From Utricularia gibba (lineage: Eukaryota > Plantae > Magnoliophyta): a stretch of DNA of 64,000 nt. The translations under genes and the position numbers were made by a program. This document shows, one piece after another, positions 1-64,000 of this stretch (positions are counted from its first letter, which is position 1; each line of letters opens with the position of its first letter). The notes under the pieces were generated by a model, which saw only the letters and a list, made by a program, of their open reading frames with translations, was not told the origin of the DNA and searched no databases. The stretch is taken from the NCBI GenBank assembly GCA_002189035.1, contig NEEC01000021.1, positions 806,001 through 870,000 of the forward strand. Reading direction: 5' to 3'.

Positions 1-372
1 AAAAGATAGTTACGGTCTGGTCAGCTCCAAATTACTGTTATAGGCAAGAAGAAGACCTTCATCTTTTTCAAAATCACCTTGATTATTTTAATGACCTTCA
101 GCTGTACTCCAGATGTGGAAATGTAGCTGCCATCCTTGAGCTCAATGAAAACCTCGAGAAGCAATTCCGTGTGTTTGAAGCTGCTCCACAGGTAACCTTT
201 TTGTGCTCAGTTCTTGTCCCATGCCCTCCCCATATGTTAAATGTTGACAGATTAAGCTGCCACAACCAGATCAAGATATTCACTAGTATTCTGTATATGC
301 TGATTTATATTTTAAACACAGGAAGCCAGAGGCCCCCAATCCAAAAAGCCACCTCCTGACTACTTCTTGTAA
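1..372 (+). CDS. PPX: Serine/threonine protein phosphatase PP4 (PPX) catalytic subunit, last three exons (1-43, 113-191, 322-372)
   Basis: Spliced translation ...[54 protein letters not shown] matches the PP2A-family C-terminus of the PP4 type. The first intron is GC-AG (44-112). Confidence 0.92.
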
Positions 373-1782
373 GACTTACACCGGCATGATGTGAAACATT
401 GGTGCACAATGGAACAGATTGCGACTTCTGCTCTTTTCAAGGAGTTTCGGAAACCTGAGGTTTGGAACGGGATCCCCTTGCAGGAATGGGAGTTCTGAAC
501 ATAAGCCCCTCTGGTTTCTTCAACCAATAGTTTGCCTATACATACGCATATGGTCTTTTTTCATCTGAGAAGTTTAGGATGGTGAGTAGCAGTTTGCGTG
601 AGAGATAGAGACATATTAAATCAGCCATTGTTTTTGTGTTTTGAGAATCAAGTCTTCTTAGCCTTACCTGAAAGCGTTTTGATTATAAAAACGTGCTGTT
701 GGGTTCCAACTCTTTGCTGCAGACACCCAAGGAACAAAGAGGAAGAATGGGGGACAAAATCATTTATTTTGGAACGCATGATAAAGGTGCTTTTTTCAAT
801 AGTTTATAGCTTGAAGAAACATTAGAGGAGGATTTATTAATAAGTATACATGATTTTTATGTTAAAAATAGTAAATATTTAGAAATATATTTTTTTTAAT
901 TTAATAATTTCTAAAAATATAGTTGTATCTTATTAAAATTACTGTCTAAAATTAATTTTTGAAAATAATAATAAAATATAAATAAATAGTATGTTTTGTT
1001 AATAGGATTATATGTATTTAAAACTAAGATTATACATATATGATATTTATGTAATGCCCCATTTGAGAAAGGTTGACATAATTACTTTACACAAATATCA
1101 CATTGATTATAGATGAAAAAAAGAATAAAGTACATGCTTATACAAAAGTTACACGAAATTTTTTTTTAAGTACTAAAATTAAATATGTTTGATTTGAAAT
1201 AATTTCAAAATAGATGATTAGTTGTAAATTTCTTGGTTAAAGATGGATATAATATAAAATCATGAAGATTAAATATTCAAAAGGAATAATATTGTATAAA
1301 TAAAAAGTAGATCATGATGATTTAATTAATAGATTTAAATAAATCTAAAATTATAGGAATTTTTTAATTATATATATATAAATTTATTTAAAATTAGATC
1401 CCTTTTTTACTTAAAATCAATTAATCTTATTTCGAATTTTAATAACTAAATACTATTTAAAAAATTATTTCTAATATATCAATTTTATTTTAATATAACT
1501 AAATTAGACCTATTTTATTCTATTCACATAAACCAAATATTAATTAATTATGTTTTTGTGTAACACAATCATGTACCTGAAACAAAAAGAAAACAGTGAA
1601 TAACCCACAGGCAACTAACTAATCATGCTTCTTACCCCAGGACATTTTGAGTGGATCCGAGAGAATTATATCTTCACTTTGATCTTTCGTGTTAATGAGG
1701 AAGACCCTTTTCTTTGCTCGACGCATTTTTGCATTTTGATCCGAACCCAGAGGAAAGCTTATACTTTAAACGCAATCTATTC

Positions 1783-3936
1783 ATGAAAACTTCCAATTTC
1801 CTTTCCTCAATTCTTCTAATTTGGGTTGTTTCAAGTGTCTTTGTGGCATCCCATGAAGAGGGGTCGATCGTTGTGGAGATATCTAACAAGGGACTTGATT
1901 CTCTCAAGGGTTTACTCATACAAAAGGCGGAGTCTTCACTGATTCCTATTCAGTTGCCTCAGATTGAGAAAACTGTGCATATTCCACTTCTGGGGAATGT
2001 CGATATTGTTCTTTCTAGTATTGTGATTCATACAATCAACGTTACTTCCTCTACTGTGAAAACTGGAAGTAGTGGAATTGTTGTCAATGTTTCTGGTGCC
2101 ACTGCCAACATGAGTATGATGTGGAAGTACTCATATAGAGCTAAATATCTACCTATATCTGTTTCTGACCAGGGAAATGCTTCTGTTCAGGTACATCTTT
2201 TCTGATGATGCAGTTAAATTCTAGCAATAGCGTTCAGATTAGATGTACAAGAGTATTTTGTGTGTAGGAAAAATTAGTTTAGCTAAGTTTGGCTTCTCCA
2301 TTTGCTTTGTGCTTCCTTCAAAGATTTTATGAGTTTTGTATCAGGTTGAGGGGATGGAAGTTGGCCTCACACTTAGCCTCAAGGCTGTGGAGGGATCACT
2401 GAAGCTCTCTCTTTTGGATTGTGGATGTTATGTGGATGCTCTTTCTATCCAGTTGAATGGAGGAGCATCATGGCTTTACCAGGGGTATATTTTCTCCTGC
2501 AGCACCTTTGTATATGTAACTACAGAAATCTGCAAACAATAGGGCCTTTATAGGCTTACTATTAATCCTTGAAAATGCTTATTGGCTGTTACTTTTGTTT
2601 CACTAAAGTAACATCATTTTTCTGCTGGTTGGCGTTGAGCTGAATTTGCTGTTATTTTCAGGTTGGTAGATGCGTTTGAGGGGAAAATCGAGTCTGCTGT
2701 GGAGGATGCTGTTTCTAGTAAACTAATTGATGCTGTAAACGATGTTGAGTCCCTGCTGCAATCTCTTCCAAAGGAAATACCTGTAACCAAGACTGCTGCT
2801 TTGAATGTGACATTTGTCAGCGACCCAGAGTTGAAAGAATCTTCAGTTGATGTTGAGATCAATGGCCTGTTCTCTCCCAGCACTAAAACTGCACACCCCA
2901 GCTCCAGTAACAGGCTATTAAAATCCCCAGTTTCATGTGATGGATCAGATAAGATGGTTAAGGTATCTGTGCAAGAAAATGTGCTCGAGTCAGCATCATC
3001 TGTCTACTTTGAGGTAATTCCTAGTGCTTTTTCAGTCTGATTTTCACTAAATGAGTTTCTTATGCTTCCTGTTCAATCTGGTTCATGTTTCTTGATTCAA
3101 TCAGCAACACAAGATGCAGTGGACCGTTCGCGACATACCAGACGAAAAATACTTGAACACAAGTTGGTGGAAGTATGCTCTTCCACAATTGTACAATACT
3201 TATCCAGATCACAACATAAGCCTGGATGTTTCAGTGTCTTCATTGCCCACAATAGAAGTTAAAAATAAGCAGATTAAGGCAGAAGCTCCTGTGGATGTGG
3301 TGATCAATGTGTTAGAAGAGGCGCAAGTTATTCCTGTTGCATGCATATCAGTTGTAAGCTGCTTGAAGCTACTCTCTCTATCTTGCTATCCATTTACTAT
3401 ATCAAGTTACTTGTTCTTGTTATCTGGATGATGCAACAACTTCACTGTTCTCAGGTGATCGGAGTTTCGGTTTCTCCGGCGATTTCGGGTAATGCCCTTG
3501 CTGGTAGTTTGCAACTAGATGACTTTCACATATCTTTGAGTTGGAGCAACATCGGAGATATACACATTGTTCTGCTTCAGGTAATGGTTAAGTGATCCCA
3601 TTCTTCTGCAACATTGTGTAACACAGCCTATACCCTGACCGGAGATTCGAACATTTAACCGTCATCCCAGTTTGTAGAAACTTAGTTTTCCAGATGTTCA
3701 CAATCTGTTTTTCTGTTTCTGTCTCCTTGCAGACACTAGCATCAACTACCCTGAGGACTGTGGTGCTCCCCTACATAAATTTAAAGCTTTATGAAGGAGT
3801 TGTCATCCCTTCTTTCCATGGCTATGGACTTGAAGATGCTCAGATCCTTTGTACAGATGACTCATGGATTGTCATATGTAGTGATGTTGCTCCTGTTGAA
3901 CAGTTGGTTAGCTCTTACTTGATTTCGGTCTCCTGA
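1783..3936 (+). CDS. LBP/BPI (lipid-binding serum glycoprotein) family protein, 6 exons (1783-2190, 2345-2484, 2662-3013, 3105-3353, 3455-3580, 3733-3936)
   Basis: N-terminal signal peptide, then ISNKGLDSLKGLLIQKAESSL, CGCYVDALSIQLNGGASWLYQGLVDAFE and MQWTVRDIPDEKYLNTSWWK, typical of plant LBP/BPI proteins. All junctions are GT-AG and in frame. Confidence 0.88.
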
Positions 3937-4228
3937 GACGACAAAACCGGGAGGAATACATCTCCATGTTTTATGGGCACATGTGAGCTTCAGCTTCCAA
4001 GATGAAATGCAGAAGCGCAGCTGCTGGAGACTGCAGTAGCTCCATGATCTGTTGTACATGTAGCAGATACTGTTGTACAAAATTGATGAGCTAGCAATAA
4101 GTGGCATGGCTTGGATGTGAAGGAATTTCTTTGTGTCACAATCTGTGAATGTTAACAAGGAAGCAGATGAACAAAAAAGATGTTGAGAGGGATTGATTAC
4201 GGTTTACGATACACTGCAACTACCCCAC

Positions 4229-5952
4229 TTAGTGGTTGCTCTTTTCTGCTTCAGAGGCTGCCTCTGGTTTGACTGTTACTCCGACTTCTGCTGGCCTTAC
4301 AACTCGGTCATGCAACACGTATCCCGCCTGCGCATCGCGCAATGGAACATTCGAATGAGTCGCACCAGAAAAATGGTAAAACAAAAGGCTAAAATGTCAC
4401 AAGGCCAAGGCTTGATTTGGAGGTACCTTTAGAACCACAGCAACCAGACCCTCTGGCTTGGAAGTGGTGGGCACTTGGAATACGGCATTATGCCGATTTG
4501 GATCAAATTCTTCATCTACGGGCTCATACTTTTCGAGTCCGTACTTTTTAAAAACCTGGGAATGATTGTTTACGGATGCACCGGTCAAATATTGAACATC
4601 AGTGGAGGCACGGGATGAGTCACAGGGGAAAGCAGTATTACCTCTATCAACTGCTTTTCAGTCATTTCAACACCTTCAAGGAGGATTTTGAGTTGTTGCA
4701 CAGCTCCAGTCGTGTCTTTAGATAAGTCAGCTTTGGAAAAGCTTTCCTTTGCAGCAGTAGAAGCTCTGCTCAAATTGTCTGCCACGTCAAGGAGCCCTTT
4801 GGCGAAGTTCTATAACCCAAAAAATAAAATCTTGTGAGTATAACGTCTGGCAATAGAAGAAATAAGGCTGAGTGATTTAGCATGATAACAATGTGCTCAA
4901 ACGAGGGACAAGAAAAGGTACCTGAATAGCAAATTTCTTTGCATTCTCTGATTCACGTGTGGTACGATATTTCACATTCTCCATTTCAGCTAAGGTCCTC
5001 AGAACCTTATCCTTCATTTGGGCAACCTCTTCTTCCTTTGTGAGTAACAGTTGCTCCTTCTCCAGCACAAGTTTCACAAGATCATCTTTTGAAAGCTCAA
5101 ATTCCACATCTTAAGAAATTCAAAAGTAGAATTATCACCAACCGAAATTTCCAGATATAAGAATGTGAATGTCTCAAAAGTACCTGATGGTCCATTTTCC
5201 GTAGATGCAGTATCTTCCGCATGCTGAGGATCATTAACTGTAGCTTCATCTTTAACCTCGTTTCCCGGTTCACTTGTAGATTGAACTTGCTCTTTCTCAT
5301 TGTCGCGTGAAGCAGCAGATGAAGAGAACCCAAACCAGGTTGAGTAATTTGGCGATGGCATCGAACCAGATGTGTTTTTCAAGGTAGGGTGATTCAACAA
5401 GGATACTGAACCAGGTACCACCTAAGAGAACAAAACATAAGCATTCCAAAAAGCCTGATCGAGATTCCAAAGAGGCAGTCACACAACATTTCATGTCCAG
5501 TCTCTCATTCTCTCTAGAAGTATGTCATAGTTCAACTCTAATCTGCTGAATATATGCGAAGTATAATTCTAGCATAAAACAAATACAAGCTACACGAGAA
5601 CTGCAGAACACACAAAGGAATTGCAACATGCAAGGAAATCCATAAATAAAGCTTGCATATAATTTTAATGCAGAAATCCAGCTGATAAGCCGACCCAGGA
5701 GAAAAATTACGAGTTATGAAAAAAACTCCATAGCTGGAAATCAGTACATAACATAGGCGGAGTGATTTCACAATACACAAGCATATAAAAAAAACGCAGC
5801 ACCTTGTTGTACCATCGAGGTTGGAGAACACATTCCGTCACAGACGAAATCTCCCTGATTCCATTCCGGCTGGAGAACACCGACCTCCTTAACAGAGCGA
5901 TTAAGTGATGATTCGTAGAAAACCGAGCGGTTACCTTTCCCAGAACCACCAT
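4229..5952 (-). CDS. GrpE nucleotide-exchange factor, mitochondrial type (exons 5952-5803, 5421-5184, 5109-4922, 4809-4642, 4555-4427, 4327-4229)
   Basis: KDKVLRTLAEMENV, AKKFAIQNFAKGLLDVADNL, FDPNRHNAVFQVP and GYVLHDRVVRPAEVGV are GrpE hallmarks, preceded by a basic/Ser-rich presequence. The exact start ATG is inferred. Confidence 0.9.
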
Positions 5953-6872
5953 ATCCACGGCCCTTGCTGAGAATTGCAGTTCGATTGTTTCCTTGGGGAA
6001 GGGGTTTTAGAAGGGTACTGAACTTCTAGCCTTTCCAGCGTTGATTGGGCTCCGTAATGGGCTTCAACCGACCAAAAGAATTTCATTTCATTTTGTTAAT
6101 ATTAGATAAAATTGACATAAAATAATTAAGCTCTTTAATATTTATTTATATTTAAAATAAATTAATGTAAAATCAGGTGTAATGAAATAAATAAATAAAT
6201 CTTTCTAATTTTGAATAAGTTATTTTTATTAAAAAGGAAAAACATAAAATCGTCTAAATTAAATATACGAAATGAATAATAAAGGGATAACATGAATTGT
6301 TTTACATTATTTTTATATTTTTAAAATTTTCCCAAAATTTAGTTCTCTCTGAAATTTCAGTTGTGTACTCCATGAAAAATGCGAAATTTTTTCCAATTTA
6401 GAACATTGCTACAGTTAACTTCTGCGCAGAACAAAGGGCGGCCCCCGAATCACCATTCCAGACCACCCTTTCAGAAGCACAAGCAACACCATGATCGACA
6501 AAACAACATGCAAAGATGCAGTTTTTTCCCCGCTCATAGCAGTAGTTCAGGACACAGATGAATGGAAGAAGTCAGGAATCAGCATGGATGACAAGGTAAG
6601 AAGCTGAAACACTGTTATCCAGAGTACATCAATCAATATACAATGTAAATAAGCTACTGGGGATATGAAAGGAATACGCAGTCTCTATAGAGGGATGAAT
6701 CTAAACCACATCCTGCATTATTCTATTGCCAATATGCTAGCACCATCTGCAGATTACACTTTACTAGCATCCATGGATGATGGATGGATGGGTCAATCTC
6801 TGTATTTGATTGAAGGGGTTAAGTAAAAAAAGGGAGGAGTAAGTGAGAGGAGCATAGCAACAAATACATGTA

Positions 6873-8008
6873 TCAGTTCCCCGTGGATCTAAGCTCCTGC
6901 AACTGATCCCTTATCTGGCTCTGCACGAGCTCCAGCCTCTTGGAGAACACTTCCAACTCGAGAATCTGCTGCTTCCTCCACCGATCATCGGAGATTTTGT
7001 CGCAGGCTATGGCTCCGGGAAGGCACAGTGATAGGGGATTACGAGCTCCAAGTCCCTGTCCACTGCATAAGCCACTTGGGCATAGAAAAGAACCAGTTGA
7101 AGTTCCCAATAATTCCTTGAGTATTGGTGGCAAACAGCTCTTCACAGTCTCTTCGATCATAGTGGACATAGGCCCGAAACGCCCAGAACCGGAGCGGCTA
7201 TCGGCGTTACACCCACCGGAGGTGGCTGAATGCTGTTGACACTACAGTAGTTTCCATGTGGCTGCATTTTCTCCTCTAATTTTACAGCCCCAGCTCGATT
7301 CCTTTTTCTGGGGCGGGGGGCTTTGCTGTTCACATCGATCCCACATGGGACCGGGCTCTGGAAACCAGCAAAAGCTGGATTATTGAGATCGTCGTCGTCT
7401 TCCTCAACGGCGAGGCCTGTGGATCGAAAAGCAGCAGAGCCATTGGCGTTGGAGACCGTGCTACCCCAAATTTTGGAAGAAATTTCAAAGGTTAACTGGT
7501 CATGAGGGCTCTTAAAGATATAATCTTTGCCAGAGCTGAACCTGTTAACTAAATTGCGATACTTCTTCTTCAGCCTCCGAAGCTTCTCAACGAGCTGATT
7601 CTTGTTGAAATCGAGCTGGAATTTACTCCTGATCTGGTCATAAAACGCCGTCGTATCATGGTGGTGCTGCGATGAACCGTACGGACCGCAACGCTGACTG
7701 GTGTAATCGAGAAACCCCTGCAACAGCTCAATCTCGTCCTCGTCGGTCCACAAACGCTGGAAGAGCTTGCGGGACTCATCCGGCTTTTTGGATTCCGGAA
7801 GGAAAAGCTCTTGCTGTTGGAGATCAGGGACGCCGTGGACGGCGATAGTCACGAGGGCGGTGGAGGGAGGAGCGCGATCCAGGGCGATTGGCGCGGAGGA
7901 TGCGGAATCATCTTCATCGTGATCAGAGATCTGGTCATCATCGTCGTCAAGAAGATCCTCGTCTTCGTTGAAGACGGCGTCGTGACGAGGCACGGCGGCG
8001 GTAGCCAT
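6873..8008 (-). CDS. GeBP/STOREKEEPER-like (DUF573) transcription factor; intronless and split by an apparent 1-nt frameshift near 7170-7200
   Basis: ORF 8008-7157 contains FQRLWTDEDEIELLQGFLDY...NKNQLVEKLRRLKKKY. The family C-terminus IEETVKSCL...DDRWRKQQILELEVFSKRLELVQ is in the adjacent overlapping frame (7169-6873). Confidence 0.85.
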
Positions 8009-8086
8009 GGTGGCGATCCGATCCGGCGTGATCTGCACCGCCCAGGGAAAAAAGCTCGGTCAAATCAATAGACCCGATCCCAATAG

Positions 8087-8123
8087 AAACCTAACCTAAC
8101 CTAACCAAACCAAACCAAACCAA
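8087..8123 (+). repeat. (AACCT)n/(AACCA)n microsatellite upstream of the GeBP gene
   Basis: aaacctaacctaacctaaccaaaccaaaccaaaccaa read directly. Confidence 0.8.
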
Positions 8124-9599
8124 TGGGTGTAAACGCGGTTAATATTTTCCTCTCTTAACCACTCTTTTAATTTAACATAATTTAATTAACCACTCTTTAA
8201 ATCATAATGAAAAATATGTTTGATAAATATATTTTATAAAATGAAAAATATAATATGCTTTTAAATATAATTAAATATGATTAAAAAGATTGTAGTCACA
8301 AATTGCATATTTATTAAGAAACAGATGAAATTTTACATAGATAAAATTGCAATAAAAAAAATTTAAGTTTCGATTAGTATAAAGAGTTTAATTCTCAAAT
8401 TTAAAAATTATAAAAAAACAACTTAAATCAGTTTTCAAATTTTTTTAAAAATTAATCGATTTACATTATCGTAAATTATCTCTAGTTTTAAATCCAACAA
8501 ATTTTAGTGTTAGAGCTTTTTATGTTCAAAATTTGGTAAATCAAATGATACTCATATTATGATTATATTGTGTTTGCATCTTAAATGATTCAAAGTGATG
8601 ATAATTATATTGCATTCGTGTTTTATATGATATACTGTTATAATGGTATTAAAGTCAATATTGGTTAATTTTGATAACATGAAAGATTAAATATACAATT
8701 TCATAAGTTTGAAAATAAAATATTTATAAAAAAATAAGTTAATCGGTCTAAGATTTTAAAACTTGAAAATTGAATTGTTTATAGTGACCGTAACTTAAAA
8801 TACGCTTGTCAAATGCCACCCATTTTACATATAGGTAAGAAATGCCACATATTTCCAAATATTCATTATTTTTAATTAACCCATAAAAAAGCAATTAAAT
8901 TGATCGATTAAGGCTCTATTTAAAATAGTTTCGAATTTTGAATTTAAAAATGTTTCTTATTTTAATTTGAAAATTATATAAAAGGAAACTAAGTTTTTAA
9001 ATTTAATTTTTCTTGAAAAAAGAACTAAATCTGTCATTTAAATACAAGAAAATTATTTTAAATCATTCATAAAAATATATAAAGAAAATAAATATATTTT
9101 AATCGTGAAAATAATTTAATTCTAATGTTGAAGGGATTATTACCAATAAAAACTATAATCAACATGTTTTACGTCGCTCGGATTCGGTTTTCTTTTCCGA
9201 CACCGGTCAGACCGGACGGGTCATTTCGGGTTTCAAAGCACAAGCGTAGACTGTAGTATACTCGCAACTCATCATCCCCAAGAGATGCCTCCTCTCAGGA
9301 ATCTCAGGTTCGAGTTCCTGGTGATGCTGCACAGTGTGTGTGGTGTGGGTTTTACAAGATAAGGAACACTATCGAATCCTGTTTAAAAATGAATGGAATA
9401 AATGATCATCGTCTAGTGACTGGATCCTGTTGTACAAGTTACTACTATTACACAAATGCAGAGGGAACTTACAGAGACTCCGGAGCATCACTGCCTCCGG
9501 GAGGAGAGGGAATGGGTCGTTCTCCAAGGCCGTCGTGTTGGGCGGAGCTGGGGCAGTAGTGAGGAGGGTTATCATGCAAATGGCCCATCGTTCAGGGCC

Positions 9600-12324
9600 T
9601 CATTGTCTCTGCTTGTTTTCTATTTTGAGTTGAACCTTCAGCTTTTTGCCTCCTAACTGATACCCATTCATTGTGCTGATTGCGCTCTGTGCTGCTGCTG
9701 GTGAATCATAGCTCACAAATCCTGTGAATGGAAAAGCTAAGGATGAGAGGAGCTCGACGCGATGGTTCCGGTTATCGTCGAATTCGTACCGAAACATTTG
9801 CTGGCACCAGTTGCTTTGTCAACAAAGACCTTGGCGCTGAGTACCATGCCAAAGCGCTGAAATGCACCGGCGAGCTCCTCGTCCCCAAATTCTTGTGGAA
9901 TGTGGTAAATAAACAAGTTGGCTCCAGGGGGGCCTGCTTTGTAAGAATTTTGTGAGATGAAGCTGAAAAGGAAGTGCAAAACCAATAGGGTGGCTTTCTG
10001 TTACCTTCCATTTGGCCCCCGTAACTCGAACTGACTCCAGAAGGTGATGCAGACTGGCTGTTTGTGGTGCGAGATGATAAGGAATTCACGGAAACTCCAG
10101 ATCTTGCGCTCATAATTTCTCCAGAATATGGGAGCGGGTACTGAACACCAGATAAAGCTGGATAAGCAGATCCAACATAATTTGCAAGTGGCATTGCATA
10201 CTTTCTGGGGCTCAATCCAGGAGAAAGATTCGGTCTCAAACTTCGTATTGTATCTGCTTGATGTAAGGGTGAAACCATATTGGCGAAGGGATGTTGGTTC
10301 TGCATCACTGGTAGGCGGTAATGAAAGAGTCCATAATGTCCCGGAGGCTACAAAGGTGAGAAGCATCAATCAATCTATAAAAATACCAAGGGATTATATC
10401 CATGATCAACACAAGCTACAAGAAAATGTAGTTTTTGCATATCCATATTGGGAAAAAAACGCCATACCTGGTAATTGTATCCATTATATGGAGGAACATA
10501 ACTCATTGCTAGGGCGCCAACCAACGATGGACGCTGTCTGGTGCCAGCATTGTGAAGACTGGATGCCGGGGAGAGAGCTTTTTGTGCCTTCCGAGCCAAT
10601 CTTTCTTTTTCTGTGTCAGCCCACTTGACCACTATAGGAACTGTGGAGCCCTACTTGAAGGCCAAGAAAGTTGAGTTTGGGAAATGACGATTTAAAGGAG
10701 CATATCACACATAGTAATGACATAAAAAAAGAGGTAGACAAAATTTCCCATGAAGTCAAGCTTCTTAAAGAGCAGGTGAGCATGCTGCAGTAAAAAAGGT
10801 TTAACAGGCATAGCAGTGTTAATTGGATGTATATGCAGAAGATCCAAAGTGAAGGACGTTTACACAGGCAACCAATTATGCCGTATTTTAACATCCAGTT
10901 AGGTGAGAACACTGGTAATCAAAAGGAGAGATTTGCATGGCATATTCCCAAAGAATGGTTCAGTATCTACTCTCTGCCAATGCATTTGCAGAGCCATGTA
11001 TACGACCTAGTTTCAGATGAAGCATAGTAGCTTCCTCGAATTTTTATGGGTGTAATGAGATGTTTATACGATTATCATCTTGCAAGGTTGCTAGACACAC
11101 CTCAATCTTGTGAATGCCATTCAGTGCTTCAATTGCTGCAAGTGCCTCTTCTTTTGTTTCAAATTTTAGAAAAGCGCAACCTGGAAACATTTATGATTAG
11201 TTAAAGTGCAACTCCATAGTTCAATCAAACTGCATCATTTCTAAAAGAAAGCACAACGGAAGTGGAAGCAGACAATTTCACCTTTGCTTGTCTGCTGGGA
11301 ACCTCTGAGAAACTGCAACTCTTTTATTCTCCCATATTTAGAAAACAAAGCATGCACATCATCATTAGAAACGTTTTTGGGAAGCATGCCAACGAAGAGT
11401 TTGTGCTCTGCAGATATATTTTCACAGAGACAATCCATTAAAGAACACACCAAAATGAAAAAAAAAACTAAATTGACGAAGAAAGTTAACATTCACAAAA
11501 GAACTAACACAGGAATACAAGCAAAGCAGCAGTTATCTCACCTAGCCTCTCCAGCTCTCCATCAGCATACTTTACTTGCAATGGACTGGATGCCTAGATA
11601 GCGGGGAAAAAACATGCCCTCTTGTCAACGGTTTTCTTTCTAAAAAAGCATCTGGGAACTGTACGGCCAAAAGGAGGGTAGGCCAAGCTATCTTTCTTTT
11701 CTCTCTATTTTATTGAAACACTCCATTTTTTAATTGTTAGTCTTTAACAACGAAATTTGTTTGAACTCCAATAACCCACAAAGAAGGCGTAGTGCGTCGA
11801 TGCAAATTAGAGCAAGAAAGTAAAAAGAGACCCTTTTTCCCTACTAGTGTGCACTATTGCCCGAGAGAAAGGCTTTAAAAAAGGGAACAACTTTGCTAAC
11901 CTCACCAATCTATACACATTTGGCATTGCACAGAAAAGAAAGTCCATAAAACGTAATTATACCAACCCCAGCCAGCGTTTTCTTATCGTGAAAGGCATTT
12001 ATTGCTTTCTCAGCTTCCTCTCTGGACGGACAAAACAAAAAACAACAACCTGCAAATCACCCCAAACCACAATTAGGGATTCAACAATCACAAATTTCAT
12101 TAAAACGAGTTAAAACACCCTCCCAATTGCACATTGCGATTTCCCCAAAAAGTTGCTGAAGCACAGCATGCAATGAGACCTCGTGAAGCACGCGTGACTC
12201 TATCCTTGATTATGTTGACTTCGTCGACGACTACAAGCTCCTCGAACATTCTTCTCAACTGCAATTCCGTCATTTGCTTAGGAACTTGACCCACAAAGAG
12301 CTTCACCCTCTCCCCTTCCGCCAT
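9600..12324 (-). CDS. BRUNO-like/CELF RNA-binding protein with three RRMs (BRN1/BRN2 type), about 9 exons
   Basis: RRM1 [10 protein letters not shown]...[19 protein letters not shown]2 [14 protein letters not shown]...[13 protein letters not shown]3 [18 protein letters not shown]...[33 protein letters not shown]. Exons join at GT-AG. Confidence 0.9.
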
Positions 12325-12329
12325 TACTC

Positions 12330-12838
12330 AAAAACCCAAATTTCTCGTCTCTGTGCAGAGTTCGCCGTAATGGTGAACGGTGATCTGTGAAAAGAATACA
12401 GTTGAAACGCAGACGCGTTTCGTTTATTTCCCAGCAGATGAGGGTACTTTCGGAATTGTAAATGGAAACAGTTTGATTGCAATTTATTACATTTGTAAAT
12501 AAACGATACTCTATTTTGGTTTATTTACATATCTGCCACTAAAGGAACAACATGCATAAACATGAAGCAGGTAAACGGCATGGCATTTACAGTAAATTAG
12601 TAAAATAACAAGGGGTAGTTATTAAGATGACAGACTGTCCCGCCAAGCCATGTGTGGGCCCTAACGATGGCCCATTTACAGTTCACCATGGACCCAACCC
12701 ACAGAATCATGCCCGGCCCGGCCCATACACACCGTCGTCGCGCTTACCGCCCCGGGATCGAAGTTTCGTTCATTTACTTCGCTGTGGTACTTGTGGAAAA
12801 AAGAGGGATCGTTGCTGCGGTTCTCGATTTCAATCGCC
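12330..12838. promoter_or_regulatory. Short head-to-head promoter region shared by BRN and U1-C, with site II (TGGGCY/GGCCCA) motifs
   Basis: The ATGs at 12324 (-) and 12839 (+) are about 515 bp apart. TGGGCC, GGCCCA and GGCCCGGCCCA motifs cluster at 12655-12725. Confidence 0.6.
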
Positions 12839-13926
12839 ATGCCCAGGTGATGCGGTTTTCTTTTCGCTTTTTTCTGCATTGATTGCTGTGTCTAATCACG
12901 AATTTCTTGCGCGGATTGTGTGTTCTCACATCTGGATTCACATATCGTGGTCTTTGGTCAGGTATTATTGCGACTATTGCGACACTTACCTCACTCACGA
13001 TTCCGTAAGTCGAAATCTGGAAACTAGCTGATACATGTGCTTTTTGTGTGCTTGATATTGTGGAAGGAAGAGGTTGAGTGATTAGAGAAGCGAGCTGCGC
13101 TGTAACTGTTTGCCATTGATTTTTTTTTTTTTTTCACTTGCAGCCATCGGTTAGAAAGCAGCACAATGCAGGCTACAAGCACAAGGTTTTTGGTTTTCTA
13201 AATGTTTAGATTTTAGTTGCATTGAATTTACCAGCTGCATATTAAGCAAAGGGTATGTACAATTCCTTGTGTTGGCAGGCGAATGTCAGGACCTATTACC
13301 AGCAATACGAGGCGCAACTAAACCAAAGCCTTATAGATCAAAAGGTTAAGGAACATCTCGGAGCATTTCGGCCTCCAGTTGGGCCTTATCCACCACTAAG
13401 GCCTGGAATGCCAGTTCTGCCAATGGGGATGCAAGGACAGTTACCTCCCGGCCCTGGATTGTTTCCTGGCATGAGACCTCCAATGTTGCCAAATCCGATC
13501 CCTGGGGCTCCAGGTGTTGTTATATTTCCTGTATAATGCCTGCGTAATCTTATCACCATTTCTATTGTTGCTGAATGCCATCACCTGATATTCAGTGTTT
13601 CATCTGTTTCTCATAATTCTTGCTGCTACCAGCCTTGATTGCCATTTGACTTTCCCACTATTGTATCCATATCAGGTTACGCATCAGCCCCTTTGATGCC
13701 ACAAATGGTCCCTCCACCGGGTGCTCCTCCTGCCATTAATGGTTTGCCAAGGCCCATGACATCTCAACCTCAAATGATTCCAGGAGGTGGAGGACACCCA
13801 CCCAGCAGCACCCCGCCCGTGTTTCCACCACCACAATATCAAGGTCCTCCAATGTCTTTACCTACAAACAGGGGTAGCGATGGCAATAACAATGCTGATG
13901 ACCAAACCTCAGATCCGGATCAGTAA
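12839..13926 (+). CDS. U1C: U1 small nuclear ribonucleoprotein C (exons 12839-12846, 12962-13004, 13144-13185, 13279-13513, 13676-13926)
   Basis: Spliced [40 protein letters not shown] (U1-type zinc finger), followed by a Pro/Met/Gly-rich tail. Confidence 0.95.
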
Positions 13927-15277
13927 GAAGTCTCAATTCCATTTCATTCCAATATTGACAAATACCTGTTAGAGAAATTGTACACAGGATCTTGGGATCC
14001 CTGGTGACATAACTAGTGGTCTCTGGGTTATCTAGGCTTCTTCAACTTCATGCAATCCCTTGCTTGAAATTTGCATCAGTAGTGCCTCTCCCTTAGCCTC
14101 AGTGTACGTTTTGTTGTTGTATCCCAACATGATGGATGATCTGTGCCCATGTTTCAGTAAGTTTATATGTAGCTTATTTGAAGTGGTGCCATCATAGAAT
14201 GCTTTGGTTGATGACTCCTTGGGTCTGCAAACAAAAGAGACTTCTGTTGATGGATTGTAGGGATTGATTCAGTTGAGAATTTAGAAACTTCAATTTGTTT
14301 AGTTGGTGGGGTTAAGAGGGTTTAAAATATAGATATTAAATTATGTTGCTTGATTTTAAATAAATTTAGAATTGATAGATTTTTTTTTAAAATTATCTTT
14401 TAGGAATTGATAGCCATTAATTGAAGATTTAGTATTTGTTTGGTATAGTTTTTGAAAGACATTTTTTGAGAAATCTTTAGAAGTTTGATTTTGCATCTTC
14501 TTAAAAATAACCAGTGTTTTCTAGATTTTTAAATTTTTGGAATAGAATATATTTTATATTTGATAACAAAATTGTTTGTAAATTATTTTTCAAAAATCGA
14601 AAATGTATAAAACATTTCGAATTAAATATTTTAAAATTCAACTTTTAGATGGATATTGTTAAAACAATTCAATTTATAAAATATTTGTGTTTAAATAAAT
14701 AAATAAATATATATGTATATATATCAAATATAATATTATTTAAAAATATATACTCAAAAAATATATATCAGATAAATTTTAATTTAACCACATAATACAT
14801 ATTTATCTAGATATAAATAATTCCAATACATTATTAATTATAATATCATATCAAAAAACACTCTAAAATTTCATGGTAATCAAATGTAGAAAAACTTGAC
14901 AAAAATAAAATAAAATATAAAATCAAAGGATTATGAAATATAATAAATCAAGTAGGTATCATTTGGTGGATATTCAGTGTAAATTATAAATGATCATAGA
15001 AAACTCATTTAATAATTATGTTTTAAAAATAAATATTTTTCTTTTTTAATAATATTCTTTTTTCGTTAAAACCAAGGAATATTTGAGTTTCAAATTGCTA
15101 AATAGGGAGTGGGGCATCTGTTTACATCGTCGTCGTTCTAATTTACATTGGGCTTCGACCATCGTCTTCATCAGCCCAACGAAGCGATCTGCTCTTAAAC
15201 CCTGAATCAAAGGAGGCTGAAGCTGTCCCCTTGCTCACCTTGATCCCTACCTTTATAGCTCTGCTCCTCCCTGCGAA

Positions 15278-17908
<2,631 letters not shown>

Positions 17909-18847
17909 GATACTTCGCTGCGTAGCTCTGTAGTAGTTTATCCTCCCTTCTCAGGTCATCTCAAAGGTAGAGAACCAGGTGATTCTTGAGTTCTTTGGAT
18001 GATTTTCCAGGCAGCATAAGAGAAAACTGTCCGGAGATGTAAACACAGCTCACTGGATTATGCACGTGCTTGAAAAATTCCAATTTTATTAATATTTATT
18101 TTTAATTAATTTTGATTTTAGGAGTTTTTAATAATCAATTTTTCAAATTTTTTGTGGATATATAATCACCTTTTTTATTATATGTTAAAAATTAGTTTTA
18201 AATAAAGGAGAAAATAAAGTGTGTATTGAGATATGAATACTATATTTTTATTCTTTAGATAATAATACTATGTAAATAATTATAATTATAATTTATATTT
18301 AATTTATTTGTTTCAATTTTCTCGCCTTTCTCATTCTAAGTTAAAATATGAAAATTATTTTAAAATTTAGGATAAAATACAATTTATGAATAAGTATTAA
18401 AATCATAATTTTAAATACATCTTAAAAATAAATCTATTTAATTATTTAATTTTTAGGGACATCCGGTTATGGACACGTGGATTTGAGTGATTGGGTATCG
18501 CTTTTTTAATGTGTGAAACGTTTTTTTTTTTTTTTTCAGTAATATGTGATTTGAGTGCGTTTGGGTAAATTTTCTAGATGTTTCTCTCCCCCTCCCCTCC
18601 ACCGTCGCGAAGAGGCTGCCGTGTATCGGAACCCTAATAGGATCTTAGCGAGTGCCCAATTCCCACACCTGATTCTAATTCAAGTTTGTAATCTTTGTGT
18701 TTTGGGGTATCGCGATCGAAAACCCTAATTGCGTATTCAATTCGTCGGGGTTTGATCCAGATCCGGCGTTGTTTTTGTGGGTTGTATCGCGTCTTTCACA
18801 GTTTTTTGTGATACCCATAATCGGGTGTAAATTGAAACTTGATTTGG

Positions 18848-20865
18848 ATGGATAGGGTTTGTAGGGAGGCGGGGCCTTGTTTTGTGCCGGAGTCACCTTC
18901 TTCTCCAATGGTTACGACATCGACAGCGATAGCGAATACGGTGAACGGATCTCATGATTTTAGGATTATGGGGTACTCTATGTCGAAGGGAATGGGAATT
19001 GGAAAGTACGTCGCATCCGACACGTTTATGGTAGGTGGGCATGAATGGGCGATCTATTTCTATCCGGATGGGAAAAGCGAGGAAGATAATGCGACATATG
19101 TCTCTCTTTTCATTGCTTTGGCAAGTGAGGGCACAGATGTGAGGGCGCTTTTCGAATTAAGCCTTCTGGATCAGAGTGGGAGGGGGAGGCATAAGGTTCA
19201 TAGCCATTTTGGCCGGACATTAGAAAGCGGACCTTATACACTTAAGTGCAGGGGAAGCATGTGGTAAGCTTATTATGATCTAATACATTGACATCTTTTA
19301 TCTGGAGGTGTAGATGCGAACCATGATGGATGATTATGATATATGTTCCCATATGCAAAGTATTCCGTGTGTTGTCAGGGTTGTTTGTAGGACATGCGCA
19401 GTGCTTTTAAGTTCTGAATATATTGTTTTAACGACAGGGGATACAAAAGATTCTTTAAACGAGCCAATTTGGAAGGTTCTGATTACCTAAAGGACGATTG
19501 CCTTCATGTGCATTGCTGCGTTGGTGTTGTTAAATCGCACACTGAGGGACCTAAGGTCTACTCCATACCATACCCGCCATCAGATATCGGTCAGCATTTT
19601 GGCCAGTTGCTTGAGAGTGGAGAAGGAACTGATATAGTTTTCGAAGTTGATGGTGAGACCTTTCCAGCCCACAAGTTGGTTATTGCTGCCCGATCCCCTG
19701 TTTTCAGAGCTCAGTTATATGGGCCAATGAAGGATCAGAATACCCAACTTGTGAAGGTTGAAGATATGGAGGCACCTGTTTTTAAGGTATTTTGAGTTAT
19801 TTGAATTCTTGATTGGGAAATCAACTTTGGGTTGACTACAAAATTTTCTGATGTTATCTTTGTTGAAAGTCGAGGTTAGGGGCCCTATAAAATATTGGCT
19901 CACATTGAGTGGCTTGAATTCAAGCCGATTTGTTCATACCATGTCTCTTATGAGGAGTGTTCTCCCCACATCATTAATCGATGTGTGAACTTTTTCAATC
20001 AACATCCCTGATGTGGTTTCAATAGCTCGGTTGTCGCTTTGTTTCTAGTGTTGTAGCATCACTGAGGAAATGACAATAATAATCACTGAGGAAATGAGCA
20101 GCACTTAGGAGTAAAGCTTGAATTTTAATTTTATTAGGTGTCGATGCTAGGATGGGTTTTTTTCTAGAATGTCAATAACATCATGTCATTTTATATTTTT
20201 ATGGGTGGAGTGAAGAAATTCTTGGTTGTTTCTTTCTAATCCATTCTCAGAGTGTAGCCTTTTGTTCCTTCTCTTGTAGGCTCTACTCCACTTTATGTAC
20301 TGGGATGCGCTGCCAGACATGGCAAGGCTCACTGGATCAAACTCAAAATGGGCTTCAACCCTGATTTCTCAGCATTTACTTGCAGCCGCTGATCGTTACG
20401 GTTTAGACAGACTAAGACTGCTTTGTGAGGCAACCCTTTGTGAGCAAGTTGCTATAAACACCGTTGCCACGACACTAGCCCTGGCAGAGCAGCACCACTG
20501 TTTTCAGTTGAAATCAGTTTGCCTCAAGTTTGTGGCGATGCCTGAAAATCTCAGAGGTAATCCTTGCAGCTTCTATCAAACCAAAAAAACACTTAACTAT
20601 CCTCACCCTCTAGCTTCATCTTGTTGGAAACAACAAATCTATTCAAATCAACTGAGCAGTGTAGCTGTTTTCCTCTCTCATTGCAGCTGTGATGCAGTCG
20701 GATGGCTTTGAATACTTGAAAGAAAGCTGCCCCAATGTCCTGACAGAATTACTGGAGCACGTAGCCAGAGTGAGCGAGCACTCCTCAGCAACCGGTAAGC
20801 AAGGAGTAGGAGACCTGATGGACAGAATCGAAGGCAACAGTCGACGTGTGAAGCAAAGGCTGTAG
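18848..20865 (+). CDS. BPM: BTB/POZ-MATH domain protein (BPM), 4 exons (18848-19263, 19438-19786, 20281-20557, 20687-20865)
   Basis: MATH domain [46 protein letters not shown] and BTB domain [33 protein letters not shown]. The paralogue number is not assignable. Confidence 0.93.
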
Positions 20866-21229
20866 CAGCTCCTCCTTGTTAATGACTGATGGTATCATCT
20901 GGCTTCCCATTGAATTCATCTGATCAGGATGTAGGTGTACATGTGCAACCCTGTAATGTCTTCTGCCTCCCATGAAGAATACACTTTGTATGGTTTTTGT
21001 ATCATTTGGCGCCTGTGATAACTCTTCTTGTACTCTTCACTGGGCAACTCCAGCATAAGTCTGTGGGTGATTGCCGTGCGTGTCCTCCGCGTCCGTACTG
21101 ACACGGGATGTGTCGCAACCCAAACCCAAATACGCCCAGACAAATCCCAAGTAAAAGATACGTGTGTATTAGAAAAAATAACCACTGTATTTTTAGTGTG
21201 TGAGAAAAATGGCTAACTTATGTGTAAAA

Positions 21230-21810
21230 ATCATAAGGTTATGGGCACTTATTATGAAAATATTCCAATTGTTATGTATTAAAATTTTGAATTTCTAACG
21301 AACTACAAATTATGTTATCGTTTTTTTAAAATGTAATTCTATTAAAAAGTTTTAATTCTATTAATATAAATAATATATATCATAATTAAAATAAAATATA
21401 TTTTATATGAAATTTACATGATTAAGTTTTACTTAATCAAAATTTAAGATAATTGTGTATAATTATGTAATAAGTTATTAATTGAGAACATGGAGATTAA
21501 ATTATCAAATAAAATATAATATAGAATACATATATTATTTTTCACTTTTCTCAAAAAATGAAATAATTAATAAATAATAAATTATAAATTATCATATTTA
21601 TTATATATGTATATGTAATAATATAATACGAAATAAGATTACATGAATATTTGTAAATAATTGATAAATATTATTGCATTATTGGTGAGAATCTTGAGAA
21701 TAATATTATCATTTTAATATATACATAATAAGATAGTACAAAATATAACAAAATGTGTATTTTTAGAATATTATTTTTTTAAAGTTGGGCCTCTAAATTG
21801 TATAAAAGGA
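21230..21810 (+). promoter_or_regulatory. AT-rich upstream module ending in TTGGGCC...TATAAAAG (TATA 21801-21808); related copies precede each fold-back locus
   Basis: Homologous blocks at about 25300-25750, 27350-28045 and 31367-32295 each end in a TGTATAAAAGG box immediately before the hairpin (TATA at 25740, 28037, 32286). Promoter function is inferred. Confidence 0.55.
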
Positions 21811-22738
21811 CTCCTCCATGGTACTACAATTTACACGAGTCAAATGTATTGTACACTGCACGCTCTTGGCGCTGGTCACGATGGCCATTTGCTCCAACCT
21901 CGGGAATCACCTTCCAACACTTTCTCCGGTGGGTGGCAGCGTCCATCATGGCAACGGCGACAAGGAGGAGTACGGTGCAGGCATCAGGAAGAAAAGGGCG
22001 ATAGGAACGATAGAGCTGCAAGAAGCTCAGAGGCATGAATTACGTATTTGATGGGCGATTCAATCCATTGAAGCAGAAGCTCCTGGTTTTTAAGGATCAG
22101 CAGGTGAATGAAACACAGAACAATGAAACAGCGCATGGGGGGAGATGGAAAGGGATCCTTGCGTTTGATTTGGTAGCTCACAAACAATACAGAAAGCAGT
22201 ATCAATACTGCGAGATTGAGCCGAGAATCATCCATCTTCTCCACGAGGAGAAGAGAAGACAGGAGGCATTTATCAGAGGATTAGAATCTGTCAATCTTCT
22301 GTGATGAATGCCTGGCTCATTCTTGCACTACTGATACTGCTTCCAGTGTTGTTGGTTAGCTACCAAATCCAAGGTGAAAATCCTTTCCATCTCCTCACCA
22401 TGCGCTTCTTCATTCTTCTGCGTTTTATTCATGTGGTGATCTGTAAAAATCAGTAGCTTCGGCTCCAATGGATCGGATCGTAAATCAAGTACGTAATTCA
22501 GGCGTCGGAGCTTCTTACAGCTCTATATTTCGTATCGCTCTTTCTTCCTAATAGCTGCTCCTTACTCCCCCTTGCTGCCGTTCCCATGATGACTGCCGTC
22601 ACCTGCTGGAGACAAGTATTGGAAGGTGCAACCCGAGGTCGATCAAAATGGCGATCGTCATCAACGCCACGAGTGTGTAATGTGCAATAACATTTCACTC
22701 ATGTAAATTGTAATATCGAGAGCCCTTTTATACAATTT
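21795..22738. repeat. Fold-back locus HP1: imperfect inverted repeat, arms about 21795-22232 and 22303-22738, loop about 70 nt
   Basis: Begins aaattgtataaaagg and ends ccttttatacaattt. The arms align colinearly along their whole length (roughly 75-80% by eye). Both arms are disrupted copies of a small membrane-protein ORF. Confidence 0.92.
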
Positions 22739-22740
22739 CT

Positions 22741-24780
22741 ATATGCTTCCTTTTAGCATGGAAGACCATATTTACTGTGAGATGAAGTGCATTCAAATTG
22801 TCGCAATGTAGTATCGGTGTGCAATTCAGATTGACCTTCAATTCTTTTAGAACAAACTGCAGCCAGATTACCTCTATTACTGTGTGTCATTGCTCTATAT
22901 TCCGCTTCAGTGTTAGATTTTGATACAGTTTGCTGCTTCTTTAAACACCAGGAGATCGAATTTGTACTAAGAAACACACAATATCTAGTGTTCGAGCATC
23001 TTGTGAGAGGGCAACTAGTCTAGTCTGCATCTGAGTACACCTCAAGACATAACTATGAGTCTCGTTAATATAGGAGTTCAAGATTCAATGTCTCTTTGAC
23101 ATAGCGTAAAATCCGATTGGCTTGAATTTAATGGTGTATAGTCGGGTCTTGCATAAACTGTGACACATAATTCATACTGTATGTGATATTTGGTCGTATG
23201 AATGTGAGATATTGTAGGACTCCAACCAATGCCCTGAAAGGTATTGGATCCTTGAGTTTCCTTTCCTCTTGAGTGATTTTGAACTTCAATACTTGTGACA
23301 TCACCACAGACTTGCAATCTTTTAATTCAAATCTGTCCAAAATGAAATGAGCATAGTGAGTTTGTGTTAGATGAAGACCTTGCTTAGAGTATGTCACTTG
23401 CATTCCAAGAAAATAATGCAATGGTCCAAGGTCGTTCATGGCAAATTCAGAGGACAATTTTTCAATGAGGTCATGTATGAGATGGGGAGCTATACATGTG
23501 ACAATGATAATATCAACATAAAGAAACAATACTAATGTTTCATTCCCTATATGAGCCACAAATAGTGAGAGATCAACAAAGGTGTGTGAAAAGCCTAACT
23601 GCAAGATAAACAAGCTAAACTTGCCAAACATGTGTCGAAAAGTTTTTATCTTTCATATATGGTGGTTATTTCATATATATATCTTCTTGAGTTTCACCAT
23701 ACAAAAAGGCATTTTTGATATCAAGTTGTATTATTTCTCAATTGTTGGCAAGTGCAATAGAAACACGAAGTCGGATCATACATGGTTGCACAACAAGTGA
23801 AAATGTGTTTTTGTAATTAATTCCATCAACCTGATTATACCTCTTGGTGATGTGTCTAGCCTTCAAACAATCAAAAGTTGCATCTGGGTTCAGCTTTGTT
23901 TTATAGATCCATTGGCACCTAATCACACGCATTCCCTCAACACATGGAACTAGAGTCCATGTGTTATTTTTTTTAAGTGCATCCATTTCATCATTCATGT
24001 AGCCCTTCCATCCTGGATGATTAAGTTCCTTTCGAAGCGTTCTGGGTTATGATGAAATAGAATAATGTCATTTCACATGGAAAGTATACTTCATATTCGA
24101 TTTGAGGATGCCAACTTGAGACCTTGTTGTCATAGAATGTGTTCTCTATACAGGAATGTCAAATAAGGAGAATGTAAAGACGGACCTAGGGGTGTTTGAT
24201 CAATTGTAGCACCTTGTTCACCTTCCTCAATTTCCACTGTGGCAGGAGAAAGGGAATTGTCATCATGAATGTCATCGTTGTGCATCCTAGCACTTATCTC
24301 CCCTGGATTAGATTCACCTTAAAGAGTGTGACCAGAATCATTTTTGGGCTCTCCAAGGCTAACACAATTCATAACATCACAAGTCTCCCCTGGAGCACTG
24401 TTACTGCCATCGTTGAGCTCTCCTAAATGATGACTACTGTTGTGACCTGTCTCCCTGTGAATTGAGGCCAGGGGTGGGACTTTGCAGTGTACCACTATCG
24501 GTGAGTTTAGGAGCAACAGATAGTGGAGGAACCACAATAGCACCCCTGAAACCAGCGGGTTCAAGGGCTGTCGACATGGGCAGGCTGGGGCCTGGAGATG
24601 CCTCATCGCAAACAGATGGATCCGGGGGAAAGTTTAGAGGTCCAACCGGTTCCGAACCGTACGATTTTGATTCGGAACCGCATGATTTCAGCGAACTGTT
24701 GTTTCCAAAATCACAGGTCACTATGGACCATGGTTTAGGTTTTTATTTGGTTCAAAATTGGAATTGATAATCTTGAATCA
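22741..24780 (-). mobile_element. Degenerate Ty1/Copia remnant (RT and part of RNase H; gag/integrase and LTRs not recognisable)
   Basis: Minus-strand frames give MNDEMDALKKNNTWTLVP...CQWIYKTK, LFLYVDIIIVT...FAMNDLGPLHYFLGMQV, LQYLTFIRPNITYSMNYVSQFMQDP and KKQQTVSKSNTEAEYRAM...[23 protein letters not shown], with frameshifts and stops. Confidence 0.9.
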
Positions 24781-25759
24781 AACCGTAACTTGAACTAATT
24801 TATTACTGTTTAAATGCGTTTCTCAAACACCCACATGAATCATTGGGTGTATCACTATGAAGTTTTAATATTTTTTAATTTTATATGTTTTTATATTAAT
24901 AAATGATATATTTAACAATATTAATTTTCATATTTTACTGGATATATTATATGATATTCTATGTTAATTTATAAAATACATTAATTTAAATTAATTTATA
25001 AAATACTCAAATAAATTATAATCAAAATCAATATAATTTATAATTTAAATAAATAAAATAAATGATAAAATTATCAATAATTGAAAATATATATGATAAA
25101 ATAAAATTGAATTGAATGGACTGATAGATGGACCCGAAGGCAAGGCTTGGGCCTACGACCATAGTTCAAAAACACGAGTAACATCAGTGGGAGGAGATGA
25201 GGCGTCAAGCAGTGGTTTAAAAATCATAGGAGATATGTTTTTAATTGGCAATCCATCTAGGTGATTTGAGATTTAAAAGTAATGGAGAAGTTATATTAAT
25301 ATAAATAATATCTATAAAAAATCAATAAAAAAATTATTTATACGAAATTTACACAATTAAGTTTTATTTAATCAGAATTTAAGATAATTGTGTATAATTA
25401 TGTAATAAGTTATTAGTTTGGAACATGGAGATTAAATAATCAAATATATAATATAATATAATATAAATATATTATTTTTCAATTTTCTCAAAAAAATGGG
25501 AGTAAAAAATAATTAATAATTAAGTGAATTATCATATTTATTTTTTTATATGTGTAATAAGATAATACGAAATAAGATTACATGAATATTTTTCAATAAT
25601 TGATGAATATTATTGAATTATTGGTGAGAATCTTCAGAGTAATATTTTCATTTTAATATGTACATAATAAGATAATACAAAATATGACTAAATGTATATT
25701 TTTAGAATATTATTTTTTTAAAGTTGGGCCTCTAAATTGTATAAAAGGACTCTCCATAT

Positions 25760-26586
25760 TACAATTTACATGAGTCAAATGTGTTATACATTGCACGCAC
25801 GTGGCGTTGGTCATGATGACCATTTGCTCCAACCTCGGGAATCACCTTCCAACACTTTCTCCGGTGGGTGGCAGCATCCATCACGGCAATGGCGACAGGG
25901 GGAGTACGGCGCAGGTATCAGGAAGTAAGAGGGAAATGAACGCTAGAGCTGTGAGAAGCTCAGAGGCTTGAATTACGGATTTCATGGGCGATCCAATCCA
26001 TTGAAGCAGAAGCTCCTGGTTTTTAAGGATCAGCAGGTGAACGAAACACAGAACGACGAAGCAGCACATGGGGGGAGATGGAAAGGGATCCTTGCGTCTG
26101 ATTTGGTAGCTCACCAACAACACTGGAAGCAGTATCATTGGTGCGAGGTTGAGCCAAGAATCTTCCATCTTCTCCACAAGGAGAAGAGAAGACTGGAGGT
26201 ATTTATCAGGGGATTAGAATCTCTCAATCTTCTGTGGTGAATACCTGGCTCATTCTCGCACTACTGATACTGCTTCCAGTGTTGCTGGTGAGCTACCAAA
26301 TCTAAGCCGACTATCCTTTCCATCTTCCCCATGCGCTTCTTCATTCTTCTGCTTTTTATTCATGTGGTGATCTGTAAACATCAGGAGCTTCGGCTCCAAT
26401 GGATCGGTTCATCCATCGAGACTGTAATTCAGGCGTCGAATCTTCTCACAGATCTAGCCTTCGTATCGCTCTTTCTTCCTGATAGCTGCTCCTTACTCCC
26501 CCTTGTCGCCGTTTCCATGATGGCCGCCGCCACCTGTTGGAGACGAGTGTGTGATGTGTAGTAACATTTCACTCATGTAAATTGTA
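25760..26586. repeat. Fold-back locus HP2: paralogue of HP1, loop about 26166-26236; right arm has a 57-bp deletion and lacks the inverted TATA
   Basis: tacaatttacatgag (25760) pairs with ctcatgtaaattgta (ends 26586). Left and right arms closely match those of HP1. Confidence 0.9.
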
Positions 26587-28005
26587 CCGTTTTTGATGTA
26601 TTTATATATGTGTTGTTAGGAATATATTATATGGTAAAATGTTATGTTATGTATGTAATTGTTGTAAAAATAGGTTAAATTTGCAATAATTGAACTCAAA
26701 AATCTAATGTTTCTTTTTAATGTATTTCTAAATTTTAACAGAATAAAAGTTAATATTAGCATTACATTTTTCGCGTTGATAAGTAAAAAGAACATAAAAA
26801 TTGTGGAAAATTGGTTTTAATGTAAATTAATTGCTTTTTAAATATTTTTTTAAAAAATCATATTATAAAAATATTTGTAAATAATTGCTGAATATTGTTT
26901 TTTATATGAATATGATGGTTTAGAATATAATTATCATGTTCATATAACTCAGGCTTTGATTACAATCCCCAAGTTGCTGAATCTAGGATCCAAGGCAAAT
27001 CTAGTTGAGGTTAAGAGACCCCCTCCATCATCGCCAATAAAAGCAACTCTGTGATCTGTAATACTAGTTTTCTGCATCGAACCTCGTATAGTATGCCAAG
27101 AGTTCCTTATGTGTAATTATGATGTTCCGCCTCATATAAGAGTGGAAGTATTTTAAACGAATTCTACATCGATTATAAATATGAGAGAAAATAAAATAAA
27201 ATAGAATGATCATATAAATCTTACATTAGATTTTTTCTTCAACATAACAAATGACCATTAATAGTAACTCTTAAATTAGACGTGTTTGAACTAAAATAAA
27301 GTGAAGATGGATAATCTTTTGGGAATTTCAAACAAACTGCAAATTATTTCATATTTTTTTAAAATGTAATTCAATTAAAAAGTTTTAATTAAATTATTAT
27401 AATTTATAAAATATATTATTATTTTTTAATAATTCACTACCATCGCAGAACCCTAATAGCGTATTACATATTCATATAACATCGTGTTATACATGTACAT
27501 GGAGATTTTATTTTCATTGGTACTCCATTTTACGTGATTCGAAATTTAAAAATAATAGAGAAATTATATTAATATAAATAATGTATGTTTAAAATTAAGT
27601 AAAATATAATTTATATTAAATTTAAATAATTTTAAGTTTTAACTTAATCAGAATTTAATATAATTGTGTATAATTATGTAATAAGTTATTCGCTCGGAAC
27701 ATGAAAATTAAATCATCAAAAATATAATAAAATATAGAATAAATATATTATTTTTCAATTTTTTAAAAAAAATGGGAGTAAAAAATAATTAACATTTAAG
27801 TGAATTATCATATTTATTATATATATGTGTGTAATAAGATAATACGAAATAAGATTACATGAATATCCGTAAATACTTAACAATTAACTGAATTATCATA
27901 TTTATTATGGTATTATATGAATGTAATGGCGGTGGGAATCTTGGGAATAATATTATCATTTTAATATGTACATAATAAGTTAATACAAAATATGAGTAAA
28001 TGTAG

Positions 28006-28915
28006 ATTTTTATAATATGAATTTTTTTATAAACTGTATAAAAGGACTCCCGGACTGTACAATATACAGTATTCTAATTGTATTATACAATAGACACCCT
28101 TGCAGGCGTTGGTGATGCTGGTGGTTCCACCTCACGTCGTAGGATGGGGCCCATTTTTCTCCATCCCCAGGATACACCAACCAGCACCTGTCTCCAGTGG
28201 GCGGCACCCATCGAACGGCGGCAAGGGGGAGGAAGACCCATGTCTGAGGAAGAAATAGGGTTAGGAAGGACACAGCTCTAACAAGCTCGGAAGGTTATTA
28301 TAATAAACATGGATCATATTACAAAAGATTAGAATCAATCGATTATTATTGAAACCTCCAAGTTTCTTACAGCTCTGTCATTCCTAACACTCTTTCTTCC
28401 TTATACCTCCCCCGTGGCGCCATTTCCATGATGGCTGCCACCGACTGGAGACAAGTGCTGGATGGTGCAGCCCGGGGATGGAGAAAAATGGGCAACATCC
28501 TACGACCACCCGCATCACCAGCGCCTGCAAGAGTGTCTAATGTATAATACAATTAGAATACCGTATACCGTACACTTTAGGGTGTGTTTGGTTTAACGGA
28601 ATGGGATAAAATGGGTTTAGTATACTTGAGTTTAAATAAAGTTGATGTATTGGGATTATTTTTTTAAGTAGTATTCAGTTATTGGAATTAACAATGAGAT
28701 TAAGTGGTTTTAAATAAAAGAAGGGAGGAATGTGGTTTTTAAATAAATCTATATAATTTTAGATTTATTTAAACCTATCAATTAAACACTTTATAATTCA
28801 TAATCCTAATTTTAAACCCATGTAATCCCATAAACCAAATATACTCTTACAGTACATGTCATTTTATACAATTTAGAGGCTCCACTATAAAAAAAAAATC
28901 ATATTATAAAATATT
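28006..28915. repeat. Fold-back locus HP3: short hairpin 28057-28573, with the outer part of the right arm displaced by a MITE
   Basis: gtattctaattgtattatacaatagacac pairs with gtgtctaatgtataatacaattagaatac (1 mismatch in 29). Loop about 28307-28342. The inverted TATA/flank resumes after 28849. Confidence 0.9.
28580..28846. mobile_element. Tourist-like (PIF/Harbinger) MITE, 267 bp
   Basis: Imperfect TIRs gggtgtgtttggttta / taaaccaaatatactc, TTA target-site duplication at 28577-28579 and 28847-28849, AT-rich non-coding interior. Confidence 0.85.
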
Positions 28916-29233
28916 TATAAATAAATGCTGAATATTATTTTGTTATGTGAATATGGTGCATTCGGAATGTAATTATCATATTCATATATTAAATGAATAA
29001 TTGTAAATAATTGGTGAATATTATTATTTTCTTTTGCATGAATATGATAGTGGTGCCTATACATCTCTGGTACCTGGGATCCCCGGTTCAGAATGTTGGG
29101 GATCCTGCTCTAGCTCGAGCTCAACTTTCGAGCAGTTCTCTCTCCTCACAAAAATGTCTGATCCAAGGCGAACCTTCTGGAGGTTTCGAGACCCCTCCAT
29201 CATCACCAACAAAGCAACTCTGTGATGTGTTTG

Positions 29234-29891
29234 CTCCATCATCACAAAACTTCGTACATCTTTTGTGTTTGCTCAAAATTATAGAGTGTGTCCAACAGCT
29301 TCTCATGATTGTAGACAGTGAGCAATCATGTGGCAGACAGCGTTCCGATATATGATCTATAGTGCTTCCCACACACTTGATAACCTTGTCCTTTACATGC
29401 CCATCATCCACTGCCTGACCCAATTTCCTCAGCCGCTTCACCATTGTGTTCACACAAGAGGTTAGATCACCCATGGATTCACCATTTTCTAAAAACAAAT
29501 TGTCCAGTATGTGCCATTGCTTGTCTATCTCTTTCTGCCTCTTTTCTATTGTCATGGCATGATTTTTTATTAGGATATTCCATGCCTTTTTGGGAGATCT
29601 GCACCCTAGGATGAGGTCATATGCTTCATCAACAACTGCCAATGTTAAGGCATGCATTGCTTTCTTTTTCTTCTTTTTGAGCTTCTTGTCAGCCGCACAA
29701 TCTATTTTTGAAGATCATGATTTTTTTTCTTTTGATTGAGCAGTGTCTGCTTGATCTTCTTCACCATGGTCTGCAAATAGGTTCCAAAGATCTAAGTTGT
29801 CCAGATGAACAGACATTTTGACGCCCCAGGCGTCATAGTCCCCTTTTCCATCAAACATAGGAGGAGGTATAAAATAAGGAGCAGAAGCCAT
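29234..29891 (-). pseudogene. Copia gag-like (DUF4219 plus UBN2-type) coding fragment with one in-frame stop, truncated at its 3' end
   Basis: MASAPYFIPPPMFDGKGDYDAWGVKMSVHLDNLDLW, then in the same frame after a TGA (29717-29715) KKAMHALTLAVVDEAYDLILGCRSPKKAWNIL...LENGESMGDLTSCVNTMVKRLRKLG. It fuses to the repeat-unit block near 29233. Confidence 0.7.
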
Positions 29892-30527
29892 TGATCTCAG
29901 AATGAGATAACAAGTTAAGCAACAAAAAAATAAGATAAAAACTGAGCTTGATGCTATTGTGACTTCCCCAGAAGATAATGTGTTCTTCGAAGAAAGAGAT
30001 GCCAAGAACGCGAAGGGTTTTGCGGGTTTCTGTGAACCCAATTTTCCTCCCTCTACATTCAAACTAGTTTTCAGTGTTTATATACATCAATTAATTCGTG
30101 CCCCATTTATTGGGCTAAATACTGTAAGTAAAAGGACCTGTGTAAAATAAATCTTCTCTTCGATCAATCAGCCTTTCTCCTGCATTAGATGCTGGTATCC
30201 AAACTCGATTTGATGGTTCAGGTTAGTATCCCACAGCTGTCACCATGTAAAGAGACATGTAGCTCACAAACTAGGAGCCTTGACATTTTCAAATTGGAGA
30301 AATTTGAATGAAGAAGAACTTAATTTTATTGTGTGTACACTTGTGTATTTATACTACTTGAGTGTGGATAGCCGTTGCACCCAAAGTGACTGTTGTTGAG
30401 CAGGTTACTGTTGCTGGTGACTTGGGCTTCTTCAAGGCTCGGGCTTCATGAGGCCTGACTTCAAGTGGTCTTGTTCGGCCCAAGATTGCCTGTCTTTGTT
30501 TGGCCCAGGATTGCCTCATCACTCATT

Positions 30528-31044
30528 AACATGGAACAAGAAATTCTTCAGTAACTTCTGAATGGATGGCTTGAAACGAATTATGCAATTAATCAATGCA
30601 ATATTCATTGAATTGCTAGCTAATATAGTGATAGGTCTTCCTTCTATTCCGCATGGTTAACGTACATTTTCAAGTAAAAGTATCAAGCACAAAACTAGCA
30701 TACCATCAAGGAGAGGAAGGCTCTCCCAAGGAACTTCAGCATCAGGCTTCGCTGCCCACACAATGGTCTTCACGAAGCCTCCATCTCCAGACAAATCAAT
30801 TGGATCACTCATGTTTTCCTCCAAGGATTCAACTGGTGAAAGCAGAAACTCAAACTTGTGAGGTAACTCATGATAAGCATTTCTATAGAATTTTACGAAG
30901 AACAACAATATTCAACGGAATTTTGCAACAAAAGTAGCAAAAATCTGTAAACTTTTCTCTCATCTGCGTTGAGATCAAACCATACACAACAATTTTGGCA
31001 TTTCTTTCTCAAGAAAAAACTTTGTCCGTAGAAAAGTAATAAGA
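30528..31044 (-). pseudogene. 5' fragment of FKBP20-1 (upstream region, exon 1 at 30812-30704, most of intron 1)
   Basis: Closely matches 34632-35133. Exon 1 reads [36 protein letters not shown]; no downstream exons. Confidence 0.88.
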
Positions 31045-31323
31045 TGTGAGGGCGCTTTTCGAATTAAGGCTTCTGGATCAGAGTGGGAGGGGGAGGCATA
31101 AGGTTCATGTTGAAACTTAGGATCCAATGAATCAGCGAGTATGCATGTGAAGCCTAAATACATAAGAAACGTGGATCACATTAGAAAAAATTAGGTCCAA
31201 CCGATTACTTTTGATCTGTAGTTTCTTATATACTAGATTATTCCACTTTCATTTTTCGATGTAGGATTGTGTATTCTAACAGTTCATAGCCATGTGGCCG
31301 GACATTAGAAAGCGGACCTTATA
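31042..31323 (+). pseudogene. Fragment of BPM exon 1, interrupted by a solo LTR
   Basis: 31042-31107 matches 19135-19200 and 31287-31323 matches about 19201-19238. The sequence then jumps to DNA homologous to the BPM 3' flank (about 21120). Confidence 0.88.
31108..31281. mobile_element. 174-bp solo LTR (Copia or TRIM type)
   Basis: TGTTG...TAACA termini and a perfect 5-bp TSD GTTCA (31103-31107, 31282-31286). The empty site is visible in intact BPM at about 19195-19205. Confidence 0.85.
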
Positions 31324-32240
31324 GGACAACCCACATACCCTCAGACAAATCCCAAGTAAAACATCAATCATAGGGTTATGCGCACTTATTATGGAAATAC
31401 TCCAGTTGTTGTGTATTAAAATTTTGAATTTCTAACAAACTACAAATGATTTTATCTCTTTTTAAAATGTCATTCAATTAAAAAGTTTTAATTAAATTAT
31501 TATAATTTATAAAATACCTTATTACAAATGTATATGAATTTTTCATGATTCAAGAAAGTCGCATTACCGTAATAATGTATTATATATTCATGTAACATTG
31601 TGTGATATATGTACACGGAGATTTTATTTTCATTGCAAACCATCATAGGTGATTCGAAACTTAAAAATAATAGAGAAATTATATTAATATAAATAATATA
31701 TATCAAAATTAAATAAAATATAACTTATATGAAATTTACTTGATTAAGTTTTACTTAATCAGAATTTAAGATAATTGTATATAATTTTGTAATAAGATAT
31801 TAGTTCGAAACATGGAGATTAAATAATCAAAAATAAAATCTAATATAGAATAAATATATTATTTTTCAATTTTCTCAAAAAATGGGAGTAATAATTAATT
31901 AACAATTAAGTGAATTATCATATTTATTATAAATATGTGTAATAAGATTACATGAATATCTGTAAATAATTAACAATTAAGTGAATTATCATATTTATTA
32001 TAAATATGTGTAATCAGATTGCATGAATATATGTAAAGACTTAACAATTAAGTGAATTATCATATTTATTATATATATGTGTAATAGTATAATACAAAAT
32101 AAGATTACATGAATATCTGTAAAGTGAATTATAATATTTATTAAAGATATTATATGAATGTAATGACGGTGGGAATCTTGGGAATAATATTATCATTTTA
32201 ATATATACATAATAAGTTAATACAAAATATGAGTAAATGC

Positions 32241-33348
32241 ATATTTTTATAATATGATTTTTTTTACAGTGGGACTTCTAAATTGTATAAAAGGGCTCGT
32301 GTACTATACAATATACGGTATTCTAATTATACGTGCATTATACAATGGAGACTCTTGCCGGAGTTGTTGATGCGGGTGGATCCACCTCCGGTCGCAGTAT
32401 GCTGCCCATTTTTCTCCGTCCCCGGGAAACACCATCGACCACCTGTCTCCAGTGGGTGGCACCCATTATGGGAACGGCGCCAAGGGGGAGGAAGCCCCAT
32501 GCACGAGGAAGAAATAGAGCTACTAAAGTCATAACTATAAGAAGCTCGGAGGCTTCAAATAGAAATTCAATGGATGCTCCGATCCATTGACGAAGGGTCT
32601 CCTGGTGTTTAAGTATCACCAGGTGAAAGAAAGAGAGCGCGATGAACCAGCGCATGGTGGGGAGTTGGAGGGGATCCTTCCCTTGGATCTCGTAGCTCAA
32701 TGATAATATGGGAAGCAAAATCGTATGGATCCAAGCATCTTCCATCTTCTCGACAAGGAAAAGAGAAAACTGGAGTTGTTTGTTGGTTGCGATCAAGTGC
32801 CATGAGGTAATTTATAAGAGTAGCGTAGCCTTTCGTGCAATCTCTCAATCTTCTATGGTGAATACTTGGAGTTGGAGCGCAATCTCGTTCTAGGGATTCT
32901 GTGTGTGTCGGGTAGAATGCTAGTGATCTCCCGAATCCAAAAGCATGGATATTCTCTTGGTTCCCATAGCACGCCGCTTTGTCCGTGCGGTGATCCTTAA
33001 ACATGGATCGGAGCATCCATTGAATTTCTATTTGAAGCCTCCGAGCTTCTTATAGTTATGACCTGAGTAACTCTATTTCTTCCTCGTGCATGGGGCTTCC
33101 TCCCCCTTGGCGCCGTTCCCATAATGGGTGCCACCCACTGGAGACAGGTGGTCGATGGTGTATCCCGGGGATGGAGAAAAATGGGCAGCATACTGCGACC
33201 GGAGGTGGATCCACCCGCATCACAAACGCCGGCAAGGGTCTCCATTGTATAATACACGTATAATTAGAATACCGTATAATGTACAGTACAGGAGTCCTTT
33301 TATACAATTTAGAAGCCCCACTGTAAAAAAATCATATTATAAAAATAT
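32241..33348. repeat. Fold-back locus HP4: near-perfect arms about 32241-32587 and 33003-33348, spacer about 415 nt
   Basis: Manual comparison of 32301-32587 with the reverse complement of the right arm gave 12 mismatches in 287 nt (about 96%), including an uninterrupted stretch of about 90 bp. Both arms carry the TATA box facing inward. Confidence 0.95.
32338..32745 (-). CDS. Uncharacterised small multi-pass membrane protein (135 aa); the only intact copy of the gene from which the HP arms derive
   Basis: Open frame MEDAWIHTILLPILSLSYEIQGKDPLQLPTMRWFIALSFFHLVILK...ELLIVMTLVALFLPRAWGFLPLGAVPIMGATHW with 3-4 hydrophobic segments. The same frame is traceable in the other arms. Expression is unknown. 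Confidence 0.5.
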   Translation of the reverse strand: MEDAWIHTILLPILSLSYEIQGKDPLQLPTMRWFIALSFFHLVILKHQETLRQWIGASIEFLFEASELLIVMTLVALFLPRAWGFLPLGAVPIMGATHWRQVVDGVSRGRRKMGSILRPEVDPPASTTPARVSIV

Positions 33349-33928
33349 TTGTAAATAATTGCTGAATATTATTTTTTATATGAATATGATGCATCCAGAA
33401 TGTAATTATCATATATATATATATATATATTAAATGCATATTTGTCGATAATTGGTGAATATTATTTTCTTTTGCATGAATATGATGGTGGTGCCTTTAC
33501 ATCTCTGGTACGGTTCACCTGGGATCCCGGTTCAAAATGTTGGGGATCGAGCTCAACTTTCGAGCAGTTCTCTCTCCTCACAAAACTGTCTTTGCATGTC
33601 TGAATCTAGGATCCAAGGCGAACCTTCTGGAGGTTTCGAGACCCCTCCATCATCACCAACAAAGCAACTCTGTGATGTGTAATACTAGTTTTCTGCATGG
33701 AACCTCGTATAGTATTCCAAGGGTCCCTGATGTGTAGTATTCGTTTTCTGATGTGCAAAGCTGAACGTCTTGCTGTGTGTGTGTATTTTGCTACCCAATA
33801 GTGTGCCTCTTTCAAACAAAGGGAGAAAGAGATTGATTTATGGTTTTAATTTTCAAACAAGAACTGTACTACAAAATACATGCAAGGTCTGGTTTAACAG
33901 GCACCTTATTTGATGGTGGTATTATGCA

Positions 33929-34917
33929 TCATTTTGCTTTACCTTTTCCCTTTCCTTGGCCTTTCTTGGCATCAAGTTTGGCTTGCATCCTTGCTGCAGC
34001 AGCTGCTTTGGCTTCTTCTCTTTTTTTCTTTTCTTCCTCCTTCAATGCCGCAGCAGCTTCTCTCTGCTTCTTCAGCTCCCTGAAAATGTTTGAAAGATAG
34101 CAATGCAGCTACATAAAAAGAAGGGCATTGTCTTGCAAATTCTGTAAGGGAATCATGCCATAAACTTACTCCAACCGAGCCTTCTCAATGTTAACACTGT
34201 TCACTGTAGATCCTTTCCGTGGCCGGCAGGCAATCAGCTCTATCTCGAAAACAAGGGTTGAACTGCATCAACAATTACTCAATCACATTCTGCTCTTTTG
34301 TCAACCTTCAGAAGTGGACCAGAGCAGTTTGAAATTTACTTGGGTGGAATCTCCGGTGGAGAACCTGCACTGCCATAGCCATATTCCGGCTTACACGTAA
34401 TCGTTGCGACCTCACCAACCTGAGAACATGTGCATATAAGGAAGATGCATAAACAAAAAAGGATGAGGGTAAGCAATAACCTAACCTTCATTGTCCTCAG
34501 GGCAATGTCCCAGGCTTGTATGACTGATCCCTTGCCCAGTTCAAAGGTGAAGATACTGTTATCCTCTTTGGTAGAATCAAAGACCTCTCCAGTCTCAGCA
34601 AGAATGCCTTCATAATGAACTATGGATACCAAACAATGGAACAAGAAATCATTCAGTAACTTCTGAATGGATGGCTTGAAACGAATTATGCAATTAATCA
34701 ATGAAATATTCATTGAATTGATAGCTAATATAGTGATAGGTCTTCCTCCTATTCCTCATGGTTAACGTAAATTTTCAAGTAAAAGTATCAAGCAAAAAAC
34801 TAGCATACCATCAAGAAGTGGAAGGCTATCTGTTGGAACTTCGGCATCAGGCTTCGCTGCCCGGACAATGGTCTTCAAGACACCTCCATCTCCAGACAAA
34901 TCAATTGGATCACTCAT
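33929..34917 (-). CDS. FKBP20-1: Peptidyl-prolyl cis-trans isomerase FKBP20-1 (exons 34917-34809, 34619-34486, 34419-34340, 34262-34170, 34079-33929)
   Basis: [18 protein letters not shown]...[17 protein letters not shown]...[46 protein letters not shown], ending in the basic tail [16 protein letters not shown]. Confidence 0.93.
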
Positions 34918-37489
34918 GTTTTCCTCCAAGGATTCAACTGGTGAACGCAGAAACTCAAACTTGTAGGCATTTCTATAGAATTTTACGAAGAACAACAATA
35001 TTCAACGGAATTTTGCAACAAAAGTAGCAAAAATCTGTAAACTTTTCTCTCAACGGCTTTGAGATCAAACTATACACAACAATTTTGGCATTTCTTTCTC
35101 AAGAAAAACTTTGGCCGCATAAAAGTAATAAGAACTGGCTTCACCTTTGAAGTAACACTTGCTTGCAAAAAGAATGGAACCTATGGATTAGAAGATCAAA
35201 GCTGATCAGATAGTGCAGAGCAAGTGCTGCATTAGTGCCACTCCAGCTTAGGGTTCAATCATACGCGAGAATCTTTCATCAACAATAGATGCAAATGAAC
35301 CAGCAGATAGAGTATCACCACAAACCCACAAACAGCATCCAATTCAAAGCTTGAGGACAATCATCAATGGCAATAATGGACCGAAAACAGCCGAAATCAA
35401 CGATCAACATTTTTCCAAGCTTACTTACCATGCAGCAGTGGAAACCCTAGACGGAACGGGGACGGTGAACAAGGAAACTTCAGTGAGAAGTATCTGGAAC
35501 AATCATTGGGCTTTGGCCATAAAGAGTGTACTCCTGTCGTCCGGAGCTCCTCGCGTACTCGCCACGCACAGATTCCCCCAGATTTTTGCACCGGCCGGGC
35601 TTGGGTGATGGGCCTCTAATCCACGGGTCAAGCCCCAAAGGCCCAGGCCCATTAACCTCCTTTGACGTTTTGTTAATTTAATAAGGTTTTAATTGTAATA
35701 AATATTTTTTCACATTCAACTTTAATTTTTCATTGCCCAGTTATCTCTAATTTTTCTATTTTAAAATTCTTAGTAAATTGAAATATCAAATTTATTCGAT
35801 AAAGATTTTAATAGAGTTGCAGATAATAAGCATGAAAACAATGGCCTATATTTATCAGTTTGATCATTTTTATGTTAATGAACTGTTTCTATGTTGTTTT
35901 CATTGTAATTATCCTATTGTTAACTTGGTATTATTAGAACAAATAATATCATATCAAAAAATTAAAACAAAATGTTCAAGTATATAAAAAATTATAAATT
36001 ATTAATAATTAATTATATTTCATTTTTTTAATGTGATTTATGTTTATTGTATATTTATATTTTACGTATGTTCGCTCAACTCATCCTATACTCAATTTCA
36101 ATATAGTATTAAGATATTTATCTCATGACAAGACTGAATGACTAAGATATATTCATATTCATTTGAGTTTTAGTTAAAAAAAAACACAGAAAAATGTGTT
36201 AGGCTTATGCGACAAAATTAGATCAATTTATGATTTTAGTATTACTCATAATTATAAAAAAAAGTTTTAATCATATCAAACATCATTTCAACTTAAGTCT
36301 TCTGTTTATTATGTAATTAGCTTTTATATAGTTCATCTAATCTATTAAATCCTTAATTTCAACAAATGTATGTTTACGACATATAGTATCTGTGAACTTT
36401 TATGTAAGGTACCTCGCTTTTCTTCTTTTCCCGAATGAAGAAATATCTATGTCATTTAATCTTTTATTTTGCTCGCCTGCAACCCCACCAAGCTGATTAA
36501 CTTCAGCCAACCATCTTCGTTCTTCATTACAATTACCAGAGTGTTCCGAATGGGCAGGCTCTGCTGTGGGAAAAGAAGAGGAAGAGGGGTTGGGTTGTCT
36601 GAGATCCGGGTTTGGACCCGTCAAAGGAGGGAGCCATGAATGAGTTCCAGGCGGTGCTCAGAGCAGGACTCCAAATGTTTAGTGTGTAAAGAATGATGTT
36701 ACAGAAGCTCACGAGAGAAGCAAGGCCGGAAATGGGAAAGAAGACAAGGGAGGAGAACCCAGTCTGCTCCCAAATTCTCATCCTGTCTCTCAAACGTCAA
36801 ACCCTGTCCGAACCCTTTCCGCAGTACGCAACAAATCTCCGTCATTTCCGCCACTTTGAAACGCCTGGAAATCCACACAAACCCCACTTCTTGCAGTCGT
36901 CTTCCTACCTGCCATATCTTGAATACAAAACTAACCTCTACGCCCATCAGAACAAAAGCATTTCTCAAGTAATCTACAGCATTCATCAAATCCAGTTCTT
37001 ACAGTCGCCTTTCTACCCCTTATCTCTTCAATTTCTTCAATACAAAACTAACCTCTACACCCATCAAATGGCTGAGGCTTGATGCTATTAGAACAAACGA
37101 CACTACATTCGTATTTGAATATGAAATAATCACATACATAAGAGATTATGAATTATCAATAATTGAAAATAGTCACTTATACAATAAATTATGAAACATG
37201 ATTAATTATTTGGACTTAATTTTTGTAGTATGATTCAAGTTTCTTGTATAATTGAGTTTCACGTGTACTTATTTGATCTATAGAATTCTAAAGTTTAAAA
37301 GACCCAACAAAAAGAAACTTCAAAATAGTGTGTTATGCGTTGGAACTGGCTGTAGGGTATTGCTCATGATCCCCAGAAATCCCGAGACAATCGGGCTTTC
37401 AAGGGCAAATGCGATGTACACAGAAAGAGCGAAGACTAGTCATGCAATTGTTTTACAATAGAAACCTCCATTGTCGTTTAGGAAATGGT

Positions 37490-37738
37490 TGGGTGATGGG
37501 AATAAGATAAAATTGGTTTAATTTACTTGAATTTAAATAAATATGATATATATCAATTAATTAGATATTATTTAGTTAATAAAATTATAATCGATATTAA
37601 TTAAAGTAAAAAAGTAGGTGATTTTAAATAAATTCATATATATAAGATTAAAAAAATCTTATATAATCTCAAACTAATTTAAACCCATAAAGTAAATATT
37701 CTATAATTTATAATCTTATATTAACCAAACACGACCTT
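37490..37738. mobile_element. Degenerate copy of the Tourist-like MITE family seen at 28580-28846
   Basis: Interior similarity (ggaataagataaaattggtttaatttacttgaatttaaataaa...) and a right TIR aaccaaacacgacc followed by TTA; the left TIR is decayed. Confidence 0.55.
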
Positions 37739-38265
37739 ATTTTATATAAGTTTTTTGCAATATGTTAACATTGATATAGCTCCAATTTGCCATGATTTTT
37801 TATCGAAAAAAAGTTTATCTTTCGAACATCAACCTTCATAAGTCGACCAATCGTTCATTACTCAATACGATCAGCTTGTAATGAACTTCGAAACTGTATT
37901 TATCAAATGGATTATCTTTTTTTTTTCTTTTACAAATCCCGGACAAATCCTATTAGCAGTCTCTCGGAACCGAGCGTATCATAATCGCGATTCGTGCCGT
38001 ATCGCCGTGTCGGAGCACTACAGAGATTGTTTTGTTTAAGGAAACTGCAGGCACTCAGCCTGTAATAAATCTCGCGTAGCATTTTTGTTCCCGGGATCAC
38101 GACGCTTAACCGTCCTAATAAATGACACTAACGGGATCCCGCTCGCAGTCACAACTCACACTGCCTCTATAAATCAGCCTTCCCCTTCTTCATCCCTCAC
38201 ACCTCTTCTTCTTCTTCAAGATTTCTCTCTTTTTCTCCTGCGCCAGCGTTGCTGTGAAGGGAAGC

Positions 38266-38371
38266 AGCCAGTTTTTGCAGGTGGAGCATCTTCAAGATTC
38301 ATGTGGGATGATGCCTCTGGGAGCACATCTGTACGAGAATCTTGATGATGCTGCAGCAGCAATGAGTGGCT
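38266..38371 (+). ncRNA. MIR172: MIR172 precursor; mature AGAAUCUUGAUGAUGCUGCAG at 38336-38356, star arm about 38281-38303
   Basis: Exact miR172c/d-type mature sequence, a complementary GUGGAGCAUCUUCAAGAUUCA arm, a lower stem AGCCA.../...UGGCU, and a TATAAAT box at 38168-38174. Confidence 0.95.
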
Positions 38372-39631
38372 AATGCGAAGCTGAGAGCCACCCACCGGAT
38401 CTGATCTCAGAACCAACACGAAACGATGAACCCCAAGAGAACTTCCCTGCATTTTCAGACCCTCCATTTTTCCTTAGAACCTTGCTCTCTTTTCTTGCAG
38501 TACAGTTGAAATTAGGGTTTTGCTTCTGCTGCAGATCCCTCGGCGGGCGTCAGTTTCTCTTCTCTGCACCCAGAGGCTGCTCAGGTGTACTCAGACTCGG
38601 CACCCATTGCATCTCAATGAGCCATCCTCATGGTCTTCCACAACCGCAAGCCCCCTGCCTGAACCCTAGGGCTCTGCGGATGGTGCGACTGCTCTTGATG
38701 TCCGATCCGCATGCCGAGCCATGAGCACATCCATCAATAATGTTAAATTAATAATAATAGTCTAAATTTATAAACTTAATGACAAATTTTAGTTATATAT
38801 TTAATTTTTTTTTTTTCAGAATAGTACTAAAGTATGATTAGTAAGTGAAAAATATTAATAATTCTATCCAAATCCCATGCTTATTAGGTGAGAAGGATTA
38901 ACACTGAAATTTGAATCTTTCCATTTATACATATATATTAAAAAATATTTCTCATTCTACTTACAATTCATGAATTAAGCACATCTTATCTCATTTACAT
39001 ATCTCTATACCATTCATCGTTTTTATTAAAATATTTTCTGCTGTATTTAAATGCCAGAATCAATCAAATTATATGGTATCATTCTTTCTTATGACATATC
39101 AAACCCTAAACCCTAAGGGTCCGTTTCGTTAGATGGAAGATAATATGTAGGTTTACTTTTATTTGAGATTAAAAAAAAAACTTCATCATTTAGGATTATT
39201 TTTATTCTTTGTTGCATAATTTCAATAAATTATTTTTTACTTACACATAATTTAACCAATCAACTAAACATATAAATAATATTTAATTTCTCTCATAACA
39301 AATTTTTACAAATAAGTTGGTCATTTTTTATAAGAGTGAACAATAATACACCCAATTGTGTTGGTGTGACTTCTCTTGAATGATGTGACCAACATGACAT
39401 GACCTCCCTCCTCTTCTCATCTTTTCAAAAAATCTTTTCTTGTACCAGAATTGAGGTTGGATCGACCGTACATTGTTTCGCGCCATCAAAAAATAACCAA
39501 AATTTAATAAAAAGATAAAAATAATTTTAAATTTTTTCCATCTGCAAAGGCATCTGTAAGTTGATCTGCTAACCATCAAAGAAGCTCTGATGTATACTAT
39601 TTTTTTTGGCACATTTGTCTCCTTTTCAAAG

Positions 39632-41068
39632 CTATAGTCTCCCCTGGCAAATCAAATAAACCTCTTTTGAACATGATCTGGTTGCTTTTGGCCTCAACCA
39701 TGAGGCTTTCTTAAAGAGGGGCTTGCACATTTGATGAAATTCTGCAACAGAAGAACAGTAACAACATGAGAGTCTTGTAAGAAAACGGATACGGGAATGG
39801 CTAAGGAGAGCAACCTTTCGTATCTTCGCTTTCAAGAAACTTGATGATGAGGTTGCCCCCTCGTTGCAGCAACCCGCCTGTACCCAATGAAGAGTTGCAG
39901 GAATCAGTTGAGTGTGCTTCCTCTGATACACTGTTGTGTTGTCTGTCTGCGGAAGCTCTTCCCATGGCTAAATTTATGGCTTGCATGCCCAGATCAGCGG
40001 ACAATGCTGCATCCCTGATTGTGATTCCGGAAACAGGAGGGCACATATCTGAGAGCACAACTGAGAACCCTTTTTGCTGGAGAATGAAACAGGGGTGCAT
40101 GAGAGCAAGAGTTTAGATAGATTGGTTCAGATGAAAAGAAGAAAGACCTCAGGAGAAAGCATCCTGGCTTGATCAATGGGGAGATTCATGACATCGGCAC
40201 AAATGGTTTTAACCCTTGAGTCACAGTGCATGGGAGGCACCTTCACCTTCTGCTCTGCAGCATATGATATTGAGAATTCAAAAACCATGTGACTCCATGG
40301 GATTCAGTATTAGAGATCCTGAAGATGGAATGTGATTATCACCTTGACATCAATTCCAACCACCACTCCGCCCTTGATTAATGGACCCAAGTGCTGGCAA
40401 GCTACCTGCGGCAGGTACCACATGAACTTGAAAGAGGTATTCAATCAAAGCTAAAGGAATCGAGAAAAAAACAACGCCCAGATATAGAAAGAAACCATTG
40501 GTGATGTCCAAATAAGTGACAAAAACTCTGCTTGTTCAAGAGTTCAACAACCAGATTCAGAAAGAAACCATGTCCAAATAAGTGAACAATTCTGCTTGTT
40601 CAAAAATTTAAGCAGTCAGGTATTTCAGAACAAGAAGATTTCCTTTACATGTGATTGTTGTTCAAATAACCATCAATACATGTTCCCATGGCGGATAAGG
40701 GACAATTTTTCTAATAATGGGAGATTCCAGTACATGAATAAGCGGATTTTTCATATAAGGCTCTAGTGTTTTCCTGCAATACGACTAGAAGGAGCTGAGT
40801 TGCAAGAACCACATTAACAACATACTTGAAGCCAGGCACCGGGGGCGCAGCCAAGGTCAAGAACAGAAGATCCCGGTGCAATGATTCTATACTGTTTCTG
40901 GATTTGAAGCAGCTGCATTTCAAAATCCCCAGCCGAAATTTCAGAGACAACGGGGAATTAAATCGTCTCCAAGCAAAACACGATAAAAAAACATACCTTG
41001 AACGCCGAGCGAGCTACGTAACCGAGGCGCTGTGCTTCTCTGTAGAAGAAATCTGGCGTTCCACTCAT
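39632..41068 (-). CDS. FtsJ/RrmJ-like ribosomal RNA methyltransferase (6 exons)
   Basis: [54 protein letters not shown] and [25 protein letters not shown]. Confidence 0.9.
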
Positions 41069-41774
41069 TTTGCTTCGCTAGCTCTGTGAGTTTTGCCATT
41101 CGCCATCTTTAGGGGCAGGGTTTTAGACCAGGCCTTAACCGGGTCAGATTAAAGCGACCCGTTTCACAGAGCCTTGTGGTCTGGTCCGATCCAAAACTAC
41201 CCAGCCAGCCCATTCGAGTTTTTTTACTATTTGCAGATCGCCGGTGTAAGCTTGCCCGCTCATTTAAGCAAAAATTTCTTCCCTTGATGATGTTTTTACC
41301 ATTTGAAGAAGCAACTAGCTTTTTTCTTAGCTTGCTATTCTGCGGGAGCACCTCAATTTTCGACCTTGCCACCAAGGAGACGTTGAAGATGAACAAGGGA
41401 TGGCAGAGACACCACAGAATTGTGAGAACTGAGGAGGGAATGCGGAGCTGTTGTCTGTTTTAAAATGGAAAGCGTTGGAAATCCTAAAGCACAACAAAGG
41501 GAAGCATGGCTACACGATGGTGCTCAATAGGATATGGCCGCCCCTCTGTGCAGGTAGGAGTGTGTGGTGATGGAAGATTAACTGAACAAAAGTGAAAATC
41601 TTATGACTATTGGGATGATAAGTTAAAGCCAAAAGAATCATCCAGTGGGTTCAATTGAATTTGATGAAAACAAACAATTGCACACACAAACAATGATAAA
41701 AGTGATACAGAGCATAGAGGCCTTGATCAAAAGAGTGGCTCACAGGCTCAAAAGCAGGTGTATACTCATTCATG

Positions 41775-44255
41775 TCATCGCCCTTCTGACTTCACTAGTT
41801 GGGAGAAGACCCGGCTCATAGAAACGCCGGAAAGATCATCAACACTCGAGGTTTCGAACCGTTCAACAGAGGCACTTGTGCCAGGGTGGTTGAACTCACT
41901 CACTTGAGGTGAAAGTTCACCGATCACATTTGTGCTGTTTTCCTCAGGATCATTGAGGATCACAGCCTCTTGAAGCTGGAGGGCATACTCAAGGTTCCAT
42001 AGGACATCTCCCATGGAGGGCCGATCTACACCGAACTCAGATAAACACTTCTCTGCTGTTTCTCCAAACTTTCTGAGTGAATCTGGTTTTATTTTTCCAA
42101 CAAGGCTTGAGTCTATGATTTGATCTATCTGGCCCTTCTTGTGCCATTTCATTGCCCATTCGGCTAAGTTAACCATTTCTCGGGGAAGCGTTGGATCAAT
42201 CACAGGCCTTGCACAAAGAACCTCAAACAGCACAACCCCAAATGAGTAAACGTCTGATTTTTCTGTCAACTGCTGCCTTCTGAAGTATTCAGGATCTAGA
42301 TATCCAAAGCTCCCCTTTACTGCTGTACTCACATGGGTTTGATCAATCTCAGGCCCTGTTTTAGAGAGCCCGAAATCAGCAACCTTTGCCATGAGATTCT
42401 CATCAAGCAATATGTTTGCTGACTTTACATCACGGTGAATGACTGCTTTTGCATAGCCAGTGTGAAGATAATGCAGCCCTCTTGCTGCACCAATGCATAT
42501 CTCCAGTCTCTCCTTCCAGCTAAGGCTCGGGAGATTCGAGCCATATAGATGGCTTTTCAAGGTTCCCTTTTCCATGTATTCATAAACAAGGATCATTTCA
42601 TTCCTCTCATCACAGTAACCTATCAAGGAAACCAGATGGCGATGGCGGAACTGAGACAGCATCTCAATTTCAGTTCTGAACTCTGCTAGGCCTTGTTGAG
42701 ACCTGGGATTGCCTCTCTTGATCGCTACTGTTGTACCATCACTAAGAGTCCCCTGGTACACCTTCCCGAATCCACCAGCTCCTATCACCAAACTTTCATC
42801 GAAGTTGTTGGTTGCTTCCTGCATTGCTACAAAGGGTATGCGGTAGCTCAAGTTGGATCCAACACTAAGAGTCGTCCCAGTTGAATATCTACTCCCCAAA
42901 GTGTGAGAAGTTCCACCATTAACTGATATGGGAATCCAAGCCTTCGAATCTCGAAGCCGTTCTTGTTTCCTTTTTCTGTGTAGAAGAAACAGAAGTCCCA
43001 CAGTAACAAAAACAAGTAGAACCCCAATACAAATACCAGTGATCATTCCAACGTTCCGCCTTGATCGGAATGCTGGTAATGTCGATACTCCAGCAAGGCT
43101 ATTCTCAGAGTTGTTCATTTTCATGATCTCTAAACCATTCAGAAGGGCATCAGGGTAGGAGCTCTGTGGAGATGGACCAATGGTGACCCTAAGTGTATCT
43201 CTGTTGACTGTTGGGGTGACGACATCCATGAAGAAGGCAGAGGCCACCTGTCCAGGAGTTCTAGTACTTGGTTCCAGGTCTGGAGCAACAAGAACTGAAT
43301 CAATATAAACATCAAACACGAGCTGATTAGCAGAGGTGCTTATAATATCACAAAAATGCATCCGGATCAAGTACTGAAACCCAGGATCCAACTGAAACTG
43401 CCAAGTGACATTGAAGTTGCTGCTAGGATCAGAAGCAGAATTCATTTCTGTGCAAGTCCCATAAACTGTAGGAGGAGCATTATCTGTTGTTGCACCACCC
43501 ATAGGGTACTGAACTGCTGCTATATTGGATCTATTGGTTGCAAGGTTAGGCTGCAACAAGAAACCGCTATCTGAAATCCATGTTCTTCCCAACGAATCAT
43601 TCAAGAATGACACAAATGGTCCACCCATATTCAGCCTATACACAGTCTCCAGAGTTAAAGATGCAACTCTGTCGAATTGCCCAGATGGGTTATAAAGGGA
43701 AGCGCCAGGAACGATCAGATTATCAGGAACTGAGACAACCTCAATGGCATTGGCATAAGCAAAGGAATTACTAGAAGGTGAAAATGTGATCACCAGATCT
43801 CCAGTTGTTATATTCATACTGTATTCCCTCAAAGTAGCAGTCTGTGGACTAAAATTACTAAGCAGTGTAGTCCTCTGAGCAAAAACTGAGAAACTAGCAG
43901 AACTCATATTATAATTCTGATACACAAAGGGGAAGAAATGCAATCGGATCCAGTGCCTTCCAGCCTGATTAATCGGGAAGGTATACCTTGAAGGCCCATT
44001 AAATACTCTTGCTGTAGTTAAAACTGGCGCATATGCAGATGATTCTACAGAATTCAAGTTGGCATTCGCAAGAATCCCTTGGGGTGTTGTTACAGATACT
44101 GAAGACGAAGTATCAGCAACAAAAGTGATATTACCCAAAACAACATTGGTTGATGATCCACAATCTATGTAGTAATGATCAGATCCAATGGAACAGCAAG
44201 CTAGATCCAATAGCAGCAGAACCCAGAAACAATATCTTAGATTCGAACACCCCAT
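41775..44255 (-). CDS. HERK1: CrRLK1L receptor-like kinase, HERK1 type (826 aa, intronless)
   Basis: Signal peptide, malectin-like ectodomain (YYIDCGS, RHWIRLHFFPF), transmembrane segment, kinase domain (GAGGFGKVY, HRDVKSANILLD, DFGLSK) and the C-terminus SMSRVFSQLVKSEGR. Confidence 0.92.
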   Translation of the reverse strand: MGCSNLRYCFWVLLLLDLACCSIGSDHYYIDCGSSTNVVLGNITFVADTSSSVSVTTPQGILANANLNSVESSAYAPVLTTARVFNGPSRYTFPINQAGRHWIRLHFFPFVYQNYNMSSASFSVFAQRTTLLSNFSPQTATLREYSMNITTGDLVITFSPSSNSFAYANAIEVVSVPDNLIVPGASLYNPSGQFDRVASLTLETVYRLNMGGPFVSFLNDSLGRTWISDSGFLLQPNLATNRSNIAAVQYPMGGATTDNAPPTVYGTCTEMNSASDPSSNFNVTWQFQLDPGFQYLIRMHFCDIISTSANQLVFDVYIDSVLVAPDLEPSTRTPGQVASAFFMDVVTPTVNRDTLRVTIGPSPQSSYPDALLNGLEIMKMNNSENSLAGVSTLPAFRSRRNVGMITGICIGVLLVFVTVGLLFLLHRKRKQERLRDSKAWIPISVNGGTSHTLGSRYSTGTTLSVGSNLSYRIPFVAMQEATNNFDESLVIGAGGFGKVYQGTLSDGTTVAIKRGNPRSQQGLAEFRTEIEMLSQFRHRHLVSLIGYCDERNEMILVYEYMEKGTLKSHLYGSNLPSLSWKERLEICIGAARGLHYLHTGYAKAVIHRDVKSANILLDENLMAKVADFGLSKTGPEIDQTHVSTAVKGSFGYLDPEYFRRQQLTEKSDVYSFGVVLFEVLCARPVIDPTLPREMVNLAEWAMKWHKKGQIDQIIDSSLVGKIKPDSLRKFGETAEKCLSEFGVDRPSMGDVLWNLEYALQLQEAVILNDPEENSTNVIGELSPQVSEFNHPGTSASVERFETSSVDDLSGVSMSRVFSQLVKSEGR

Positions 44256-45908
44256 AATCAGAAACCCGCACGGGTTCACGCTTTGAAGAAACAAAACCCC
44301 CCAGATTCAGGCAACAGAACCAGAAATAGCGACTGACATAATAAACAAAGGCAAGTGCAAGCAGGAAAACGAAGAGAAACGACAAAACCCAGATGAAAAT
44401 GCCGAACCCACAAACATTCCCAAGAAAAAACCCATCCAGACAGAGCGTTTGCAGTTCACACAAAATGCGCGATTCATCCAGTCACCATGGCCATCCCTTC
44501 AGTGGTGTATACAGGTATGAACAAAAAGGGTATACCCAAAAGTAATGAAAATAAATCCACACGACACGGCTCGCTGTCTAAGAGGTTAGGGTGATCCCTT
44601 GCAAAGGTAGAGTGGGATAGCCTTTACACCCCAACAACAATGGTGGGTCAGGGGCTCAGATAGACCACCGGCTGTGGTAAGAAAGAGTAAAATAGGAAAC
44701 CGTTCACACTTTTATTGAGCTTCGACTCAGTCAATGGCAACGGCAGTTTTGTATTTCCCGGTCAGCTGAGAACAAGCTGTCCGACCAGAATTTGTAATAA
44801 CCCACCCCCACCAGGAATTTGCCTTGATGGGACTTTCTAAGAAATGTTTCTTAAACCAACAGCTCTGTCCCCAAGAAGATGAAGAAGTGGTCTACTTGGC
44901 CGTAGCATTTCCAGGGTGTGTTCCACATCACTTCGAACAGCATTTTAACCAGTAAAAAATCTACCCGTTTATTATTCTATGAGTCTTCTGAGTGAGCGTT
45001 TGATCTGCAATTCGAGTTGAACCGATCAATGCATAACATTATTTTTAAATATAGTGATAGAATATCAATTGTATTAAACCTAACCAATTATGTTTTAAAT
45101 ATCGATTAATCGATTTTGAGTCATGGGATTACTCTGATGATTTTAAAACATAATTTATATGAAATTTTAAATCTTAAACTCTAAACTTTACTAGTTGTGA
45201 TGGCAATTGCTCTCGTGTTTTTTAGTGGATTCATGATTTGCACCAACTTAGTGATTCAAGTTTAGATATATACGAAATTCAAAAGAAAATAAATAGAAAA
45301 TCGAGATTTTGTAGTCGAAATTTAGAAGGAAACTTAATAAATTCCAAAAAACTAATTTTTTTTTTGTAGATTTTGATGCAAATCAAAATGAAATCGATAT
45401 TGGTGCAGATTTTGTAGCGAATTATTTTTTATCATCTATTCTTCAATCAATTTAAGGTTAGTCATTTGAAATAATATGCGTTCAATCAAAATTTAGATTA
45501 ACTGCTATTTTTTATATTTTTATTATAGATTTTAATTTAGTATTGAGTCGCTTAATTAATAAGTAATTTAAATACTTTTTTAAAAAAAAATTAATAAAAA
45601 AATATTTTGTAGTAGTAAAAATTTTATCCATTTCTAAAATCTAAATTATTAGCGATAATTTAATTAATAATATATTTAAATTATTAACATATAAACAAAT
45701 ACATTTATATTTAATAATATATATTTAGAAGAAATAGCTTGAAATAATTAGGGGTAAAAATCACTTATAATATTTAAATCCATAAATTTTATTAAATAAT
45801 CCTAGGTTTCATCCAGCGCATATGCATCAATATTCCGGGAGCTGGGGGCCCACCATCAACGCCACGTGGGACCCACAATTGATAATGATTAATAAAAAAA
45901 TTCAGAGC

Positions 45909-47351
45909 CTATGCAGATACAGTGTCCAAGTTTACTAGGTTCTTCTCCCACTTCAAATGCAAGGAGAATGGCATCAGCACATGGCCTAAAACATGTAAAC
46001 TGGAATGACCCTCATCGTCCCTGCATGCCATCTGCACCAGGGCCTCCCAGCAACTCCATTCCAAGCTCATTTTCCTCCTGTTCATCTCCTCCAACATAAC
46101 CCCTGCCTCCTCCAGCTTCCCATTCTTGACCAGCCCCATCACAAGACGCCGGAACGTTTCGATCCGGGGGAATGCTCTGCTTAAGAGCATGGCATTCACA
46201 ACTCTCAGAGCTCCCATGTAATCTTCCTCCCTGCACAAGCCATCCGCCACGGTGCGGAATGTGGTTGCGTTTGGCTCGCATCCCTTGAGTTGCATGTCTA
46301 CTAGCATTTTGTATCCCTCTGAAGCTTTCCCGTCTGTTCTGCAGAAGTAGTCTATCAGGATGTTGTATATGACAACGTCTGGTTTGATGCTCCTCCTTTT
46401 CATCTCAAGGAGGAGATCTTTGGCTTCGCTGATTGAGCCTTTTTTGGTGAGGGCTGTCATTAGCACTCCATAGTTCACGAGCTCTGCTTTGCAGCCATGG
46501 TATTCCATGTCGAACATCAGTTTCCTGGCTTCTGTGAACTTCCCTGAAGCGCATAAGGCTTCCATCAGCAAGGCGTAGCTTACTGCATTGCCGCACTTCC
46601 CCTTCTTCCTCAGATCATGCAACACCTTGTTCGCCTGCTCTATGTCGCCCCTTGTGCAGTAAAACGCTATCAGACAATTGTATGTTACCACAGTAGGCTG
46701 AATGTTTCTCTCGAGCATTTCATCGAACATCTTCATGGCGTTCTGCAACTCGCCCTTCTGCAACCACATTTTCATCATGACGTTGTATGACACCGAGTTC
46801 GGTCTGAATCCCAACGTCGGAGCTTTTTCAAACAGCTCTGCAGCATCGGCAGCGCGCCCTCCGTCAACCAACATATTCAAAATCGTGTTGAAGGAGTGAC
46901 GCGTGCGGACGCAGTTCCACGATCTTCCCATCTCGAGAAAAACTTCCATGGCCTTGTCGATCATATCTGCCTTTCCATAGTGACGAATCAGTCCGATAAA
47001 CAGAGCTTCTTTGCATCTAATGTCGTGAGTTTTGAGGAAATCCAGGACGGCTTCCACTTCATCGAATCTCCGGGCGCGAGCAAGCTTGTACACCAAAGAA
47101 GCGAAGCATGGGTACTGATGCTTGTAGCCCATTTCATTGAAATCCCGGAAGAGAGCAAGATATTCATCGGGATTTCGGCACTGTTTCAGTTGGTCAATGA
47201 AGGGGATAGGAACCCGGATGTGCTTGACACGCGCCGTCGACTTGCAACGATGCTGGAGACAACTATTTGAGGTGATTCTGAATCCGCCGCTGCAAATATT
47301 TCTCACCATAAGCTTCTTGCAGAGACCAGGAATGGATCTGAAAACCGCCAT
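45909..47351 (-). CDS. P-class pentatricopeptide repeat protein, probably mitochondrial (480 aa, intronless)
   Basis: Tandem 35-aa PPR motifs (PNSVSYNVMMKMW, PTVVTYNCLIAFYC, PDVVIYNILIDYFC) after a basic presequence. Confidence 0.92.
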   Translation of the reverse strand: MAVFRSIPGLCKKLMVRNICSGGFRITSNSCLQHRCKSTARVKHIRVPIPFIDQLKQCRNPDEYLALFRDFNEMGYKHQYPCFASLVYKLARARRFDEVEAVLDFLKTHDIRCKEALFIGLIRHYGKADMIDKAMEVFLEMGRSWNCVRTRHSFNTILNMLVDGGRAADAAELFEKAPTLGFRPNSVSYNVMMKMWLQKGELQNAMKMFDEMLERNIQPTVVTYNCLIAFYCTRGDIEQANKVLHDLRKKGKCGNAVSYALLMEALCASGKFTEARKLMFDMEYHGCKAELVNYGVLMTALTKKGSISEAKDLLLEMKRRSIKPDVVIYNILIDYFCRTDGKASEGYKMLVDMQLKGCEPNATTFRTVADGLCREEDYMGALRVVNAMLLSRAFPRIETFRRLVMGLVKNGKLEEAGVMLEEMNRRKMSLEWSCWEALVQMACRDDEGHSSLHVLGHVLMPFSLHLKWEKNLVNLDTVSA

Positions 47352-48085
47352 GGAAAGAGACGGAGAAGAACGCGAGTACCATTTCCAGCCCTAATCATTC
47401 AAAGTTCTCATCTTTCAACAGCAAACACTTCCACCCATTCACCGGAACCCTAAATCCGATCACTTTTTCCTGAAGTGTGTACATAAATCAAGAACAGGGG
47501 ATTCTACCTTAAGAAGCGCGAGGGATCCCAATGAAGCTTTTGCACAGAATTCCGATCAACAGCAAGTAGATGCATACCAGATTCAGCTTCCTGCAAGAAA
47601 ATGGGATTTGCAGAATGTGCAGCAGGGAACTGAATAGATCAGAAGCCCATCTCATCGATCATACTCCTTGAGAAGTAGTCCGCTGTAATCACTAAGAGCA
47701 TGAAACAGGGAAATGATCTACGGGCATGATGGTTGAAGAAAAGGGTAGTCGATGATGACAAACAAAGAAGACGATGGGAATGAATCGGGAACTCCGACGA
47801 CAATGGATACGATCATATCGGCAAGAAGCCAGTACAATTCCTAAACCCCAATGCACAATACATTGCAGGCACTTGAAACAACATGAATGAATGAATGAAA
47901 CTGGAACGAGGTCTGAAGGCGGGTGTACGTGAACTCAAACTTCTCTGTTAGTCTTCTCTCTGAGAAGAAGATGTTACTGCTTCCACTCATTGCTCCCCGA
48001 CTGTACATTCACCTGATCTAAACCACACGATTTTCTGATTTGCAGAGCATGTAGATGAAGAAGATACACAGATGGCTGGTTGGCC

Positions 48086-51000
48086 TCATGCTCGTATGAG
48101 GCGTTTGTCGCATGATAAGATCCTGTAGTTCGCGTGAGGCCCTTCAGATGTGTCCCTCAAAGAGACATGCCATCCAAGGGCGACACCGATCTCTTGAAGC
48201 TCATCCATTAAGGCGAGCGAGTCACGGATGTATACACGGCCACCCGGTCGCAGGATTCTGTCCATTTCAAGCATGATGCTGGACATATTGCACCTAAGCC
48301 AGAAAAAGGGTATGCATAAATGTCTACAGAAAGCTCATATGCACCACTGCAACGATGACAGAAAAGTTAATCACCGAGCTGATGTCTTTCTCTGCTTAAA
48401 AACATGCTGTATTTCTGGTGATTGAAAGTGAAATAATCTATTGATCGGCGACATAAACAGGACACAAGCAAAAGAGACATTGAAAAGCACAAGCAATGCC
48501 TCCTTTTTTTTTTCCTTCTAAGATTCTAACGCTCCTAATAGTCAATTGGCAAACAGGTAAACATGCCAGATGAATAGTGAGTTAAATGAAGAGGCAAGAC
48601 GATACCGTTTATGCTCAATGGAGAAAAGTCCAGCAGCATGAATCAGGTCATAGGTTCTTGGGTATGTGTCAAATGGTTCACACCTGAAACTCATTGATGC
48701 AGTAACCAGAAACCAACCATTCATTGAGCAAACCAGGAATAAAATTACGTAAGGGAAGCCATGTTACAATTCATACCAGTCGTGCATAACTCCAATGAGA
48801 CCACGATCATAAATAACAGGCAATGTATTGGTTCCACTAACGGGGACAACATTCATCACCCAGCAATTCAGCTTGTTTTCGATAAGAGCTGATGCAAATC
48901 TGCCAGAGAATGATAAGAACCATAAGAAATATGAATAAGTTCAACTGTCTAGGCTCTTAAAAAAAGGCACAGTAGATAAAAGGCAGGAGGTAATGTACCC
49001 CCCAAATCCAGCTTTCATGTCCAATACATTTCTCATCTTATATTGGCCCCAGTGAAGTGCACGTACATAGCCCTCAATTATTTCCTTCCAGTATTTAGAT
49101 TCTGCCTTGAATAGTTCTTTCCTTGACATATATGCATCAAACTGTATGCTCTGTAGCCTATCTGGAGGATTTTGCAACCGTTCTGGCCAGGGACTAACAT
49201 TAGAGCCATATCCATTCTCCTGCAGACGGCTTATGCATGCTTTGAGATCAACATACCTAACAAAATTCAAACAAAGGAGAACATGGAAATGAAATTCAGT
49301 ACTTAGGAACTATTCTCTTGAATCTGACAACACAGGTTATGATTAAAATAGCTGCGTACCAAACATTATCAGGATCATCATCAGGCTCACAGAGGGGCGG
49401 ATGAGTTCCTTCAGCACGACTAAGATAGCAGCTATTATTCGATGGCTTTTGCCATATGGCTATGTAACCATCTTTCTTCACGAGGGTCCAACACATTCGA
49501 CTAGTGAGATTAACCATTTCTGCAGTAGATGAGTGCATGCATTAAATATATATCTCTCGATTACAGCAGTATGAAAATTGCATTCTCATGCAGCCACCCA
49601 GAAGTATTTCCAAAAAAAAAAGGTGGAGACCAGGCAGAAGAAATAATGAGTCTCTTCAATACTAGAAATGCATTTCACAAATTGAATGAGGCTTTGAGAA
49701 TAAAATCATCTCAAGGGCTACCTTCCCATTGTTGTTCAAGTGCTGGTTCATGCTTATAAACTGGCTGTGCAGCCCAAGCAAAATACCCTCCTGCCCTAAG
49801 CATCCTGTTGACTTCAAGTAGCAAAATCCCATCTAACGAACAGGAGGAGAGAAAAAAGTGCCTGTATTAGTTTAAATGGGATACATATAACATAAAGTCC
49901 AGGCGGACACTGAATTCGTTCTGAGCAATGGAAGCCATGAACGATAAAATTCTCAGGATTTGGTTTGAAGTTTCATTTTTAAAAAAGAAGACAAATTTCA
50001 ATGACAGAAATTCACAATGGCCTTTAAGCTATGCAAAAATAAGGCTGCTGAAAAAAAAAAATCAACAAAGAAGCTTGCAAGATCTAGTTCCTTATGATAC
50101 TCCACATAAAGCAACAAAATTTCAACTAAACTAACAGGTGCTCTTACATTAACATAGGCAGCAGACAAGCTTTCAAGTAATAGAATTACATACAATATAA
50201 CCATACCATCTCTGGTCCAATTGATTCTACATCTTGAGCAGTGAATAAGATCAAATGCTTGACTAGGGTAAAGTAATCGCCGTGAAACAAATGCTGCAAC
50301 CATTGCAGGAACACCACGTTCAAGGGCAAACTGGATCTGGTTCTCATGAACATCTTTTGGCGCCACAGAGAGTGTAAGGACATTGCGTGATAACAAATAA
50401 GCACCAAAACTAGCTACACCACACCCGACATCCAACACAACTCGAGTATGGCGACCAAATGCAATTTCTGGCACCATCTGAAGAACACGGGTAAAAGCAT
50501 AAATTTCCGAAGGAAACATGGATTTTGGAGAAAGTACTATAGCTCCTATGGAAACTAAGAACAAAACAATACTTTTTCAATTTGATCCAGGTACTCAACA
50601 GCCCCATGTATGAACTGTGTCCCTCCTCCAGGAAACCTGAACTTATCTTTACTAATAGTGATCCAATTTTGACCACCTTTATCCTCAACCAAACGGGCGT
50701 GAGGAACATTGCTAAACCAAACCTGCCAATGACAAAAAAATTAATCAAAATGGTCGACAACTATCAACAAGCTTAAATCACATTCGAACACCTCGAAACT
50801 GATGATAAATGTGCCATCTACATATAATTGTAATGAATAAATGAAGAGATCGAAAAATGATCAAGATGCCATTGTGACTGCACCTCATCGCGGCTTCTCG
50901 GCCATGGTATAGGTGTTCTGTAACCCTTAGGGGGAGGAACCAAACAATTCAGGCCTTTTCCTTCTTCGGGACAATGCCTCTCAAATTTTTCCCCTTTTTC

Positions 51001-51582
51001 AGTATCATGCAGCTTCTTGATCGCCTCGATATTGTCCAAACATGGTATATACTCTCTCATACTCTCAGGACACAGCGGAAGCTTCTTGATCTTAATCCTC
51101 ACATTCTCCCCCTTTCCATCAATTCCTGCATCCTCGCTCTCATTCGTTTTCGACCAACTTTCCACCAGCTCTGGGTCGTAATCACCAACCTGGAAATCAT
51201 CCGTCATCCTTCCATCCTCATCAACCACACCCATTCTTTCCAAAGACGGTGGCGGTGATGGTGGTGGCGGAGGAAGAGCAGCAACTTCTTTTGCCTCATT
51301 CCGAGTATTCACTATCGCGGGGGGCGGCGCAGTAGCGTTTATAAGGCGAGTGATATCAAATGTCTTGTTCAGATTCGGGGACAGACCGACAAAAGCAGAG
51401 TTTTTGGGCTGTGGGTTCTGTTGCGATGCGTAGAAAAGGAGCTGCTGTGATGATCCATCAGAAAAACGTTTCCCTAAATAGAAGAAAACCAGTGAGATGA
51501 GCAGAAACCCCGCGACTTTAGCGAGCGTGGTGGATCTGCAACGACCCGTGGGCAATCCGGCGCCCCCATTCGCCTTCAGCAT
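48086..51582 (-). CDS. Probable pectin/SAM-dependent methyltransferase, PMT10/11/12 clade (multi-exon)
   Basis: Type II membrane anchor, EYIPCLDN...ERHCP...[56 protein letters not shown] and [12 protein letters not shown]. Confidence 0.92.
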
Positions 51583-52429
51583 TCCGCCAATTCTCCCCGA
51601 TCCCGATCACCTACACCTCCACTCGAAGATGAAAGGCGGAACCTTTAACCAGAGAATCCTCACCGCGCGAAGGCGGTCACAGTGCAGCACGACGGAAGAG
51701 TGAGAACTCTAACCTGAAATTATAAACAAAATTCGCGTATCCATCCATGTTTCCTCTATACGACGCCGTTTAAATATACTAATTTCCTCATTAAGTACTC
51801 TTTTTTAATTGGATCTTCATTAATTAACTACTTCCAGAAACGGCGTCGAGTAGCCTGGGACACGTCTCCTTTTACTATAATTACTTTTAATTTGCAATCA
51901 AAATGGAACAATATCAGCGTAGCAAGCAGCAAGCAGCAAGCAGCAAGCAAGGAATACATTCAGCGGCGCTTCCCTGCTGCTCACCAGAAGCCTGTTCATG
52001 TCTCCCCCTCCTTGATCCATAAAGAAGCTACAAACAACTACAAACACAAAGGCCGACTCCGTCGTCTTGAATTGAAGAAATCCGAAACAAGAACTGAGCT
52101 CACTTAACTTGTAAAATGGCTGAAAACCGGTCTTTAGAGCTAAAACCTGGACTGGATGGATCTGTCTCTGCATGCCCCAAGCAGTTCACGAGTTTGAAGA
52201 GACCGGGTTAGATGCATTGCCTGCACCCTTGTGAGTCAGTTCACTAACACAACCCTCTTGATATCCGTAACTAGCTACTCTTTGAGTCTGCGCAGGCACT
52301 GTGCCAGTTTGGTTGACACAGGAGAGCAATAGAAGTGGAGAAATGCAGAGAAAACACTCGCCCCAGAACGGTATGCATTCTGAAAAGCATGTAGCAAAAC
52401 CATGAAACAAGAGAGCAGTGCATGCAGAG

Positions 52430-54110
52430 AAAGCATGCTGCCTTTTTAGTTTCAAAGAGACTACTGCAAACACAATACAGGGATGGATGGCTACCAAGAG
52501 CAAGATAATGTAGGTGTAGAAAAACCGTCAACACTATGAATGCTGGAATTGGCGAAATACGAGATGACAATTTCAATCCTCCTAGATATGTTAAAGTCTC
52601 ACTCCTACTTAATCCAGGCATGGGGCAGGCTGCTACTTGCATGGGAAGAGTTAAAAACCGTGTATTCTAATCTACTCTAAAGCAATCCCAGTCTAAGAAC
52701 TCAGCCCCACCCTAAAACCAACAGTCATGGACACAACATAATGCCTTCTGATTTCAAATAGAATACTGAAAGCACAAAACAGGGATTGCTACCAGACACA
52801 AGATATGACCTAGTAGCATCAGAGTAGAAGATGCCTACCCAAATCATCAAAATACAAGACAACAAATTACACCCTCTTAGATAAGACAAGTTCTCCCTCC
52901 TCCTTAACCCAGGCTTGGGACTGGCTGTGCTGTTTAGCACAGGCGGAGTTAAAAACTTTGTATTCTAATCTACACTACAACAATCCTAGCTGATTACTTA
53001 ACCCCACTCACAACAAGTAACTTATCCTACAAGGAGCCGTACACCATAATAGCTTACACAATAAATTACCTAAATGGGTAGGCAAGCCAGCGTTGCGATA
53101 GATGATAGAGGATGGCTGCCAAGCCTTGCAGACATTATCGATCACGAGAGTGATACCTGCTGCGATGAAAATCCCCCTTTTTTTATAAATAGCGATCGGA
53201 TTCGATCGCGGGGAAGGCTGGCAATATTTGTTTTTTTTTAGACTATTTTTTTCTGGCTCTTTTTTTTCTGGAGTCTTTTTTTCTTTTGTTGGGCCTCTTT
53301 GTCCTTTTGTTGGGCTCTTTTTTTCTTTTTTGGCCTCTTTTTTTATTTTGTTGGGCCTCTTTTTTCTTTTTTTGGGCTTTTTTTCTTTTTTTTCTTTTTT
53401 TAGCCTCTTTTTTTGGCCTATTTTTTTTTTCCTTTTTTTTGGCCTCTTTTTTGATGAATGGAGGAGCGTGGTAATCGCAACGACGATGGCGCCTTTCCTG
53501 GAGATGGAACCAAGAGGAAGAAGAATAATTAGACCGGGAAATTGATGAATCATTTGCAAAAACAAGCAACACATTTTGAATTCATTCCAGAAGTATGAAA
53601 AAGAAATCGAATCCTAGACATCGAAAACTGCAAAACTCAAATCATTCAAGCTATTTCAGAAATAAAGCAAGAGAAACTAGAAGATTGATTAATCTGTTCG
53701 ATTTTCAAAACATTGACGACAACAAAAAACGTCACGAAACAGAAATCCAACACAAGAATTGGGACAAACAAAAGATAAAACATCAAGAAATAAAACCACA
53801 CACCGAAAGGCGTAGGGGAAACATAACACAAAAACAAAACGAAGAAAGGAAAAAAAACGAGAACGAACCAAAATCAAATGAATACAAGAACGAAATGAAC
53901 TACACGATTATCGAAAGGAAAGAACAGCATTGAAAAGAAAAGAAATCATAACGGAGAGACGAAACCAACCTGATCGCTATCCCGATACCCTTTCTCAAGA
54001 AAAAAACTCTACAGATCCTACAAAAGCAAAATGCCCTAGACTAAAATTCTCTAAACCTACATTCACAAACTGAGAAACGCTGCGCATATTCGGCTCTATA
54101 TATAGTTTTC
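52430..54110 (-). ncRNA. Candidate spliced, structured long non-coding RNA, copy A (TATA 54097-54104; structured exon 53497-53070)
   Basis: Paralogous to 58850-60240 (+). Conserved 3' splice site and 5' donor, nested stems, and no conserved reading frame. Function and expression are inferred. Confidence 0.5.
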
Positions 54111-54299
54111 AAGGCAAGAGAAATCCCAAATTTTGGAAACAAGCCCATATTTCGCAATTAAGAAAAGAATTAGGGTGTGGGCTGGGTCAGTTAGAGGATG
54201 CGGTATGGGTCCATTATTGATTTAATTTGGGTCAGAATTAGAATATGGGCTGATCCAGAAAACGGTTGCGGGCTGGGCCATAATGATTGAGTTGGGTTG

Positions 54300-54963
54300 C
54301 CTATTTCTTGGGCTGGGGCCGCGTTAGTATCTGGACTGGCCTCTATTGTGGACTGGGCTTAACTCAGTGCTCGGGCTGAGCCGTATTTCGGCGGGCTGCA
54401 TCCACTATTTGGGCTGGTCTGAATTCCATGGTTAGGTTGGGTTCCCTATTTCATGGGCTGGGCCACGTTAGCATCTGGACCGGGCTCTATTGTGGACCGG
54501 CTTAACTCAGTGATTGAGCTTAGCCGTATTTCTAGCATATGGCGGGCTGCATCCACTATTTGGGCTGAGCTGAATCCCATGGTTGGGTTGACTCGCCAAA
54601 CTCTTAGGTTGGGCCGCGTTAGCATCTGGAACGGTCTCTATTCTGGGCCGGGCTTAACTGAGTGCTCGGACTGCGCGCATTTTACTATCTGGGCAGAGCC
54701 GCATCCACTGTTTGGGTTGGGGTAGCCGATTTCCTAGGCTGGGCCGCGATAGCAACTGGACCGGGCTCGATTCTAGGCCGGTCTTAATTGAGTGGACTGG
54801 ATGGGCGGAATTTTAGCATATGGGCGGGCCGCGTCAACTGATTGGGTTGGGTTGCCGATTGCTTGGGCTAGGCCGCGTTAGCATCTCGACCGGGCTCGAT
54901 TCTGGACTGAGCTTAATTGAGTGCTCGGCTGGGCCGTATTTTAGCATCTAGACCGGGCTCTAT
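54300..54963. repeat. About 5 degenerate tandem units of 130-150 bp, rich in GGGCC/TGGGCT (site II-like) motifs
   Basis: Recurring gggccgcgttagcatctggaccgggctctatt...cttaactgagtgctcgg starting near 54310, 54455, 54611, 54741 and 54871. Confidence 0.85.
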
Positions 54964-56003
54964 TATTTGTGATTTATAATTTAGAGAAATTATCTTTTGT
55001 ATTTTTTTTCGAAATGACTACCTCCATATATAATCATCTTTTTCTATTGGAAGCATTTTCAAAGGTCGCCCACCCCGCCAGCCGCCGTGCTACGACGTAC
55101 GAACCGATGGGATTTGACCGTAGGTGCATTGCATCATTTTGACTTTCTCAAGATGCGCCCCTGATTTCCTAAGTCAAACACCAGCGGGAGAAAAATATAA
55201 ATATGGAAATAAGAGGGACCAATGAGTAATAAAATTACTTTTTTAAAAAAATAAACTATTTTAAACGAAATCTTATTTTGTATATTCCTTATTAATTAAT
55301 TGTAAATTTATTAATCTGAATTTTAAGGATTATTAATCCGAATTTAATTGGATTTAATCATCGATCATTAAGTATGGTAATTACACCGCCGGATCCTTTA
55401 TTTACCGAAGTCAACATGGAAAATTGTCCTCCGGCGGCGTCGCAATGAAGGCAAGAATTTGTTACGTATAAAGACGGAAGGCAACGTGCGTATCTACATT
55501 AAGGCGTGGTTGATCCGGTTGCTATGACGCCATAGCTACCGACATCAGTGTCGTTTTTGTGAGGCTTCCTGGAGGTAAGAGGACCGGAATCATCAACGAT
55601 ATTCTTCAAGCTTCATTGCCGGTGCCAATTCGTTGCTAGATTGACGAGAGGTATGTGGATTGTTTTTCCTGTGCCGGATTTGTTTTTGTGTGGAAATGCG
55701 GATTCTGTTATGCTCTTGTTTAGGAACTTGGATTTGGAGATTGGTGGATGTTGGATCAGTTTAATTCCTTTTGCTTTTGGATACGTTGATTGTGGCATTA
55801 ATGGTAGAAATCTGCATTGAGATCCAAGCTTCTGTTTGATTGGAGCCTCGTTTAACGATGATTTTGTCGGATTTGTGGATCTGTTTGATTTCTAGTTAGC
55901 TGTTGAGTGCTTGATCAGATCTTGACCTTTGACTCGATTGAACTTCATCATTATGTTCCAACTTGTGTGTTTATGTGGATGAAAGGAACTCTTGAGATTC
56001 AGG

Positions 56004-57324
56004 ATGAAGGCATTGATTCTTGTCGGAGGGTTTGGGACCAGATTGAGGCCTTTGACATTGAGTGTGCCAAAGCCACTCGTTGATTTTGCTAACAAACCCA
56101 TGATCCTGCACCAAGTACGTTGCTTCGAACCCCTTTTTTTGCAGGCAAAAGTTCTACCTGATATGCTTCTGAACATATTCTTTGATATGAATCAGATCGA
56201 AGCTCTCAAAGCTGCTGGGGTAACTGAAGTTGTTCTTGCTATCAACTATCAGCCCGAGGTGAACTGCAGATTGGCTTCATATATTCGAATGCGGAGGTCT
56301 GCTCTTTCCTTACCCAACATGTGACTTTTTTCAGGTTATGTTGAACTTTCTGAAAGACTTCGAGGCAAAGATTGGTATAAAGATCTCCTGTTCTCAAGAG
56401 ACTGAGCCTCTGGGGACAGCAGGACCTCTTGCTTTAGCTAGGGACAAGCTCATAGACAGCTCTATGGAGCCATTCTTCGTACTTAACAGTGATGTTATCA
56501 GCGAATACCCTCTGAAGCAAATGATAGAATTTCATAAGTCGCATGGAGGTGAAGCTTCCATCATGGTGACTAAGGTAATGAAACACCTCTAAGTAGATTA
56601 TTCAATGTTTATGCTGCAGAACGGTTGCAAACTCACATGTTACTCCTCTTAGGTGGATGAGCCTTCAAAGTATGGGGTTGTTGTTATGGAAGAGACCAGT
56701 GGGCTGGTAGAAAGATTCGTTGAGAAGCCTAAGACATTCGTTGGCAACAAGATCAATGCTGGGATCTACCTTTTGAATCCATCCGTGCTCGATCGGATCG
56801 AGCTACGCCCGACATCCATCGAGAAGGAAGTGTTCCCCAAAATTGCCGCAGAGAAAAAACTGTTTGCCATGGTGTTACCAGGTTTCTGGATGGATATTGG
56901 GCAACCAAAAGACTACATTACTGGCCTGAGACTGTACCTGGACTCCCTGAGGAAACAAGCATCCCCCAAGTTGGCCTTTGGAGCTCACATTCTAGGAAAT
57001 GTCCTGGTTGACGAGACTGCAGCAATAGGTGAAGGATGCCTGATTGGCCCCGACGTTGCTATCGGACCTGGTTGCACCATCGAACCTGGCGTGAGACTGT
57101 CACGGTGCACCATCATGCGCGGCGCCCGGGTGAAAAAGCACTCTTGTGTTTCAAGCAGCATCATCGGCTGGCACTCGACGGTCGGACAGTGGGCTCGTGT
57201 GGAGAACATGACCATACTTGGAGAAGATGTCCATGTTGGTGATGAAGTGTACACCAATGGAGGTGTGGTCTTACCTCACAAAGAGATCAAGACAAACATT
57301 GTGAAGCCAGAGATAGTCATGTGA
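56004..57324 (+). CDS. VTC1: GDP-mannose pyrophosphorylase / mannose-1-phosphate guanylyltransferase (exons 56004-56114, 56196-56258, 56335-56574, 56653-57324; 361 aa)
   Basis: [41 protein letters not shown]...[14 protein letters not shown]. The exon lengths sum to 1086 nt. Confidence 0.96.
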
Positions 57325-57516
57325 AGCTAAGCATTGTGTATGGTATTATACCATGAAAGATGTATCTGTGATTCTGTACTGCTACTTTTGTTCTCCAGAA
57401 AGTGCATATTGAGTTTGGCTACAAAACAACTGCTTCTTTGTCTACAAAACCGCTCAGGGACTTCCCAAGTTCAAAATTCTTCATCCCACAGCCTCATCAC
57501 AGTGGTGGCTCCGAGT

Positions 57517-58471
57517 TTAAAGTGCAGTTGCAGCAGTGGAAGCGAGCCAAAACATGATATGGGAGGATACTACGAGAAGAAGCCATGCTACGAAAGCTAA
57601 AGAGATGGAGATCTGAAACAAGCCACATGATAGATGAGGATTCAAATGGCAGAAATTTGTCTCTTTGGAGAAGAAGAACACCACAGCAGCAGATGAGGAT
57701 GCTGCTCCAAGAGACAGTAATGATATTATCTGCAAAAAATCAGGGATAATTGTGAACACATTCTTGAAGGAACGAGAGGATATGATGGAATTTGAGCACA
57801 GAAGAATGCCAGTAGAGTTGAAGTAGAGATGCTACCCAGTCACCAACAACAGAGATGGTAATAACAGTGGGATTGTATTCATGGACCAAGTCCAATTTCA
57901 TAGCTAGCAGATCATAAGACGCAAGTATGAAGCTCCATAAACACAGAATCCCCATGGCAGCAATTAGGTAGCTGAAAAAGTGAATCAAAGGCATCCATAA
58001 GATGAAACAGCGTAGCATCTTGACAAGTAACAAGAAAAGCTAACAAAAGATGGCAAGATAAAAATGGTGTGATATCCAAGAAACAGCAGAGCATCTTGAC
58101 AAATGCTAGAGCAGAAGCATACGCATATAGGAAGTTCTCGATACCATAAAGAATACAATATCTTCACAAGTAGCAGAACTCAGGCTATAAAAGAAGTTCA
58201 TGATCCGAAAGTTCACTCCAAGAAGCATGGAACATCTTTACAAGTAAGGATCGCAAAACGAATCATTTCCAAACAAGAAGCCAATCATTTCGTGTAGCGA
58301 TCGCGCCATGAATAAACTTGAAACGAAAAATCAAGTAAAGAAAGTTTACCAGAATGCAGTAGAGGAAGAGCACCCAGTGGCGGCCGTCATGACACCGAAT
58401 GAAGCACCGGCAAACAAGAACTGCCCAGTTCTCAACACCAACGAACTCTTTTCCCCAGGAGTCCCCAACAT
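57517..58471 (-). CDS. CASP-like protein, group 5 type (exons 58471-58350, 57971-57836, 57729-57517; 156 aa)
   Basis: MLGTPGEKSSLVLRTGQFLFAGASFGVM...STAFCYLIAAMG...VVGDW-IISLLSLGAASSSA...CGLFQISISLAFVAW, a four-transmembrane CASPL pattern. Confidence 0.85.
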
Positions 58472-58849
58472 CTTCTCTCTCGCAACTACTTCTGCGTATA
58501 TCCAACCGCGTGCTGAAGGAATCGCGACTCATGACGAAGATTTATAGGTAGGCTTTTCAGGGAACAGTGAAATGCACCGGAAACTGGAAATTGAACAAAC
58601 CGCCACTCAACTGCTTCGACCAAAAGTTGTGATCTTCCTTCCGTTTGTCTGTCTGCAGTTCTAATGTCATATTTAGACGTCTAGATACTATTTGTGTTTG
58701 GGCCCAAAATTGGGGTAAATAATGGGCTAGTTGATTGGATGATTTTGTAAGGGGCCCAATTCGATTCTTCAATAACTGGGCCGGGGTTAAATTTGGAAAT
58801 ATGTACTTATTTTCAAATTTATGATTGCTTCTGCATACTTCCCGCGTAC

Positions 58850-60240
58850 TTCACGCTATATATGCAACAAGGGTTCGTTTTTTAATCTGTAGATGTGGAT
58901 TTAGGGGATTTTAGTTTATGTAGAATTTCAGGGATTGTGTTTCGGTAGTGTCTGTAGATTTCTCTTTCGAGAACGAGGACTTGCGAAAGGTTCGTTGTTT
59001 TCGTTTAATCTGTAAGATGTGCTTTCTTTTCTTTTCAATTTCTGGTTTTTTCGCTTCGGCAATCGCTTGCTGTACGTTGTTTTGATTTTTTGGTTTAGTT
59101 TTCGTGTCGCATTTTATGTAGAGTTTTTGCTTCTTTATGTTAGTTTCTTTCGTTTATCGAGATTATTGCGTTTTAATCATATTTCTTGATACTTCTTTTT
59201 CACTGATGTTTTGAAATCTGAAGTCATTCGTTCATCTTTCTGATTTCTACCATTTTGTTCCTGAAATTGCTTGCTGAACCTTATTGCCTCTCGATTCTTT
59301 GATTTTGTGTCCTCCTGGATATATTCCACAATCCACATCTTCTCTCAAGGGTTCTTGTTGAGTGTTTATGAAGAATCGTCCACTGGCTAATTGTTCTTCC
59401 TCTTGTGGCTTCATCTACAGGAAAGGCGCCATCATCGTTGCGATTATCACTATCCTCCATTCATCAGAAAAAAAAAAAGAGGCCGAAAAAAGGAGAAAAA
59501 AAAAAGCAAAAAAAGAGGCCAGAAAAAAAAAGAAGAAAAAAAGAGGCCCCCAAAAAAAGTAAAAAAAGAGGCTAGAAAAAAAAAAGAAGAAAAGAAGAGG
59601 GCTAAAAAAAAAGAAGAAAAAAAGAGTCCCCAGAAAAAAGAGGAAAACAGGCAAAAAAAAAAAAAAGAAGAAGAAGAAAGGTCCCAAAAAAAAAAGGAAT
59701 AGAGGCCCAAGAAAAGAAATATTGCCAGCCTTCCCCGCGAATGCTATTGAAAAAAAGGGGGATTTTCATCGCAGCAGGTATCACTCTCGTGATCGATAAT
59801 GTCTGCAAGGCTTGGCATCCATCCTCTATCATCTGTCGCAACGCTGGCTTGCCTATCCATTTAGGTAATTTATTGTGTAAGATATTATGGTGTACGGCCC
59901 TTTCTAGCATAAGTTACTTGTAAAGACTATTTATGTGTTGAATTTATTAGTGTAGATCAATATGAGAGGGGCTAAGTTTTTAACTCCGCCTGTGCTAAAC
60001 ATCACAGCCAGTCCCAAGCCTGGGTTGAGGAGGAGGGAGAACTTGTCTTATCTACGGGGGTGTAATTTTTTGTCTTGTATTTTGATGATTTTGGCAGGCT
60101 CTTCTACTGTGATGCTACTAGGTCATATCTTGTGTCTGGTAGTAATCCCTGTTTTGTGCTTTCAAGATTCTATAAATCAGAAAGCATTTTTGCGTATCAT
60201 TCTGGTTGCAATCCCTGTTTTGTGTCTAGGACTATTTGTT
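58850..60240 (+). ncRNA. Candidate structured long non-coding RNA, copy B (TATA 58857-58863; structured exon 59421-59864), possibly also the 5' leader of RAD51B
   Basis: Inverted paralogue of copy A with the same splice signals and stems; its similarity ends about 140 bp before the RAD51B ATG. Confidence 0.5.
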
Positions 60241-60381
60241 TTATAGTGGGGCTTAGCAGCCAGTCTCAACCATTATGTTTGCAGGCCCACACATTCATGG
60301 AGTTGCCTTCTTTTCTTTTTGCCGGGAACTCTCTCCAGTGGTTTGTACAGAATGCAATGAAGTGAACTGCATAGCTGGTTA

Positions 60382-62955
60382 ATGGCGAACAAGCTTATCA
60401 TTGAAATGGGTCTACCCCAGAAGATAGCCAATCTATTTGCAGCTCGCAATATTCGAACTGCCAAGGTGGCAAATGTTTTTTGATTTGCAGAGCTAATGTG
60501 TGAACTTGGTCCTGTGCTCACAGAATTATATGCACATTCTTAAAATGTGTGTAGGAGGCGCTCTCGCTTACAGAGTTTGAATTAATGGAGATCCTGGATG
60601 TGGGTTTAGAGCAAGTGACTGAGGGAATGACTCGAATTAGTGAAATGGCATGCCCACATTTTCAGACTGTAATGATGAAATTTGTTGTCTTTGTTTGCTA
60701 ATCCTACTTGTGAAGTTAGTGTTCAGAATGGAGCAAGCATAAGGTATGTGATGTTTTTGTTTTTCAACTGTAACTAGGCTCTGTCACTGCTGGAGCAACA
60801 GCGGAAAGATGAGCATCTAGCAGGGCATTTACCAACGATGCTAAAGGGACTTGATGCAGCACTCTGCGGTGGAATACCATTTGGTCTTGTTACAGAGTTA
60901 GTAGGTCCTGCGGGGATTGGAAAAACACAGGTGCTTTTGGCTGTTTTTTTACTTTTTTTGCATTGAAATGATTTTCTGAAATTCAAACCTGCAGTTCTGC
61001 CTGAAGCTCGCTTTGCTGGCCGCCTTACCTACACTGTATGGAGGTTTGGGTGGTCGCGTAATATATGTTGATGTGGAGTCTAAGTTTAGCTCAAGAAGGT
61101 ATCTTTTCCTTTACATGGTAGCACCGAAAAGTTTCGATTCAGGATCTTTTCCTCATAGAGGCATCTAAAATTATCTCAAGAAGATATCTTTTCCCTGTCG
61201 AAGTTGACATGGTACACATGCCTTTCAGGATGATAGAAATGGGATTCAATAGTTTCCCAGAAATATTTCGCAAGGAAAGCTTAGCACAAGAGGTTGATAT
61301 ACTGATATAATTTCTTGTTTTTTTATTTTTTCGATTCTGCGACATAAAACCTCAGAATATGTGATGTTATTTCAATGTTCCCTTGGGAAAAAAGTCATGC
61401 ACACTTCTCAGGTGGCATTGGTTTTTGATTCAGCAGCATACAGAACATTTGTCTCTGTACATCATTTGCATACCTAAATTGTTGAGAACTCAATTTTACT
61501 CTAAACGCATTATCCATCCAATGATTTCTTTGCGCTCTGTATTTATAGATGGCTGGACGGATTCTGGTTTTGCGTCCAGGATCATTGTTGGAATTCACTG
61601 AAAGGTATAACAGGAATTCCTCTTTGTACAGTTGTGCTTTTGACCTTTATACCATCCACCGCCTGAACCCATACTCTGATCCCTCTAACAAGTCGGAAGG
61701 CAGAATTTAGGACTTGTGCATCCATCTTCTTATAGTCTGGTTTTTTCAGCATCCTTCGCCCTTTCATTGGAACCTAAGTTCTTTAACCATTTGACATACC
61801 TGTGAAACATGCTCCGATGGATTCTTTATCTTCTATATTTCCAACTCCCATGGCATTCATTGACTTCACTGATTTCATCATGGACTTGATAGTGATCTTG
61901 TTTTTTTTTCCAGCTTGCAGCAATTGAAGGTCACATTTCTCCAGGATAATGTGAGGCTACTTATAGTTGACAGCATGGCAGCTCTTGTTTCTGGGTTACC
62001 TCCCTTTACTCAAGTCTATCATTATTTCCTTCTTAATTTTTCTGTTTACATCTTGTGTTTCCTATGTGGGGAAGGTGACAAATTATGCTTTATAAGTTGT
62101 ACTATTGGTCCCCTTTGATCTTGTAGACTTCTTGTTTAAAAAAATCTTACGGCTTGTGGTTTTGTTTTTGTAGAGAATATGATCAGGGGCCTACAAGGCA
62201 TCATCCACTGGGTTGGCATATATCATTTATGAAGTGAGCATCTGATCAGCACCATCTTCTTCTTATTTCATCGCATTGATATACAGGCATCCATTGCCTT
62301 ATTCAGATCACTGGCAGCATTTTCTCGGATGCCTGTTGTCATAACTAATCATGTTCGATCTCAAGGCCATGAAACATCTCAGTACATGTTCCAGGTTCTT
62401 GAACTCCTATCGTGCTCGCTTCATTTGTGTTCATAATTTGAAAACAAATGATCTTCATGCTGAATTATAGTAAGGCTTGGTGCATTGCAGAAAAAAGCTG
62501 ACGCCGAGCATCATCCTCCCAAGTCCGAGTCCCATCTTGTTGCCACATTGGGTATTCACTGGGCGCATGCTGTTAGCATTCGCCTTGTGTTAGAATCAAG
62601 ATCAGGTCGTTTTTTTTCGTATAATGCAGATACTTATTTAAACATACTTACTGAAATAAATTAGCTATTGAGTGCAGGGAAAAGGATCCTTAGGATTGCA
62701 AAATCGCCAATATCCCCATCTTTGGGATTCCTTTTCACCATAACTGCATCTGGGATCTCGTTGCTTGATGATGAAGGAATCGACATGGCTGGTTCGGACG
62801 CAAGCAAAATAAGCTGCCAAGGTATGCCAGAACCTCTTTTCTTTCTGTCATATGTGTTCAAAGATACCACCATGTCTAACTAAGATGTTGCTTCTCCCCC
62901 GCCTGTCTTGAATTTCTTGGATGCAGGCCATGGCCAAATCCATATGCCACCATGA
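60382..62955 (+). CDS. RAD51B: DNA repair protein RAD51 homolog 2 (multi-exon)
   Basis: MANKLIIEMGLPQKIANLFAARNIRTAK, Walker A LTELVGPAGIGKTQ, VIYVDVESKFSSRR, RLLIVDSMAAL, LGIHWAHAVSIRLVLE and RIAKSP. Confidence 0.93.
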
Positions 62956-64000
62956 TCGTTGCCATGACCATGCAGAGCAGTAAAAAAGATTGTGCAGACA
63001 CATTAGGTTAGTGGTTCACATCGTTAGGCAGTGCATAGAGATTGAATTTCCCTCATGAGCCAAATGCCTCTAGATTATCAATATAAAGGTTTATCTGTTC
63101 TTTTGCGGAGTATTACTACTCGGAAGAAACATATGTTTTCACTAATCACTACAAAAGCTAGCATTTCTGTTGTACAATTGCAAATGTTGTACTGCATTCT
63201 TGTACCTTTCCGTTTCCCATTTCATCATATCTTGTTCACTTTTTTTTTTTTTTTTTCAATTGATTGCACTGAGTGGGATCCTCAATGAGACGGATGCCTC
63301 AAGGGGGGATATTTGGCATCTCCATTCCCCTGCTCCTCGATAGACGCAATGCTCGGAGGGCTGAGGGTTAATAGGTTGCATACATAACTATATATCAAAT
63401 ATGATATAATAAATTTAATTATTATGAAAAGTGAAAATTAAAAATGATACAAATTCGTATATATTTGTGTATATTAAGCACAATTAAGCGTCAAGTTATC
63501 TGTATTTTATTATATTAATAGATCATTACTTCTTAAAGCAACATAATTATCAGCAAATACTTTTTTTGTATAGAAGGAAGTAATAGTAGGGCATAAAATG
63601 TAAACACACTTACGTGCAATAGAATGAGAGTAGTTAGTTACCGGCAACACTGTCCACGTGACTAGCACATGGTATATGGTCGGAATTCCGTTACACGAAA
63701 AGCAAGGTGCTTTGGGAGAAAAGTGGAATAGGTTAGTTAAGAGTTACTTACTACCTGATGTTGGGTTGATTCCAGCAACATCTTCTTCTGTTCTTGCAAG
63801 CCAAGATGAGATAATGTGTCTCTATTGAACAAATGTGTGTTGCCGCATGTGGGTTCCTGATAAGAAGAAACAAAAAACTGGTTGTTTTTCTGAGTTCGAT
63901 CAGCTTCTCAAGGATTTGAGCAACCCAGCAACAAGAAACTGTGAGTGGATAGAGCTCGCTGCTCTCAAGGTGTAGGAGGAAGGTGCAACTGAATTGAAAG

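Follow-up and report, generated by a model that had tools for sequence, protein, structure and literature searches.

Four inverted repeats in a tandem array

The window analysed here, a 64,000-nucleotide stretch of Utricularia gibba DNA (contig NEEC01000021.1, positions 806,001 to 870,000), harbors four inverted repeats, HP1 to HP4, arranged in tandem as units A to D, each accompanied by an AT-rich module. The features of the array are as follows (positions are those of the window).

21229-21798, + strand: AT-rich upstream module of unit A, homologous to 25225-25737, 27323-28034 and 31366-32283; GC fraction 0.14-0.17
21795-22222, - strand: HP1 left arm; ORF with ATG at 22244, broken after 86 aa; TGTATAAAAGG at 21799-21809 (+)
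22314-22738, + strand: HP1 right arm; ORF in frame over about 135 codons with two stops; inverted TATA motif at 22724-22734
25225-25737, + strand: AT-rich upstream module of unit B, homologous to the modules of the other units
25734-26156, - strand: HP2 left arm; 98-aa ORF piece at 25881-26177; TATA motif at 25738-25748 (+)
26246-26560, + strand: HP2 right arm; outer end truncated, without the TATA motif
27323-28034, + strand: AT-rich upstream module of unit C, homologous to the modules of the other units
28030-28574, no strand assigned: HP3; internal deletion, both arms reduced to the C-terminal part of the ORF; a single TATA motif, at 28035-28045 (+)
30531-31108, no strand assigned: eroded FKBP (30531-30608, -) and BPM-MATH (30983-31108, +) fragments between units C and D, carried along by segmental duplication
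31366-32283, + strand: AT-rich upstream module of unit D, with internal tandem repeats of 71-86 nt at 31896-32136
32241-32587, - strand: HP4 left arm; TATA motif at 32284-32294 (+)
32341-32745, - strand: the only intact 135-aa helical or membrane-like ORF (HP4L); ATG at 32745, last codon at 32341, stop at 32338-32340
32588-33002, no strand assigned: HP4 spacer, with the N-terminal part of the left ORF, a promoter-like TATAAAT at the center and, in degenerate form, what remains of the N-terminal end of the right copy (ATG at about 32852, +)
33003-33348, + strand: HP4 right arm, matching the left arm at 95% identity; C-terminal 82 codons, interrupted by one stop; TATA motif in inverted orientation at 33296-33306

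An inverted-repeat search recovered all four repeats where the preliminary description had placed them. The arms are 79% identical over 433 nt in HP1, 79% identical in HP2 (25867-26156 and 26246-26534, with the left arm extending to 25734 in an alignment against HP1) and 95% identical in HP4, while HP3 comprises two sets of paired blocks, 28056-28125 with 28505-28574 at 90% identity and 28136-28212 with 28430-28506 at 87%. The ORF lies on the - strand in the left arms and on the + strand in the right arms, which bears out the claim that the arms are head-to-head copies of one small ORF, and seven of the eight arms are indeed broken, the sole intact copy being HP4L. Folded as single strands, all four units formed stems of about 150-430 bp, with energies of -676 kcal/mol for HP4 (z -39), -528 kcal/mol for HP1 (z -32), -463 kcal/mol for HP2 (z -19) and -310 kcal/mol for HP3 (z -28). 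The long inverted repeat giving an extended stem that is expected of a hairpin-siRNA (hp-siRNA) locus is thus found in each of HP1-HP4 (z -19 to -39), and these predicted hairpins support the earlier proposal that a transcript from an outer TATA box would read antisense, then sense, and fold.

Four + strand copies of the motif TGTATAAAAGG, at 21799, 25738, 28035 and 32284, each close a homologous AT-rich module (14-17% GC). The right arms of HP1 (22724-22734) and HP4 (33296-33306) carry the motif again at their outer ends, in inverted orientation, whereas those of HP2 and HP3 are truncated and lack it. The module and motif described earlier as preceding each repeat are therefore present at all four, but the motif sits inside the repeat and not upstream of it. 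Across the six arms that bear it, no invariant run is longer than TGTATAAAAGG (11 nt; the second longest has 6), against about 0.04-0.08 such runs expected by chance. This invariance is the one positive clue in the array, a possible sign of selection for an outward-facing promoter. Moreover, the AT-rich module has diverged less between the two lineages (0.13-0.15) than the arms have (0.30), a difference that, from these alignments, would seem to have no simple account under neutral decay.

These features invite the reading that the array is an active hp-siRNA or proto-MIRNA locus, in which Pol II would start from the outer TATA box and transcribe antisense then sense, and the resulting 150-430 bp of dsRNA would be processed by DCL2, DCL3 and DCL4 (DCL1 for HP3) into siRNAs that silence the intact HP4L, unlinked paralogues or both. 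In its favor, all four units fold into long hairpins, a canonical TATAAAAG box stands at the outer end of six of the eight arms as their best-conserved block, and arms within a lineage have stayed alike, those of HP4 being 95% matched. Inverted gene duplication is moreover an accepted way in which plants acquire young MIRNA and hairpin loci (PMC3237417; bioRxiv 10.1101/2024.07.25.605110), and gene-derived long inverted repeats in rice yield 21-22-nt siRNAs against paralogous clusters, although just a few hundred long inverted repeats were found to be expressed in that species (PMC8728187). We consider an active locus of this kind possible but unlikely given the evidence from arm mismatches, divergence, reads and protein searches that follows.

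Mismatch patterns, divergence and read coverage

Pairing in HP1 and HP2 has fallen to 79%, and the arm mismatches of HP1-HP4 carry no G:U-sparing, that is stem-preserving, bias. G:U-type mismatches in the + versus the - transcript numbered 27 versus 27 in HP1, 25 versus 16 in HP2, 10 versus 13 in HP3 and 3 versus 5 in HP4, and transversions made up about 43-52% of arm mismatches. Positions at which HP1 and HP2 differ on both arms were as frequent as chance predicts (4 observed, 4.2 expected); three of these four double changes are compensatory, which we counted against neutral decay, but compensatory changes were not in excess.

The copies also retain a record of their duplication. Four-way site patterns in HP1 and HP2 (LL|RR 34 versus 11|22 3) indicate that the inverted repeat predates the duplication that separated units A and B. 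The arm tree, (1L,2L,(1R,2R)) | (3L,3R,(4L,4R)), received 100% support, and within a unit the two arms have in common indels and substitutions that are private to their lineage. Read from the alignments, this tree is one of concerted evolution of the arms within each lineage together with recent homogenization of HP4, and the earlier description of stages that include a freshly homogenized and a shortened form agrees with it, HP4 being recently homogenized and HP3 a deletion derivative. Between units A and B divergence is uniform, at 0.116 for the module and 0.107-0.123 for the arms. Between units C and D, by contrast, divergence of the module (0.124) and arm (0.171) exceeds that of the fragments next to them, a dead piece of copia gag (0.071) and the FKBP and BPM remnants (0.060). 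Neither comparison supports the claim that the hairpins and their module persisted while their neighbors eroded. Depletion of CpG is far less pronounced in the arms (observed/expected 0.62-0.82) than in the copia fragments beside them (0.36-0.37), which counts against an active hairpin locus.

Evidence from RNA and DNA reads covers HP3 and HP4 among the four hairpins. No RNA contig lay on either, and depth was 0 over 27900-29869 and 31446-33800 (runs X3 and X1; two assemblies from two studies). In runs X3 and X14-16, about 10% of the words of 31366-34300 were present and none of those of HP4; the words found in X3 can only lie in 33801-34300, probably the 3' end of an FKBP gene, which serves as an internal control. 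The FKBP and BPM fragments at 30531-31108 gave only partial matches to RNA contigs, with loose ends and differing letters. Hairpin precursors are rapidly diced and seldom assembled from poly(A) RNA-seq, and because of this the missing contigs are weak evidence against an active locus, even with the neighboring probable FKBP end present. Taken with the mismatch counts and the CpG values, they nevertheless fail to sustain the notion of an expanding small-RNA locus.

In DNA run X8, from the same accession, HP4 had a depth of about 2-4x, equal to that of its flanks, and in run X13 it stood at about 1-3x the single-copy depth of that run (at least 85% likeness), depths that exclude a high-copy transposon. 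Contigs of X13 join 27962 to 32223 and 28352 to 33338, junctions that bear on a possible polymorphism in the number of units. These measurements bear on whether the units could be fold-back, MITE or MULE-type transposons with a captured gene fragment, as might be suggested by the AT-rich sequence flanking the repeats, by related AT-rich repeat motifs in both flanks (family D5) and by a possible 6-nt GTAAAT close to both ends of HP4. The GTAAAT match, however, is out of register by 2 nt at either end and falls within sequence of 15% GC, and no additional copies occur within the 64-kb window. In addition, the sequences to the left and right of the repeats are homologous from unit to unit, indicating that the repeats spread by segmental duplication and not by transposition. 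Together with the low copy number, this makes a transposon origin highly improbable.

Structural RNA models returned a match on HP3 (28149-28493, -) to Rfam MIR7533, a Lotus japonicus family (PMC13387551), with 59.6 bits, where the gathering score is 230. The HP3 hairpin is also matched weakly by MIR2118, MIR390, MIR6027 and MIR868, in the case of MIR2118 and MIR390 on both strands. With a score about a quarter of the gathering value and several unrelated miRNA models matching, we rejected membership of MIR7533 and regard the match as that of a generic long hairpin.

The 135-residue open reading frame

The intact HP4L ORF has a TATAAAT of its own at 32810-32816 (- strand), about 71 nt upstream of its ATG. 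Elsewhere the frame is kept in the right arm of HP1 (HP1R) with two stops, the right arm of HP4 (HP4R) has one stop and lacks the N-terminal half, and the remaining arms are frameshifted or truncated. Language-model features are protein-like in two copies only 48% identical to one another (Atlas recognition 2560 and 2465), and the nearest Atlas clusters are plant hypothetical proteins. The product is probably helical with about three transmembrane segments; its AlphaFold model is helical and weak (pLDDT 63, pTM 0.40). Homologues were sought in a word-indexed search of 5.8 billion proteins, using a single sequence (152-aa ORF) and a seven-row profile (A1), and in a HMMER scan of 1.84 billion representatives, with zero matches in both; no Pfam family matched, and an exact look-up found no record of the 135-aa protein. 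As three very large protein searches yielded no relative of the ORF, the array has no known target family. This weighs against an active hairpin locus and leaves the proposed regulation in trans of a membrane-protein family without the family it would act upon.

Comparison of the ORF copies over six frames detected no purifying selection, with dN/dS of 0.6-1.2 across all frames and of 0.6-0.9 in the ORF frame, which was no better than the others. Both indels that separate the lineages, of 33 nt and 3 nt, are in frame, a hint in the sequence of an earlier coding phase.

A further reading is that HP4L is a living, lineage-specific small membrane-protein gene expressed from the central TATAAAT; the remaining seven arms would be dead paralogues and the inverted partner either incidental or a source of antisense in cis only. 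The intact 135-codon frame with TATAAAT 71 nt upstream of its ATG would fit such a gene, as would the protein-like features of diverged copies, the in-frame indels and the frame held over about 135 codons in HP1R. Set against these are dN/dS near 1, the weak structural model, the failure to find a homologue or a record of the exact protein in the searches above and the lack of an RNA contig over HP4L. HP4L also differs by only 5% from the stop-containing HP4R, so that recent conversion may have left its frame open by chance. On this evidence we think a living gene rather improbable.

We also rejected the possibility that the outer TATA boxes drive convergent small genes. The ORF in the sense of these boxes, on the opposite strand (METLAG..., 85 aa), has an ATG only in HP4 and low protein recognition (1197), and its sole family match, DUF6667, falls below the 27-bit cut-off in both arms of HP4, which are nearly identical, with scores of 19 and 17 bits.

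Origin of the array and comparison with known systems

The reading we lean towards, with modest confidence, is that the array consists of tandemly amplified, gene-converted palindromic pseudogenes in neutral decay and is at most a candidate source of hpRNA. A small orphan gene of 135 aa was duplicated head-to-head once to form a palindrome, which was then copied four times through tandem segmental duplication; carried along in the duplicated segment were the AT-rich 3' flanking sequence, parts of the neighboring BPM and FKBP genes and stretches of copia elements. We infer that arm-to-arm gene conversion held the arms of each lineage alike for a time, that the locus as a whole has evolved neutrally and that the copies since then decayed mostly without selection, leaving seven of eight arms dead and the HP1 and HP2 arms drifted to 79%. 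A recent gene conversion would have re-homogenized the outer 347 nt of HP4, and an internal deletion shortened HP3. If the outer TATA boxes fire, fold-back RNA would be cut into siRNAs by Dicer-like enzymes, as with any long plant hairpin. On this reading the hairpin potential is a by-product of palindromic geometry, with no sign of being a selected trait.

The preliminary description of a hairpin-RNA or proto-MIRNA system thus holds for the structure, whereas its functional small-RNA reading was favored by none of the tests possible. A bolder form of that reading, in which the four hairpins function together as an hpRNA cluster, driven from their TATA boxes, that keeps a lineage-specific family of membrane-protein genes in check, within a genome-wide hairpin "nursery" at successive stages of MIRNA birth, strikes us as very unlikely. 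Were small RNAs made, the array would offer four dated stages of siRNA or miRNA gene origin in one locus: old and diverged, truncated, shortened, and freshly homogenized. As it stands, it suggests that tandem duplication and arm-to-arm conversion can mimic a MIRNA-birth series without detectable selection, and it is a caution for interpreting hairpin structures by sequence alone.

Arabidopsis IR71 is reportedly an endogenous long inverted repeat and hairpin-siRNA locus. LIRBase lists gene-derived long inverted repeats such as that of a rice germin-like protein gene pair (PMC8728187). Like these plant loci, the units described here are imperfect inverted gene copies with arms of hundreds of bp and a short loop, capable of forming hairpins; unlike them, they are known from structure in the sequence, whereas the plant loci are defined by sequenced siRNAs, some with mapped targets. 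The inverted-duplication model of MIRNA birth is said to go back to Allen et al. in 2004. It has since been updated (PMC3237417; bioRxiv 10.1101/2024.07.25.605110). The array resembles that model in the head-to-head duplication of a founder gene followed by decay and shortening of the arms, HP3 being the shortened form, but its hairpins are 5-20 times longer than typical pre-miRNAs, and its sole Rfam match, MIR7533, reached a quarter of the gathering score. In Drosophila simulans, hpRNAs suppress expanding selfish gene families, with hpRNA-target pairs and phenotypes demonstrated (PMC10292708, PMC10317233). The likeness to these is conceptual, in that the hairpins derive from copies of a gene family that is young and evolves quickly, and at times lie in tandem; they belong to another kingdom and another pathway, and their demonstrated pairs contrast with an array described from its structure. 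Large palindromes, finally, are maintained through arm-to-arm gene conversion as a general phenomenon. Although the units of this array, at 0.5-1.1 kb, are of far smaller size and homogenization has ceased in most of them, they resemble such palindromes in that the arms of one unit share private indels and substitutions and one unit is homogenized to 95%.

The reading frame carried by the repeat arms

All four tandem inverted repeats proposed in the preliminary description (HP1 to HP4, one in each of units A to D, each with a left arm, L, and a right arm, R) are present at the places it gave:

HP1, 21795-22222 / 22314-22738, arms 79% identical
HP2, ~25734-26156 / 26246-26560, arms 79% identical
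HP3, 28056-28212 / 28430-28574, arms 87-90% identical, 10-nt offset
HP4, 32241-32587 / 33003-33348, arms 95% identical

Computed folding bears out the fold-back potential of every unit, with z of -39 (HP4), -32 (HP1), -28 (HP3) and -19 (HP2). The AT-rich modules preceding the repeats are mutually homologous (GC 14-17%) and each closes with TGTATAAAAGG (21799, 25738, 28035 and 32284). The preliminary description placed this TATA motif at the end of the upstream module, but it is part of the repeat. Inverted copies at 22724-22734 (HP1) and 33296-33306 (HP4) give these two repeats a pair of convergent TATA boxes, whereas the right arms of HP2 and HP3 no longer have their outer end. Across the six arms carrying it, no invariant run is longer than TGTATAAAAGG (11 nt; second-longest 6), and about 0.04-0.08 such runs are expected by chance at the observed 48% column invariance, which would favour function.

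The arms carry a 135-aa open reading frame head-to-head, on the - strand in left arms and the + strand in right arms, with starts that meet centrally (the facing ATGs are separated by 57 nt in HP1 and by 107 nt in HP4). As proposed, seven of the eight arms are disrupted:

HP4L, ATG 32745 to 32341, -, sole open copy, 135 aa
HP1R, +, frame kept over ~135 codons, two stops
HP4R, +, one stop, N-terminal half degenerate
Remaining five arms, frameshifted or truncated

HP4L has its own TATAAAT at 32810-32816 (-), 71 nt upstream of its ATG. A language-model atlas recognized the frame as protein-like in two copies sharing 48% identity (recognition 2560 and 2465), its nearest clusters being plant hypothetical proteins of 129-186 aa, and the HP1/2 lineage differs from the HP3/4 lineage by two indels, 33 nt and 3 nt long, that both keep the frame; on these grounds, a real small gene is the probable source of the arms. 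The frame on the TATA-sense strand does not look protein-like (recognition 1197). The AlphaFold model of the ORF is helical and weak (pLDDT 63). Searches with the ORF returned no match in Pfam, none among 5.8 billion proteins with either single sequence or profile, and none in a HMMER scan of 1.84 billion representatives, and an exact look-up of the protein was empty. Because no membrane-protein family is detectable in these collections, the proposal that the array regulates such a family in trans is without support.

Growth and surroundings of the array

The window is plant nuclear DNA, and copia fragments also lie among the genes surrounding the array:

7157-8038, GeBP
18839-20711, BPM MATH and BACK exons
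22753-24000 (-), 29121-30062 (-) and 33556-33678, Ty1-copia fragments (RVT_2 and gag)
34336-34713, FKBP
41775-44294, malectin-like receptor kinase gene
45909-47351, PPR gene

Site patterns in HP1 and HP2 (LL|RR 34 versus 11|22 3) place the palindrome before the A/B duplication. The eight-arm tree separates (1L,2L,(1R,2R)) from (3L,3R,(4L,4R)) with 100% support; private changes, the 33-nt indel included, are therefore common to both arms of a lineage, as arm-to-arm gene conversion would produce. HP4, with 5% divergence between its arms, appears to show a recent conversion round, and HP3 arose from the HP3/4 type by internal deletion. Since unit flanks are homologous on both sides and MATH, FKBP and copia fragments were duplicated along, the array grew by segmental tandem duplication, not transposition.

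DNA contigs of run X13 join 27962/32223, 28352/33338 and 29114/33547 (the last pair also in X8, a DNA run from the window's accession), corresponding positions in units C and D, skipping ~4.3-5.0 kb; either accessions differ in the copy number of the array or the assembler collapsed the repeat. Copia fragments directly adjoin HP1, where right-arm homology ends just outside the TATA motif at the fragment's start, and are also found downstream of HP3 and of HP4. The segment 31147-31281, located between units C and D, is probably a high-copy MITE-like repeat (depth 559 versus ~25 single copy in X13, 86 versus ~4 in X8), with many differing loose contig ends on both sides. A second inverted duplication pairs 52740-53526 with 59390-60188 (~800 nt, 81% identity, 6 kb apart), and a type-P1 twister ribozyme match at 52891-52955 (-) (68.8 bits versus the Rfam gathering score of 67.2, E 1.5e-13) falls within a duplicated region (52.4-60.2 kb) that had separately been described as an intronic tRNA-like motif.

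Divergence of arms, modules and neighbours

Coding constraint was assessed in ten arm pairs, with dN/dS of 0.6-1.2 in all six frames. Mismatches tolerated as G:U number 27, 25, 10 and 3 (HP1-HP4) for a + strand transcript and 27, 16, 13 and 5 for a - strand one, transversions make up ~43-52% of arm mismatches, and a comparison of HP1 with HP2 shows 4 columns altered on both arms (4.2 expected), three of the four compensatory. As far as these comparisons reach, we see no convincing stem maintenance.

Nor did the hairpins and module persist while their neighbours eroded, as had been suggested: A-B divergence is alike in module (0.116) and arms (0.107-0.123), and between C and D the module (0.124) and arm (0.171) diverge more than the adjacent dead copia gag (0.071) and FKBP/BPM (0.060) fragments. 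Module and arm divergences are much closer to each other within lineage pairs than between lineages (e.g. 21229-21813 versus 31366-32298), where modules diverge by 0.13-0.15 and arms by ~0.30. This discordance could reflect mutation rates that depend on composition, gene conversion between modules or module constraint; the low module divergence would favour function.

An AT-rich motif (ATATTTGTAAATAATTG...GAATATTATT) is common to the left module and hairpin right flanks (31896-32136, 26852-26917, 28893-29043 and 33326-33484) and is tandemly repeated in unit D with a period of 71-86 nt; the palindrome is therefore embedded in minisatellite-like AT-rich DNA. Segments 26852-26917 and 33326-33391 are 98% identical, though the arms of their units differ by ~30%. 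The arms have a CpG o/e of 0.62-0.82 and the adjacent copia fragments one of 0.36-0.37, which argues weakly against long-term heavy RdDM.

Transcription, copy number and interpretation

Sequence words of HP4 occur in no RNA run; ~10% of the words of 31366-34300 are present in four. When RNA contigs of X3 and X1 were mapped on 27900-33800, which covers HP3 and HP4, both repeats and their modules had zero depth; assembled contigs cannot prove absence, and hairpin precursors are short-lived. Within that interval RNA pieces match only partially, in two places: 29955-30187, seen in X1 alone and at low depth, and 30730-31323, where the eroded FKBP/BPM fragments lie. Both matches continue with differing sequence, and paralogous transcripts are their probable source. 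Given X3's zero depth over HP4 and its module, its words must fall in 33801-34300, which is probably the 3' end of FKBP, so the array's neighbour was sampled by RNA-seq.

X8 matches the window exactly, and its depth on HP4 (2.3-4.3) equals that of the flanks; X13 depth there is ~1-3x the single-copy level of 20-35. With HP4 near single copy and no further hairpin copies found in the 64-kb window, a transposon origin is not supported. An Rfam search of the region gave nothing at gathering score. HP3 scores 59.6 bits against MIR7533, a Lotus japonicus family (PMC13387551), whose gathering score is 230; as several unrelated miRNA models also give weak matches there (on both strands for MIR2118 and MIR390), membership was rejected as a generic long-stem effect.

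We lean towards reading the array as a palindromic pair of copies of a small orphan gene, amplified in tandem and by now mostly dead, with hairpin potential as a by-product. That it is instead an active hpRNA locus seems rather unlikely. Long inverted repeats that are transcribed do give rise to siRNAs in plants, with gene-derived examples documented (PMC8728187, PMC10827316). Such repeats abound, however: LIRBase records 6.6 million in 424 genomes, many overlapping genes, and expression was found for only a few hundred in rice libraries (PMC8728187).

Follow-up and report, generated by a model that had tools for sequence, protein, structure and literature searches.

Evidence for recent arm homogenisation in one of four tandem inverted repeats of Utricularia gibba

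Introduction

How does one of four neighbouring inverted repeats of the same origin come to have two almost identical arms while its three sisters decay, and is the hairpin that it could form a selected regulator or a by-product of its history? These questions are raised by a locus in the nuclear DNA of the plant Utricularia gibba, within a stretch of 64,000 nt (contig NEEC01000021.1, positions 806,001 to 870,000) that was analysed as a whole and is called the window below; all coordinates are counted from its first letter. Several kinds of known system bear on the answer. Arm-to-arm gene conversion is known from the palindromes of primate Y chromosomes and from the inverted repeats of plastids, and Arabidopsis has endogenous long inverted-repeat loci, IR71 and IR2039, that give rise to hairpin-derived siRNAs (hp-siRNAs). 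In the model of Allen and Fahlgren, young MIRNA genes are said to arise by inverted duplication of a target gene.

Results

Structure of HP4

Repeat finding and blastn recovered the locus, HP4, as a pair of inverted arms around a spacer, 1.1 kb (1108 nt) in all (Table 1). In a MAFFT alignment of 347 columns the arms are 95.4% identical and differ by 15 substitutions (8 transitions and 7 transversions) and one single-base indel, with uninterrupted identical runs of 91, 60 and 50 bp between them. The manual count in an initial annotation of the window, 12 mismatches in about 288 nt with perfect runs of about 90 and 60 bp, was accurate: exactly 12 lie within 32300-32587, and the two longest runs are those of 91 and 60 bp. 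In the predicted RNA fold the arms pair from end to end (MFE -766 kcal/mol). We confirm that HP4 is a genuine inverted repeat with young arms.

Table 1. Coordinates of HP4, its sister hairpins and neighbouring features in the window
Feature	Position	Strand	Remarks
HP1	21795-22738	.	Sister hairpin; arms about 75-77% alike
HP2	25734-26548	.	Sister hairpin; right arm truncated
HP3	28006-28915	.	Sister hairpin; arms 78% alike, central deletion, MITE in right arm
MITE, Tourist-like	28578-28849		About 272 bp, in HP3 right arm; TIRs of GGGTGTGTTTGGTTTA type, TTA on either side
HP4 left arm	32241-32587	+	347 nt; pairs with the reverse complement of 33003-33348
TATA-like 15-mer	32280-32294	+	AAATTGTATAAAAGG; points into left arm; TATAAAA from 32286
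6-nt insertion	32328-32333	+	Mirror at about 33257-33262; in both HP4 arms, absent from HP3, HP1 and HP2
Hydrophobic ORF, 135 codons	32341-32745	-	Stop 32338-32340; ATG at 32745 in spacer; runs outward through left arm
HP4 spacer	32588-33002	.	415 nt
TATAAAT	32812-32818	-	In spacer, about 67 nt upstream of the ORF ATG; read directly from the sequence
HP4 right arm	33003-33348	-	346 nt
Mirror copy of last 82 ORF codons	33004-33252	+	In right arm; private stop at 33064-33066
Mirror TATA-like 15-mer	33296-33310	-	Points into right arm
FKBP-type gene	33929-34998	-	Lysine-rich C-terminus; stop near 33929, about 580 nt from HP4 right arm

A tandem array of four hairpins

HP4 is the fourth of four paralogous hairpins that form a tandem array in plant nuclear DNA. 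Each is part of a repeated unit, about 2.3-2.4 kb long, in which the sequences to the left and right of the hairpin are homologous as well. Since this holds on both sides of all four copies, the hairpins multiplied through tandem segmental duplication, not through insertion. The arms of HP1-3, which had been described as visibly older, are indeed only 74-78% identical, compared with 95.4% in HP4, and in HP3 the MITE cuts off the outer arm end (28850-28915). The array occupies the 3' flank of the FKBP gene, the transcription of which runs toward the right arm of HP4. The window also holds a GeBP-like gene, a MATH-BTB gene (18.8-20.7 kb), copia fragments, a malectin-like receptor kinase gene, a PPR gene and others; the closest relatives of the PPR protein are all from Lamiales, at 61-67% identity.

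History of the arms

The initial annotation had proposed that HP4 was recently re-formed or homogenised by conversion between its arms, and a phylogeny over all eight arms, put forward there as a check, bears this out. With L and R for the left and right arm of each hairpin, the tree is ((1L,2L),(1R,2R)) | (3R,(3L,(4L,4R))), and the two HP4 arms group together with support of 99/98 in the alignment of all eight hairpin arms. AU tests reject orthology with the corresponding arms of HP3, both for 3L with 4L (p = 0.005) and for 3R with 4R (p = 0.0004). Over 278 comparable columns, private changes number 18 in 3L and 23 in 3R but 9 in 4L and 2 in 4R. At 14 columns both HP4 arms are unlike both HP3 arms, and 7-8 of the 14 were polarised as derived in HP4; the 6-nt insertion carried by both HP4 arms likewise marks arm-to-arm copying. 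Taken together, the tree, the AU tests and the derived changes common to both arms support a recent homogenisation of HP4 by DNA copying from one arm to the other, which took place after the HP3 unit (unit C) and the HP4 unit (unit D) split. Judged by the arm divergences, the copying is roughly one fifth to one third as old as that split.

There was no bias in copying direction among the diagnostic sites, 23 being L-like and 18 R-like. The differences between the arms are unevenly spread, with 11 in the outer 127 nt and 5 in the inner 220 nt (Fisher p = 0.014), which hints at more than one copying tract, the younger one nearer the tip. Beyond 32587 and 33003, right beside the 60-bp perfect run, the inner arms are only about 53% alike, so that 95% identity gives way at a discrete edge to older divergence, as at the boundary of a conversion tract.

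Two further observations concern the rate and type of change. Among the polarised substitutions in the core alignment of the HP3 and HP4 arms, transversions are unusually frequent (37/63, or 59%), and arm divergence between units C and D proceeds at about twice the rate seen in the flanks. Misalignment, repair synthesis in the palindrome or the mutation spectrum of the host could each account for this fast, transversion-rich divergence.

Limits of the repeat and origin of the spacer

The left part of the HP4 spacer and the inner left arms of HP1 and HP2 are homologous, and in the right part a collinear remnant of 31 nt survives from the inner right arms of these two hairpins; it scored z = 8.4 (HP1) and 16.7 (HP2) in local alignment against shuffles. 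Because the spacer holds these collinear remains, it is the decayed inner part of arms that were once longer, about 470 nt in the ancestor.

At the other end, HP3 has an outer arm end of the HP4 type behind its MITE, HP2 retains the last 31 nt of it, and in HP1 a copia fragment cuts the arm off at this point. HP4 thus keeps the ancestral outer limit of the repeat. We had considered the 45 bp beyond the TATA-like motif as proof of left-to-right copying and rejected it, since HP3 has the same outer end.

The TATA-like motif

The TATAAAA of the motif starts 45 bp inside the left arm of HP4. The 15-mer is found in seven of the eight hairpin arms, with the consensus TATAAAAG, and the whole window contains eight matches, seven of them in hairpin arms, compared with 0.58 expected. 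No other 15-nt window of the arm alignment is as well conserved (mean pairwise identity 0.96, column mean 0.75), and 2.6% of column shuffles reach this value (p about 0.03). Such conservation could be the sign of a selected promoter. The motif also follows the stop codon of the outward ORF at a distance of 44 nt, and a TATAAAT and a conserved ATG belong to this ORF itself, so that a putative inward promoter and a 3'-end element of the duplicated gene are equally good readings. What had been called convergent TATA boxes therefore stands in part: the motif is present with its 45 bp in both arms, points inward and is best conserved, but the 45 bp are not peculiar to HP4 and the reading as a 3' end serves as well.

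A 119-nt stretch upstream of the left motif, which adjoins and overlaps the outer end of the left arm, is 96-98% identical between units D (32148-32266) and C (27911-28029), compared with about 80% for the arms and 85-90% for the other flank. Either a recent conversion tract between the units or a constrained element would explain it.

An orphan ORF in the arms

The 135-codon ORF is intact in the left copy of HP4 only, the versions in HP1-3 being shorter or frameshifted; its ATG context, GAGAAGATGGA, is common to HP4, HP1 and HP2. In the mirror copy the stop codon is a derived change found in the HP4 right arm alone. We read HP4 as head-to-head copies of a small gene-like unit, of which the arms would be the 3' halves of a putative orphan ORF.

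Searches for relatives of this ORF gave little. The eight arm ORFs had no significant match in Pfam, a word search with a 152-aa ORF found no homologues, and a profile built from the aligned arm ORFs matched a single spurious repeat protein among 1.84 billion representatives. Matches in the Protein Atlas were to unnamed plant clusters only. The ORF and the neighbouring PPR protein were both absent from a protein cluster collection on exact look-up, and pattern scans of metagenome contigs at the DNA level gave no match. Protein-guided dN/dS in the ORF is 0.4-0.57, and a control over all six frames gave comparable values for other frames; pN/pS for the ORF is 0.6-0.8, no lower than in several other frames, and the ORF has no codon-position bias.

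Small-RNA potential

HP4 has seven helices of at least 21 bp (91, 60, 60 and 25 bp among them), whereas HP3 has one and HP1 and HP2 lack them; in structural terms the initial annotation was right to name HP4 the best predicted Dicer substrate of the four. A transcript of it could form long dsRNA according to the predicted fold, and HP4 has the long, near-perfect intramolecular stem that marks hp-siRNA loci. Convergent promoters and dicing would be plausible here. In U. gibba, DCL3 is truncated and 21-nt RNAs dominate (PMC8333044); if HP4 were diced, mostly 21-22-nt products would therefore be expected. Among the major RNAs that the ShortStack table of that study gives for two unitigs, none matched HP4.

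A canonical plant MIRNA gene was taken to be a single short fold-back, no longer than about 300 nt, in which one miRNA/miRNA* duplex dominates. This assignment was rejected for HP4, with its 347-bp stem, 415-nt loop and seven long helices and no match to a curated family; an Rfam scan by E-value over 20000-37000 placed no family on it. For HP3 a match to MIR7533 (28139-28503, minus strand) with E = 6e-12 on a short search was likewise rejected, as its 59.6-62.5 bits fell short of the gathering score of 230 and arose from pairing and not from sequence, and so was MIR2118, at 23.8 bits against a gathering score of 85.

A history of cytosine methylation at the arms was also considered and dismissed: C>T and G>A changes together make up 13/63 of the polarised substitutions, with no excess, and CpG is not depleted (observed/expected 0.86). 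A search of the rest of the window found no target-like sequence.

Discussion

We propose that HP4 is an inverted duplication of a gene unit that was renewed by conversion between its arms, with the hairpin as a by-product, and we consider this account probable, if by no means certain. A small gene-like unit would have been duplicated head-to-head, and tandem segmental duplication would then have produced the four copies in the 3' flank of the FKBP gene. The left copy in HP4 would be nearly whole, reading on the minus strand from the TATAAAT through the ATG and the 135-codon ORF to about 100 nt of 3' flank, while the right copy would be recognisable over no more than its last 347 nt. Once units C and D had split, intrachromosomal gene conversion between the arms would have equalised these outer 347 nt, with the tract stopping where the inner arms were already too diverged. 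At the DNA level the comparisons of the arms demonstrate their equalisation. At the RNA level we infer that a transcript across both arms would form an almost perfect stem of about 347 bp, from which dicing would release mixed siRNAs; transcription might begin at one or other of the outer TATA-like motifs, or continue into the hairpin from the FKBP gene, which is encoded on the same strand about 580 nt upstream. We take this hairpin potential to be a by-product of duplication and conversion and not a selected regulator.

Another possibility is that HP4 is a selected hairpin-RNA gene of a proto-MIRNA-like kind, in which Pol II transcribes convergently from the outer TATA motifs, Dicer cuts the stem, repeated homogenisation of the arms is selected for the perfect stem that it maintains, and the siRNAs control the orphan family from which the arms came. 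The preservation of the 15-mer in seven of eight arms as their most conserved window would fit this, as would the 91-bp perfect helix, the approximately 120 nt upstream of the left motif that are 96-98% alike in units C and D where the arms are about 80% alike, and the survival of four hairpins in a genome that is probably strongly prone to deletion. We nevertheless think it unlikely. The arms of HP1-3 have decayed until only 74-78% identical, none of their helices exceeds 21 bp, and one arm of HP3 has a MITE within it; from the decay of these three sisters we argue that the stem is not under steady selection. Nor is there a sign of selection for pairing, as no more than 3 of the 8 transitions would leave a G:U pair in the plus-strand RNA. 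The window has no target-like sequence elsewhere and no Rfam family falls on HP4, and the motif is equally well a 3'-end element of the outward ORF. A more elaborate proposal is that the four hairpins form a self-renewing small-RNA system, in which recurrent conversion restores one perfect stem at a time and inward TATA promoters lead to 21-22-nt siRNAs that regulate an orphan membrane-protein family, in a minimal genome with a crippled 24-nt pathway; we regard this as speculative and give it little credence.

The remaining alternatives concern the origin of the DNA itself. The right arm of HP4 may have been re-created by a new inverted duplication, arising from a template switch in replication or from fold-back repair; this would have taken the place of the old outer right arm, with no conversion between pre-existing arms. 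The inner boundary is sharp, with a 19-nt gap in the right arm at that point, and unrelated sequence directly adjoins the 60-bp perfect run, as such an event would predict. An arbitrary outer end would be expected as well, whereas the actual outer boundary coincides exactly with the ancestral limit of the repeat, which HP3 shows too and HP2 in part; this favours conversion guided by homology over a fresh inverted duplication, which we hold to be rather improbable, and the denser outer differences suggest that copying occurred more than once. The 347-nt terminal inverted repeats, the AT-rich ends and a GTAAAT hexamer 2 nt outside both of them are reminiscent of a non-autonomous DNA transposon or foldback element with long TIRs. 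It is very improbable that HP4 is one, given that both flanks are homologous in all four copies, as in segmental duplication, that there is no clean target-site duplication and no signal of a transposase or other TE protein, and that the interior is old arm sequence. A fold-back chimera from assembly or long reads, for which the palindromic shape is the one thing that speaks, is scarcely credible: the 16 differences that separate the arms and the unique 415-nt spacer, with its old homology to the sister units, exclude it, and three diverged paralogues next to HP4 share its architecture.

Among known systems, the plant hp-siRNA loci are close to HP4 in structure. It has a near-perfect stem of several hundred bp and a loop of a few hundred nt, is intergenic as they are, and would yield heterogeneous siRNAs without an RNA-dependent RNA polymerase. 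The Tpd1 hairpin of teosinte pollen drive is a hairpin-RNA locus of this kind in a plant (PMC11390486). HP4 differs from these loci in that its sister copies are decaying, which speaks against constraint on the stem. The arms of HP4 also look as if a small gene-like unit had been duplicated in inverted orientation, the step with which the Allen and Fahlgren model begins, and HP3 has been shortened toward the size of the precursors of young MIRNA genes. Dominance modifiers at the S-locus retain proto-miRNA features (PMC13128112). The stem and loop of HP4, at 347 bp and 415 nt, are in contrast far outside the dimensions of MIRNA precursors.

HP4 resembles converting palindromes, of which a palindromic duplication on mouse chr12 is a further case (PMC13688818), in that its arms are nearer to each other than to their paralogous counterparts, have derived changes in common and end their identity at a discrete tract edge. 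It differs from the Y-chromosome, plastid and mouse examples in its length of a few hundred bp, not tens of kb, and in that only one of four sister hairpins was recently homogenised. HP4 is an ordinary kind of inverted repeat, a case of concerted evolution in a small inverted duplication, with a putative role in small-RNA production. With three decaying inverted repeats and a renewed one, all of the same origin, the array provides a natural series for hairpin birth and death, and it is suited to asking whether the perfection of a stem sets its small-RNA output.

Other repeats and fragments in the array

Several minor features of the units were also recorded. Two copia-type fragments lie on the minus strand, at 22739-24700 and 29121-30062. 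In one of them the C-terminal part of pol adjoins the outer end of the HP1 right arm, its stop codon (22753) being 15 nt away from the repeat limit; unit C, unlike unit D, has a gag part inserted. Unit C also holds a 91%-identical copy of the 5' part of the FKBP gene (30531-31044). In the right flanks, about 250 bp beyond the right arms, a block has been kept about 88% identical in units B, C and D (26977-27115, 29160-29230 and 33600-33736). To the left of HP4, about 160-350 bp from its left arm, a 71-bp tandem repeat is present in 2.7 copies with 93% matches (31892-32086), and weaker copies of it continue to about 32150.

Follow-up and report, generated by a model that had tools for sequence, protein, structure and literature searches.

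What kind of RNA is made from the duplicated, spliced gene lying in the 64,000-nucleotide stretch of Utricularia gibba DNA analysed here (the window), and is its central exon kept alike in both copies by constraint on a folded RNA, as the original prediction proposed? The layout of the gene pair, the transcripts of one copy, the fold of exon 2 and a ribozyme in the following intron bear on the answer, and they are considered in turn.

An Inverted Pair of Spliced, Non-Coding Genes

The predicted inverted duplication of a spliced gene is confirmed by four pairs of arms with 88–95% identity: 53013–53184/59750–59921 (172 nt, 95%), 52833–52958/59974–60099 (126 nt, 94%), 52758–52831/60100–60173 (74 nt, 95%) and 53447–53512/59406–59471 (66 nt, 88%). 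Copy A is on the minus strand and copy B on the plus strand, with 5.9 kb between them; exon 2 spans 53497–53070 in the former and 59421–59864 in the latter. The parts of copy A are the following.

54096..54105, minus strand: TATA box (CTATATATAG), from the sequence; it aligns with the TATA box of copy B
53970..54075, minus strand: exon 1, its 5′ end placed from the TATA box; RNA to ~54051
53498..53969, minus strand: intron 1, 472 nt, GT..AG; joint in three RNA runs
53070..53497, minus strand: exon 2, 428 nt, made up of a 5′ domain, the A-rich tract and a 3′ domain; RNA joints at both borders, and folds
53233..53452, minus strand: A-rich tract, a degenerate minisatellite of ~21–27 nt with A-runs split by GAGGCC/GGCCCA
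52380..53069, minus strand: intron 2, 690 nt, with both twister units; joint in X1, retained in contigs of X2, X8 and X9
52008..52379, minus strand: exon 3, reaching at least 52008; joint in X1 and contig 52008–52214

The corresponding parts of copy B are as follows.

58857..58864, plus strand: TATA box, from the sequence and alignment with copy A
58990..59420, plus strand: predicted intron 1, from homology to the donor and acceptor of copy A
59421..59864, plus strand: predicted exon 2, 444 nt, with the same splice motifs and stems as in copy A

The proposed splice sites, CAG/GAAAGGCGCCA and TAG/GTAATT, are present in both copies, and those of copy A are used in RNA. Divergence between the copies is as uneven as foreseen: the 3′ domain of exon 2 is ~95–100% identical and its 5′ end 88%, against 40–78% in the A-rich tract and 35–70% in the promoter and intron 1. 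Homology remains significant in the promoter with exon 1 and in intron 1 (z 11.8 and 7.9), and therefore the whole intron-containing gene was duplicated as DNA and not retroposed. Exon 3 of copy A has no similarity to copy B (z −1.6). The claim that no reading frame is shared also stands, as the frame open through exon 2 of copy A hits a stop at 59560–59562 in copy B; reading the sequence of exon 1 of copy A gave no ORF continuing into exon 2. These comparisons support a gene pair that is duplicated, TATA-driven, spliced and non-coding, with exon borders exactly as first proposed. No homologues were found outside the host genome, and no orthologue occurs at the syntenic position in three other Lamiales. 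Copy A precedes a gene for a PMT-type methyltransferase and copy B a RAD51 paralogue, each on the same strand as the copy itself; the RAD51-type exon past copy B matches Rad51-annotated genes of Salvia and Rehmannia.

Transcripts of Copy A

The RNA data are assembled Logan contigs from runs X1, X2, X8 and X9, which are strandless, with imprecise ends and guessed library types; run X1 represents a second accession, 1–3% divergent from the reference. Depth is zero in the PMT introns and the intergenic stretch, and the contigs therefore represent RNA and not DNA carry-over. Copy A is transcribed at a depth comparable to that of the neighbouring PMT mRNA, its RNA reaching, by depth arithmetic, ~54051 at the 5′ side. 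Both splice junctions were observed. In X2, X8 and X9 a joint 53496/7 to 53969/70 removes 472 nt that are bounded by GT..AG when read on the minus strand, and the sole exon 2–exon 3 junction, 53070 to 52379, skipping 690 nt, is found in X1 only. Exon 2 is not seen joined to itself: the four runs contain only forward joints, and no back-splice junction from its 3′ end to its own 5′ end, in contigs that rarely keep such junctions.

The main assembled RNA of X2, X8 and X9 consists of exon 1, exon 2 and the retained start of intron 2, the TAG/GTAATT donor being left unused. A single X2 contig of 627 nt contains exons 1 and 2 followed by 112 nt of intron 2; it ends at 52958, with no A-tail loose end and nothing downstream. 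Contigs of X8 and X9 also continue across the exon 2 donor, at much the same depth as in the exon (7.5 vs 7.9). A downstream fragment comes from X1 only, in a contig starting at 52938. These contig ends, from different libraries, flank the ribozyme cut predicted below, the one stopping 7 nt before it (X2) and the other beginning 12 nt after it (X1). By depth arithmetic, none of the four runs has a contig over positions 52939–52957, and both cleavage products together are seen in no single one of the four libraries.

The Fold of Exon 2

The long-range stem said to close exon 2, of 4 + 4 + 9 bp, recurs in the MFE fold of each copy alone and in the RNAalifold consensus of the two. The duplex of the exon ends is predicted at −24.4 kcal/mol in copy A and −24.7 kcal/mol in copy B, against ~−12 to −13 kcal/mol (sd 2.8) for mononucleotide shuffles, of which 1/1000 and 0/1000 were as stable as the real duplex. 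In copy A its two strands are:

53474..53494, minus strand: 5′ strand of the closing stem (AGGCGCCA..CGUUGCGAU), from folds, duplex energy and consensus
53080..53099, minus strand: 3′ strand of the closing stem (AUCGCAACG-C-UGGC-UU-GCCU), on the same grounds

The difference expected to preserve pairing does so: the A at position 53099 of copy A is replaced by G in copy B, and either base pairs with U. The inner stems UGCCAGCCUU/AAGGCUUGGCA, CCCC/GGGG and AUCAC/GUGAU all appear in the consensus fold. The core of exon 2 folds with z-scores of −3.35 (A) and −2.16 (B); for the full-length exon of copy B there is no gain over shuffled sequences (z −0.61). The modelled folds support the proposed long-range and inner stems, and the closing stem may form in cells.

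A Twister-P1 Ribozyme in Intron 2

An Rfam search, suggested along with the original prediction, divided the locus. Exon 2 matched no family at E ≤ 5 except for a chance 15-bit hit to sR55 on the opposite strand, and intron 2 of both copies contains, 117–119 nt 3′ of the exon 2 donor and on the transcribed strand, a type-P1 twister self-cleaving ribozyme (RF03160). Twister-P1 ribozymes are known in plants and active in vitro, and have no known function there (PMC10226581). The ribozymes and the sequences beside them are listed here.

52891..52955, minus strand: twister-P1 of copy A; RF03160 68.8 bits, E 1.5e-13; predicted cut 52951/52950
59977..60041, plus strand: twister-P1 of copy B; RF03160 62.5 bits, E 9.5e-12; predicted cut 59981/59982
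52758..52890, minus strand: block 3′ of the twister of copy A, 90–97% identical between the copies, ending in a pyrimidine tract and CAG
60042..60173, plus strand: conserved block 3′ of the twister of copy B, from the arm and identity comparison with copy A
52596..52657, minus strand: decayed twister of the second tandem unit of copy A; RF03160 17.9 bits, E 0.35, several broken pairs
60187..60284, plus strand: remnant of the second unit of copy B, from unit alignment; a candidate acceptor, 60284/60285, follows

The match of copy A covers the full model (1–68) and passes the gathering score of 67.2 bits; that of copy B falls under this score and nevertheless very likely belongs to the same family. 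It differs from copy A by one loop base and by an A-to-G change in the UAAA linker, where X1 also has G, and both twisters retain the GCC / GUCCCAAGCC / GGAGGGA core and, at the cleavage site, the dinucleotide U-A. The high identity between the copies extends beyond the donor into the twister. Unit 1, that is the twister and ~190 nt, is 90–97% identical, whereas the spacer adjoining it is not significantly similar (z 0.6). Of the tandem units, ~298 nt each, the second is decayed or deleted in both copies. We infer that the twister cleaves in vivo. Its presence in the next intron changes the nature of the "central exon", with RNA in three libraries running on to the cut site. A snoRNA host gene was rejected, as C/D-like boxes noted by eye 3′ of the twister are lost in copy B and Rfam scores there are at most 15–16 bits.

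Splicing and Proposed Ribozyme Cutting

The explanation that we favour, and to which we give about an even chance, is a lineage-specific pair of Pol II lncRNA genes whose transcripts are either spliced or cut by the ribozyme, the two processes competing; their host is a divergent Lamiales genome. Within this compact genome each gene would consist of a TATA box, a short exon 1, intron 1, an exon 2 of ~430 nt and intron 2. Exon 2 would be a bipartite folded core, with its ends paired and its 3′ domain forming a multi-helix junction, interrupted by the variable A-rich minisatellite, and intron 2 would bear the twister-P1 on the same strand, cutting and splicing being in competition. Splicing of intron 2 would give a conventional exon 1-2-3 RNA; were the ribozyme to cut first, the product would be exon 1, exon 2 and a tail of ~119 nt, with a 2′,3′-cyclic phosphate end and without poly(A). 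This cleaved form is possibly a deliberate product, and one may even imagine the internal A-rich tract substituting for a poly(A) tail, e.g., by PABP binding.

Constraint or Gene Conversion

The RNA-level constraint claimed for exon 2 is not demonstrable from two copies. Changes do not avoid the stems: 5 of the 13 substitutions or polymorphisms lie in predicted pairs, where 53% would be expected to fall (p = 0.23). There is no covariation between the two copies, which show one one-sided compatible change (A-U to G-U) and no compensatory double change. Compared with the reference, X1 differs at 5/161 positions in the 3′ domain of exon 2, which is at least as divergent as neighbouring sequence (conserved blocks, 5/161 and 4/227; exon 3, 4/207; PMT, 10/797). 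With only two copies, changes that do not spare the stems and accessions that diverge here as much as elsewhere, gene conversion has to be taken seriously as a rival, and the ~95% identity of A and B may come from conversion between the inverted repeats.

On this account, which we regard as unlikely, though well worth weighing, an old duplication was later partially homogenised by gene conversion of the inverted copies, and function plays no part: the transcripts would be of low consequence, the closing stem an inherited inverted repeat without a role and the twister a passenger. It fits the near-equal divergence (~5%) of the two high-identity blocks, as predicted from one recent event, the indifference of the substitutions to stems, the unreduced difference of X1 within the blocks and the lack of an orthologue in the other Lamiales; copy B, moreover, is apparently silent (≤2% of sampled words in the listed RNA runs, none convincing), yet conserved equally. 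However, the block borders coincide with functional borders, namely the polypyrimidine tract with its acceptor and the very start of the twister. A spacer of ~55 nt separating the blocks has been so rearranged as to be unrecognisable (z 0.6), and at least two separate conversion tracts are therefore needed. The account also sits poorly with a unit 1 left intact in both copies while unit 2 decayed, and with an RNA depth of copy A on par with PMT mRNA. Whatever its cause here, high identity of paralogues should not be equated with RNA-level selection where inverted repeats can undergo gene conversion.

Other Readings of the Locus

It is distinctly improbable, in our judgement, that each copy serves as a regulatory leader or insulator for the downstream protein gene, despite the position of both copies next to such a gene on the same strand. 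Copy B might then be a captured promoter and 5′ leader whose twister intron gates the RAD51-paralogue mRNA, and a good acceptor (60284/60285) does lie 97 nt before the ATG (60382) of that gene; copy B is nevertheless without convincing expression, and a TATA-like TATAAAT at 60172–60178 could drive the RAD51 paralogue independently. In copy A the ribozyme cut might keep transcription from running into the PMT promoter, in line with RNA that ends at the ribozyme in three libraries and zero depth from there to the PMT start. Against this, no joint in the RNA runs links any copy A exon to PMT, and the PMT contigs begin at ~51704–51675, 3′ of TATA-like motifs of PMT's own.

We likewise attach a low probability to the twister unit (ribozyme and ~230 nt, once tandem) being the relic of a ribozyme-bearing non-autonomous retroelement, a twister counterpart either of retrozymes or of the Schistosoma 5′-twister non-LTR elements, with exon 2 (inverted-repeat ends, A-rich interior) as an exonised element and the lncRNA as a transcript that happens to cross it. 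Eukaryotic twisters have been linked to retrotransposons (PMC8501958, PMC7761336) and type-P1 twisters reported as enriched in plant class I TEs (PMC11933835); here, too, the ~298-nt units are in tandem, homology between A and B restarts exactly at the twister 5′ end, and additional expressed paralogues show as contig loose ends. Yet there is no LTR pair, the sole repeats being the adjacent tandem units with the second decayed, no tRNA-Met primer-binding site in the region within 2 mismatches, no target-site duplication read from the sequence at the ends of exon 2 or of the units and no ORF. Exon 2 is not preceded by a further ribozyme, and the unit does not end in poly(A) or a simple repeat. 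Copy number is low, two in the 64-kb window, and the duplication, since it includes the promoter and two introns, was DNA-mediated. As a MITE, with its imperfect inverted ends of ~20 nt as TIRs, exon 2 also lacks a duplication in its flanks (GGAA before it; after it, ACCC in A and ATCC in B).

Relation to Known Systems

As an ORF-less repeat with a ribozyme and a possible tandem origin, the locus resembles retrozymes and 5′-twister non-LTR retrotransposons (PMC4918200, PMC8501958); unlike these it lacks LTRs, a primer-binding site and target-site duplications, and its ribozyme lies inside a spliced gene duplicated as DNA. The fold and conserved core are those of the rice twisters Osa-1-4 (RF03160), which are found in UTRs of protein genes (PMC10226581), whereas here the ribozyme belongs to an lncRNA gene that is expressed and duplicated, and lies in an intron that has been mapped; RNA contig ends flank the cut, and the UAAA linker of copy B and X1 contains a G. 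A structured element in the last intron is also a feature of Arabidopsis GUT15, an intergenic lncRNA of the CR20/GUT15 class that is made by Pol II, capped and spliced; the element is processed from the precursor and inhibits splicing of the intron in which it lies (PMC6152437). The GUT15 element is, however, a tRNA-like RNA cut by cellular enzymes, and here it is a self-cleaving ribozyme; ARAGORN gives 0 tRNA-like genes in 51800–60500.

Small self-cleaving ribozymes are also located in animal introns, e.g., the HDV-like ribozyme of CPEB3 and the intronic hammerheads of amniotes, where, as here, cutting in a Pol II intron must compete with splicing; those belong to another ribozyme class, to protein-coding hosts and to other lineages. 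The 3′ ends of the vertebrate RNAs MALAT1 and NEAT1_2 are reportedly (in work ascribed to Wilusz et al. 2008 and 2012) made by structure-specific cleavage and not by polyadenylation, RNase P being said to cut at a tRNA-like fold and the terminal A-rich tract to form a triple helix with U-rich motifs. The proposed 3′ end by structure-specific cleavage and the genomically encoded A-rich tract are shared features, except that here the tract is internal, ~280 nt from the cut. A triple-helix 3′ end of the MALAT1 type was rejected for that position of the tract and since the sole U run near the 3′ end is U5 at the cut.

To our knowledge, twisters are widespread in eukaryotes and have an established function only in some animal retrotransposons. 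At this locus an intact twister has a defined place within a non-coding gene that is expressed, spliced and duplicated, with RNA ends that already hint at in vivo cleavage, and the purpose of cutting is therefore directly testable. More speculatively, and we consider this doubtful, the pair may represent a class of plant lncRNAs with the 3′ end made by an intronic twister, an internal A-rich tract in place of poly(A) and a long-range stem closing the exon, in which the balance of splicing and self-cleavage sets both the isoform and transcription into the downstream gene. If true, this would be the first cellular role assigned to a twister ribozyme in plants.

Exon 2 and a twister ribozyme in the next intron

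Copy A, the minus-strand member of the lncRNA gene pair, is real and transcribed, and its exon 2 has the borders of the original prediction. Among Logan contigs from four RNA runs (X1, X2, X8, and X9) placed on 48300-54200, the copy A side, one joint found in X2, X8, and X9 skips the 472 nt of a GT..AG intron on the minus strand (53498-53969), and another, from X1, skips 690 nt (intron 52380-53069), so that exon 2 spans exactly 53497-53070. The depth is zero in the introns of the neighbouring methyltransferase gene and in the intergenic stretch, and the copy A signal is thus RNA. The CAGGAAAGGCGCCA acceptor and TAG/GTAATT donor motifs are present in both copies; the exons of the plus-strand copy B (exon 2, 59421-59864) are predicted from homology to copy A, and copy B is represented in the listed runs by at most 2% of sampled words, which could be explained by words common to A.

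The most informative property of the locus, missed by the original prediction, is a twister ribozyme in the intron following exon 2. The copies recognized by the Rfam twister-P1 model are the following:

52955-52891, minus strand: twister-P1 in copy A, on the transcribed strand, 68.8 bits (gathering score 67.2)
59977-60041, plus strand: twister-P1 in copy B, on the transcribed strand, 62.5 bits, E about 1e-11 (gathering score 67.2)
52657-52596, minus strand: third twister copy, 17.9 bits, with several pairs broken

The third copy is what remains of a second tandem unit of ~298 nt, which in copy B is reduced to its tail. The predicted cut, at the U-A step following position 5 of the model, falls at 52951/52950 in A and at 59981/59982 in B, 119 and 117 nt downstream of the exon 2 donor, respectively. 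Twisters are known in rice, where their function is unknown (PMC10226581); a literature search found none described in a lncRNA intron or with a role in 3'-end formation.

RNA isoforms of copy A

A single 627-nt contig from X2 comprises exon 1 (to ~54051), the exon 1-2 junction, the full exon 2, and 112 nt of unspliced intron 2; it ends at 52958, 7 nt short of the predicted cut, with no loose A-tail and no contig downstream. Contigs of X8 and X9 cross the donor into intron 2 at exon-level depth (7.5 vs 7.9 and 7.0 vs 8.0), and in these two runs neither exon 3 nor the exon 2-exon 3 junction was seen. X1, which comes from a different study and is 1-3% divergent from the reference, shows the exon 2-exon 3 junction in one contig, exon 3 (52008-52214), and a 227-nt contig that starts at 52938, 12 nt past the predicted cut, and continues through the ribozyme. 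As the listed contigs account fully for the depth in the bin 52831-53027, positions 52939-52957 are covered by no contig of any run. These contigs are strandless, with imprecise ends and library types that are only guessed, and their pattern is the one that efficient self-cleavage competing with splicing would give, no single run holding both products.

Inverted duplication and unequal divergence

Arms of the inverted duplication (first arm/second arm, length, identity)
53013-53184/59750-59921, 172 nt, 95%
52833-52958/59974-60099, 126 nt, 94%
52758-52831/60100-60173, 74 nt, 95%
53447-53512/59406-59471, 66 nt, 88%

Pairwise alignment of both loci in one orientation agrees with the earlier claim that the structured parts are similar and that the promoter, intron 1, and A-rich tract have diverged. 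The promoter, exon 1, and intron 1 show 35-70% identity and the A-rich tract 40-78%, whereas the start of exon 2 reaches 88% and its final ~150 nt, with 57 nt beyond, 95-100%. The next ~55 nt, a spacer, have no detectable similarity, after which identity returns to 90-97% for ~200 nt and then disappears. This second block starts at the first nucleotides of the ribozyme, extends ~190 nt past it, and ends in a pyrimidine tract and CAG, the part common to all four units. When local-alignment scores were compared with dinucleotide shuffles, the promoter with exon 1 gave a z of 11.8 and intron 1 a z of 7.9; the spacer (0.6) and the sequence beyond the duplicated unit (-1.6) did not stand out. By these scores the low-identity upstream parts are truly homologous, and the entire gene, including its promoter and introns, was thus duplicated as DNA, with divergence that is now very unequal by part.

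Fold and coding potential of exon 2

The predicted pairing of the exon 2 ends was recovered as 4+4+9 bp in both single-sequence folds and in the two-sequence consensus, and the consensus model also returned the inner stems UGCCA-GCCUU/AAGGC-UGGCA, CCCC/GGGG, GCAG/CUGC, and AUCAC/GUGAU. The end-to-end duplex has an energy of -24.4 kcal/mol in A and -24.7 in B; shuffled ends average about -12 to -13 (sd 2.8) and reach the observed value in 1/1000 (A) and 0/1000 (B) cases. Back-splicing, once suggested for these ends, has no support among the joints of the four runs, all of which are forward; assembled contigs seldom retain such junctions. A hairpin masking the exon 2 donor was rejected: of the two MFE folds only that of A contains it, with z-scores that do not reach significance.

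No reading frame is conserved, as had been stated: the frame that stays open across exon 2 in A, a by-product of A-richness, is stopped in copy B, and in a 21-codon ORF at the exon end all three A/B differences change the amino acid. The CCCC/GGGG stem of copy A is tipped by a palindromic hairpin, GCGAUCG-AAUC-CGAUCGC (53176-53205, minus strand), which is absent from copy B, carries three changes in accession X1, and represents a variable apical loop. The GC islands of the A-rich minisatellite (53290-53378 and 59704-59709) often read GGCCCA/AGCCCA, the complement of site II, the motif clustered in the promoters of the pair.

Constraint or gene conversion

The RNA-level constraint proposed for exon 2 did not find support. 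The folded core contains nine A/B substitutions and four X1 polymorphisms, 5/13 of which lie in predicted pairs vs 53% expected in a structure-aware substitution test, a difference that is not significant (p=0.23). One change preserves its pair from one side only (53099, A-U to G-U), the change at 53484 loses a marginal pair, and compensatory double changes are absent from the core in the A/B and X1 comparisons. Against shuffles, full-length exon 2 gives z -3.3 in A and -0.6 in B, the latter no better than shuffles, and exon 2 without the A-rich tract gives -3.35 and -2.16. X1 differs from the reference at 5/161 positions of the exon 2 3' domain and at 4/227 of the twister unit, no lower than in exon 3 (4/207) or the 5' exon of the methyltransferase gene, PMT (10/797).

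Since divergence within the blocks is not reduced and no signal of constraint was obtained, gene conversion between the inverted repeats, 5.9 kb apart, is a real alternative source of their 95% identity. A single conversion event, however, fits poorly with the rearranged spacer that separates the high-identity blocks, with block borders that are also functional borders, and with a unit 1 that is intact while unit 2 has decayed; neutral concerted evolution is on the whole considered unlikely.

RNA contigs with loose ends at 53101 (X8, X9) and 53133 (X1) agree with part of the exon 2 3' domain before passing into related but different sequence; they look like further, more diverged, expressed exon 2 paralogues elsewhere in the genome. 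In one of these the 3' strand of the closing stem, with three changes, reads UAUCCCGACCCUGG.

Homologues and neighbouring genes

Exon 2 matched no Rfam family, and its translated 3' domain found no candidate among 5.8 billion proteins. Exact-pattern scans of metagenome contigs gave 0 matches for the exon 2 core and 0 for the twister 3' half. In Rehmannia, Paulownia, and Salvia the loci syntenic to this one, reached via the neighbouring PPR gene, contain no twister and no blastn match, and a Genlisea contig with a GDP-mannose pyrophosphorylase (GMP) gene is not syntenic. The best matches of the PPR protein are in Lamiales, at only 61-67%. A snoRNA reading of the post-twister block was discarded (box motifs not kept in B, Rfam silent), and no tRNA-like element was found.

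Animal twisters lie at the 5' ends of non-LTR retrotransposons (PMC8501958, PMC7761336). That the locus derives as a relic from a ribozyme-bearing mobile element seems improbable; a retrozyme reading was rejected, with neither a tRNA-Met primer-binding site nor LTRs, and no target-site duplication surrounds exon 2.

Gene spacing at the locus is very tight. Downstream of copy A and on its strand lies PMT, encoding a PMT-type methyltransferase (Pfam Methyltransf_29); downstream of copy B, likewise on its own strand, comes a RAD51 paralogue (ATG at 60382), with a good acceptor 97 nt ahead of the ATG. One exon of the RAD51 paralogue matches Rad51-annotated genes in Salvia and Rehmannia. The PMT mRNA contigs begin at ~51704-51675, behind TATA-like motifs of their own, and no joints link PMT to the copy A lncRNA in the four runs; a role of the pair as leader or insulator for the downstream genes is held to be rather doubtful. 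At 60172-60178 (plus strand) copy B has TATAAAT, a TATA-like box ~205 nt before the RAD51-paralogue ATG, where copy A has TATTTGAAAT, a 3-nt difference.

In Salvia and Rehmannia the PPR gene has the RAD51 paralogue immediately upstream of it, in the same orientation; in the window the two (60382-63000 and 45909-47351) stand head to head 13 kb apart, separated by the inverted lncRNA copies, PMT, and, between these copies, the GMP gene and a CASP-like gene. The changed order indicates a local rearrangement associated with the inverted duplication. A tandem array of ~130-150-nt repeats (54160-54950), with the copy A TATA box on one side and the GMP gene on the other, holds 15/62 of the window's TGGGCY (site II-like) motifs, every one on the plus strand, or 16 with a minus-strand site just outside it (54142-54147); a smaller cluster of five (58699-58782) precedes the copy B TATA box. 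Elsewhere, 38271-38366 (plus strand) contains a MIR172 precursor hairpin (69.3 bits vs an Rfam gathering score of 70, E 3.4e-13).

Interpretation

At MALAT1-type 3' ends a structure-specific cut goes together with an encoded A-rich tract, but they differ from this locus in their use of RNase P and a terminal triple helix. The closest plant functional analogue is GUT15, a spliced Pol II lncRNA: a tRNA-like RNA in its last intron is released by processing and inhibits that intron's splicing (PMC6152437). The best reading, to which we give about an even chance, is a pair of lineage-specific lncRNA genes in whose transcripts self-cleavage would compete with splicing, the cut yielding an RNA that comprises exon 1, exon 2, and a tail and is not polyadenylated. 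For the exon structure and the A-rich tract we infer roles in this RNA. If the closing stem matters, the 5' strand of the paralogue with UAUCCCGACCCUGG would be expected to show GGUCGGGAU-like changes.
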